Shown here: positions 1 to 64,000 of the stretch, in pieces
Layout of the letters: every line of letters begins with the position of its first letter
Position numbering within the stretch: the stretch's first letter is position 1
NCBI GenBank assembly: GCA_964016885.1
Contig: OZ024754.1
Span: forward strand, 29,884,001 to 29,948,000
DNA length: 64,000 nucleotides
Origin: Eledone cirrhosa
Lineage: Eukaryota
Direction of reading: 5' to 3'
Notes under the pieces: generated by a model
Databases searched by the model: none
What the model was told of the DNA's origin: nothing
What the model saw: only the letters and a program-made list of their open reading frames with translations
Program-made: the position numbers and the translations under genes

Positions 1-559
1 GCTTTCGCAAAAACGCTCAATGCAGCTACGTGTAGAGACACAGGCAGTCTCTGGACTCTCACTCGTTCGATCCAGTGGAACATCCAGGATGGGACATATG
101 ATAAAATAGAGGGTTGCACCAGCACTGAGCTGGTAGTTCCTTTATCGACTTTGTAAGGATGAAGGCCAGAGTGAACCTTAGCGATATTTGAACTCATTCC
201 CTAGAGACCCGGAACAGATACCCAACACTCTGACTATCAACGAAATCTATCATCTTAATTCACAACAACAAGTACAAGAAGACTGTTGGAAGATATAAAT
301 ATGTAGTTAGGATTTCCCACTAAATTCTAGAGAATACAAAAACTTTGAATGTTCTAATATCTATGCTCTGTAATAAATAATCAATACTACATGGCAATGT
401 AGTGGGTAAAGTGTTCGTTCGAGCTTGTGGGGTTCTGATTCAGTGTCCACCGCGTAGCGGCACAATTCGGCAAGTGTTTTGTACTAGCCTCGAATTGACT
501 TGTGAACCCTTGTGAATGGAATTCGGTAGAGGAAAATGTGAGATAGACGGTCTCACACA

Positions 560-646
<87 letters not shown>

Positions 647-894
647 TGGAGGCACGTGGCATAGTGGTAAGGTTATTGGATTTAGGATCATAATGTCGTG
701 GGTTGCCTGTTGTGTTCTTGAGCAAAACACTTCATTTCACGCTGCTCCAGTATACTCAGCTGAAAATGAGTACCAGCAATATCTCGTATTGTCTTGTACT
801 CTCAGTCGCGTCACGCTATGAAACCGGAATAAGCACCGGCCAAATGAGCCTTTTGGCTTAAGACAGACTTTAGACTTTTTTATATATACATACC

Positions 895-961
<67 letters not shown>

Positions 962-991
962 AGATCAAAAGATGGTTAAAAGAGTTCCAAG

Positions 992-1062
992 TATTTCATT
1001 ATGCGCATTTCAAAAACAAATATCATCATGGGATGATATCTGCGTTCTCATCAGATAAAATA
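992..1062 (-). ncRNA. Hammerhead ribozyme, mirror copy in the left arm of family A copy 1
   Basis: Reverse complement retains CTGATGA, stem II and GAAATGCGCATA; one substitution in stem I. Confidence 0.7.
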
Positions 1063-1172
1063 GGGAGACATGATATGAAGCTTAAAAAAGACTTGTGACC
1101 AGTGAAGTTTTAAATCAACATAAAAAACTTCACTGGTCACAAGTGTTTTTTAAGCTTCATATCATGTCTCCC

Positions 1173-1243
1173 TATTTTATCTGATGAGAACGCAGATATC
1201 ATCACATGATGATATTTGTTTTTGAAATGCGCATAATAAAATA
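1173..1243 (+). ncRNA. Type I hammerhead ribozyme (family A)
   Basis: Stem I TATTTTAT(1173-80)/ATAAAATA(1236-43); CTGATGA 1181-87; 16-bp stem II with one mismatch 1188-1223; GAAA 1224-27; palindromic stem III ATGCGCAT; AUA cleavage triplet 1233-35. Confidence 0.8.
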
Positions 1244-2394
1244 CTTGGAACTCTTTTAACCATCTTTTGATCTTATATTATTTATACTCCAGTCCTACAA
1301 ACTGTAGAGTGCTACTTATCCGATATTTGCATTGCTTTATTGTGCTACATTAAAACTCACCTCCTACATATATACATATATATATATACATATATATATA
1401 TATGCGCGTGTGGGTGTGTGGTTTTCCGTGTCCCGGAACATAGTGCTTCGCTAAAATAAGTACCAGGTTTTACTAAGTAAGTACTTACGTTGATATGGTT
1501 TTCTAGAATCGTTTCAGAGTTGTGCTCCAGCATGTCAGACTGAAACCAATAATAGTATAAAAGAATACTGACAAAATGTCAACGAAAACAAGAAGCTGGC
1601 TGGACGCGTGGATATTACAAACAACTATTTAATAAGCCTTGGAAGAATGGACAGAAATTTCCAAATAGAAAATAGAAGCTATCAATAACGAGCAAAAGAG
1701 CACACGAAAAGGCTGCACGCTATGTATACAGACGAAAAGACTACTGTCTATTTATGTTATTCATGTCATGGTAAATCTGATATTGATAATACCACCTCAA
1801 AACTGGCGAGCTAAGGTAGAAATTGTTCAATGGCTTAAAGGTCAACAATTTAGTCTTTCTAAGACCAAGATTAATATGGTAAAAATGAACTATTGTTATG
1901 TGGACGGAATAAGTGGCCACTTGTACGTGTACTAGAACTGTATTTCATTCAAGTGTGTAAGTTAAAAAGATTTCAGAGATGTGTCACAATGGAAGATAAG
2001 ATTGAAACGAAAACAGAATTTCCACAAGATAAACAAGTCTTACAAAGATAATCATCAACTACAAAGCGGACATAACAGTACAGAGACAGAGAAGAAATAC
2101 TTTAAGTGCGTCAACTTTAAGACTGTCAACTAGATTGGGCCTCCGTCGGTTCCAACGACGTGTGTTTCAGTTGTTCTCACAACAAAACAACCTGCCCGTC
2201 ATTAATATTATTGTGGTTGAGACGAGTGCAGCATTAATGTAGTTCTCAGGAAGATTCAGCATGACACCGTGTATGACATGACTGACTCTTTGAAATACGG
2301 GTATACCTTATGTTCTGCCTGTTGACTGGACTTGAGCGACGTGACATAAGATGTCTTTCTCAAGGACATAACATGCCACTCGAACTCACAACGT

Positions 2395-2535
2395 TCGGTT
2401 CTAGCTGTCGAAATGGCCGGAGCTGAGTCGTCGGGATCCTGACTCTTTTCCTATTACCCACTCTACTACCCTAAGTATTGAGTACTCTGGTGCATTATGA
2501 TCCACCTCGTATCTTACCACACCTTCTTTGTTATA
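2395..2535 (+). mobile_element. Short family B repeat carrying the 3' half of a hammerhead
   Basis: Related sequence in reverse orientation at 45011-45145, 49535-49640 and 59600-59760. All copies abut TA tracts. Confidence 0.6.
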
Positions 2536-2550
2536 TGTATATATATATAT

Positions 2551-2984
2551 ATGTAGGAGGTGAGTTTTATTGTAGCACAATAAAGCAATGCAAATATCGG
2601 ATAAGTAGCACTCTACAGTTTGTAGGACTGGAGTATAAATAATATATAAGATCAAAAGATGGTTAAAAGAGTTCCAAGTATTTTATTATGCGCATTTCAA
2701 AAACAAATATCATCATGGGATGATATCTGCGTTTTCATCAGATAAAATAGGGATACATGATATGAAGCTTAAAAAACACTTGTGAATAGTAAAGTTTTAA
2801 ATCAACATGATATGTTGATATAAAACTTCACTATTCACTATTCACAAGTGTTTTTTAAGCTTCATATCATGTATCCCTATTTTATCTGATGAAAACGCCG
2901 ATATAATCCCATGATAATATTTGTTTTGAAATTCGCATAATAAAATACTTGGAACTCTTTTAACCATCTTTTGATCTTATATTA
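2551..2984 (-). mobile_element. Fold-back family A copy 2 (opposite orientation)
   Basis: Tail at 2551-2640, then a palindrome ~2645-2984. Intact hammerhead on the - strand at 2679-2749 and a mutated mirror at 2878-2947 (+). TA flanks. Confidence 0.85.
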
Positions 2985-3047
2985 TATATATATATATTAT
3001 ATTATATTATATTTATATATTATATATTATATTATATATATATATAT

Positions 3048-3226
3048 AATTGTTTCTACTTTAGGCACAAGGCCAGCAATTACCCAGTGCATTACTGGTA
3101 CTTTATTTTATCGACCCGGTAAGGATGAAAGGCAAAGTCAACCTCGACGGGATTTGAACTCAGATCGTAAAGGGACCTACCCATGCTGGAAAGCATGGCG
3201 TCCGACCCTCTCCCGATACTGCCAAT
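3048..3226 (-). mobile_element. tRNA-derived SINE (major family in this window)
   Basis: Minus strand has A-box-like TGGCAGTATCGG and B-box GAGTTCAAATCC, body ...GTCGATAAAATAAAGTACCAGT..., and 3' end GTAGAAACAATT. About 12 copies in the window. Confidence 0.85.
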
Positions 3227-3332
3227 ATAATAATATATATATATATATATAAAATAAAGTACCAGTAATGCACTGGGATTGTGCCTAAAGTAGAAACAAT
3301 TATATATATTTGTTTCTACTTTAGGCACAATC

Positions 3333-3388
<56 letters not shown>

Positions 3389-3413
3389 ATAAGTATGCAC
3401 ACGTACACACACA

Positions 3414-7368
<3,955 letters not shown>

Positions 7369-7388
<20 letters not shown>

Positions 7389-8725
7389 ATGTACGTGTGT
7401 ATATATATATATATATATTTGTTTTGCAAGGTTTTTGATATGAAATCGGTTGTCGAAACAAATATTGTTATACTTGGGGAGGGTCATATTGTTGTAATAA
7501 TATTGCCAGAAATAATAACAGAACACACTCACTGTTTGGTTGGTTTTCGCTTCTGTATCTTTTATATCTCCAAAGTTCTTTCGTTGCACATCTGCAACAT
7601 CATCAGTGGTACTATTATTATGTTCCCTCCTATTGTATTGTATTGTATTGTATTGTAATGTCTACGCCATTTTTATTTTATTTATTTATTTCTTCTTGTC
7701 TCCGTCTCTGCGCATGCGTTTGTGTATGTGTATAATGTTTGGTGTGCGTGTTTGCGTTTGAGTGTATGTGTTTTGGTTTTGGGATTCTATCTCTGTTTAC
7801 TAGTGTGTTTATATGTGTTTGTTGTTCTTGTACTTGTGTATATATTTATTTATTTATTTGAACATATATATATATATAAATAATTTTACTTTTGATATTC
7901 GGCAATGCCAGCCGTAACTCGCTCGGTATGCAAATGAGGCTACTCAGCCGATGTGTACTTCAGAAAATATTATATATTTTCAACCGTTCAACAGACTGGT
8001 AATGACCCTAAAACATGTTGATTGTTTATCAAAGCCAGTGTTGAACAAACAGGTCTCGTACGTTTCGACGCAACAAAGGCATTACGTCTATTCACAGTGC
8101 GTCAATAACAGGGACGTTATTGGGGGAAAGAAAAGACAAGGAGAAGATGACGAAGAGAAAGAAACAGAAGAAAAAAAAAGAGAAGGAAAAAACACAGAAA
8201 ACATACCGATAGAGAGGGGGAAACACGTGGAGTAGCACATGTATGTATCAGTAACGAAAAGGAGAGAGTGGAAGAAGCTAAACCAGCGGACGGTTGTAAG
8301 CCATGGGACCTTATTAACAGCAAGATGGAGAGTAAAGAGAAATACGTCTGTTCGTGGCGAGGATAGGCATAAAGTTTGCCAATCCTCGCCACGTGCAACG
8401 AAAGAACTTTGGAGATATAAAGGATACAGAAGCGAAAACCAACCAAACAGTGAGTGTGTTCTGTTATTATTTCTGGCAATATTATTACAACAATATGACC
8501 CTCCCCAAGTATAACAATATTTGTTTCGACACCCGATTTCATATAATATACTCCCACTGTTTTCTGTGATGTTGTATACATTTCGTAGAAACACTTAGAT
8601 CAGTGTTTCTCAACCTTTTGACCCCCGGGCCCACTTTTAGCTCTCGAAAACAAATATATATATATATATATGCAAAACAAATATATATATATATATATAT
8701 GCACACGTACACACACACACACACA
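7369..8725. mobile_element. Family D inverted-repeat element
   Basis: 7438-7589 is inverted at 8393-8544, and 7369-7428 is inverted at about 8671-8725. A related copy lies at about 46160-46570. Confidence 0.65.
7570..7609 (-). ncRNA. Minimal hammerhead-like motif (family D)
   Basis: Minus strand reads CCA-CTGATGA-TGTTGCA GATG TGCAAC-GAAAGAACTT-TGG. The sister copy at 46311-46350 (+) has CTGACGA and an identical stem II. Stem I is only 3 bp. Confidence 0.5.
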
Positions 8726-9136
8726 TAAAGAGTGAGAGACGAAGGAAAACGGAAGTAGTAAGGGAACAGAGAGAAAGAGGATAAGTGAGCAGGAGAGAGA
8801 GAGGGAGATACGTGAGTGGGAGAGAGAGAAAGAAAGAAAGAAAGAAAGAAAGAGGGAGAAAAGGAGGAAGGAAAAGAGTTAATAATAACAACAGGCAAGA
8901 TAGAGAGAATAGAACGAAGGTCACAGCAATAAATTAATAAAAAGTTAGAAAGGAGTCGATGCTGTGTGGTTACTAAAAATGAGTGTTTAAAAATATAATG
9001 AATACATAAACAAAGGACAGATACTCTCTTCAGTTGTCTGAACTACAATACTGCAAAATAATACAACATATATCCATTATAATATACTCCCACTGTTTTC
9101 TGTGATGTTGTATACATTTCGTAGAAACACTTAGAT

Positions 9137-9451
9137 CAGTGTTTCTCAACCTTTTGACCCCCGGGCCCACTTTTAGCTCTCGAAAAATGTCCAGGCCCAC
9201 TTATTTTACAAGCGTAAACTATTGCTCAAAAACTATTCCGGACTATAACCCCCACATGATATATATACTAGTGCTTCTCAATCTTTTTGTTCACAGAACA
9301 TTTAGACTTAAAAAAAGTTTGTCATTTTGTGTGATCTTAAGTTCTAAGAAAGTCTGAAAAAATTTCCAGGCCCACTGAAATTTCTCCGGGCCCACTCAAA
9401 ATTGTCCCGGGCCCACTGAGTGGGTCCTTCGCCCACCGTTGAGAACCACTG
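9137..9451. mobile_element. Non-autonomous hAT (Charlie-like) MITE
   Basis: TIRs CAGTGTTTCTCAAC / GTTGAGAACCACTG; exact 8-bp TSD ACTTAGAT at 9129-36 and 9452-59; internal GGCCCACT repeats. Confidence 0.9.
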
Positions 9452-10016
9452 ACTTAGATGATACTAAACTGATACGTTGAATGTTAATTGTCTTGGCAAC
9501 GGACTCGGCTCATTTCAATGTATTCAGTTAAACTACTTAACTTCACTTATTTGAAATATCGAACACTTAAGCATATAATTAAAACATTTATGTCACAACA
9601 TGTAATTGATTACCAATGTGAAATATTAATGAGGTTGATGGAATTAAATACACATTGAAGCAAACCTATTTCTCTTATTCCTGACATGTTTATATTTCAA
9701 GTGATGGAGATAATATTATCTAGTTAGCACATTTAAATAAACGAGGTGATAGTTACCGACAAGATGTTTCTAACAGTCCTTGGTCTCTAACCTACTATAC
9801 ACAATATATATTTCTTTTATTTGTTTCAGACAGCTGCGGGTATCGTACACTCCACCACCTTGGTTTAGTCGATCATGTCACACCAGTAATTATTTTATCG
9901 ATCACTTTCTGTATAACCGCTATTTCTATCTAACAGAACATAAACAGAGACAGGCACAAACATCAATAGAGACGCAGGCACACACTTATAAATATACACG
10001 CAAACACACACATGTG

Positions 10017-10057
<41 letters not shown>

Positions 10058-10171
10058 ACTCATCAATCATGGCTATTGTACAGAGTTGATAAGCAGCGAG
10101 ACTGAACCCAGAACCATCTGGTTGCAAAGTGAACTCCTTAACCATTCACCCATGTCTGATATGTATGTGTA

Positions 10172-10232
<61 letters not shown>

Positions 10233-10275
10233 GTATATATATATGTATATATATATGTGTATATATATGTATATA

Positions 10276-10361
<86 letters not shown>

Positions 10362-10362
<1 letters not shown>

Positions 10363-11346
10363 GTGGGAAAGTAAAAAATCGGAGAATTATGTATAAAGCC
10401 GGCTATCCTGATAAAATCAAATATAGTAAAGAAACAAATTCTAGAAGAACTTACAGTAGAATAATTAATCATGATCATTCCAATAACTTTAATAAAAGAC
10501 CTAGATACAAAAACATAATCTGGTATAATGCTCCTTTCTCCATCTCTATTAATAACAATATTCCTAAATTATTCTTTAGTGCCGTAAATAAATGCTTCCC
10601 TCCCTCACATATCTATAGTAAAATATTTAACAAACACACCATAAAATTTTCTTATTCTACATCCTCCAATATTTCCAACATTATCTCTAAACACAACAAT
10701 AAAATACTAAATACTAAATCTCTTCCTTCCAACACTGAATTTCATAATAACAGTAATAGTACTCCCGACGTCATTGTAAACCCTAGGCTAATTTCTGTAA
10801 ACCCAAATACAACGTCAAACACAACTTCGCTAAATGTTCATAATCCAACTCTAAATCAAGAAACTATTATTCCTATCGCAAACAACTTCTCCAATCCAAT
10901 TCCTTCTATAGATAACACTAGGTCACTCATTAATAATCTCTCTAATTGCAACTGCCCTATTAAAAATAAATGTCCTCTCAACAACCATTGTCTTGATAAA
11001 AACTTAATTTATGAATGTAAAGTTATAACTAGCACCAATTCCTTCACCTATTTTGGCTCCACTTCCACCTCTTTTAAAGCTCGTCTCTATAATCATCATT
11101 TATCTTTTAAATACAAACTTAAAAGAACCAACACGGCTCTCTCAGAACTCATATGGTCCTTGAAAGACAAAAACATTAAATATACCATCTTTTGGAAGAA
11201 GGTTTCTGTCTAAAATCTGTAATCTCTGCCTAAATGAAAAATGTACCATTATCTCTAATCTAGATTCTATAATAAATAGACGTACAGATTTGTTTTCTAT
11301 CTGCTTGCATAAATTCCATAAAACATTTCACAAAGTATACAGCTAA
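10362..11346 (+). pseudogene. Penelope-like C-terminal region: thumb/linker plus GIY-YIG endonuclease
   Basis: [24 protein letters not shown] (CxCx5Cx5C), LIY...TYFGST...FKARLYNH. After a lesion near 11210 it continues CNLCLNEK...CLH to a stop at 11346. Confidence 0.85.
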
Positions 11347-12153
11347 TATTCAATTCTTTATCAATTTAGAATCTTTTCTCAAAGGCACATATACATACAC
11401 CTCTTTTAAAATATACCCATCTTCCTACCTTACTTCTATATACACTCTATAATACTTGTTTACTCATTACCCTCACTCTATCTTCACCTTGTAAAATCCT
11501 TCGTAACATATACATTTGTTTTGACGCCAGATTATTCATCCTTAATTTATTATTTTTTTCTCCCCATCATCTAACTCATTCTTAATACATATTAACTCTT
11601 TCTTCGCACATATTATCAATTCCTTCAATATACAAACCTTAACTTCACATTATTTTTCTCAAATCTTTCAATACACAAACCTTAATCATTTTTTCTCTTC
11701 GTTAATTTTCAAATTTCCATAATACTTGTAAACATACACACAATTTTTTTGACGTTAGAATATTCATCCGCAATTATTATTTTTTTCTCTCTATCATCAA
11801 ACTTTTTAATCTCAATACATATTAACTCCCTCTCCTTCTTCGTACATATTTTTCCCTTCGTTAATGTTCAAATTCTTTTAATTTATACATTATCTTCCAA
11901 CGGTTTTCAACCTCTCTATGTAAAACAATATATCTTTTCTCAGTTATAAAAACTATCTCTTTCTCTCTATCACCCATCTCTCCCTCTCCACCTTCACTCT
12001 CATCTCCTCCCCTTTTTTCATCCTTTCCACCCACCCCCTCTCTAAATAAAATATTTTTCCCAATATCACACATCAATCTAAAATTACTTTTCATATGTTG
12101 ATTTAAAACTGCACTATCCACAAGTGTTTTTTAGCCTTCATATAATGTCCTCC

Positions 12154-12224
12154 TGTTTTATCTGATGAAAACACAAATATTATTGCATGATGATGTTTGT
12201 TTTTGAAATGCGCATAATAAAATA
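12154..12224 (+). ncRNA. Hammerhead ribozyme in the 3' pLTR of the Penelope-like element
   Basis: TGTTTTAT-CTGATGA(12162-68)-stem II-GAAA(12205-08)-TGCGCATA-ATAAAATA. Confidence 0.8.
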
Positions 12225-12688
12225 CATGGAACTCCTTTAACCATCTTTTGATCTTATATATTATATATATATATATATATAATGCAAAAGTTCTATTTAA
12301 ATTGTTGGGATACAACAAGTAAATATATTTATAACTGATATAAAGCACTCGACAAGTATTTGGAGACCGCGGCCTTGCTGGTGTTTCATTTTCAAAGTAA
12401 TTTCCGGGACGTAAGTGAACAGCACCGGTTGGTAAGCGGTGTAGACGTATACACCGACCCGAATAAATATACACACACTTAACACCACTGAATCCACGGC
12501 CATACTGTAGCATTGACTGCAAAATAATTTGAGTCGTTCAATTCAACCCCAGTATCTTTTTCTTGTTCTTTTTCAAAGACCAATATTTGTTGCATCGACA
12601 TCTATTTGTCGAAATGCTAGGCTAGGAGACATGAACGAATTAACACCGGTTGATAAGCGGTGTGTTCACAAACAGTTGCACCCTTTTC

Positions 12689-12762
<74 letters not shown>

Positions 12763-12901
12763 TATATATATATATAATTGTCCTTAACACTAAGACTTAC
12801 TAAAATAATATAAACAAACCACTATCCTGATGTCCTCCAAAAGTAATGGTCGCATTTTGAAATGGTACGTCAATGGTTATTTGTAAAACTGATATATATT
12901 G

Positions 12902-12966
12902 TATTTTGTCTGATGAAGGTATACCATAGTTTGACTTGGTATCCTTGAAATATGTATAATGAAATA
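12902..12966 (+). ncRNA. Hammerhead ribozyme, separate family, in a ~230-bp insert between TA tracts
   Basis: Stem I TATTTTGT/ATGAAATA; CTGATGA 12910-16; stem II AGGTATACCA...TGGTATCCTT; GAAA 12947-50; ATATGTAT then A. Confidence 0.7.
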
Positions 12967-13027
12967 AATATGGTTTTATAAATATAGTTTCCATTTATTA
13001 ATATCGTATATATATATATATATATAC

Positions 13028-13067
<40 letters not shown>

Positions 13068-13514
13068 AGAGAGAGAGGGGTGAAAATGCTTTGAGTATAC
13101 ACATCTGATGTATAGATCGATATTGGAGTCAAGTCTATCATATCGATAAAATGTTCGAACCAATCTTCTGCGACACATATGCAATAATAACATTTTAAAG
13201 TGAAACTTCATTATCCCATACATTCTATGTTAAATTTTGAAACCTTAGGTAACACGTGTTTGTGTTGAGATCTTATTCATATAATATATATGGCTCTGTA
13301 CATTACATATTGCATGTTTTGTTTCTTTGATCTATTCTTCGAAAGCTCCTGGCACTATATATATAGTGAAACCTGCTGAAACATTTGTAATGGAAAATTT
13401 CCGAATAAATTGATGTAAAAACTCATTTTCCACTATATATATATATATACAGAGAGAGAGAGAGAGATGAGGAGGGAGCGCAAGTGAGCGAGAGAGGCAG
13501 GGGGAGATAGATAT

Positions 13515-13920
13515 ATTTCTTTATTTGCCGCGAGGGCGTACACAAATGGAACATTACAAGACGTGATGGCGGAGGTTTTACATTAAATCTTTAACAATAA
13601 TGGATGACAATAAACTATATATAAAATTGAAATAAAACAATTAAAATCCCCTATAGGGGGGCACGTTACTCTCGGGTTGTTTTAAACCCAGTGGATAGAA
13701 CAACCCTCAACAGTAGGAGCACGTTTTGTAGGTGTTCCCGTCTTCCCCCTGTTTGTCTTCCTCAACCTACAGTTTTATATACAGAGAAGGCCCATTCACT
13801 CGGGCCATTTCCACCAGATTCACCCACCTTTCAGCGAGTTTACTGGGGTGTAGCACCTCTCTCTCCACTCTCACCTTCCTTCTGAAGTGGTACTTAAAGA
13901 AGGGGATGGGTTGTTGTTCG
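13515..13920 (-). mobile_element. Tx1/L1-clade 3' fragment
   Basis: Encodes FFKYHFRRKVRVERE...RVNGPSLY, homologous to the ORF2 C-terminus of the neighbouring copies. Has a 3' UTR with AATAAA and is bounded by GATA repeats. Confidence 0.85.
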
Positions 13921-14041
<121 letters not shown>

Positions 14042-14269
14042 TTATTTGCCACAAGGGCGCACAAGAAATGGGACAATGCAAAGATATATGGCGGGGATTT
14101 TATATACAATCGTGTAGAAACAATTTTAACAAAAATTTCACAATCGAAATCCCCAATAGCGGGGAGACGTTACAAATGGATTGTTTTATACCCTGTAGAT
14201 AGAACAACCCTCAACTCCAGGAGCGTGTTTTGCAAGTGCTCCTTTCTTCTTTTCGCTCTCTTTCTCAAC

Positions 14270-17200
14270 TTACAGATTTATATACAAAGAAGGCCTAATC
14301 ACTCGGGCCATTCTTGCCACATTCACCCGCCTTTCAGTAAATTTACTGGGGTGCAGTACCTCTCTCTCCACTCTGATTCTCCTTCTGAAGTGGTATCAAA
14401 AGAAGGGAATGAGTTGTTGTCCGGAGAGAAAAGAATCTGTCATCAGTCCTCTCAACCTTGTCCACCATATTACCTCTTTTACCATAGCCACTATGCAGAG
14501 GAAAACCGACTCTCTTTCGTTTTTAAATGAAGGTGGCGGTTTGATCCTTACTGTGGACTCGGCAGTCAACTGTATTTGTCCCACACGCGGCAGCAGTTGT
14601 TCTGCGTAGTTCCACAGGTCAGTTACGCCCGGGCAGTGTACAATTGCGTACTAGACGGTTTCAATGTCCCGCTCGCATCTTGGACACGTCCTCTTTGAAG
14701 GATCCCTGCCAGGTCATCCGTGCCTGTAGATCTTGTCACGTACTGGTAGAGCTCCTCGGTAGCACTGCCAGGCCAGGGACTTTTGGAAGTTGTCCATAGG
14801 TTCTGGGCGGAAAGTCCTACCGAACAGACCGGTCAGCTCGTCTTCTTCGACGCCCAGAGTCTCTCCGAGAACGTCGTCGCACTTACACCGTGCTAACCCT
14901 CTATAGAATGACGAAGTGGAGTCTCCACTGTTTGATGTGCCCGATTGATAGAGGACTGTGAGCGCCTGAGCGCATTCGATGTGAAGGCGCCCAATTTCTT
15001 CGGTCTCTGCTTGATGCAGGACTGCAGCTCTGTCAGCGAGACAATGTGCGGAAAGGTTTGTCTTACAAATGGGGCCCACACCGGTTGGTCGGTGAGAAAT
15101 ACCTGGAGATGCCGTAGCCTCAGAGCGTGTTTGTGCATCATCAGCCACGGCATTCCCAGCCCTCTGTTGGAAAGGTGCTGGCAGCAGACGGATCTCCTCA
15201 CCAGTAGAGCCTGCTTCTTCCAAAGGAATTGGAAAAGCATGCGTTCTATTTTGGTGAGGTTTTCACGGGGACAAGGCTCGACGGTCAAGAGGTAGTAGAT
15301 TACGGACGCTATGAAAGTGTTCGCCACCTCCGCTCGACCTTTCAAGGATAGTTTGCACTCTGCCCACTTCTGAGTGAGCACAAATACCTTGGCGGTGACG
15401 TCGTTCCAGTTTTTCTCCACCTGGTGACCCCGAGCAATTTCACCGGTCCTTCCGTCCAGCGTACGACAACGCTGTCGGACGGCATCGGTTTGCCTCTCCA
15501 CATTCAGAGTTGCAAACCGACAGACTTGTGCGGGTTTAGTTTTGCTCCTGTAAGCCTTTCGTATTCCTTCAGTAAGTTGCCAATCGCACCAATTTCCGAT
15601 GTTTTCGACACCATTACTGTCATGTCGTTTTCGCAGTCCCGTTCCAATGAGATACCCTGCGAAAGCTCCAGCTTCCGCAGTAGTGGCTCGAGAGTCAGAA
15701 CATACAGAATGGAGGAGAGAGGGCATCCCTGTCGGATGGAACGCACTGATAGGTGATTCGGAACGGCTCCGATAGGTAGCCGTTCACCTTGACTATCGAG
15801 CAGATGTTGGTGTGCATGGCTGTGATCCAGCTTCTGAAGACGGGTCCGAAACCGGCCGCCTTGAGAACTGCTTCCAAGTATCGATGGTCGACCCTATCAA
15901 AAGTCTTAGACTGATCTAAATTGATCAGAGCCCCACCGAATACGGGTTAACACCCCACTCTCTCTATGATGTATCGTATGGGGTGGAGGTTGTCGTGTAT
16001 GGACCTGGTTAGGATTGCACACGTTTGTGCTTTTCCCACCAGGTTATCGACGGCAAGCGCCAGCCTTGTTGCTAGCACCTTGGTCAACAACTTTTACTCT
16101 GTGTTTAGGATAGTTATGGGCCTGAAATTGGATATTTCGTCGCCTTTGTTCTCGTCTTTCCTGATCAGCGTTACTACGCCCCTGCCTAGAAAACTAGGAA
16201 TTCTCCTGTTCTGCTGCTAGTTGCAGTAGACGTCTTCGAGGACGCCAGAAAACAACTCCGGCATGCCTATGTAAAACTCATAAGGTAGACCATCTAGACC
16301 GGGTGATTTGCGTTTCCCGCAGCGCCCTAGAGCGTCCCGTATCTCAGCCGCTTTGATCTGTCTTTTGCAGAACTTCGTGGTTCGCCGTCGAGGTATGAAC
16401 TGAAGTCCATTGCTTCGTCCGGCGCTCCGCTCTTCCCGAACAGTTGCACAGAGTGCTGCTGAAAGGCCGTGCACTTCTGCTTGGAATCAAGTAGCACGCG
16501 TCCGTTTTGGTCTTTCAAAGACAGAATCGTAGACTTGTTGCCACTTTTCGCTTCTGCCACTCGGGCCCAGCTAACAGATTTTTCTCCCTCGTTTCCTAGA
16601 GCACGTGTTCTACTCCTGACAACGCAGCCTTCGTGTTTCGCATCGAAGAACTGGTCCAGTGCCGTTCTCGTTGCTAGCACGCTAGCTGCGTTACCATTCC
16701 TAAGCGCCTCTTTTATTTTGGCTATCAGTTCTTTTTTCTGTTTTATCTTTTTCTAGAGCTAGTTCTTCGCTAAAAGCTATGGACTCTAATCTAATTGCTC
16801 TCTTGAGAGAGCACCACCACCTATTGTTGACGATGTCTCCCGTCAACTGGTGCTTAACTAAACTACTTATCCGTCTCTTGTAGACTTTACGCATCGGTAA
16901 CGACATGTTCAGCTTCCAGTATCCGGGTTCCTGTCTATGCGTTCTATCATGGTTGACTATGCAGGTGACTAGTTTGTGGTCCGAATAGGCAACCATGTAC
17001 ATTTGCGGACAGCTTAACATTTTCTTCTCTCTCTCTCTAATTATGAATCTGTCTAAATACGATCTAGATGTCCCACTGCGATTTGTCCATGTCCACTGTG
17101 GTGCAGTTGGGAAATCTAGTCTATACCTATCGGCCAGTTGGAATCGGCCGATTAAATTTTTGAGGTTGTTGCACCCCCTCCCCTCTATTGAGACACGTTC

Positions 17201-17661
17201 CTACATGGTCCCAACGTGCATCCAATATACCATTCCAGTCTCCCCACTAAAAGCAAGGAGCAAGACGTTCCCAGAAAGGACTCTAGACGCTTGAAGAATC
17301 CTGGTCGCGATGACCCAGTCGGGGCATAAACGGCCATCAGTGTGAAGGCTCCACCTTCACCACTGTTCACGTCTAGGACCACCAGTCTATCCTCCGGGTC
17401 CAAGTATATTTGCTGTATCTCGAGGTCCAGGTTTTTCCGAAACAAAACAACCACTCCCTCTCCAGCTCCTGGCTGACAGAGAGATGCGTAAATCTCAAAG
17501 TCATCAAAGATGGGGATTAGTTGCTGCTTGTTGTGGATCCTGAACTCGCTGATGGCTATCACATCCATATCATGTGACCTTAGGTCATTTAAAAGTTGGC
17601 CCTGTTTCCAGGGCATCCCTAGGCTATGCACATTCACACTTCCAACTCGTAAATTTGCCAT
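14270..17661 (-). pseudogene. ORF2 (APE endonuclease-reverse transcriptase) with multiple frameshifts and stops
   Basis: MANLRVGSVNVHSL, VYAP, YSDHKLV, GYWKLN, KSPGLDGLPYEFY, IRQGCPLS, LSLKGRAEVAN spread across frames. Confidence 0.9.
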
Positions 17662-17700
17662 GTTGGTGGAGAAGAGTTGGAGAAAGACGAAAAGATGCAC

Positions 17701-19445
17701 TTACCTTTTCGTTTCCTGGAGATCGGGTTGTTCGATCTCTATTTGGGTGCTGTTCGGGTGTTGGGTCGGGTGAGGAAACATTTTAATAGGACTCTGTTGA
17801 TGGGTTTTTGACAAGGGTTTCCAACGTCCTGCGAAAATTCGTCTTTCAGTCTGTTGTAGGTTTCTATTGTAACCCTTATCCTCTTCAGGTGTGGTGCAGT
17901 GTCTGATTTTGTGAAAGTTTTCTCCTCGGTTTCCACTTTGGGGTCTTTGGAGGTGACCTCCATTAGGTTTTTGTTTTTTGTGTTGATGTATACGTACTGT
18001 TGTTTGGATTTTTGTTGTGTTGTTTTTGTTTGTTGTTTGTATTGTAATTTTCTTTTGATGGTGGGCATTTGTGTTTGGGGTGGTGTTGGTGTTTGTTTTG
18101 CTGGTAGGAGGGGTTTTGATTGTGGTGTTTATTTGTGTTGTTTGTGTTGGTGGTTGTGTGTTTGTGTTGGTGGTTGGTGTTTTTGTGGTTTTGCGGTGTC
18201 TTTTTTTAATTTTTTTTATTTCTGAGGCTATCCTTCATCTTCGCTTGAGGATGGAGAGGTAGTCTCGTCTGATGAGTCGTCATCATGGGTGTGTAGGAGG
18301 GGTATGTTGTGTGGCGATGGGGTGTTTGTATGTGTGGTTGTGGTAGTGTTGTATGGAGTGTTGGATGGAGTAGGATGGGTGGGACTGTATTTTTCAGGGG
18401 AATTGTTTGTGTTTTTTCTGTTGTTTGTGGTTGTGCAGTTGTTGGTTTTTGTGTGTTGCTTGTTTTGTGTTGTTGTTGTTGGTGTGGTTTTGGTGGTGGT
18501 GTTGGTAAAAGTACTTTTAAATGTGATGTACTGAAGCATTTAAAACAATGTGACCTCCATCATTCTGTCGAAATGTGTATATAGTTGGTGTCGTCTACTG
18601 GCACTCTTTCTGGGATTTTCGAAATTCTTTCTGGTCTCATTTGGACCAGAATTTCCAAACTTGTGTCATTCCATGTGTTTCTTGTGGATCTTTTTATGGA
18701 AAGGATGGTGTCTTCTTCCTCCACCAAGAACCCTGCCAGAATCCACCAAATATTAATATTTGGTGGTATGTTGGTAATATTTATTTTTTGTGTCCTTTTT
18801 CCCATGTATGTAGGGAAAAAGGTGTATTTAGCAGAGGTGGCCGGGGTCACCGAGTATTTTTGTGTAAGGGCCTCGCTTTTGAAAAGCACCGAAATGCTTC
18901 CATATTGTTTGGCCCTCTGGATGAAATCAATGTCCGGCGTAGACTCCTTCAAGACAGTTTTAATTTCGCCTTGAGTGAGGAATGTCGTTTTTTTACTGTG
19001 TTTGTGGTCTTACGAAGTGTGTCAACCCTAATTTGTGGGGGAGAAGTAATTCTACCCCCCCCCCCCCCCCACACACACACACCTTTTTCTCTTCAAAAAT
19101 GATGCGCTTCTTCCCTTCATTGATAATTTCTTTCGCATTAGAAATGTCCAAGTGGGTGAACTTTTGCTTGCTAGCTGCTGTCTCAGCGAAAGATTGTTTA
19201 TGGTTGCTGTTGTTGTTGTCCTCAATTGTTGTTTCATTTGTGGTGGTGGAGTTTATTAGTTTAGTTGTCGTGTTGTCTTTTTATTCAGTGATTATTGGTG
19301 TAGGTTGTGTAACAATATTTTTTTTACGAAAATTGTCCATGTTTGTAACAGAAGTTTCGTAATGGTAAAGTTTACTATCCCTTCCCTACTTGTAGTAGCA
19401 GTTGGTAATGGCGTCGTTGCTGGCGTTTGTGTTTCGTTATTCATA
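17701..19445 (-). pseudogene. Tx1 ORF1 remnant
   Basis: FFPTYMGKRTQKINITNIPP is homologous to ORF1 of the second copy. Thr/Asn/Gln-rich low-complexity tracts. Boundaries approximate. Confidence 0.75.
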
Positions 19446-19644
19446 TTGTTTGTGATGTCCCCTAAGGAAGCGAAAAATGAAATGACCCAGCCGCTGACAA
19501 TTCAGACGGAGAGTCAATCTACAAAATAATACTTTTCAGCAGAAAATTTCGTTTTTTTTGCATATAAATAAGGCAAAAACTTACCAGCGAGAGTGGTACG
19601 CGTCCTCTATTATCCTCTACTATAGGTAGATAGATAGATAGATT

Positions 19645-19687
<43 letters not shown>

Positions 19688-19688
19688 T

Positions 19689-19736
<48 letters not shown>

Positions 19737-19995
19737 TGTTTCTATATTAGCCACAGGGGCACAAAAGAAGGGGACAAATACAAAGGGGGAAGTTTACATA
19801 CAATAAAAACGTGTAAAATGTTATCACAAATGCAATTTAAAAAATTAGTCGATTTTCCCCAATAGGGGAGACAGTTCATATGGGTAACACATACCCCCGA
19901 AAAAATGTGCAACCCTCATCTCCAGGAGTACGAAGAGTTTGTACTCCTTTCCTCTCCTCCTCCTTTTCCTCCTCCTTTTCCTCAACCTACAGGCT
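19737..19995 (-). mobile_element. Tx1 3' UTR fragment
   Basis: Nearly identical to 20054-20300 and 24661-24908; GATA on both sides. Confidence 0.9.
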
Positions 19996-20033
<38 letters not shown>

Positions 20034-20290
20034 GAGATAGATAAATAGATAGATTTCTTTATTAGCCACAGGGGCACACAAGAAGGGGACAAATACAAAG
20101 GGGGAAGTTTACATACAATAAAAACGTGTAAAATGTTATCACAAATGCAATTTAAGAAGTTAGTCGATTTTCCCTAATAGCGGGAGACAGTTCATATGGG
20201 TAACACATACCCCCTAAAAAATGTGCAACCCTCAAGTCCAGGGGTACGAAGAATTTGTACTCCTTTCCTCTCCTCCTCCTTTTCCTCAAC

Positions 20291-22366
20291 CTACAGGCTG
20301 TTATAGAGAGAAGGCCCATTCACTCGGGCCATTCTCGCCACTTTTACCCACCTTTCATAAAACTTTCTGGGGTGCAGCATCTCTCTCTCCATCCTGATTC
20401 TTCTTCCAAAGTGGTATTTGAAAAAAAGAATCAGTTGTTGGCCGGAGAGAAAGGTGTCTGACCTCAGCCCTTTCAACCTTGTCCACCATACAACCTCTTT
20501 CGCCATAGCTATCACACAAAGGAAAACCGCCTCTCCTTCGTTTTTGAAGGAGGGTGGCGGTTTGAGCATGACAATGGACTCGGTGGTCAACCGGATTGGT
20601 CCCACCCGCGACAATAATCGTTCTACATAGCCCCTCAGGTCAGTGACGTCCGGGCAGTGTATGAGTGCGTGCGCGACGGTTTCTTCGTTACGCATGCACC
20701 TCGGACAGATCTTTTTTGCAGGGTCCCTGCTCGGGCACCCATGTCTGTAGAGCTTGTCTCGAACTGGTAGAGCTCCTCGGTAGTACTGCCAGGCAAGGGA
20801 CTTTGGGAAGTTGTCCATCGGTCCCGGGCGGAAGGTCCTACCGAACAGACTGGCCAGTTCATCTTCCTCTACGCCTAGAGTTTCACCGAGCGCGTCGTTG
20901 CACTTGCTGCGGATCAACCCTCTATAGAATGACGAAGTGGAGTCTCCACTGATCGCCAGGTCCGTCAGCCAGAGGGCTGTGAGCGCCTGAGCACATTCGA
21001 TATGCCAGTCGCCCATTTTCCTCGGTCTTTGCTTGACCCAGGACTGCAGCTCGGTCATCGAGACGAGTCGTGGGAAGGCTCGCCTCACGAACGGGGCCCA
21101 CACCGGTTGTCCGGTGAGGAATACGTAGAGATGCCGCAGCCTGAGCGCGTTTTTGCGCATCGTCAACCACGGCATCCCCAGCCCTCCGTTAGAAGGGTGT
21201 TGGCAGAAGATGGATCTTCTCACCAAAGGAGCCCGCCTCTTCCAAAGGAATTGGAAGAGCGCGCGTTCCATTTTGGCGAGCGTTTTGGCTGGACAAGGCA
21301 CGACGGTCAAGCGGTAGTAGATGGCAGACGCTATAAAAGTGTTCGCCACCTCCGCTCGACCTTTCAAGGATAGTTTGCACTCGGCCCACTTCTGGGTGAG
21401 TGCAAACACCTTGGCCGTCACTTCGTTCCAGTTCTTCTCCACCTGGAGGTCCGGACCAAACCAGACCCCGAGCAGCTTTACCGGTCCTTCCGTCCAGCGT
21501 CCGACGACGCCATCGGAAGGCATCGGTTTGCCTCTCCACGATCCGAGTTGCAAACCGATGGACTTGTCCCGGTTCAGCTTCGCTCCTGTGAAACTTTCGT
21601 ATTCCTTCAGTAAGGTGCCGACTTCCTCGATTTGCGAGGCGGTCGACACCATTACTGTCACGTCGTCGGCGTAGTCCGACGCCGCTTTCCGCAGTCCCGG
21701 TTCCAGAGGGATGCCCTGCAATAGCTCCAACTTCCGCAGTAGTGGCTCGAGAGTCAGTACGTACAGAAGGGGGGAGAGAGGGCATCCCTGTCGAATGGAT
21801 CGTGTAATATGGAACGGCTCCGAGAGCTAGTCGATATCTATCGGCCAGGTCAAATTGGTCGATTAACTGTTTGAGGCTGTTACACCCCCCTTTATCGGGA
21901 CATGCTCCCACATAGTCCCAACGTGCATCTAGGATTCCATTCCAGTCCCCCACTAAAAGCAAGGAGCGGGACGTTCCCAGAAAAGTCTCTAGACGTTTGA
22001 AGATGTCTGGTCGCGGTGTCCCGGATGGGGCATATGCGGCCACCAGCCTGAACGCTCCACCTTCACTACCGTCAACGTCTAGGACCACCAGTCGACCCTC
22101 CGGGTCCAGATGTACCGGCTGTGTAACGAGGCCCAGGTGTTTCCACAGCAAAACGGTAACTCCGCCCCCACCCCCGGTTGACAGAGAGATGCGTAGATCT
22201 CAAAGTCATCGAAGATGGGGGCCAGCTGTCGCTCGCTGTGGATCCTGGACTCGCAAATGGCTACCACATCCATACTGTGCGACCTGAGGTCGTTTAAGAG
22301 TTTGCCCTGTTTCCAGGGCATCCCCAGGCCGCGTACGTTCACACATCCAACTCTTATATTGGCCAT
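20291..22366 (-). pseudogene. ORF2, internally deleted
   Basis: MANIRVGCVNVRGL...LLVGDWN...; YADD; CPRCMRNEETVAHALIHC zinc finger; 479-aa open C-terminal part 20291-21730. Confidence 0.9.
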
Positions 22367-22401
22367 GTTGGTGCTGAAAAGTTAAAAGAGGAAAAGAGAT
22401 C

Positions 22402-24325
22402 ACTCACCCTTCGTCTCCTGGGGACCAGGCCGCACGATTTCCATGGGGGTGTTGGAGGGGTTGTCTGGATGGGTGGTGGTTTCCGGCGGGGTGGGGACGG
22501 AGATGTTTGGTGGGGTGGGGTCTGGTGGGATGGGGGTGTCTGGGGTGGGGAGACATTTGAGAAGGACGCGGTTAAGTGGTTTCACGCAGGAATTCCCCAC
22601 ATCCTTCTCAAATGTTTCTTTTAGGGACCTATAAGTTTGTATAGGGACCCTAATCAGTTTTAGGTTCAGTTTTTTGTTATTTTTAATAGAGTGGGCGAAA
22701 GTTTTCCCTTCGGTTTTCACCGAAGGGTCGTTCGTGATTTGTCTCCATTAGTGTTTTGTTTTCAGTGTTTATGTAAGTGTAATTTTCTTGTGTTGTGTTT
22801 GTTTTTGTCTGTAGTTCTTGTGTGTGCTTTCGTTTTGTTGTAGGTATTTTGTTTTCAGGAGGTGGGGGTCTTGTTTGTGATGTTTTTGTTGTTTGTGTTG
22901 GTGGTTGTATGTTTGTGGTAGTGTTTGCTGTTTTTTTGCTTTTGTGATGTCTTTTCTTTCTTTTCGAGCGATGGGGTTCTCCCTCGTCTTCACTGGGTGA
23001 TGGCGAGATAGCCTCATCTGTTGTCTCGTCTGTGTGATTGGGGAGGGGTATGTCTTGGGGAGCTGTTGTGTCTGTATGTGATTTTGCAGTGTTTTTAGGT
23101 GGAGTGGGGTTGGGTGGGACTGTGTTTGTTGTGGTTATTTTTGTGTGTTGGTGTTGTTGTTGTTGTGGTGGTGTTGGTGGTTGTGTTGTTTTGATGGGTG
23201 TCGGCAGAAGAGCCTTTTTTTATTCATTAATTTAGGACAGGAAGCCCTCAGGTGACCCCTGCTAAAGCAATGGTAACATGAAGGCCGCCTACCCTCAACC
23301 GAAAATTTTATGTAGGTGAGTCCGTCCAGGAGTACGCGTTGTGGGATCATAGCTATTCGCTCTGGGCTCATTTGCACCAGAACTTCAATGCTAGTCCCAT
23401 CTCTGGGGGACTTTCCTAGTGACAGTATTCTGTCTTCATCAAAATTGATGAAGCCGCACAGCATCCACCATATGTTCACCTTTGGTGTGACACGAGTGAT
23501 TTTGATCTTTTGTGTTCTTTTTCCCATGTATCTAGGGAAAAAGGTGTACAGGTTGGATACAATTGGCGACACAGAGTAATTTTGGGCCGTCAATTGATCC
23601 TTCATGAGTACCGAAATACTCCCAAAAAGTTTGCTTCTTTGAATGAATGCAATATCATTCATTGAATTTTTGAAAACCAGTTCAATTTTTCCCTGTGACA
23701 ATTGGACTGGTTTTCGGGTAGAATTGGAAACTGTCCTAAAAACTATCGTTTTGAGAGCAGTTTCCTTGCGAATTTCTACCGGAGAATTGATGCTGAAAGC
23801 ACCATTTTTTTCGAAAGTGACATATCTCCTAGCGTCCTTTAAAAGTTGTTCAGCATTTGTTATGTCGAGATATGTCAGTTCCTCCTTTTTCTGAACTGTC
23901 TGTGCAAAGGAGATTTTTGGTTTCTTTGTGGAATTATCCGTGTTGGTGGCGTTGTCATTATTGTTGTTATTGTTGTTGTTATTCTTGTTGTCACCGATGT
24001 TGATATTATTCGTATTTTCCTTGGTGTTGGTGTTGGTGTTGTTGTTGTCTTTAATGCTGGTGTTATTGGTGTTGTCTTTATTTTTTTCTTTGTTGTTGTT
24101 ATCATTGTTGTTTTTATCATCATTATTGGTGTTGCTGTTATTTTTGTTGTCATTGAACTGTTTGGTGTCATTTGTGTTTGAATATGAATTTGTTTTTACA
24201 TTTTCATTTCGTCTTTCCATCTCTATTGTATCTATTGAGAAGGAAAGGGAAGAAGACGATGTTTACTGCGAGCTTTGTAGTCTTACCGACTCTCCACCAC
24301 CATTATCGTTGGACGCAGCGTTCAT
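22402..24325 (-). pseudogene. Tx1 ORF1 (gag-like CCHC knuckle, Asn-rich N-terminus), frameshifted
   Basis: CYHCFSRGHLRASC (Cx2Cx4Hx4C) in ORF 23135-24220. Confidence 0.85.
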
Positions 24326-24575
24326 AACGTAATCAAACTTTTACAATATTTTTTCCAAAATTAGATGGAGAAAAAATTTTCAAACGAATATTTCGCCCCT
24401 GTAGGGGCGAAAATGAGTTGACCCACCACCTGAAGGTCCAGACGGGGGGGGGGTGTCAAGTTACACAATAATATAAAATTTAACTGAAAACTCACGTTTT
24501 TTTCTTACATAAATTAACGGAAACTTCTCCGCGAAGTTACACACGTCTGATAGAGAGAGAGATAGATAGACAGAC

Positions 24576-24660
<85 letters not shown>

Positions 24661-25178
24661 TATTTCTTTATTAGCCACAGGGGCACAAAAGAAGGGGACA
24701 AATACAAAGGGGGAAGTTTACATACAATAAAAACGTGTAAAATGTTATCACAGATGGAATTTAAAAGTTAGTCGATTTTCCCCAATAGAGGGAGACAGTT
24801 TATATGGGTAACACAGACCCCCGAAAAAAATGTGCAACCCTCATCTCCAGGAGTACGAAGAGCTTGTACTCCTTTCCTCTCCTCCTCCTTTTCCTCAACC
24901 TACAGGCTGATATAGAGAGAAGGCCCATTCACTCGGGCCATTCTCGCCACTTTCACCCACCTTTCATAAAACTTGCTGGGGTACAGCACCTCTCTCTCCA
25001 TCCTGATTCTTCTTCCAAAGTGGTATTTGAAAAAAAGAATCAGTTGTTGGCCGGAGAGAAAGGTGTCTGACCTCAGCCCTTTCAACCTTGTCCACCATAC
25101 AACCTCTTTCGCCATAGCTATCACACAAAGGAAAACCGCCTCTCCTTCGTTTTTGAAGGAGGGTGGCGGTTTGATCAT
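24661..25178 (-). mobile_element. Tx1 3' fragment
   Basis: Near-identical to 20054-20570; GATA both sides. Confidence 0.9.
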
Positions 25179-25700
25179 GATAGATAGATAGATAGATAGA
25201 TAGAAAGATGCGGTATACTATGGTTTGACTTCCATTTATTTCTAAAGTTCACTTGGCTAAACATACATTTTATCTAACAAGAACTGACTTTTATGAAACA
25301 CCAATACCATATTACGAAATATCCAGTAACGAATTGGCATTTCTTTTCTATTGTGAAAAGTGGATCGAATTAGCATAAAAGTGCAGGGACGCCATTGTTA
25401 TAGAGTTTGTGGTATGTTCACCTTTTACGTCCACAAAAGAACTCTAATTGGTGTTCTTGTGACGGGATTTCAATGAAATACTCATTCACTGACGTTCTGG
25501 ATATTTCTAATACAATGAAAAGACTGCAACTAATATATATTTCTGAAAGCCATATCACGAGAGAATTGTGAAATCCCAGAAACCGTGAAATGTATGGCTA
25601 AAGTCATGGTAGTATTTTGTTGTGTGTCCTTACATTCAGATTTCTAACCATGTCGTGGTTACTCATTCAATTCTCATATGAACCTTGAAGTAAAACGTAT

Positions 25701-25890
25701 AATAATTGTTTCTACTTTTGGCACAAGGCCAGCAATTACTCATTACATTAATGGTACTTTATTTTATCGACCCCGTAAGAATGAAAGGCAAAGTTAACCT
25801 CGACGGGATTTGAACTCAGACATTAAAGAGAGGTAACTATGCTGGAAAGCATGCCGTCCGACCCTCTACCGATACTGCCAATTCACCGCC
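25701..25890 (-). mobile_element. tRNA-derived SINE, full length
   Basis: Starts GGCGGTGAATTGGCAGTATCGG on the - strand; B box; ATT tail. Confidence 0.85.
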
Positions 25891-26867
25891 TTAATGTAAC
25901 TGAGTTGGTTAAGAGGCTTGTTTCGTAAATATTATATCCCTACTCCGTAGAATCATGCACAAGTGTTATTTAGGAAAGCCTTTGTTCGACCACAGCCTTT
26001 TAGATGACATATGAGGCTCAGCTGATGGACTGGTTTTCTATCCCCCATGGACAGAACACTAGTCTATCGCAGGGTTAAACCCTCAGCTATTGCTGGTAGT
26101 CATGTTCAGCTGAGTATAATGGGGCTATGTGAAATGAAGTTTTTTGCAAAAGAACTCAACACACAATCCAGTCCAGGAATAGAAATCACGACATTATGAT
26201 CGTAAGTCCAACGCCAGGCTACATGCCTCCAAATGACAGTATTTAGTTACATTCAAATCCTGCTGTGGCCAGTTATTCTATTTCTGTATTAGCCATGAAA
26301 ATACAAATATTACATTGGATCGATTGAATCAATAATACTCCTTTCTTAGAAAATTTTCAGATATTGTGCTGAAATAAAAAAGATCAATAATCCGATCAGG
26401 TTTAACAGAATTCAAATACTGATTGATAGAAAATTTAGTTCGTTATATTTTTAATTTACGCTAACAAGAAACAGTCTATACACACACAAACATAACGTTT
26501 ATTGTTGAAATGTTTTTAGAGAAAACATTTTTAATGATTTTACTATATATTTCCATTATCCCATCGTTACGTCGATAACGGTACTTAAATGTACACTGTA
26601 ATCAAAGGGCTAGCTTTGTTACTGTGTCGCACTGAATATCTCTGAGAATTATATTAAGAGTACATGTGTATATGGAATTCTCCTTCATTTGTTTGTTAAT
26701 TTCATTAACAGGCTGTTCCGTTAATCAGACAATTGGAATATCGTCGGAACTGCCGGATTTCCAACAAACAATTCTATGTATGTATTTATGCATGTATGTG
26801 TGTATGCATATATGCATGTATGCATGTATGTATGCATGTATATATGTATGTATGCATGTATGTATTC

Positions 26868-29300
26868 TAGATTGGGTTGTTGTTTATCCCCGCTTTACAG
26901 TCATATATGAGCATTTATCTTGGCCAAACTCCATTCCTATATTCTTTGAGAGGTCAAGATTTTTCTTCATCCCATCCATGTTCTTGGCATAGAGTTTCAG
27001 ATCGTCCACAAAGAAATTATGGGTTAGGTTCGTATTTCTGTCCTCCCGTGAGCCAATGATGTATCCCTCACATTTCTTGAGCAGAAAGGACAAGGGGTTT
27101 AATGACAAGATGAATAATATCACAGAAAGACTGTCCCCCTGAAATATACCCCTGCAATAAGTGAAAACAGAGTCCTCCCTCTCTGTCTTTAACCTTAGGA
27201 TAGTAGCCCAAGAAGAAGACAGCCTCTCTATGGCTCTAACAATAATGTCTGGGACTTTAACAAGTTGGAGGGCCTCTATCATCCAAGAGTGGGAAACAGA
27301 ATCGAAAGCGTTCCTGTAGTCCAGCCAGACTGTAGCCATATTCCTCCTAAGTTGTCCCACCTCCGACATCGCAGTTTTGTTGATTAGGAGTTGTTCAGCA
27401 CATCCCCAAACCCCTTTCTTTCCAGCTGCTTGTTCATCTGTGATGATGTTATTATTTTCACAGTGATCTTGGAGGAATAGATTCAGGCTGTATACATCTT
27501 ATACATCAGGTTCTGGCATGTAATGGGTCGGTAGTTTTTTGCCAAGTGGGTGTCTTTACTCTTGGGGGCCAGTAATGTTTTTGCTAATGTCAACCATTCT
27601 GGTATAAGTGTAACTCCCTTAAGAACTTGTTGGTAGAGGTCAGTAAGATACCTCCGATAGAATATCAGCTTTTTGTACCAGTAGCCGACAATCATGTCTC
27701 TTCCTGGTGTTTTCTTATCTTGGAGTTTTCCTATCACAGTCGCAAGGGTACCCATACTTACTTCGTATGTTTTTGTTGTAGTGTAGGAGCAATATTTCTT
27801 TCGGATTTCTTTTAGCCACACTGCATCTTGGTTGAAATTCTTCTTTTCACCCCATATTTTTCTCCAAAAGGAATCTATGTCTTTCTGGGATGGGGCCTCA
27901 GTGACACTTATTATTTTGCCCTTCATATCTCTATAGACTGATGTTTGGTTTCGTCTGAATCTTTTATTAAGCACTTTTCTTTCATCTATCTTCTTCAGGT
28001 ATCGGTGTTTTTCGCTAACAGCTCTCAATTCTTGTTTGAGGGTGATCAGCTTATATTGAAGAGTTCTGGTTCTACTGTTACCAAACATCGTCTCTATTTT
28101 ATTGTTCACTCTTTGTTGGTGAGGAGTGAGTTTTTTTTGTGTTTGTTTGCATGTAAGGAGCATTATCACATGTCCTATGGTTTTTCGTAGGTCAGCAATC
28201 TTTTTTTCTATTTTAGTTATATATGATGGTATTTTTGGTGGTGTTCTGTTCTTGTTAATATCTCTGCTATCACCAAGATAATGCTTCACTGTCGTTGCTA
28301 AGGCATATAAACAGGCTTTGATTTGCCAAAATGTTGGGGTTTTTATCCGTCGTAAATATTCATCCCCTATTTCGTCAATAACACGTAATATTTCATTATT
28401 TGTTTTTTTATTAAATATTGTCGTTTTAACACGTTCAGCAAGAGAGATATTTATACATGAATTAATATCTCTCTGGAAGATTTCGTTGAGGGAAATTTTC
28501 AATTGTTTATACTTTTGATTATTATCATTATCGATAGTATTTTCCACAACAGTCGAGGTAGACTCGGATGGTACACGTGGCGTCAAATTTCTTGGATTAT
28601 TATTATTATCGATAGTGTTTTCCCCAGCATTCGAGGTAGACTTAGATGGTACAGGTGGTGTCAAATTTCTTACAGGCATAGTTGTTTCAAGGCGCTGTTC
28701 GACCTGGCTACTAGGAAGTCTAGTAGCATGGCGACATGTAGCACGTATGGTTGATCCCATGTTTGTTGTGGGGGACTTACAATTAATACTATTTATCTTA
28801 TTGTTACGTTCAACAAACGTCGCTTGTTGGCGTAATTGTTTCGCTGTGAAATAATTTAGCTCTGGATGCATTTCGTCCCAGTGTAGCTTCATTCTATTCA
28901 TATAGCCAATGGAGGGATTGTGTTTTGCCATTTTATAACAATTAAATAAATCATTATTAAGTTCGCACTTCCAAGAGAAATGCGATTTATAATTTCGGTT
29001 TCTTCTGTAGCTACAACTGAATAAAGTTTGTTTACCTTTCTTGTTGTTTGTCTTCGATACTTCCTTAATTTTGTTGTTGTGTTCAGCCATGCTGTTTGTA
29101 GCAAATCCTTGTAAAATGAATTATGTATTTAGTCGGATATCTCTACGAATTCGAATAAAAGGTGTCTTCAGAAGATATAGTTAGAAGAATAACCAGTTAT
29201 TCAACATGTCTGTAGTTGTGCATTACTGTCGGAGATAGTATTCATCTTAAATTTAATAAATAGTCTCCTACGCCAAAATATGCGACTGGTCGCGTTGACT
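26868..29300 (-). mobile_element. R4/Dong-like RLE non-LTR element, 5' portion with RT (3' end missing)
   Basis: KNYRPITCQNLMYK, frameshift near 27483, EQAAGKKGVWGCAEQLLIN, WLDYRNAFDSV, GIFQGDSLS, FFVDDLKLY. (TATG)n on both sides. Confidence 0.85.
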
Positions 29301-29322
29301 GTATCGTATGTATGTATGTATG

Positions 29323-29890
29323 TTTTCTCTTTCTCTTAATTTCGAGTATATTTTTTTGACCGGCCACCTTCCTGGTGGCAAGGTTGTAAAAGAAAAGAAA
29401 TTGTCATCCCTTGAATCGCAAGAATGTTTTGCATATTTTGAAGGTGCCAGCTATCGCAGCCATTTGTAGACTATGAATTAGGGAGCTGCGCTTTTTGTCC
29501 GCAAATCCAAGTTCGGTCATACTTTGGTCCAAGCGGGTTGGTATATAACCCGTAGCACCAATAATGATGGGTATGAAGCTAAAGGTGTATCTTGGATACT
29601 GGATTTGTAAGCTCCTCATCAATGGTCCGTAGATGTCCTCCTTCTCCTGTATTTTTCTGACAACGTTTACATCAAGTGGGCAGCTGATCTCCACAACAGA
29701 ACACGTTTTCAATGTGTGGTCCCAAACTACAATATCAGGCCGGTTGTGCTTTAATTTGGTGGCAGTTTTTATTTTCAGGTTCCACCAGTATTCCTTAGTG
29801 CCATCTGTCTCAATATATTCTTCCTCGTTTGTTGTTAATTTTGTTTTCCGAAGTGCGTTCCAGATAGTTCTAGCTATCCCATCGTGTCTC

Positions 29891-29892
<2 letters not shown>
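29323..29892 (-). mobile_element. R4/Dong-like 3' end with restriction-like endonuclease
   Basis: RHD motif and KHNRPDIVVWD...VVEISCP (PD-(D/E)xK type). Stop at 29404, short 3' UTR running into (CATA)n; (CATA)n also at the 5' junction. Confidence 0.85.
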
Positions 29893-29921
<29 letters not shown>

Positions 29922-29960
29922 TGTATGTATGTATGTGTGTATGTATGTATGTATGTTATG

Positions 29961-30564
29961 TCAGGTCACCAGTTGGTGCTACTGGTAACATGTATCCCAG
30001 TACAACCTGTCTCATGGTCGGGTCGTTGGCGACTAAACTGGCAACCCCACCAAGGTTTCTTGGTGAGGAGGGTGATTTTGGACATCCTGCAGGACTAAAG
30101 ACAAAACCTGTCAAAGGGCAAAAGAGCTATTAGGAGTCAATGGCCATCCAAAATCACCGGGAGAGATGACCCCTTAGCCTTTGTCAAGGCAGAATTCTAG
30201 GAGAAGGAAAACTCTGATATAATACCTGCAACCCTGATGGTATCCAATGATGTTGACTTGTTCTTCTTTTTGGTAAATATCATCTTGGTTAAGAGAGTGG
30301 GACTGGCTTTGTGCAGTGCCTTTGCTCACTATAAAAGCTTCACGGCACAGGCATTGCTTTATATATGGAGATCTCTCTGCACTTGTCGTCACATGGTACC
30401 ATGGGCCCAGCACTATGTGTTAATAATTGTCACAGGTGTAGTGTTTGTACCAGAGTTTTCAAGTCGCTGTCTGGACTAAAAAGTCACACTTGTTCAGCGC
30501 ATCGGTAGGAGTTCTACATGGATATAAAGTAGTGGCCGTACTCGAAAACGAGTTGGCAGCCACC
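29961..30564 (+). mobile_element. Non-autonomous RTE-like element, copy 1 (~604 bp)
   Basis: Near-identical to 30601-31206. The 3' part encodes a C2H2 remnant and ends in a CTCG-AAAA-CGAG hairpin plus a (TATG)n tail. Confidence 0.65.
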
Positions 30565-30600
30565 ATGTATGTATGTATGTATGTATGTATGTATGTATGT

Positions 30601-31206
30601 CAGGTCACCAGTTGGTGCTACTGGTAACATGTATCCCAGTACAACCTGGCTCATGGTCGGGTCGTTGGCGACTAAACTGGCAACCCCACCAAGGTTTCTT
30701 GGTGAGGGGGGTGACTTTGGACATCCTGCAGGACTAAAAACAAAACCTGTCAAAGGGCAAAGGAGCTCTTGAGAGTCAATGGCCATCCAAAATCACCGGG
30801 AGAGATGACCCATTAGCCTTTGTCAAGGCAGAATTCTAGGAGAAGGAAAACTCTGATATAACACCTGCAACCCTGATGGTATCCAATGATGTTGACATGT
30901 TCTTATTTTTGGTAAATATCATCTTGGTTAAGAGAGTGGGACTGGCTTTGTGCAGTGCCTTTGCTCACTATATAAGCTTCACGGCACAGGCATTGCTTTA
31001 TATCTGGAGATCTCTCTGCACTTGTCGTCACATGGTACCATGGGCCCAGCACTATGTGTCAATAATTGTCACAAGTGTAGTGTTTGTACCAGAGTTTTCA
31101 AGTCGCTGGCTGGACTAAAAAGTCACACTCGTTCAGCGCATCGGTAGGGGTTCTCCTACATGGATATAAAGTAGTGGCCGTACTCGAAAACGAGTTAGCA
31201 GTCACC
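30601..31206 (+). mobile_element. Non-autonomous RTE-like element, copy 2
   Basis: Tandem copy; CSVCTRVFKSLAGLKSHTRSAH remnant; TATG tail. Confidence 0.65.
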
Positions 31207-31235
31207 ATGTATGTACGTACGTATGTATGTATATA

Positions 31236-31475
31236 GATTATGATCTGAAAAGCTGTAAGGAATGTGGCCAGGAATGTGCTAACATGGGAGGTCTTAAAAG
31301 ACAAATGAGAACACAGCCAGAAAAAGCAATGGAAAGTCCCGGAGGAGCCTACAGTTGCCATATATGTGCCAGAAGATGCAAGTCTTTGGCTGGTTTATAG
31401 AGCCACTTTCGTGCCTCACATTTTTGAGCATTTTATCAGGCGATGGCAATGCTCGAACTCGAGTTTACAGCCATC
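31236..31475 (+). mobile_element. 3' end of a related RTE-like LINE
   Basis: CKECG..., then C..C..KSLAGL.SH remnants; CTCG-AACT-CGAG hairpin; (TATG)n tail 31476-31535. Confidence 0.6.
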
Positions 31476-32485
31476 ATGTATGTATGTATGTATGTATGTA
31501 TGTAAGTATGTATGTATGCATGTATGTATGTATGTTTGAAAGAATGTATGTATGTGTTTTGTTTGTGTACAGGATCGTTTACTATATGAAACAGGTGTAG
31601 TATAGGTATTATCTATTTAAGGTAATTCTTAAAGATAGGTGACAAAATAGATATGAGAATCATATTATGAAGCAAAGTTAGAAATACTCTGTGAAAAGCC
31701 AGCATCACATTGAATAAAAATAGAAAAATTTAGTTTATACAGAAAATGACTTCAAATATTTTTCTCCTCTCAAGAGATTGTGTTTGATAATAAGGGTACG
31801 ATAGATAAAATTACGTCAAAAAATGGTTGAAAGTGTTAAAAGTAAACAGTTGAAGAGTGGAGATTTTTTGTGGAGGGCTCTTCTTTTCTCTTTTGAATGG
31901 TGTATTCCTTGCTAGATTTATTAACGTTTTGTGAATGTGTTTTAATCAAATCTAAAACTTACCGGCCTAATAATAGTTATCCTTAACTTTTGGAACCACT
32001 TTAGCATTTATAAATGTAAAATTAAATGCTATGTTATTCATTTTCATTGTTGAAAATCCAGTTTTTGCATTGTTATCTATCATATATCATTTTCTTCATA
32101 TATAACGCATATTAATAGAAAGTTTACAAAGCAATCGTTTTGCAAAATGTTTCATTTGGTTGAAAGTAAATACTACACTTCTTGGATGATTTGGCCCAAC
32201 ACAATATCTGGCCCAACACATCTCGCTTCAAATTTGTGTGGATGCAGATATTGCAGAACGCAATAAAAACATCATATATTTATGCATTCTTAGGGGCTAT
32301 ACCCTTGACAAAGTTTGATTTCAATGGAAATCAAACTTTGTCAAGGATATAGCTTTAATAATTGTTTTACTGTAATTTGAAGGAAATACATTAGCTATCT
32401 ATTCCAATGAATTTTGAACATAAGGTAGAATTTGAAAGGATTTGCTAAAGCAAACGATGGTTTTCATAATTAAGATGGTGTTAAG

Positions 32486-32705
32486 GGTGGCGGATTGGTA
32501 GTATTAGTAGAGCGTCAGTAACATACTTTGCGGCATAGAGTTACGGCTGTTTACGTTCAGAGTTCAACTCCCGCTACGGTTAGCTTACCTTTCATGATTA
32601 CGGGGCCGATAAAATAAAGTACCAGTAATGCACTGGGGTCGATTTAATCGACTTTCCCCTCTCCCGGATATTGTTGACCTTGTGCCTAAATCAGAAACCA
32701 TTATT
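32486..32705 (+). mobile_element. tRNA-derived SINE, diverged longer variant
   Basis: GAGTTCAACTCC B box; GATAAAATAAAGTACCAGT body; TGTGCCTAAA 3' end. Confidence 0.75.
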
Positions 32706-33438
32706 GAAATCGTATTAAAAATATGTATTTTTTATTTAAATTTATGAAAGTTTGAGGTTGTTTCGTGTGGGTTGGTATCAAAAGAGTTAAGAACTATATC
32801 CATGAAGTCAGTAATCTTTTTATGTGTTTATCTGATTCGGAAAAGATTGAAACATGTGACCCCTGTTAACTTAAAATATTGGTTGATTGTCAGATATGGT
32901 GAGTACTGAAACATAAAGAAATATGATTTTATTCAAACCACAATTAGACGAATAATGTAGAATTAATTAGAATAAAAATATATTAGAAACATGAAGAATT
33001 AATTAGAATTATCAGTATACGTAAATTATGCAGATTTGGCATTTGTTTGTAGCTTTACCACAAGCGAATTATTTAAGAAATACGAAAGGTTTATCAACCG
33101 AAAACCCTGTCCTTAGTATCGATGCATTTGGATGTTAATATCACTCACTATTTGATATCTAAACATTTAAATATTCAATTGTTTATGAATGCACACGACG
33201 TCAAATCTAATGAAGGGAAAATGTTTAGTAGTTGTGTTCATTTTCCGCAGGCAGCAGTGGATTTTGTGATGCAAAGTTGCTGCTATTAAAAAATAAAAAT
33301 GACAAATAGCTGAATACACATTTAATCAAAATCGTTTGACAGCAATAACAAGAATCCTAAATAAATAAATAATTTCTTTGTGGAAAGAAATATAAAATTT
33401 ATAGAATAAAAATCCCATTAACATGACCACCAACTAGT

Positions 33439-33497
<59 letters not shown>

Positions 33498-33501
<4 letters not shown>

Positions 33502-34190
33502 CAACCAGAGACCATTGACCATATAATTTCAATGTGCAGTCCTATAGCTCCAACCGAATACCTAAACAGGCATGACAGAGCTGCACAATACATACATTGG
33601 ATAATGTGCAAGCATTTTGACCTGCCCCATCAAAAGAATTGGTGGGAGCATCAACCACCTCCCATACTTGAAAAAGATCACATCTCAATCTTGTGGAACT
33701 TTAGCATCCAAACAGACCGAAAAATAGATGCAAATAGACCTGATATAATATTGAAGGACTTTCAAAGGAGGGTATGCCTGCTAATTGATATGTCTGTTCC
33801 AATAGACAAGAATGTATCTATAAAAACATTTGAAAAATTGAGCAAGTATAAGGACCTGGAGATAGAAATTGGAAAAATGTGGAAATTGAGAACTAAAACA
33901 ATACCAGTGGTTGTAGGCGCTCTGGGAATGATACCTAAGGGGTCTAACGACTACTTATCGCAAATCCCAGGAAACCCGCGTATAGGAGAAATACAAAAGA
34001 TAGTACTAATGGGAACTGCCCATATACTAAGGAAGATCCTGTCAATATAAGTACATCACAAGTCTAAACACTAAGGATGCATGTGTGAATATGTGTGTTC
34101 TTTCTTGAACATGGCGGACCTTGTTGTCTCTTGAGGTCACTGGTTGTGACTTGGTGATAACTCGTATAAACATAAAGCAAGATAAATGCA
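33498..34190 (+). mobile_element. Dong-like (R4 clade) 5'-truncated RLE element in (TAA)n
   Basis: ETIDHIISMC...YLNRHDR...ANRPDIILKD...LIDMSVP, stop at 34050. (TAA)n at 33438-33497 and 34191-34223. Dong elements are known TAA-repeat specialists. Confidence 0.85.
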
Positions 34191-34225
<35 letters not shown>

Positions 34226-34259
34226 CAACATCAACGACTGAGATTCAAGGAATAACAAC

Positions 34260-34308
<49 letters not shown>

Positions 34309-34819
34309 GTAAAATTATTTCCATTTTCCCTTTTGTATTCACTGAACTGCAGCTATTGAACAGTGAACATATTCCATTATTTTAACAAATTATTGATACA
34401 AATTTCGGTGAAAATATCGATTCATTTCAGACAGGTTTTCAATACTTGAACATCTAAGGGATTTTAAATTAGTCTCAATTTTGTTCTCTTCTCGTTGACA
34501 ATTTAGTGACTTCACATAAAATGACTGCAATTAAGACATCACATATAAAGATAACTTGAAACGGTTCGAAATGTTGAACATATTCACTGTTAAGAAAGAT
34601 ATAATTCCGTTAAAATCATTTTAATGATCCTATTAATTTTAAAAATAAAAAAAAAAACTTTTAATTTAAAATGCATTATCACATCTGAACCATGATGCTC
34701 TGTTTTATGCAGACGATTGAACTTCATTTTGTCATTGCAGCTCATTTAATGGTGTGTCTAGTCATCACGACTTTTATTACCTTCCTTCAAATTGTTTGTC
34801 ATTATATTTAGGATTAAAG

Positions 34820-34999
34820 GGCGGTGGATTGGCAGTATCAGTAGAGGGTCGGACGTCATGCTTTCCAGCATAGTTACGTCCCTTTACAATCTGAGTTCAA
34901 ATCCTGCCGAGGTTGACTTTGCCTTACGGGGTCGATAAAATAAAGTACCAGTAATGCACTGGGTATTTGCTGGCCTTGTGCCTAAAGTAGAAATAATTA
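34820..34999 (+). mobile_element. tRNA-derived SINE
   Basis: Same family; full 5' end GGCGGTGGATTGGCAG. Confidence 0.85.
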
Positions 35000-35099
35000 T
35001 ATTTAGGATTAAGTAGCTTTCAATGTCAAACTATGGTGGTACTCCTTCCAGAATATTTCACTTTACACACACCCACACACACACACACACGTATATATA

Positions 35100-35147
<48 letters not shown>

Positions 35148-38100
35148 TGCGCATGCGTGTGTGTGTGCGTGTGTGTGGGGGGGGTGCGTGCGTGTGCGTG
35201 TGTGTGATTATGTGTAGGTGCGTTTGTGTTTGTGTGTGTTTGTGTGTCTGAATTTGTGTACACACGACTGGTAAGCCAATTGATACTTGAGTTAGGTCTA
35301 TCACATTAATAAAGACCCCGAGTCAATTATTCGTGAAACGTATGTAACGTTCAATATTCGATATCATTTTAAAGTAAATCTTCGTTGATTTGTTTGCATA
35401 TATTTTTGCCATTTAGTGATATATTATTTATGGTCATTTTAGTAATACAATGTTATTCCTGGGCCACTTCTGGGGAACCTCCAATAATTTACAGTAGCAG
35501 TTTTTCCTTTACATAGTATAAAAGTTAATGTCTCAATGTTTGGATATATTGTACATGCTTAGATTACTTAGATTCATTTTCTTAATATAATTTATCCAAC
35601 ATTACTTTTGGTTCCATAAGTCTGCAGCGTTTAACTTTTCAACTCTGCTATTTATTTTCCATCTTTTACCTCGGCATGCATATTTACATTAATTATTTGT
35701 AATTTAGATTTAGATATTTCAGGATAATTTCATCTTAATATAAACGTTATACTTAAAGATATATGGAAAAACTTATAAAATGTTCAATAAATATGTTTAC
35801 GTTATATGGAACTTTTCGATTTATAAGCCAATTTAATGATCATATTGTTATATTTGATACATATATAAACGTGCTATGAATTTTGTTGTTTATTATTCAT
35901 AATAGCAATGTAGTTTTAGTGAACCAGTAACCAAAATGAGATTCAATTTATATTCAACAGATAAATCTGCTTTCAATATCTTTTTCCGCACTGGTAATTT
36001 TTTTTTAAATGTCGGCTTTTCTCTCGTGGTGTCAACTCTTCCATTCAGTAATGGTAAGAAACTATCAGGAGAGCTGGACAGAAGGTCTTCACAGAAGAAA
36101 CTCCTCTGTGTTCTTGGCCGCATCCAAGCTACGACACCTGGGTGCCCTTCTGCTGACATTTACCCACTTGGATATCGGGGACTTGCTGTGTATTTAAACC
36201 ATATGGAGATTTTGTTGAGAGGATCTTGCTGGAACTCATCTCCGTTGCTTCTGCTTTCAAACTCATATTTAAACGCTTTCTTTTTTTATTAGATGTTAGT
36301 TTTAACATACTCTGCTGAAGGGATGTAGGTAATCAATATTTCATTAATTTATGGAGTATATAATGTAAATGCAGTTTAATAGAGAAAGACAAAATGAAAA
36401 TTTAGATTGAGAAGAAGGTGGCGGTGAGACGTCAAGTCTTGCCGGCGCCGCCACCAACAATGCAGACAGTTACTTCCCTTAGCGTGCGCTAAAATACACG
36501 ATAAAGACAAAATAATCTCTATGATCTGTCCATCTAGCTTAACCTAAAATAGTAATGTCACTGTCTTACTTAGATTGGTCATTTGCACGGCTAGCTATAT
36601 AATCTGTGGCACATATTTCTGGAAAGTCATTTGTCAAATTAAACTCAGTCTCCTATGAACAAACTAAACTGGCAATAGGGTTTCTATCTAGAGGTTAAGT
36701 AAGCGTATTTCAAGAAGTCTATACAACCTAAATAACTCCTAGGGTCGGTTATATCAATGTTTCTGATCTAAGAATAAGTGATACGGATTTAATGTAACTA
36801 AGTAATATGCTAGTTTATACAGGTTGACCTTATGCTTAGCCAAACTCATCCTTTTTCCATTCAAGTGGTTTTTAATAATCCCCACTATCAGACTAACTTC
36901 ATTAGTGAAATAAGGCGTAAACATATATTTCTACTTTATTTTCAAACTCGCTGTTTCATAAACAAAGCTTGCTTTGTTTTTCTCTCTCTCTAATATTAAA
37001 TATTTAAAACCAAAAGAGTAAGTAAACAATATAACTAATATAACAAGAATACCATAATCAAAGTTTAGAAATGTATAAATACATTAACATGTGTTCAGAT
37101 GGAAAATACAGAGTTTTCTCACGTAAATCTTGAGTCAGTAACCGACAATAAGATGGGTAAGTATTACTATAAAATCAACTCGTTTCTTTTATTATATCCT
37201 AAACTAAAATCAGATTCGGGGGTGCTGTACGTATTTAAAATCTCCCTAAAGATATTTTTATTGATTGAAAGGATTGACAACATCTGTTCTGACAGTTTGG
37301 GAAGAAATAAATATTATGTGACGACCAATTTATGCGGTTGTGTACAATATTAATGTCAAGATGAAGAAGGAAATCCCCCCTTCAACAAAGTAAAAAAAAA
37401 AAATTTTAAACGCATAACTACAAATAATTACAAAACCATTTTTCATTTTGAAACAATTTTCTTTCAAATGCATCTTTCCCACCGTGAGATGGGAAAGTTA
37501 ATATTCCGCATATGATGAAAGAGGAAGTTCCTTTTAATCCCTGTCGGCAATATTAGAAATGCTTTCCCAGCAGGAAATTATAACTGATATCTAAAATCTT
37601 AGGGCAAGGTGTAAATTTAGCGAGAGAGGATCAAAGACAATTGATTGATTCGATCCTATAACATTATAGGAAGTTGCCAACCCTGCAATGGTGAATGGTC
37701 AAGTCAATAATGACAGGAGTACAAATTATTGGATGAACGAATGTAAATAATTTAATGCAATATTCTTTGCGTAAACACTGACCTTCCATCTCAACGATCT
37801 CCTCAGTCAAACATAATTACTCAAAAATAACAAAACAGAACTACAATTCGGAGAAGAAGTAAACAGAAATCTGAGATAACCATGTGATTCCCAAAGATAT
37901 TGATGTTGTAAAGATATTGGAAATGTTTTAATTAAAACCATCTAGTGTTCCAGCACCATTAGAGCTGTATCTTTGAATCTCCTTACAGTAGATTAATATA
38001 GTGGTTGCTCACCTTGCCACAATGCGGATGGAATTTACCCTAATATATGACTGGTACTCCTCTTATCGACGTCAAAAGGATAGAAGTCTAGTCCAACATG

Positions 38101-38329
38101 GGGTGGCAATGAAACCGGGATCTTATGTTTGCCATGTATACTGCAAAGTTTGTAACAAATTAGGTCTATTATAATATATTAAGTTGATTCATGCTTATGA
38201 AAGAAACCCACCACAGTACAGTGCCAAATGTATAACACCATGTTCTATATTTAAACTAACCTACCTACGTATAGAGTGCTCACATTGGTGAACCAACAGT
38301 AGTGTTAGGTTACAATCCATTGAATTTAT

Positions 38330-38816
<487 letters not shown>

Positions 38817-39609
38817 TGTTTCGCTTATCATCCTTATAATTACTGATGTTCGTAAATAGCACGACCGAGATTCCATTATTTCAATTAATCATTTAGAGTC
38901 ATGAGAATACAGTCAATGCTAATGTATCTATCTATCACCCACCAACCCCACAACCCCACCATATTTACTGACCATAGATACTTAATCTGAATTTCCTCTC
39001 TAACACCGTTTGACATTTTTATGGCTACGTCAAAAGTATTGCATTTCGTTTGCATGAGAAACAAGATGGATGACATAGTCACTTGAATTCTCGATAATAT
39101 AAACAAACTGATATGTTTACGAAGATATTGGACAAGTTTGAACATTTGAAAACATCTATTTACGTTCCTCCGGAAAAGATTCTATCATGCATTTGAACTA
39201 TCAAATCGTCGAGTTGATTACCTTTGATGACAGATATATAGGTGGACAGTAATAGAACTGCACACCTAATTAATGTCGGACTTCGGCAATAACTGGTGGT
39301 TATCAGGTCGTTTGGGTATAGGGAAAGGAACAATCGGCAAATCTGACAGAAAATCTGACAGGTTCCCTCTCCGCTTCTGCCTGCCGAATTATACTCTCAA
39401 AGCTTTTGTTGTTCTGAGGCTATGCTATATGATAATCAACATAGATTATCCGCTGTCAGGACGAACCCAAAAGCTTATATTTGCGAAACAAACCTCTTGC
39501 CCACACAGATATGCCTGCGCAAATAAAGCTCAGTCAGCAAATATAATAAATATTCAAACATTCATCTCTAATAATATGCAATGTTGCGCATAATTAACAC
39601 ACATGCTTC

Positions 39610-39688
<79 letters not shown>

Positions 39689-39753
39689 GTATATACCTAT
39701 AAGTATGTATATATATATTTATATGTATGTATATATATATGTATATATGCATG

Positions 39754-39832
<79 letters not shown>

Positions 39833-39902
39833 ATATATATATATTTATATATATACATATATGTATATATATATATATGTATATATATACATACATATAG
39901 GC

Positions 39903-39992
<90 letters not shown>

Positions 39993-41048
39993 GCCTTCAT
40001 GTATATATATACGCATGGCATATGCGTGTATGTAAGTTTAGTTCTATGTATGAGAATGTGTTTATATGCGCATAAATTCCAGCAGATATTTAGATCTGCT
40101 TCTGGCTGGGCGAACTAGTATTTTCTGTAAGCAATTAATCATTTTCCGCTCAACTAAAATATGCACTCCCCATTGTATCGATTCGTTGTCTCTTTTTACT
40201 CATTAGAATGCAGTAAATATTTGATTTCGTCCCTTCTCAATAATTTCCGTCCCTTTATAAATATGACTTCATGTTTCTATAATTACATATTTACCAAAAT
40301 TTTAGTTGTAATAAAACCGCTGCAAATAATGTTTCAATCTTAAAATGTAATTTAGATTCGAAATAAGAGTGGATATTTTAGAACCCGACGAGGAAATTTC
40401 TCCTTCACCTTATTTGTTCTGTAATTATAATGAACAAAATTAAAATGTTCGCTGTTAAATAACTCTAAATTAGTTACAGAGGATGCATTTTATAAAATAT
40501 TACTCTGTAATGAGATTGCACGTGTCTTACAGTTGCTAGTCTCGTGATCGTGATATTATGAATTCGATACCAGAACCCTGCGGTACGTTGTGGCTTTGAG
40601 CAAGATATTTAATTTCATGTTGCTTCAGTCAATTCAGCTGAGACAATGAGTTGTGACGAAACAAATGCTTAGCAGTGTCGGCCATTTTCTTGTCGTTAGA
40701 CAACATCGATGGTATGTGGAGGGGACTGAGGCTCTTCCACAAAGCAACTTGCCTTTACTTGTGCCTTGGAGAAGCAAAGCTATGGTCATGGGTGCACAAT
40801 TCATATACAGTCGTGACTGGAGGAAGGTCTTCACTGAATCTTGAACACAGGCACATAGCTGTAGAACTGTAAAAACAAAAACTAAATAACTTTTTATTTA
40901 ACATCGTATAATAATCTAGCAGAAAATATTCAAAATAAAGTTTGTTAATTTTAATGGTTATTGTAAGAGTATACAAATTAGTGCGAAAATGTGCAATATT
41001 AAAGTTACATCGTTAAAATTTCTTGCGATGAAGTCAATTACACTAATA

Positions 41049-41238
41049 AATAATTGTTTCTACTTTAGGCACAAGGCCAGCAATTACCCAGTGCATTACT
41101 GGTACTTTATTTTATCGACCCCGTAAGGATGAAAGGCAAAGTCAACCTCGGCGGGATTTGAACTCAGATCGTAAAGAGACGTAAATATGCTGGAAAGCAT
41201 GGCGTCCGACTCTCTACCGATACTGCCAATCCACCGCC
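41049..41238 (-). mobile_element. tRNA-derived SINE, full length
   Basis: Same family, close to the apparent consensus. Confidence 0.9.
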
Positions 41239-41357
41239 ATTACACATTATAAATAATGCTGTATGTACAAGTGTTAATTAACTCTAAACATCATCCTGTA
41301 ATGATTTATCTGAAAATATTTAAACTAAGCATTACTAATTCAAATGTTTATAATATA

Positions 41358-41987
41358 TTAGACCACCCGTGACCCGTTAGGTCACGTTCACTTCAAAATA
41401 TTTTTTTTTAAATCATGTTCACTTAAAAATAATTTTAAAATAATTAAAATATACACAGACATGGATATAAGCTGAAATGAAACTGGAAGGCCCATATATA
41501 TATACGTGTGTGTATGTATATATATATAAATGTGTGTGTGCATACATATATATATGAGCCCCTTTTTTCAAGTAAAAAGAAATTCAAACACTCATATATG
41601 AAAAAACAACCCTGACAACCCCCCCCCCCCTCCTCCTCCTCTTATTAGAAGAACTATTGTAACCCGAACTGGCGTGAAATTTATTATAATTATTGACAAA
41701 CCAATCAAATTACTTCTCGAAAAACCTGGCATTTCGAGCCCATTTTTCCATATAAAACAAGTAACATTCAGAGACCAACCAGATGTGAGAAAAACCACAG
41801 ACCCTCCATCTCAACTCACCTTTTGAAAAGCAGAAGAACTGCGAAACCGGTAAAGGAACCAAATAAATATATATATTTTTTTTTTAAATAAGACTCCAGT
41901 TGCATTTTCGATTTCATCTCTTTTTCTTTATACTTTCACTCGTGTAGGACACCTCGGTTATTTTTCAATTTGTAAAAAAAACCTCAC

Positions 41988-42068
<81 letters not shown>

Positions 42069-42231
42069 TTATTCCGGGTTGAATCGGAGGTAACCACAGT
42101 AAGTAAAGTACTCAATTCATAGCAGAGTATAAAAGTTTTAATATATATACACTGGTCATAGACACACACACATATATATACACACACTCACATATATACA
42201 CAACATCAACAGCTCTCTTTCTCTCTCTCTC

Positions 42232-42268
<37 letters not shown>

Positions 42269-42332
42269 TGCATTCATCTTTTCTGTCCTTCTCCCTTTCT
42301 CTATGTTTCTCTTTCAATCTACTCTCTCACTA

Positions 42333-42415
<83 letters not shown>

Positions 42416-42589
42416 ATTTATGAGGTACCCGGAAAAACCCCATATCTCGGATTTGCGGGAAAGTTGTTTTATTCCATTTGTATCCCCATTTCAGGGTCAA
42501 CTTCCTTCCAAAGTATTTTTCCATTATACGCCCTGTTGCCTGTATTACATTACAGACAAACAAGCAAGCAAGTTTTAGTAGTATATAGA
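41358..42589 (-). mobile_element. Probable non-autonomous Helitron
   Basis: Minus strand starts A|TCTATATACTACTAAAA (42589) followed by CTTG/TTTG repeats. It ends with hairpin CGTGACC..GGTCACG (41368-86) and CTAA|T (41358-61). A|T target with no TSD. Confidence 0.6.
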
Positions 42590-42734
42590 TTACTTTGTAG
42601 TCAGTTCATTGTATAAATTTTCAGTATTAGATTTAAGAGAGTTAAGACTTTCATTTTTAATGTGATACAGTTAGAGCGTTGTTTCAAACTGATCTCAGAA
42701 TGTCTTGTTAATGTTATTTTATGTGGTGCATTCT

Positions 42735-42808
42735 GAGTTAACTTTGCCTTTCATCCTTACGGGGTCGATAAAATAAAGTACCAGTAATGTACTGGGTAAT
42801 TGCTGGCC
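42735..42808 (+). mobile_element. SINE fragment
   Basis: Body of the same SINE family. Confidence 0.75.
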
Positions 42809-43935
42809 AGTTATTTTATCTGGTGCAGGGCGTTACAAATTACATATTATCCGACTCTGGATTTAATAGCTCGTCAGATTCGTGGTTTCCTTAATGACAC
42901 CTCGTTCCTACTCGTTCCTACGTACTTTTTGACTTTTCTAACAAGAAGTAAAACCAAATTATTGGTAACTACCATTTGGGTAGTTTGTGTGTCCAGTACT
43001 CTCATCTGGCTTTGTTCAAACTTTGATGCCTAAAACTGAGACTAGAAGACTGTTAAAATACAAAAGTAGAAGCTAAATCACCTTCAAATTCCATTCTGAC
43101 GTCTTAAAGAGGGAAGTGGAAAGTTTTTCTATTGTAGTTCACTTTCGCAAAGGACAGGGTGGCTACGTTGAAATTAATTTAATCATAGATATATTCAATC
43201 AGGTATCACCTGGTTTTGTTCAACGTGAGTGGACCACTGGAAATTGTGAAATACATATTTATAGATAAAATGAATAAAACTATTTTCATGTGCGTGGTAT
43301 TGTTCTTATCAAATCGAATGCTACAAACAATTACATTATAATTACAATAAATTATTAATTAGATTATACTATTATTTACCAGAAATAAGTAGGTTGTATT
43401 GCATCTTTATGTTTTTCGGCACGCAACCAGATCATTTATATGTAATTATATGACGCAAATATTTCTCCAGGTCTGTTAATGGAATTAAATGTTTTCCATA
43501 TTTGATTAGAAGAGTAAGATATTGTCTAAGATATTCTTTGGTACAAAGCCAATATTTGAGTGTATTTGTATTTTGGTCGCTCTCCAAACGAACAAAGTTT
43601 TTCTCGGACGGTTTCGAACGCAGCTTCGAAAAGATGCTAATTAAATGCTACACGAAAGTTCATAAAATTGTATTTTGTGTGAGAATTAGGAAACTTTAGA
43701 TTCACTTTTCGTTCGAGAAAAAAAATCAATTATTTCTTCTCAGATGTAGGTTTAGTCAAGGAACAAGTTACACAACTCCCCACCATATACGAATGTATCG
43801 AACACAATAACTTTACTCTATAATTTTTACCAAAGCAAACCCGAACCAGTTTTCTCTGCTATTTTTTCTTTGATTAAAAATGATTTTGCTTTATCGTAGA
43901 AGACTCCAACTACGATGTCTTTAATGCTCCTCAGA

Positions 43936-44123
43936 AATAATAATTGTTTCTACTTTTGGCACAAGGCCAGCAATTAGCCCAGTGTATTAATGGTACTTTA
44001 TTTTATCGACCCCGTAAGGATGAAAAGCAAAGTTAACCTCGGCGTGATTTGAACTCAGATCATAAAAGGCACGTAACTCTTTGCTGCAAAGCATGGCGCC
44101 CGACCCTCTACCGATACTGCCAA
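43936..44123 (-). mobile_element. tRNA-derived SINE
   Basis: Same family. Confidence 0.85.
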
Positions 44124-44297
44124 ACCAAATAATAAGTGTCGACTGAAACGTTCATAGGCTGACCAAGATACTCTCATGGAATGACCAAATGAGGTTTATT
44201 TTTCAACATTTCCTCTTACATCTCTCTCTTTACCACCGGATTCTGTTACCCGGAGATTTACCCATCTGCATTGTTGAGGCTTCCATACGACCAAATC

Positions 44298-44604
<307 letters not shown>

Positions 44605-44636
44605 TATATATATATATATATGTGTGTGTGGGTGTG

Positions 44637-44710
<74 letters not shown>

Positions 44711-44769
44711 GTTGTTGTTGTGTTACGTAATTGCAAAGGAAACAGAGTGCGCTATGTATAGAAAAGAGC

Positions 44770-44993
44770 TATTTAATTAGAGAGTGAACAACACAAAATA
44801 TAACTACTCCAATACTAAAGGTTTCTGGATCACAGAAGATAATAATGTCTACGACTAATCTCGTTTCATATCTTTTATCTATAACATCTCTGTCTGATGA
44901 ACGATCCAGACGTGTATATTATTATCGTCTATGATCCAGAAACATTTGGTAATGGAGTAGTTATATTTGTATTGTTCACTTTCTAATTAAATA
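44770..44993 (+). mobile_element. Fold-back mini-element with hammerhead at 44888-44957
   Basis: Imperfect inverted arms ~44770-44847 and ~44918-44993. CTCTGT-CTGATGA(44894-900)...GAAAC ATTTG GTA-ATGGAG. Confidence 0.65.
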
Positions 44994-45225
44994 TATCTAT
45001 CTATATATATATAACAAAGGAATTGTGGTGAGGAACCAGATGGACCATAACGCACCAGAGTACTCAATACTAAGGGTAGTAGAGTGGGAAATAGTAAAAA
45101 GTATGACCCCGACGGCAGAGCTCAAGCCGTTTCGACGGCTATTTCTGAACTAAATTAGAATTTTTTCGAAAAAAAAAAAATTAAATTTAAAAAAAAATAT
45201 ATATATATATATAAGCTAAATCATA

Positions 45226-45266
<41 letters not shown>

Positions 45267-45697
45267 GATTTAGCTTCAAGCGTAGCTGTATACAAATATG
45301 TATAGACTTGAATATAGTCGAGAATATATAGTTTTCTATTCTGTGTAAATGAGGTGATTAATCTCATTTGCATATGCAGCTCTATAAGTTGGCTCAACTT
45401 ATAATAGAATAGAAATGGTATTTAGCTTCAGGTATAGCTGTATACAAATATGTATAGAAATTTCATATTTCTAAAGAAACACTGTTTTAGGTAGCCATAG
45501 CTATGCAAACACCGAGGTCAAAGCCCTCTGGTAGTGTCCAGCAGAAGCAAGGGGGACAACCATCTATGCATTTCAGACTTGATTGGTCTTCCTGAGGTCG
45601 GTCCCTCCCACCGCTCGCTTGTAACTGCTGGACTTGAGAACAGTCGAGAACATATAGTTTTCTGGCCTGTGTAAATGAGGTGATTAATCTCATTTGC

Positions 45698-45776
<79 letters not shown>

Positions 45777-45784
45777 AATATATA

Positions 45785-45891
<107 letters not shown>

Positions 45892-45988
45892 GTGAGGTTT
45901 TTTTACAAAATAAAAAATAACCGAGGTGTCCTACACGAGTGAAAGTATCACGAAAAAAAGATGAAATCGATCGATTCCATCTTTTTTT

Positions 45989-46024
<36 letters not shown>

Positions 46025-46563
46025 AATTAATATATATATATATATAAAGTAAATTAAATTAAATAAAATAAGATAAATAAATACATACACAAGCACATAA
46101 ACACACACTAGTCACCCAGCAGACACAACACTATACACACTAGTCACACATCACACATAACACTATACACACACGCAAACGCATGCGCAAAGAAGACAAA
46201 ATAAAATAAGATAAACAAACAAGTAAATAAATAAATAAATATATAGACAGACTGAACAAAAAAAAATGGCGTAGACATACAACACAACAGGAGGAACAAT
46301 GAATATAACACCACTGACGATGTTGCAGATGTGCAACGAAAGATTTATGTAAATTATGTAAACTATATATATATGTGTTTGTCTATATTGTATCTGTATT
46401 ATTTTTGACCGCCGGTCAGTCAATGGCAACATTGAGGACCGAGTAAGTTAGATCGCAGATATATATATATAAAAGACAGCGAGAAGCGAAAACCAACCAA
46501 ACAGTGAGTGTGTTCTGTTATTAATTCTGGCAATATTACGCAAATATGACCCTCCCCAAATAT

Positions 46564-46648
<85 letters not shown>

Positions 46649-46686
46649 CAGATATATACATATATGTGATCAAATCGTAAACTGAT

Positions 46687-47286
46687 TTATTCTTAAATTG
46701 TGTCTGGCAAACCCTATTGTATAGTTAGTATTCTTTTCACCTTAGCGAATCTGGTCCCTTACGTATATATCTATGTTTATATCTATGTTTATATCTATGT
46801 TTATATTTCTTTTATATTCATTTATAATATACGGCTCGGAAAAATCTCTTTCCCCGAGCTATTTTATTGTAAGAGACTATTTTGAGTTTCTAACTCAATA
46901 TATACCTTTGATATATTCGGCTCCGTTAATTTGTTGAGCTAATTCAAATGTCGAATAAACCTGTCTGCTATTTTTAGTGGTGTGAGTTTGTGAGACACGC
47001 TAGGTTCAGATACCATGTGCCTTATTATATATACGCATACTATTCAGTTTTTTAATATACTTAGAAGTGACCAGGATACTAATTCTTCACCCACTGATGG
47101 GCAAGAATCGGTATTACTCTTCACAATTAATTTTGCGAAACAGCATAGCCAAAGCTGTCTGGGTGATTGGTAGTTACCACAATTTCGGTTTGTATTTATT
47201 TTCTGAATTATTCTTAAATTGAGTCTAGCAAACCCTATTGTCTATAGTTAGTATTCTTTTCACCTTAGCGAATCTGGTCCCTTACG
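46687..47286 (+). mobile_element. Terminally redundant ~520-bp non-coding element with hammerhead (retrozyme-like or pLTR-like)
   Basis: Direct repeats 46687-46763 and 47208-47286; TA flanks; hammerhead 47087-47166. Confidence 0.7.
47087..47166 (+). ncRNA. Type I hammerhead with a full stem III (core variant CUGAUGG)
   Basis: Stem I TCACCCA/TGGGTGA; stem II GCAAGA../..TTTTGC; GAAA 47137-40; stem III ACAGC/GCTGT; GUC 47157-59. Confidence 0.75.
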
Positions 47287-47340
47287 ATTTGAACACATAT
47301 ATGTATATATCTGTGTTTTACTTTCTTATATATTCAATTA

Positions 47341-47500
<160 letters not shown>

Positions 47501-47652
47501 AAACGGTATCTTCAAACCCGTCTAATTACCTGTATATTAGGTTACACATGTAATCTTTCTTACAATCTTGTGATATGGTCATTATTAGGCCTTGAAACTA
47601 TAGGTAGCGCTTTTGTACCATGTATGAACATAAATAGTATTATGTATGTGTG

Positions 47653-47843
47653 GGTGTGAGTTGGCAGTATCGGTAGAGGGTCGGACGCCATGGTTTGCAG
47701 TAAAGAGTTACGGCCCTTTATGGTCTGAGTTCAAATCCCGCCGAGGTTAATTTTGCCTTTCATCCTTACGGTGTCGATAAAATAAAGTACCAGTAATGCA
47801 CTGGGATAATTGCTGGCCTTGTGCCAAAAGTAGAAACAATTAT
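47653..47843 (+). mobile_element. tRNA-derived SINE
   Basis: Same family. Confidence 0.85.
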
Positions 47844-48397
47844 GTATGTGTGTGTGTCTGTTTAATATAGGCCGTTACGAGAATGATTTCTGAATACCTT
47901 TGTCGGTATTAATAGTTTTATTAAAGTCGGGTCGGTCACCTGTTAGTCTAGACTCTAGATTCTAGAGTTTCTCCTGTTTGATTATTAAAAGACGTAAACA
48001 CATATTTCTGTGTAATTTCTTCGTTGCACAAGATGGCGTGATTTGTATATCTGCGAAACGAACTTTACCGAATATATATGTCAACGTTCCGAAAACTAAT
48101 TTCTTTCAATAACGATTTAAACACAAAAGTAGCCATGATTTCAATATCGCACTTCAAATATTGATTCTTGACATAGATATCAGGTCAACTGTGCAAAGAG
48201 GAGAAATAATCGATTGAGCTGATTGCTTCCTGTATATAATTGGTAATTATACCTTCGATCTGGTGGTCGATAATATCGACTCACTGAAAAGTTAGATTGG
48301 TGAAGTTAAATACTCCACAACAATTACTTTGTAAGTGAACAATATTTGCTGAAACCCTTTATTGCACACTTGTACACACACACACGCGCACACACAC

Positions 48398-48633
<236 letters not shown>

Positions 48634-48828
48634 ATTATATTACACGGCTCGGATAGGGTCAATTAACACTTAACATTTAATATTCTACCATACTATTTCA
48701 TTATAATACCATTATAATTTTAAAGGATTTAAATGATTGTAAATAAAACGAGTAAATCAGACAAAGTTGGAATTCCTTTTATTAATATAATCTTCTATAC
48801 ACAATCATACACACCCGTGTATATTTAG

Positions 48829-48903
<75 letters not shown>

Positions 48904-48961
48904 TGTAATGAGTTCTTTTATAATGAAAATAGCTCAAAGAAAGAAATATTTCTGAGCCGTG

Positions 48962-49517
48962 TAAAACATTTAAATATAAATTAATATATATGATGAAACA
49001 CAAATACCAACATATCTGCATTTATATTGTAAAAGAAATTTAGTTAGCTAGAATGAAATATACTAATTATAATATTACAGCCTGCCTATATCGATTTAAA
49101 ATAATAAATCAACAAAGACAAACAGTATTGCCAAATGGCCGTGATTAAATTTCAAAATCAAACCTGTTCCGTAGATAAGTTTAAACTTTAAAATCCAAAT
49201 ATGTTTCGAGATAAATAAGTGTAAGGATATCTTGTCCAGCTCTCTTCAGTAAACATCCCGAACAAATTGATATGCTTCACTTCTAAATATTTTTAAAGAC
49301 TGTTTAACGCACATGGTTTACAGTTTCTAGCCAGCCTCATATCCGTACTGCTAGAAATAACAGCCATATATATGAGGCTACTATCAGCTCAACCTAAGGA
49401 GCAATTTTATAATTAGTATATTTCATTCTAGCTAACTAAATTTCTTTTACAATATAAATGCAGATATGTTGGTATTTGTGTTTCATCATATATATTAATT
49501 TATATTTAAATGTTTTA
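48962..49517. repeat. 111-bp inverted repeat pair in TA context
   Basis: 48962-49072 is the reverse complement of 49407-49517. Confidence 0.85.
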
Positions 49518-49636
49518 TATATATATATATATATAGGAAAGAGTAGGACCCCGACGGCTGAGCTCAAGCCGTTTGACGGCTAATTCTGTACTTTGGTGCG
49601 TTATGATCCACCTGGTTCCTTACCACATTTCCTTCG

Positions 49637-49694
<58 letters not shown>

Positions 49695-50938
49695 AAAAGA
49701 AGAATTATGAAATGTCTTTGTGTGGACGTACATGGAACGTTTTGATAACAATTATCTATTTTCAAGATTGTTTGACCCCATAACACCTGATTGCGTCGTA
49801 GGAGCACCATAGTGACATGCAGCTTGTCCTGGGCATTTTAAAACTTGGAGCAGACCTTCCTCTTTCCAGGTCTGAACACAGCAGATTTCGTCTGGAGGAG
49901 ATAGAGTGAAAGTGAGAGAGATAGTGCGTGTACAAGGAGAGTGAGAAAGAGAGATAGATGAAGAATAGACCCGAATGCAGGACAGATACTATTTTTATCG
50001 ATCTTGAAAGGCTGAAAAGCAACATTAACCTCGGTGAGTTTTGAATTACAAAAGCAGAGAGCCGAAATGGATACTACAGAGTATTATATCTAACTTTCTA
50101 ATGGCTCTGTCAATTCAGGACCTTTATTTTTAAGAGACCCTTCACCCATACATAATCAAGTACACACTGCATTTCATTGAAGCGTTCTCAAATGCAAAGA
50201 ATGTATTTATACTCTGCTTCCCTTTACAAACAGTAAAATTGGCGATTTTTTATTTCATTCATTTATTTAGATATTTTACTTTCATGATATTTTCCTTCCA
50301 TTTAGTTCGTATTCATGTTTTCTCAATGGCGTTATGTCTTTACATGAATTGTCGAAAATAATTTATCAACGTAAAACATGAATCTTGCTGAGAAAACTGT
50401 TTTGTGTTGTGTTTGCGTCGAGATCGTTTGTATAATTTCAACGATATAGAATCATTTATCAACATGAAACATAAATTTCTCACATACAAACTAGAGTTAG
50501 CCGCTTTGTCTGTATCGGAAATATATATTCAATAACAATAGTTTTCCTTCGAAAACAACAACAACAACAGTAACCCAGAGCACAAAACTAAATTATCTAG
50601 TAAGACATTAACTGAAGTAATTCTTTGCTATCTTCCTAATAAAATTAGCTTTCAAAATGGAACCAGCCAATCGGAATTAGGAGCATGTATAAATAAAATG
50701 ATAATTTAACTTGCTACATATTTGTATTATTATTATTGTTGTCTCCAGTTTCTCTAGAGCCAGAATATAAATGCTGTTATATTCAATTTAATGTTAAACT
50801 ATCTACACGTACAGTTTGTGTGTGTGATGGCGCCCTTACTACACCAGTTACGATGTATTTAATATCAATTATTCAGTGAATAATTTAAGTACAGTTTAAC
50901 AAATTACATTTTATATAAGCATTAGTCACTTTAATTAA

Positions 50939-50987
<49 letters not shown>

Positions 50988-51302
50988 TAGGTGCAGCTGA
51001 AAAAGAAACAATGCAGTTATTGATAATAGTTGAAATTAATGCATGCAAGATTTCACAGCTCTAGCATAAACTCCTTCATACTCAGCCTATGAATATTTCA
51101 GCTGACCCTTGTCTATACAGACAAACGTGTATACGTATACATATTATTTATGTTCCGAGGCGATGCGTCAGCAAAGATATCAATAAAATAAGTACGAGAC
51201 ATAACTTAGTACTGCGGCCATATGATTGTCTAATATCCCACAATAGTGAAACCACGGTATGTCAGCGTAATGACAGAAACCAATAGAATGTTGATATATA
51301 TA

Positions 51303-51337
<35 letters not shown>

Positions 51338-51360
51338 GTTATATAGTAAGGTGTATTATT

Positions 51361-51426
<66 letters not shown>

Positions 51427-51432
51427 CAGTAT

Positions 51433-51479
51433 ACGGTACTGATGAAGGGTAATCACCCAGAAACATTAGTGTCTGCCGT
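51433..51479 (+). ncRNA. Compact type I hammerhead in a ~180-bp insert between TA tracts
   Basis: ACGGTA-CTGATGA(51439-45)-A GGGT AATC ACCC A-GAAACA TTAG TGTC-TGCCGT. GUC at 51471-73. Stem I extends past an internal loop (AAGCAG/CTGTTT). Confidence 0.8.
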
Positions 51480-51620
51480 TCTGTTTATATGCCAACATAA
51501 GAGCAAGAATGACGAGGGTCATTCAACTTACATGTCTTAAAGAGGCTATTTGCAAAGAATCGAATATTATATATTAATGTTGGAAAATCTAAGATTTACA
51601 TATATATATATATATATATA

Positions 51621-52042
51621 TAATATAAGATCAAAAGATGGTTAAAGGAGTTCCATGTATTTTATTATGCGCATTTCAAAAACAAACATCATCATGCAAT
51701 AGTATTTGTGTTTTCTATAGATAAAACAGGAGGACATGATATGAAGGCTAAAAAACACTTGTGGATAGTGCAGTTTTAAATCAACATATGTTGATTTAAA
51801 ACTGCACTATCCACAAGTGTTTTTTAGCCTTCATATCATGTTCTCCTGTTTTATCTGATGAAAACACAAATATTATTGCATGATGATGTTTGTTTTTGAA
51901 ATGCGCATAATAAAATACATGGAACTCCTTTAACCATCTTTTGATCTTATATTATGTATACTCCAGTCCTACAAACTGTAGAGTGCTTCTTATCCGATAT
52001 CTGCATTGCTTTATTGTACTACAATAAAACTCACCTCCTACA
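51621..52042 (+). mobile_element. Fold-back family A copy 4 (spacerless palindrome plus tail)
   Basis: 167-bp arms 51621-51787 and 51788-51954 centred on CATATG; tail 51955-52042. Intact hammerhead 51847-51917; the mirror copy has a mutated core. Confidence 0.9.
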
Positions 52043-52260
52043 TATATATATATATATATATATATGAAAAGTGTAAGTTTCTACACAAAACGAAGGTTAT
52101 ATAGAAAATTGAGGTTGGTAATGGCACATGGAGTATATAAGAGACAGAATATAATTTTATAAGGTAAGGAAAGAATAAAGGGTATACGCTTTATTCTTTC
52201 CTTACCTTATACACACACACGTCACACACACACACATACACCTACATATATATATATATA

Positions 52261-52549
52261 TAATTGTTTCTACTTTTGGCACAAGGCCAGCAATTACCCT
52301 AGTGCATTACTGGTACTTTATTTTATCGACCCCGTAAGGATGATTTTTAGTTTAAGTCCAGGAATTGTTTAAGAAGGCGGAGGCAAAAATACTCAATTGA
52401 ATCGGTCTCAGTATATGACTGGTATTTTATTTTATCGACTCTGGAATGGGGAAAATAACGTTGACATCGGCGAGATTCGAACTCAAAATGTAAAAAATCA
52501 GAACAAATAACGGAGTGACTTTTTTTCCGACGCTCTACCAATTCTGCCA
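52261..52549 (-). mobile_element. Two SINE fragments
   Basis: 3' part at 52261-52343 and an older diverged copy at ~52400-52549. Confidence 0.7.
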
Positions 52550-52573
52550 TAGGATTGATATAATCAACTAAAT

Positions 52574-52869
52574 CAGAGGTTCTCAAACTTTTGGGGCCAC
52601 CACTCACCACCCCTCACGGCCACATAATACCCTCAGCGCTCCCCAACCCTATTTCTAGACAGAACTGCCTACACGCAAATTTTTATTAAATATATATTAG
52701 AAATAATATAATATATACTATGTATAAATAGATATTTAAAATATTTTTGTTACTATCTTTAAATATATTATGTATCATTTGATATTTAATATACTGTTAT
52801 ATAATTTCTACCCCACCCCCTTAGCCCCCAGCGGGGGGAGGGGGTTAGTGCCCACTTTGAGAACTTCTG
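52574..52869. mobile_element. hAT-type MITE
   Basis: TIRs CAGAGGTTCTCAAA / TTTGAGAACTTCTG; 8-bp TSD AACTAAAT / GACTAAAT (7 of 8 match). Confidence 0.85.
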
Positions 52870-53339
52870 GACTAAATCGTTCCAATGTGGGGTCCACCCT
52901 GGTCTCAGACAAATGGTCGAAACCAGTTAAAGAATAAAAGAATGGAGAAATACATTCTGCTGATTAATCTTGAATATATGCGTTCATACAAAGATATTAA
53001 TTTTCAGTTTAGATAGAATAACTATAAATTATTAATAGTGTAATTAAGTAATACGTTCTATTCACTGAAACAATATCTGTCACATTGAATACGTTTCAGC
53101 TGCTTCAGATTCTATGGAGTTATTGTATTTTCATTACTCTTTTGTGACCATTTTTACATTTGCTTCATGGCGAACGATTGGAATTACATATAGGCATGCG
53201 CAGACATATATGCATACATATATACATATAGAGACGTACATAATTATACATGTTTGTTCGTACCATACATATATTACCTAGCTCTAGATGCATGAGTCTT
53301 GATGAATTATTAATACATACATATGTATATATATATATA

Positions 53340-54215
53340 TATATTGGTAAACGGTATAGAAAATGCTGACAAATTGTTCACAGTGAAAAATAGTTTAATT
53401 AGGAATAAGTGAGAATTAGTAATAGTATTGGTTAGTATTCGGTTTTGGTTTTAAGTTTTACCGGTTGCGCATTTCTAATGCTTTTCAAAAACCATTTTGA
53501 GATAGAGCGTCCGTGATGTTTGCTCTGATCTGATTAGTTTTGGGAATTCTACCTGTTTTTATGTTAAAAAAGTGGCTCCAGCGGTATTAAAATAAGTTTT
53601 GCGCCAATTCGTGTTGCAAAAATTCTTGTGGTCAAAACAATTTTGATTGGTCGGTAGAGTTCATGTGAATGTAAAAATTTGATTTTGCGCCAAATGTAGG
53701 TTTGTGTCGGCTGACTGAGAAATAAGTCTTTCACAACAAATATGTGTGTGTGTGTGTGTAGTAGTAGTAGTAGTAAAGAGGTTCGTTGTTGTGATAATGG
53801 TCAGCATGGATGTGTGTGCGAACCGCAGCCTGTTGACAGTTCAAATGCCTATTAAGACAAGTGTGTGTGTGTGTGTTTGTGTGTGTGTAACAGAGTAATT
53901 CGTGGTAGAGGGATGGCGCAAAACTTATTTTAATACCGCTGGAGCCACTTTTTTAACATAAAAACAGGTAGAATTCCCAAAACTAATCAGATCAGAGCAA
54001 ACATCACGGACGCTCTATCTCAAAATTATTTTTGAAAAGCATTAGAAATGCGCAACCGGTAAAACTTAAAACCAAAACCGAATACTAACAAATATTATTA
54101 CTAATTCTCACTTATTCCTAATTAAACTATTTTTCACTGTGAACAATTTGTCAGCATTTTCTATTCCGTTTACCAATATATAATAACTTGTGTGTTACAC
54201 CTCTATTCTTTTAAA
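53340..54215. mobile_element. Family C fold-back element (~267-bp arms, ~307-bp spacer, short tail)
   Basis: 53340-53606 is inverted at 53914-54180; tail 54181-54215; TA flanks. Confidence 0.85.
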
Positions 54216-54255
54216 TATATATATATATATGTATATATACTATATGTATATATAC

Positions 54256-54312
<57 letters not shown>

Positions 54313-54390
54313 GTATAGTGGTAGCTATGGTGCTTCCGAAGGCGGTATGCCAAAATTAGCACTCGATATTCATCAGAGTAGAGTGTAGAT

Positions 54391-54671
54391 TTTATCAAGA
54401 AAACGAAAAATCAGTGATGCATCTGGACTTAGTTTATTTCGTGTTACAAATGTTTCGCCGGCATGTAGCTCGATTCATGGTCCTTGTATGGATCTAGCTG
54501 ATTCTACTTCTGCGGGTTCTTTCACGGGTGTTATGTCCGGAGCAAATTTTATCAGACAAGTAGAATCAGCCAGATCCATACAAGGACAATAACTCGAGCT
54601 TCATGCCGGCGAAACATTTGTAACACGAAATAAACTAAGTCCAGATGCATCACTGATTTTTCGTTTTCTTG

Positions 54672-54675
<4 letters not shown>
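54391..54675. mobile_element. Fold-back element with ~118-bp arms
   Basis: 54391-54509 is inverted at 54558-54675. Arms contain GAAAC-ATTT-GTA (hammerhead 3' half). TA tract on the right. Confidence 0.75.
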
Positions 54676-54737
<62 letters not shown>

Positions 54738-54769
54738 TAAATAAATAAATATATATATATTTATTTATT

Positions 54770-54824
<55 letters not shown>

Positions 54825-55572
54825 ATATATGTATGTTTATATATGTATGTTTATATATGTATGTATGTGTGTATGTTTCTGTGTGTGTGTATATATATAT
54901 AGATATATATAAGGAAAGTATACTCTCTGTTTAAAATATAATTGATTCAGTTAACAAGAATCGTAAAATACCTTTCGGTGAATAAACAAGCAATGCTTTC
55001 ATAATAATTTCCTTTATTCAGGAATAATAATTAAACTATCTATGCATGTGGATAATTAAGTACAAAGAAAATTTCACTTAAGCCATTGCTACTTAACGAC
55101 ATTTTTATATTCTAATTTTTTCTATATTAAAGAAATTTACGATTGCCATCGAAACATTTCCATTAGTTTATGTAGATATTTTTATTTCATGCTATTAATT
55201 TATGATGTGAAGGGTTTAACGCTGCTTTCTTCGATACTGTAGCTTCACATGAATTATTGAAGACAATTTTCCGACGTTCTTGGTTCACGCACTGCTGATT
55301 TCCTCTGTAAAGTCGGTAAGACGGCGGCCCGCTTGATGAGGGACCCTCACGAGGTTGGGTGAGTGTTGAAGCGGGTGTCTCTGGCTATTCTCCGCGGTTA
55401 TCTTTTTGCCGTTTTGTCCATGGGACGCGGCTGAGGTACCCCTCAAACTGGGTTGTAGTGACTCCCTTCCTTCTGTTGCTTGATCCTTCTTTCTTCCCCC
55501 TACCCCCATTTTTTTTTATCCCTTTTCTGTTCCTTTAAGTAATGTATTTTGTTTCTATTAGCTGTTATTATT

Positions 55573-55740
55573 GTAGAGGATCAGACATGCTTTCCAGCGT
55601 AGTTACGTCCCTTTGCGATCTGAGTTCAAACCCCGCCGAAGTTAACTTTGCCTTTCATCCTTACGGGGTCGATAAAATAAAGTACCAGTAATGTACTGAT
55701 AATTGCTGGCCTTGTGCCAAAAGTAGAAACAATTATTATT
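55573..55740 (+). mobile_element. tRNA-derived SINE, 5'-truncated
   Basis: Same family; ATT tail. Confidence 0.85.
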
Positions 55741-56859
55741 TTTGTATTGTCTATGTCTTTTCATGACATTGAGAGATTTCGTATACTGAACATAAATGAA
55801 TAAATATTTGTATTGAAATTAAAAATAAATTAGACATAAATGAACGATCGACATTCGTCAAATCGGACCGAGGAAACAATGTTTCCATTGGTCTTTCCAA
55901 TTTCTAATACTATCTATCGGTCAACTCCAGGTAGAAGGAGCAACGTGAAATAAAGACATGTAGATGGGGAGAAAAAAAAAGAAGAAAACAGTGTCATATA
56001 GAAACAAATATTTCGCAGATGGAACAAGTTTGGGTCGGGATTATTTCTAGAACTTTAAAAGTATTTTAAAATAAAACATTTCACAGCGTGATTCATAAAT
56101 AAAAAGATAAACTAGTTTTAAAAACTTTATATTAGCAACCTTTCTCCAACAGCATTATCTTTCTTTCAATTAATAATATATAACAAATTTAGCTAACATT
56201 TAGCAATGAATGACCTCTACTAGTCGTAAGACATTTTGTGTAACTAAACGCTTGCTATCTTCCTAATATAATTAGCATAGATTCTAGAATGCGACTGTGT
56301 AACGGGAATGCATAAATATGGCTGACATAATCGCAGAAAGGCTGAACTAATTGCTTTGTAATCTTATACTCGATAGGCTTCAGTTAATATTGAATTGTAA
56401 CGCTGGTAGTTTTAACTACGCCTTTAGATAATATAGTAGCTTAAATTGAATCGACGTATCGATTATACCGCTGCCTTTATAATAATTGACCTCGTTCTCA
56501 GTGGAAAACAGTAACTAAAAATAAATACAATTACTAAGATTTCGTCATTCAATTAGAAATTTCTCCTTTGCTGTGATCCGGGTACAAACTTGTTTAAAAA
56601 TATTTCGAAATCAAGAAACAAATTTTAAGAAAAATTATTTACACATGCACCGAGTTTCGATTAGTGATCGTCATTAAATGTCATGATCATGAATGTGTCA
56701 TCTTGTCATCATGGGCCTTAAATTCCTTATATAATCATAAGGGCCCAGTCACGACACAGTGTACCGTGCCTTGGGCACTTTGACCTAACGGAGCCCATCC
56801 CTCTCCAGGTCTGAACACAGTTGATTTCATCCAGAGGGAGAGAGAGAAAACCCAGAAGG

Positions 56860-57104
56860 TAAAGGGCTGTAACTCTATGCTACGAAGCATAGTGTCTGAC
56901 GCTCTACCGATACTGCCAATAATAATTGTTTCTACTTTAGGCACAAAGCCACCAATTACCCAGTGTATTACTGGTACTTTATTTTATCGACCCCGTAAGG
57001 ATGAAAGGCAAAGTTAACCTCGGCGGGGTTTGAACTCAGAATGGCAAGGGCCGTAACTCTATGCGTCAAAGCATGGCGTCCGACCCTCTACCGATACTGC
57101 CAAT
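56860..57104 (-). mobile_element. Tandem SINEs (copy 56921-57104 plus head fragment 56860-56920)
   Basis: Same family, joined through an AAT repeat. Confidence 0.8.
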
Positions 57105-57146
57105 AATAATAACAACAACATCAACAACAACAATAACATCAACAAC

Positions 57147-57178
<32 letters not shown>

Positions 57179-57385
57179 CAGCAGCAGCAAAATCAACTGT
57201 TATAGCATACGTTAGTTTGGAATTGATTAAAACTTTTCATGGCTGCTAAAGAAAAAAAGAAAATGTATCTCTGTATTATATCCACAGTTAAATAGAAATG
57301 AAACCAGATATTAGTTTTAAACAAGTCAACGAGAAATCGATTAAAATATATTCCATCTTTTTCTTAATGGCCGGCTGTCTTCGAC

Positions 57386-57454
57386 GTCATCATCACCATC
57401 ATCAACATCACCGTCATTATCACCATCATTATAAATATCATTCCCATCACTATC

Positions 57455-57496
<42 letters not shown>

Positions 57497-57534
57497 TATA
57501 ATCCACACTCCCATCATCATCGTTATCGCTGTCG

Positions 57535-57565
<31 letters not shown>

Positions 57566-57633
57566 TATCATCGTTCACATCATCATTATCCACATCATCA
57601 TCGTTATTCTTCTCCCCCTCATCATCATCATCA
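57386..57633. repeat. (ATC)n microsatellite region
   Basis: Directly visible. Confidence 0.95.
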
Positions 57634-59758
57634 TTTCACCATTCCACTATTCTATCATTCTTTTTCTACTTTTCGACCTTTTCTCAATTCATATAATCCA
57701 ACCATTTTACCACTTCTTGCTGTCATAATATCCAAAGTATTTAAGGTTAATCTATTCGATTCTATATGGGAAAGGTTAATGGGTCCAATTTTATGTTCAT
57801 TTTTACATAACTATTATTTCAATGAACCTTCCAACAACATAATGGTTGATATTTCAATCAAATTGCCGTTGGCATAGCAACTGAATGGCCGGTCATCTCA
57901 GGTCACTCAGCATTGTATTAACTTAATCTTCGAATTTAAGTATTTTAAGCTTCAATAGCATTATTCTTAATACTTTCTAATGTAATGAATTTTTCGTCAC
58001 TAACCATTTCTGTTCAATATCCATAATTCTCATCAGTTATTTTATATTTCACAAGTGATTATTGATTCCAAAATTATGGTTTGAATCTTTTAGCCGATTG
58101 CGGCATTTATACGATTTTACTATACAAAAAAAATCAATAAATACAAAACAATCGATTTCCTTAAATTATATTGTTACACATGAGGTATCGCAAAAGAAAC
58201 TTTTTCCCAAACGTCAAATGTATATTGGAGCAGAGTTTTGTAATAAACTGATAAGAGATAAGATTTGACATGTTCAAAACACAACGCCATTGCAGATGAT
58301 TTTCCCAGGTTTTGAAAATTTTACCGATATTCGGTGAAATGAAATGTATCAAAAATACAGATAAATAACAGCATATGTTAACTGATAAACGAAATATAGT
58401 ATGACAGTCATTTTTCTATATATCTTTGTATAAAAATTGTCAGTAATTTGTATTTCTTTTAACTGTGTACAGCTAGAAGTATATTTTAGAAAAATATGAG
58501 GTTTCAACTCAGAAACTAGTATAAGAATAAACAGTGTGAGGCGTTTATTTCTGTAACTCTACTATTTCTAAAGACTCACTCTCTTTTCGATTAATGTTGT
58601 TATCAAGGCATTAATGTCAATGAATTGGGAGAAGCTGGGACGAAATATAGCGAGTCAGTCTTCATTCTGAGTTTTAAACCCGGTGCAGTGTTAGTGGTCA
58701 ACATCTCCACTGAAGTCAGTGATATTGACTAAAATCAAGTAAAACATCTGACTAGGCAAGCCAACCAATGAACCAATGAACAAACCACCGCCAGGTGGAT
58801 CAGCCTGTGAGAAATAGCAGCCAAATTCCTTTAATCACACCATATCACCATCAAACAAGAAAGTGACAATGTTTAATGTAGTTCTAGATAAAAAAAAAAT
58901 AGACGGGTTTCTTAAGGGTGAAATACATTTGATGATAATTATACTGAATTAAACGTGTCTTTGTGTGAATCCAACACATTGATAATATGGAAAGTTAGGA
59001 ACATACTGTGTCTATATCCTATACAGTGTCAACAGCTCAGTCTATCTAGATGTACTTAGCTACCACAGTGTCATATACTGCACTATGCTGTGTCTATAAC
59101 CAACACATTGATAATGTAGAAAGCTTGGAACTTAGTATAACGTATGAATTATATAAAGAAGCACTATCAATGCCCTGTTACAACTTTTGGTATGGTATGC
59201 TATGGTATGCTATGCTATGGTTCCGTAACTCCTGATAGAGTCGTATGGTCACCGTATTGATATACGGCGTTCCTTGAGCATTTTAATCCTGGCAAAGCCC
59301 ACCCCTATCCAGACCTGAGTACAGCAAATTTCTTCTACAGAGAGGAAGAATCGACCTCAGTACTAGACTGGTACTTTTGTTATCGACCTCGAAAGATGCT
59401 AACTGGTGGTAGAAACTTCAGGCTAGAAACTCACACACACACACAAACACATACATACACACACACTAACACTACACACACACACACAAACACCCACACA
59501 TATGCACACACATACGCATACACACATAGACTCACTCACTCACACACATACACACACACACACCAATAGACTTCACTCGCTCACACACAAACATGATATA
59601 AAGAAAAAGTGGTAAGAAACCTTGTGGACCGTAACGTACCAGACTACTCGATACTTAGGGTAGTAGAGTGGGTAATAGGAAAAGAGTCAGGTCCCCGATG
59701 GTTGATCTCTGGCCGTTTCGACAGTTAGATCCGAACACTTCGGATCTAGCTGTTTTCC

Positions 59759-59851
<93 letters not shown>

Positions 59852-59968
59852 TACTTATATTTATATATATATTTATATATATATATTTACTTATATTGAT
59901 ATATATATTTATATATATATATTTACTTATATTTATTTATTTATTTATATATATATATTTACTTATAT

Positions 59969-60008
<40 letters not shown>

Positions 60009-61084
60009 AAGACCCTGCAACTACATACCGGAGCGCAGACGACGATCTCGGTTAGAAAACCGAGCGGGCTAACAACACCGCCAACTTAGAGATAATACAT
60101 AAAGTAATATTACTCTGAGATATAATGTAGTATAAAGTATAATAAAATATAGTATATAGTATAAAATATACGCCCACATCAGAGATAATATTAGGAATTG
60201 TTGAGCAATCTAATGAAGTAAGTGATGTATGTAAAAGTAATAAAACGAAATAGCTAACATTAATACATATACACATACACACACATATATACATATATAC
60301 ATATATATTCATATATATGTATATTCATATCTATATATATATAAATAAGATTTATTTATATATATATATATGCACAGACTAACAATGGCGACAACTATAT
60401 ATACACTGGATACCACTAGAGAAAGATAAAATGGAGATGAACATCTTATCTTATCTGTTGAAGATAACACCATGAATTAAACTCAGTTCAAATGACAGGC
60501 ACACGCAAAATCACCGCAACATGTTTATATATAATGCCCATAAATTTAGTTGATCAGTTGATAGAACAATAAATATGAAGAATAAAACTTTTTCGATGAA
60601 AAAAGAAGCATCCAAATACACAAATACATACGTAAATATATTGACGTTTACGGACATCAAGATCTCCAAACTATCACCGCTACATCATACAGTCAAACGA
60701 CACAACAAACAAATAAACTTAGTGGACGGTCGCTCACGGACATAAAGACGCACAAACCAGCACCACAGTATCACACCACACCACATCACACTACTCCACA
60801 CCACGCCACACCACACAGTCAAACGTCAGCAAATAAATACTCACACATATATATATATATATATTCATGCTTACACTCCTAGAAATACCAATATACTAAA
60901 TAAAGACAATGGGAAACAGAAACAAAAACTACCCCTCCCCCCCCCCCCCATCAGACTGCACCAAAGCCAATGCGACAACACATACTTAGATATACGTATA
61001 GCTATTTATATATATATATTTGTATATAACTTTTCCTTTTGATTTATATATATATATATATATATATGAATGTATATATATATA

Positions 61085-61120
<36 letters not shown>

Positions 61121-61360
61121 AAACCTCTGGTAATGAGGTAATTATATTGTATTGATTTTATACATTAAATTTTGCTCTGATATTTACATAGAGCACTCTT
61201 CATTTCTATGACCTTTTCTGTTTCCAACTGAAATTTCAATACTTATAAAGCTCCCAAGGGAATGATCGTAGCATATTCTACATCGTTATGAGATTGGTAC
61301 CTTCCAGCCCTTTTTAAGTCGAGCACTCTTCAGTCATAGGATTTTAAACCAATACCAAAT

Positions 61361-63498
61361 ATGGACAAATACCCTTTGGACTACTCTGTAAAGAATATCC
61401 CAACACCTTCTAACACTCTCTACACGAAAATACTGATAGACAAAGTAGAGAAGGTTGTTAAAAGAATGAGATGGAAAGCTTTGATTCTCGATGGTCAATT
61501 TAACACGGATTCTACGGAATATTTTGACATCAAAACTCACAAATACCCGCAAAGAGTAAAAGATATGACCGCCTTTGAATTAGATCTAGTTAACCTTATC
61601 AACAACATCAATTTTCGTAAGTACTCTAACCCCTTTCAATCCAAATTATCTAATGATATTTCTACTTTCAAATCTTCTAATAATAAGTTCATCTTCTCAG
61701 ATAAAACTAAAAACCTATATGAAGTTAATAATAATTTACACGACCAACTATTAATAGATAATATCACCTCTAAATACCAAATAGCTAATATAAATACGTA
61801 CCATAATATAAATAAGGAAGCTAAAGAATTAGCTTTTTCTTTAAAAATAGATAATAGGACAGAAAAACTTGCTAAACGTTCTGCGTATATCACCCTTAAA
61901 GATCATAAACCCGACTTTATTAATCGCCCTAGTTGTAGATTAATCAACCCTGCTAAGACTGATATTGGTCTTGCCAGTAAAAAAATTTTAAATAAATTAA
62001 ATACACACATTAGAAGTAAGTCTAAATTACTCCAATGGATAAATAGCTCTTCCGTAGTACATTGGTTTAATAATATTAAAAACAAAATCAGTTCTAGATT
62101 CACCCAATTCGATATCGTAGATTTCTACCCATCTATTACTCAGACCCTTTTAGTGAAAGCTTTAAATTTCGCTAGAGGGTTCACTAATATCTCCGATATT
62201 GAAGAGGATGTAATCTTGCATGCTAGGAACACTCTACTTTTTAATGATAATAACACTTGGGTAAAAATATCTAACCCAGAGAACCCATTCGATGTCTCAA
62301 TGGGCTCTTATGACAGTGCCGAGGTTTGTGATCTGGTCGGCCTATTCCTCTTACATACACTTAAAGAAAAATTTCCTAACCATATTTTTGGGCTTTATCG
62401 CGATGATGGTCTAATACTTTCCCATACCACCATAGGCCATAACTTAGATAGATTAAGGAAAGACTTAATAAAAACCTTTGCTAGTTTTAATCTTAAAATT
62501 ACTATTGATACTAATCTTTCCAACGTAGATTTCCTAGATATAAACTTAGATTTGCCTACTGCTTCTTATAAACCATACCATAAACCTAATGAAAACTTAA
62601 AATATATAAATAAAGGATCTTGCCATCCAACTATAGTTTTTAAAAACCTTATCCCTAATATTAGCCGTAGGATCTCCACCCTCTCTTCATCAGAAGCTAT
62701 TTTCAATAAGGCATCCCCCTACTATAATAAAGCCCTCCAAAATAGCGGCTTTAGCGAACCAATTAAATACATACCTAACTACACTAACTCTATTAAACAT
62801 AAAAATAGGAAAAGAAAAATAATCTGGTTCACACCCCCTACTCTCTAGCAGTTAAAACTAATGTAGGCAAAAAATTCCTAGAACTCCTAGATAAACATTT
62901 CCCTAGAACACATAGATACTATAAGATCTTTAACAGAAACTGTGTTAAAATTAGCTATTCCTGCGGTCCCCCTATTAAGTCCTATATCCTCAACAAAACA
63001 TCACCTAGAGAAAATCAAACTTGCTCCTGTAGAATCAAAAGTGAATGCCCATTACAAGGTAAATGCAACACCAACGCCATTGTATATGCGGCTAATGTGA
63101 CAACTATCAGCAACAACCATCCAGTCACCAGTGAACGATATGTGGGTATGACGCAAGACAAATTCAAAACGCGTTATTACTCACATGTCGCATCCTTTCG
63201 ACATCCAGAAAAAAGATTTACAACAGCTCTGGCTAGCAGAATCTGGGATTTGAAAGACCAAGGCATCCAATATAAACTAGATTGGTCAATTTTGAACCAA
63301 TCTAAAAAATATGCTAGAGGAACAAGAAAATGCACGCTCTGCATAAATGAAAAATTTTGGATATTGCAAAATCTCAAATCACCAAAGACCTGCCTGAACA
63401 CAAAGACGGAAATTTTTACCAGTTGCCCACACATGAAATCACACCTGCTTTCCAGCTCATATAAACTTAACACACTTTCAGACACTTATCCTCCATAA
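61361..63498 (+). CDS. Penelope-like (Naiad-type) RT-GIY-YIG polyprotein, intact except one frameshift near 62835-62840
   Basis: CRLINPAK, QFDIVDFYPSI, MGSYDSAEVCDLVG, LYRDDGL, FLDINL. After adding one base the frame reads WFTPPYSLAVKTNVG..., CSCRIKSECPLQGKC, IVY...YVGMT...FKTRYYSH, CTLCINEK, CPH, stop at 63498. Confidence 0.9.
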
Positions 63499-63887
63499 AC
63501 TCTGATTATTCTCTTTTTAATTACCCTTTCTGACTTACTTTCATTCTTATCCTTGTCAATAATTTCATTTATTTTCACTTTTTTTTTTTTTTTTTTTTTA
63601 CTCCCCCCCCCCCCTTATTCTCCGATCCACTTCCTATTTTCTATTTTTTACTTCCCCTTCTTTTACTTCCCTTGTTCCTCTACTAACTGATTATACTTGT
63701 CTTTTGTGTTTTTCAATCCACATATCTTTCATTTTTATTTTTATTTTATTTTTGCGCAGCCTATCCTACAATTTTATATTTGTATTTATTTATCCACATT
63801 TCAATATGGCTGAACGCCTTAATGTGTGTATACTTTTTTTACATATGCACATGAGTGACTACGTATGTGCGCGCGCGTGCGTGCATG

Positions 63888-63924
<37 letters not shown>

Positions 63925-64000
63925 GTACGTGTATGTATGCGTGTGTGTACTGGTGTTTGTGTGTGTGTGTGTGTGTATATTATGCGTATGTGTAAGTGTC

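What the first reader, a model, noticed from the sequence alone, without database searches (positions are those of the whole stretch)
10361..12258. Physical link between fold-back family A and a Naiad-type Penelope ORF
The GIY-YIG remnant runs through a 3' UTR into exactly one arm of family A (12092-12258, nearly identical to 51785-51954), without the tail. The CATATG at 12092, followed by TTGATT, is the centre of the spacerless palindrome at 51787/8. The copies at 1.1 kb and 2.8 kb turn around at almost the same place. A recurrent turn-around point at a short palindrome in the parent suggests programmed hairpin priming rather than random truncation.
Basis: partly seen in the sequence, partly recalled or inferred. 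Interest (0 to 1): 0.8.

Follow-up and report, generated by a model that had tools for sequence, protein, structure and literature searches.

The report
Hydra-clade Penelope spawns ribozyme fold-backs
The stretch is the broken 3' end of a Penelope-like retrotransposon with Hydra-clade (not Naiad) motifs, whose last 167 bases recur in the window as small head-to-head palindromes carrying a predicted hammerhead ribozyme; these likely arise when one RNA is copied from two start sites up to its fixed 5' end, which would refine a known but unexplained structure.

Summary
Observation confirmed. 12092-12258 is 98.8% identical to 51785-51951, lacks the 87-nt tail, and all three palindromes turn at parent 12092-12105. 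Reads show the UTR-arm link in many copies.

The label is wrong. The endonuclease is C-terminal, with CxCX5C and no CCHH: Hydra clade, not Naiad. The arm holds a hammerhead-like motif. The tail carries a hairpin found after the ribozyme in 11 of 11 relative families, so it is likely the start of the parent's 5' UTR.

Hairpin priming was already proposed in 2013, and the data here lean against it. CATATG leaves no loop. In 2 of 3 palindromes the tailed arm is the shorter one. Reads join 12093 directly to an inverted tail. Other inversions are scattered.

Best model (inferred): 12093 is the RNA 5' end; two cDNAs primed either side of the hairpin run to it and are joined. Central deletions after insertion could mimic part of this. 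No genome or RNA data were available. New family of a known kind, with a testable mechanistic lead.

The parts
10361..10393 (.). 33-nt cap between (TA)n and the ORF remnant; not the sequence that other copies have here; origin unexplained
   Evidence: 244 and 139 reads have other letters before 10394; no match elsewhere in the window
10395..11213 (+). 5'-truncated ORF remnant: end of RT thumb, linker, first part of GIY-YIG endonuclease; stop at 11211-11213
   Evidence: fold search top 9 rows all GIY-YIG nucleases but E>=0.2
10713..10946 (+). 78-residue Asn-rich linker (18 Asn), much longer than in most relatives; covered by reads of other copies
10947..10973 (+). CxCX5C linker motif, the Hydra-clade form
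   Evidence: definition
11004..11060 (+). GIY-YIG-like core (LIY...YFG), one Cys only between the motifs, so no CCHH
11212..11346 (+). rest of the endonuclease in another frame: CxxC, E, N, CxH, stop
11347..12091 (+). pyrimidine-rich 3' UTR (24 G in 743 nt) with an internal 110-nt degenerate repeat
12092..12258 (+). family A arm = pLTR-type 3' end, tail-less, followed by (TA)n; 12093 is the inferred RNA 5' end
12154..12224 (+). predicted type I hammerhead ribozyme: core 12162-12168, long stem II, palindromic stem III 12208-12215, cut after 12216
   Evidence: motif scan; pairs; not found by Rfam
51624..51787 (-). 51.8-kb palindrome, tail-less arm (ribozyme core disrupted)
51788..51951 (+). 51.8-kb palindrome, tailed arm
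51955..52041 (+). 87-nt tail with conserved hairpin at 51960-51987, ending at (TA)n
958..1122 (-). 1.1-kb palindrome, tail-less arm, reaches parent 12094 (subfamily B)
1124..1367 (+). 1.1-kb palindrome, tailed arm starting at parent 12105; tail 1281-1367
2553..2808 (-). 2.8-kb palindrome, tailed arm reaching parent 12095; tail 2553-2639
2809..2981 (+). 2.8-kb palindrome, one extra G (2809) then tail-less arm from parent 12093

Best explanation
The locus is a 5'-truncated Penelope-like element with Hydra-clade motifs, ending in the same 167-nt arm that forms the family A palindromes, and those palindromes likely form by twin priming on one RNA with an inferred fixed 5' end at 12093. Shown: domain order, shared arm, two kinds of 3' end (42 and 132 nt after the predicted ribozyme cut, both in (TA)n), one tailed and one tail-less arm per palindrome, recurrent inner end. 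Inferred: the RT-endonuclease binds the conserved hairpin at the start of the tail, nicks both strands of a (TA)n target and primes one cDNA just upstream of the hairpin (tail-less end) and one at the tail tip. With no RNase H (recalled) the RNA survives and can template both. The first cDNA runs off the 5' end; the second stalls early, stops at the first start site, or displaces through to near the 5' end. The two cDNA ends are then joined; ends stopping at 12093 finish in self-complementary ATAT and would give the spacerless CATATG centre by themselves. Short transcripts starting in the arm make family A a non-autonomous passenger. Identity about 0.9; mechanism about 0.55.
For: Clade. Two defined RT start sites bracketing the tail and extension of both target strands are shown in vitro for another Penelope (PMC11167929). 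Arms of one palindrome are each other's nearest in subfamily B (3 and 5 differences within, 6-10 between; shared private changes), as expected if made from one template. The tail-less arm reaches further 5' in both asymmetric family A copies and, by the position of stem I, in the 44.8-kb fold-back; a fold-back copy cannot hold a tail its longer template lacks. 255 and 144 reads have loose ends before 12093 whose consensus is the inverted tail (30/30 to the tail-arm border in X22, 26/30 to the tail tip in X21). Depth rises 3- to 10-fold across 12089 in 4 of 4 runs. 12093 is the A of TCA, and the 2.8-kb copy has an extra G before it; an extra G marks capped full-length L1 insertions (PMC11702581). 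Two unrelated loci of a relative family (L028, L029) start within 2 nt of each other at TCATT with no palindrome. The 6-mer gives no hairpin (0 kcal/mol) but a -6.2 kcal/mol self-duplex. Tail-less ends in 6 of 7 relatives measured lie 29-43 nt after the cut.
Against: No RNA data show a start at 12093; the extra G is one base in one copy and could be a C-to-G change. Small asymmetric central deletions are the usual fate of palindromes (PMC8701086) and could make the 1.1-kb and 2.8-kb asymmetries and the tail-plus-arm reads. Those reads come from RAD-seq and may be few loci; their far ends are unseen. No strand-change joint at 12092-12105 is among the 15 of 30 joints shown, so the palindromes were not counted genome-wide. 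In L017 and L045 the tailed copy is the long one, and the main L080 element is tail-less at both ends. L082 and L025 begin exactly at the tail start, so that site may be an endonuclease cut site rather than only a priming site. Arm-to-arm gene conversion also gives nearest-neighbour arms. By sequence alone the family A hairpin scores weakly (11-12 bits, outside the top 25 window sites). The ribozyme has no compensatory pairs and no Rfam hit.
Confidence: 0.55

Rival explanations
1. Programmed self-priming (first reader; Arkhipova 2013): one cDNA, or an antisense RNA, folds back at the short palindrome, is copied into the inverted arm, and the endonuclease trims that arm at the tail start.
For: Spacerless centre at 51787/8 and near-spacerless centres at 1.1 and 2.8 kb; palindromes at pLTR 5' ends in rotifer Penelopes; nearest-neighbour arms; L082/L025 suggest cutting at the tail start.
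Against: No loop is possible in CATATG. Tailed arm is the shorter in 2 of 3 copies. 12093 is a breakpoint without fold-back in 399 reads. 0 of 15 hand-picked inverted junctions in relatives has a spacerless palindrome arm over 3 nt, and inner ends lie 0.9-3.3 kb apart (four are one family, several sit at contig starts and may be amplification chimeras). Four fold-backs of other families have 7-71 nt spacers.
Confidence: 0.2
2. Founder effect: one palindromic insertion arose once, was amplified whole as a non-autonomous element, and gene conversion between arms plus central deletions made the present pattern. The shared turn point then says nothing about mechanism.
For: Only three copies in two subfamilies were read; arm depth far exceeds ORF depth; central deletions are common in palindromes.
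Against: No left-with-left clustering of arms. Both subfamilies, about 13% apart, turn at the same place, and a diverged contig (14 other letters in 115, about the subfamily B distance) bridges the UTR-arm junction (record 8). The one-tail plan recurs in unrelated families.
Confidence: 0.2
3. The link is an accident of this locus: half of an unrelated fold-back element landed after the UTR.
For: The arm begins exactly at the palindrome centre; the UTR is unusually long.
Against: Reads and 68 contigs with a variant at 12084, and a contig bridging 12058-12172; the arm has the ribozyme-plus-end spacing of Hydra-clade pLTRs and the tail their hairpin.
Confidence: 0.03

Closest known systems
Hydra clade of Penelope-like elements, e.g. 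Hydra-1_Obim, Hydra-2_Amil (Craig et al. 2021, PMC8557442)
   Same: C-terminal GIY-YIG, CxCX5C linker, no CCHH, CxxC and CxH around E and N, hammerhead near the 3' end, (TA)n targets; an inverted 5'-truncated copy is noted for Penelope-13_HM.
   Different: A different family by eye from the published Hydra-1_Obim; 78-residue Asn-rich linker, 745-nt UTR; abundant ORF-less palindromic derivative, which the text and tables I read do not describe.
Naiad clade (PMC8557442)
   Same: GIY-YIG, (TA)n preference, tandem/inverted pLTR structures, tails.
   Different: Endonuclease N-terminal with CCHH, no canonical hammerhead; none of these holds here.
Adineta vaga Penelope families (Arkhipova et al. 2013, PMC3846280)
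   Same: Inverted pLTR next to direct pLTR, optional tail on one end, palindromes at the junction, Asn-rich insert between RT and EN; self-priming proposed.
   Different: Low copy, different clade; 31-nt tail overlapping the ORF start, against an 87-nt tail with no conserved start codon here.
Poseidon element PAc of Anolis (Frangieh et al. 2024, PMC11167929)
   Same: Two RT start sites bracket the tail, at a stem-loop downstream of the hammerhead; AT-rich cleavage on both strands.
   Different: Poseidon clade, start sites inside the ORF; the two of four parts I read do not model the inverted arm.
Non-LTR retrozymes (bioRxiv 10.64898/2026.07.22.740005; part 1 of 5 read) and non-autonomous Chlamys such as MRC1
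   Same: Short non-autonomous PLE derivatives; retrozymes carry a type I hammerhead.
   Different: Head-to-tail tandem units, not head-to-head pairs.
L1 twin priming (passages in bioRxiv 10.1101/2024.12.14.628481)
   Same: Two primings on one RNA give a 5' inversion.
   Different: In L1 the second primer anneals at variable internal sites and arms do not overlap (recalled); here both start sites look fixed and the arms can overlap fully.

Membership tests
Naiad PLE | GIY-YIG N-terminal to RT | tested here: not met
   Endonuclease is the last domain before stop and UTR; in 19 of 19 homologues of 640 aa or more YRDD precedes the endonuclease CxxCxxE
Naiad PLE | CCHH motif with two Cys between GIY and YIG | tested here: not met
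   one Cys between LIY and YFG
Naiad PLE | No canonical hammerhead | tested here: not met
   full type I motif in 6 of 7 arms, though not scored by Rfam
Naiad PLE | DKA motif, IFD, CxC linker | not testable with these tools
   RT core is missing from this copy; homologues have DKT/DKS in 17 of 19
Hydra-clade PLE | C-terminal GIY-YIG endonuclease | tested here: met
   fold search rows 1-9 are Hpy188I, T4 EndoII, I-TevI, none significant; Pfam blank
Hydra-clade PLE | CxCX5C linker | tested here: met
   10947-10973; in 104 of 152 homologues
Hydra-clade PLE | CCHH absent; CxxC and CxH flank catalytic E and N | tested here: met
   11212-11346, same pattern as the paper's alignment
Hydra-clade PLE | Canonical hammerhead near the 3' end | tested here: met
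   motif level only; 97.8% of cells paired, six subfamily differences all keep a pair, none compensatory; cleavage untested
Hydra-clade PLE | Insertion into (TA)n | tested here: met
   all seven arm or tail ends run into (TA)n
Hydra-clade PLE | RWK and DKT motifs; RT phylogeny | not testable with these tools
   RT absent in this copy; RW[KRE] in 11 and DK[TS] in 17 of 19 long homologues; no tree with reference elements was built
Hydra-clade PLE | Short element, generally under 3 kb | tested here: inconclusive
   full length unknown; long UTR and insert suggest about 3.4 kb (inference)
Non-LTR retrozyme | Tandem head-to-tail hammerhead units | tested here: not met
   3 of 3 ORF-less copies are head-to-head
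MITE / foldback DNA transposon | Terminal inverted repeats ending symmetrically, derived from a transposase element | tested here: not met
   one end has an 87-nt tail; arms derive from a retroelement 3' end

The most novel reading that the evidence does not exclude
Hydra-clade Penelopes carry a clade-wide 5' UTR hairpin (RCTC-stem-2-nt bulge-GAGCACT) that positions a dimeric RT-endonuclease to prime two cDNAs from one RNA, either side of the hairpin; run-off at the capped 5' end and end-to-end annealing build the inverted pLTR, the one-sided tail, and a class of abundant non-autonomous ribozyme-bearing palindromes that masquerade as MITEs and could feed the high double-stranded RNA load reported for octopus.
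Probability: 0.3. Interest if true: 0.7.

Novelty: new member of a known kind. Interest (0 to 1): 0.42.

Why it matters
How Penelope-like elements make their inverted pLTRs and one-sided tails is still described as undefined (PMC8557442). This family offers a short, abundant natural substrate with two fixed 3' ends, a recurrent inner end and a conserved hairpin, so twin priming and self-priming give different, countable predictions. It also warns annotators that such palindromes are retroelement products, not DNA-transposon MITEs. The element class, the structure and the self-priming idea are all already published, which caps the interest.

Tried and rejected
Whole genome: none held, so the genome-wide breakpoint plot could not be made. 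Exact arm patterns in metagenome, prokaryote-genome and viral contigs: 0 matches. Viral contigs for relatives: 24 pattern matches, 0 confirmed. Earlier findings of the scan: none. Sequencing runs: no RNA holder listed, which says nothing on expression. Pfam: 0 families for 3 window proteins; RVT_1 in 2 of 9 aligned homologues. Rfam: no hammerhead at gathering score in the window or among 18 weak matches on the arm. Free-energy folding of arm+tail is not unusual (z -0.78). Shuffle control for ribozyme pairs is uninformative (291/500). The 222/100000 shuffle figure for the tail hairpin is not an independent test, since the pattern was written to admit the family A form; the profile built from relatives alone is the fair one. 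The tail as ORF start: rejected, ATG only in 1 of 3 tails. Repeat finder output was swamped by microsatellites. Library artefact as the source of tail-plus-arm reads: considered unlikely because skipping a hairpin removes both arms, not one; not tested. Print searches for a description of such palindromes or of the hairpin showed none in the listings, but Repbase, Dfam and subscription journals are not searched, and only parts 2 and 52 of 59 plus passages of the PMC8557442 supplement were seen.

Full report
1. Observation. The window is AT-rich animal DNA full of microsatellites; it looks cephalopod-like to me, which is recall and untested. No whole genome was held. BLAST of 10361-12258 against the window gives six other arms: 51785-51951 (98.8%), 51790-51624 (97.0%), 2808-2645, 2810-2981, 1122-958 and 1124-1277 (83-89%). 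They form three head-to-head pairs, each with an 87-nt tail on one arm and (TA)n at both outer ends. The ORF copy ends tail-less in (TA)n. Inner ends all map to parent 12092-12105. The description is accurate.

2. The ORF. One frame runs 10395-11213 and the endonuclease finishes in another frame at 11212-11346. phmmer found 4690 relatives at E<=0.001. All 19 of the 152 fetched proteins that are 640 aa or longer have the RT YRDD upstream of the endonuclease. Craig et al. (PMC8557442; parts 1, 2, 4, 5 of 10 read) define Naiad by an N-terminal endonuclease with CCHH and no canonical hammerhead, and Hydra by a C-terminal endonuclease, CxCX5C, no CCHH, CxxC and CxH around E and N, a hammerhead and (TA)n targets. 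The remnant has the Hydra pattern at each testable point. The AlphaFold model (mean pLDDT 71) ranks GIY-YIG nucleases in rows 1-9 of the fold search, none significant. A second Hydra-type ORF with RWK and DKT lies at 61361-63498.

3. The arm is a pLTR. A motif scan finds a type I hammerhead in 6 of 7 arms, cut after 12216, with the small palindromic stem III described for PLE ribozymes (PMC4209133 passages). Six subfamily differences at paired positions all keep a pair, but none is compensatory and the shuffle control is flat; Rfam does not score it. It is a prediction.

4. The link is a family feature. Laying two RAD-seq runs and two contig sets on 10361-12258 covered 30 of 30 bins in all four runs, with many variant sites in ORF and UTR. 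A variant at 12084, 8 nt before the arm, is in reads from 33 and 31 start places and 68 contigs. One X1 contig spans 12058-12172 with 14 other letters, about the subfamily B distance; an X4 contig from another organism runs 11877-12118 but has only 27 letters on the arm side, under the tool's bridging rule. Depth rises across 12089 from 154 to 721 (X21), 152 to 693 (X22), 359,009 to 1,174,253 (X1) and 38 to 361 (X4). The tool warns that depth is no copy number, and RAD-seq samples few loci.

5. The tail. Of 82 Hydra-type loci fetched, 16 have a ribozyme upstream of the ORF; for the 13 printed the cut lies 88-170 nt before the likely start codon. A hairpin GCTC-stem-bulge-GAGCACT begins 37-54 nt after the cut in 15 of 16 loci, 11 of 11 families, often twice; the strict form occurs in 44 of 82 loci on the sense strand against 2 hits on the other. 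All three family A tails have ACTC-stem-TA-GAGTGCT at +51 to +53, a G-C to A-U change in the outer stem. A profile from relatives alone ranks them outside the top 25 window sites by sequence but 5th, 6th and 8th among sites with both stems paired, so the match rests on position and structure. Tail-less ends fall just before the hairpin: +42 here, +29 to +43 in 6 of 7 relatives measured, the seventh being a tailed end at +106.

6. The turn-around. For a fixed point: three copies within 14 nt, the depth step, and loose ends before 12093 in 255 and 144 reads (24 of 904 loose-end rows were shown). Those loose ends are not the inverted arm but the inverted tail: X22's consensus equals the tail-arm border of the 1.1-kb copy at 30 of 30 letters, X21's equals the tail tip at 26 of 30 with the other four letters from the X22 type (compared by eye). 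That the consensus abuts the listed place is supported by the 10394 loose ends, which continue the reading frame into the motif seen in relatives. Against a single programmed point: opposite-strand joints at 11274/12055, 11439/11619 and 11628/12156, truncations at 12189 and 12197, and no strand change at 12092-12105 among the 15 of 30 joints shown. Palindromes amplify poorly in PCR (PMC8701086 passage), so that absence is uninformative. In relatives 0 of 15 chosen inverted junctions is a spacerless palindrome. Two fold-backs in L080 and two more families in this window (44.8 and 54.4 kb) repeat the one-tail plan with spacers of 7, 60, 71 and 48 nt.

7. Mechanism. Arkhipova et al. (PMC3846280, passages and Discussion) already read junction palindromes as self-priming. 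Frangieh et al. (PMC11167929, parts 1-2 of 4) showed two RT start sites bracketing the tail, extension of both target strands and a predicted dimer. Here CATATG cannot close a loop but two cDNA ends can pair; ends stopping at 12093 would overlap by ATAT and generate the 51.8-kb centre without needing the parent's C. In both asymmetric copies the tailed arm is shorter, which a single fold-back cannot give unless a later deletion intervened. 12093 is the A of TCA, preceded by an extra G in the 2.8-kb copy, and L028 and L029 show a fixed 5' start at TCATT with unrelated flanks and no palindrome. I favour twin priming on one RNA with run-off at its 5' end (0.55) over self-priming (0.2) and founder amplification with conversion and deletion (0.2). 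L017, L045 and the main L080 element do not follow the same asymmetry, and every step from RNA start to joining is inferred.

8. Novelty. The clade is known, including from Octopus; inverted pLTRs with a one-sided tail are the textbook PLE structure. My searches (listings and the passages named above) showed no description of abundant ORF-less hammerhead palindromes of this clade or of the 5' UTR hairpin, but repeat databases and most of one supplement were not seen. Octopus has an unusually high share of long dsRNA-forming loci (PMC5625713 passages); a contribution from these elements is a guess. Verdict: real, new member of a known kind, interest 0.42.

Noticed in passing
window 61120-63498: Second, unrelated Hydra-type element, nearly full length, one frame break, RWK/DKT/YRDD/CxCX5C; its 5' UTR holds the best-scoring copies of the conserved hairpin (61174, 61307); no 3' ribozyme seen.
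   Followed up: partly
window 44700-45000 and 54300-54680: Fold-backs of two other families with one tailed and one tail-less arm; the tails carry hairpin variants; 44894 has a hammerhead motif whose stem I lies in the spacer.
   Followed up: partly
window 12780-12980 and 51422-51590: Short (TA)n-flanked pieces with hammerhead motifs (cores 12910, 51439); 12902-12969 weakly matches the family A model (E 0.002).
   Followed up: no
window 2393-2529, 45014-45141, 59600-59736: Dispersed 135-nt repeat carrying the same hairpin type (2460, 45085, 59669); possibly another Hydra-derived short element.
   Followed up: no
window 3518-4007 / 6718-7207; 7438-7589 / 8393-8544; 48964-49076 / 49403-49515; 53344-53606 / 53914-54176: Further near-perfect inverted pairs (98-100%) with spacers of 0.3-2.7 kb, some next to (TA)n.
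   Followed up: no
window 10361-10393: 33-nt cap at the truncated 5' end that other copies lack; could be an inverted second cDNA or a deleted piece of upstream ORF.
   Followed up: partly
L082:3883 and L025:about 990: Full-length Hydra-type copies that begin right at the tail start after (TA)n, like one permuted monomer; fits a circular template or endonuclease cutting at that site.
   Followed up: partly
L080, L081, L082: Contigs filed as bacterial MAGs hold animal-type Penelope elements and (TA)n; L080 and L082 look like host contamination.
   Followed up: no
window 3049-3226 and about nine other places: Abundant 180-nt dispersed repeat family at 85-97% identity.
   Followed up: no
window 14041-24262, 26884-29955, 33499-34050: Other retroelement ORF remnants: a duplicated LINE-like element and further non-LTR fragments (labels from recall).
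   Followed up: no
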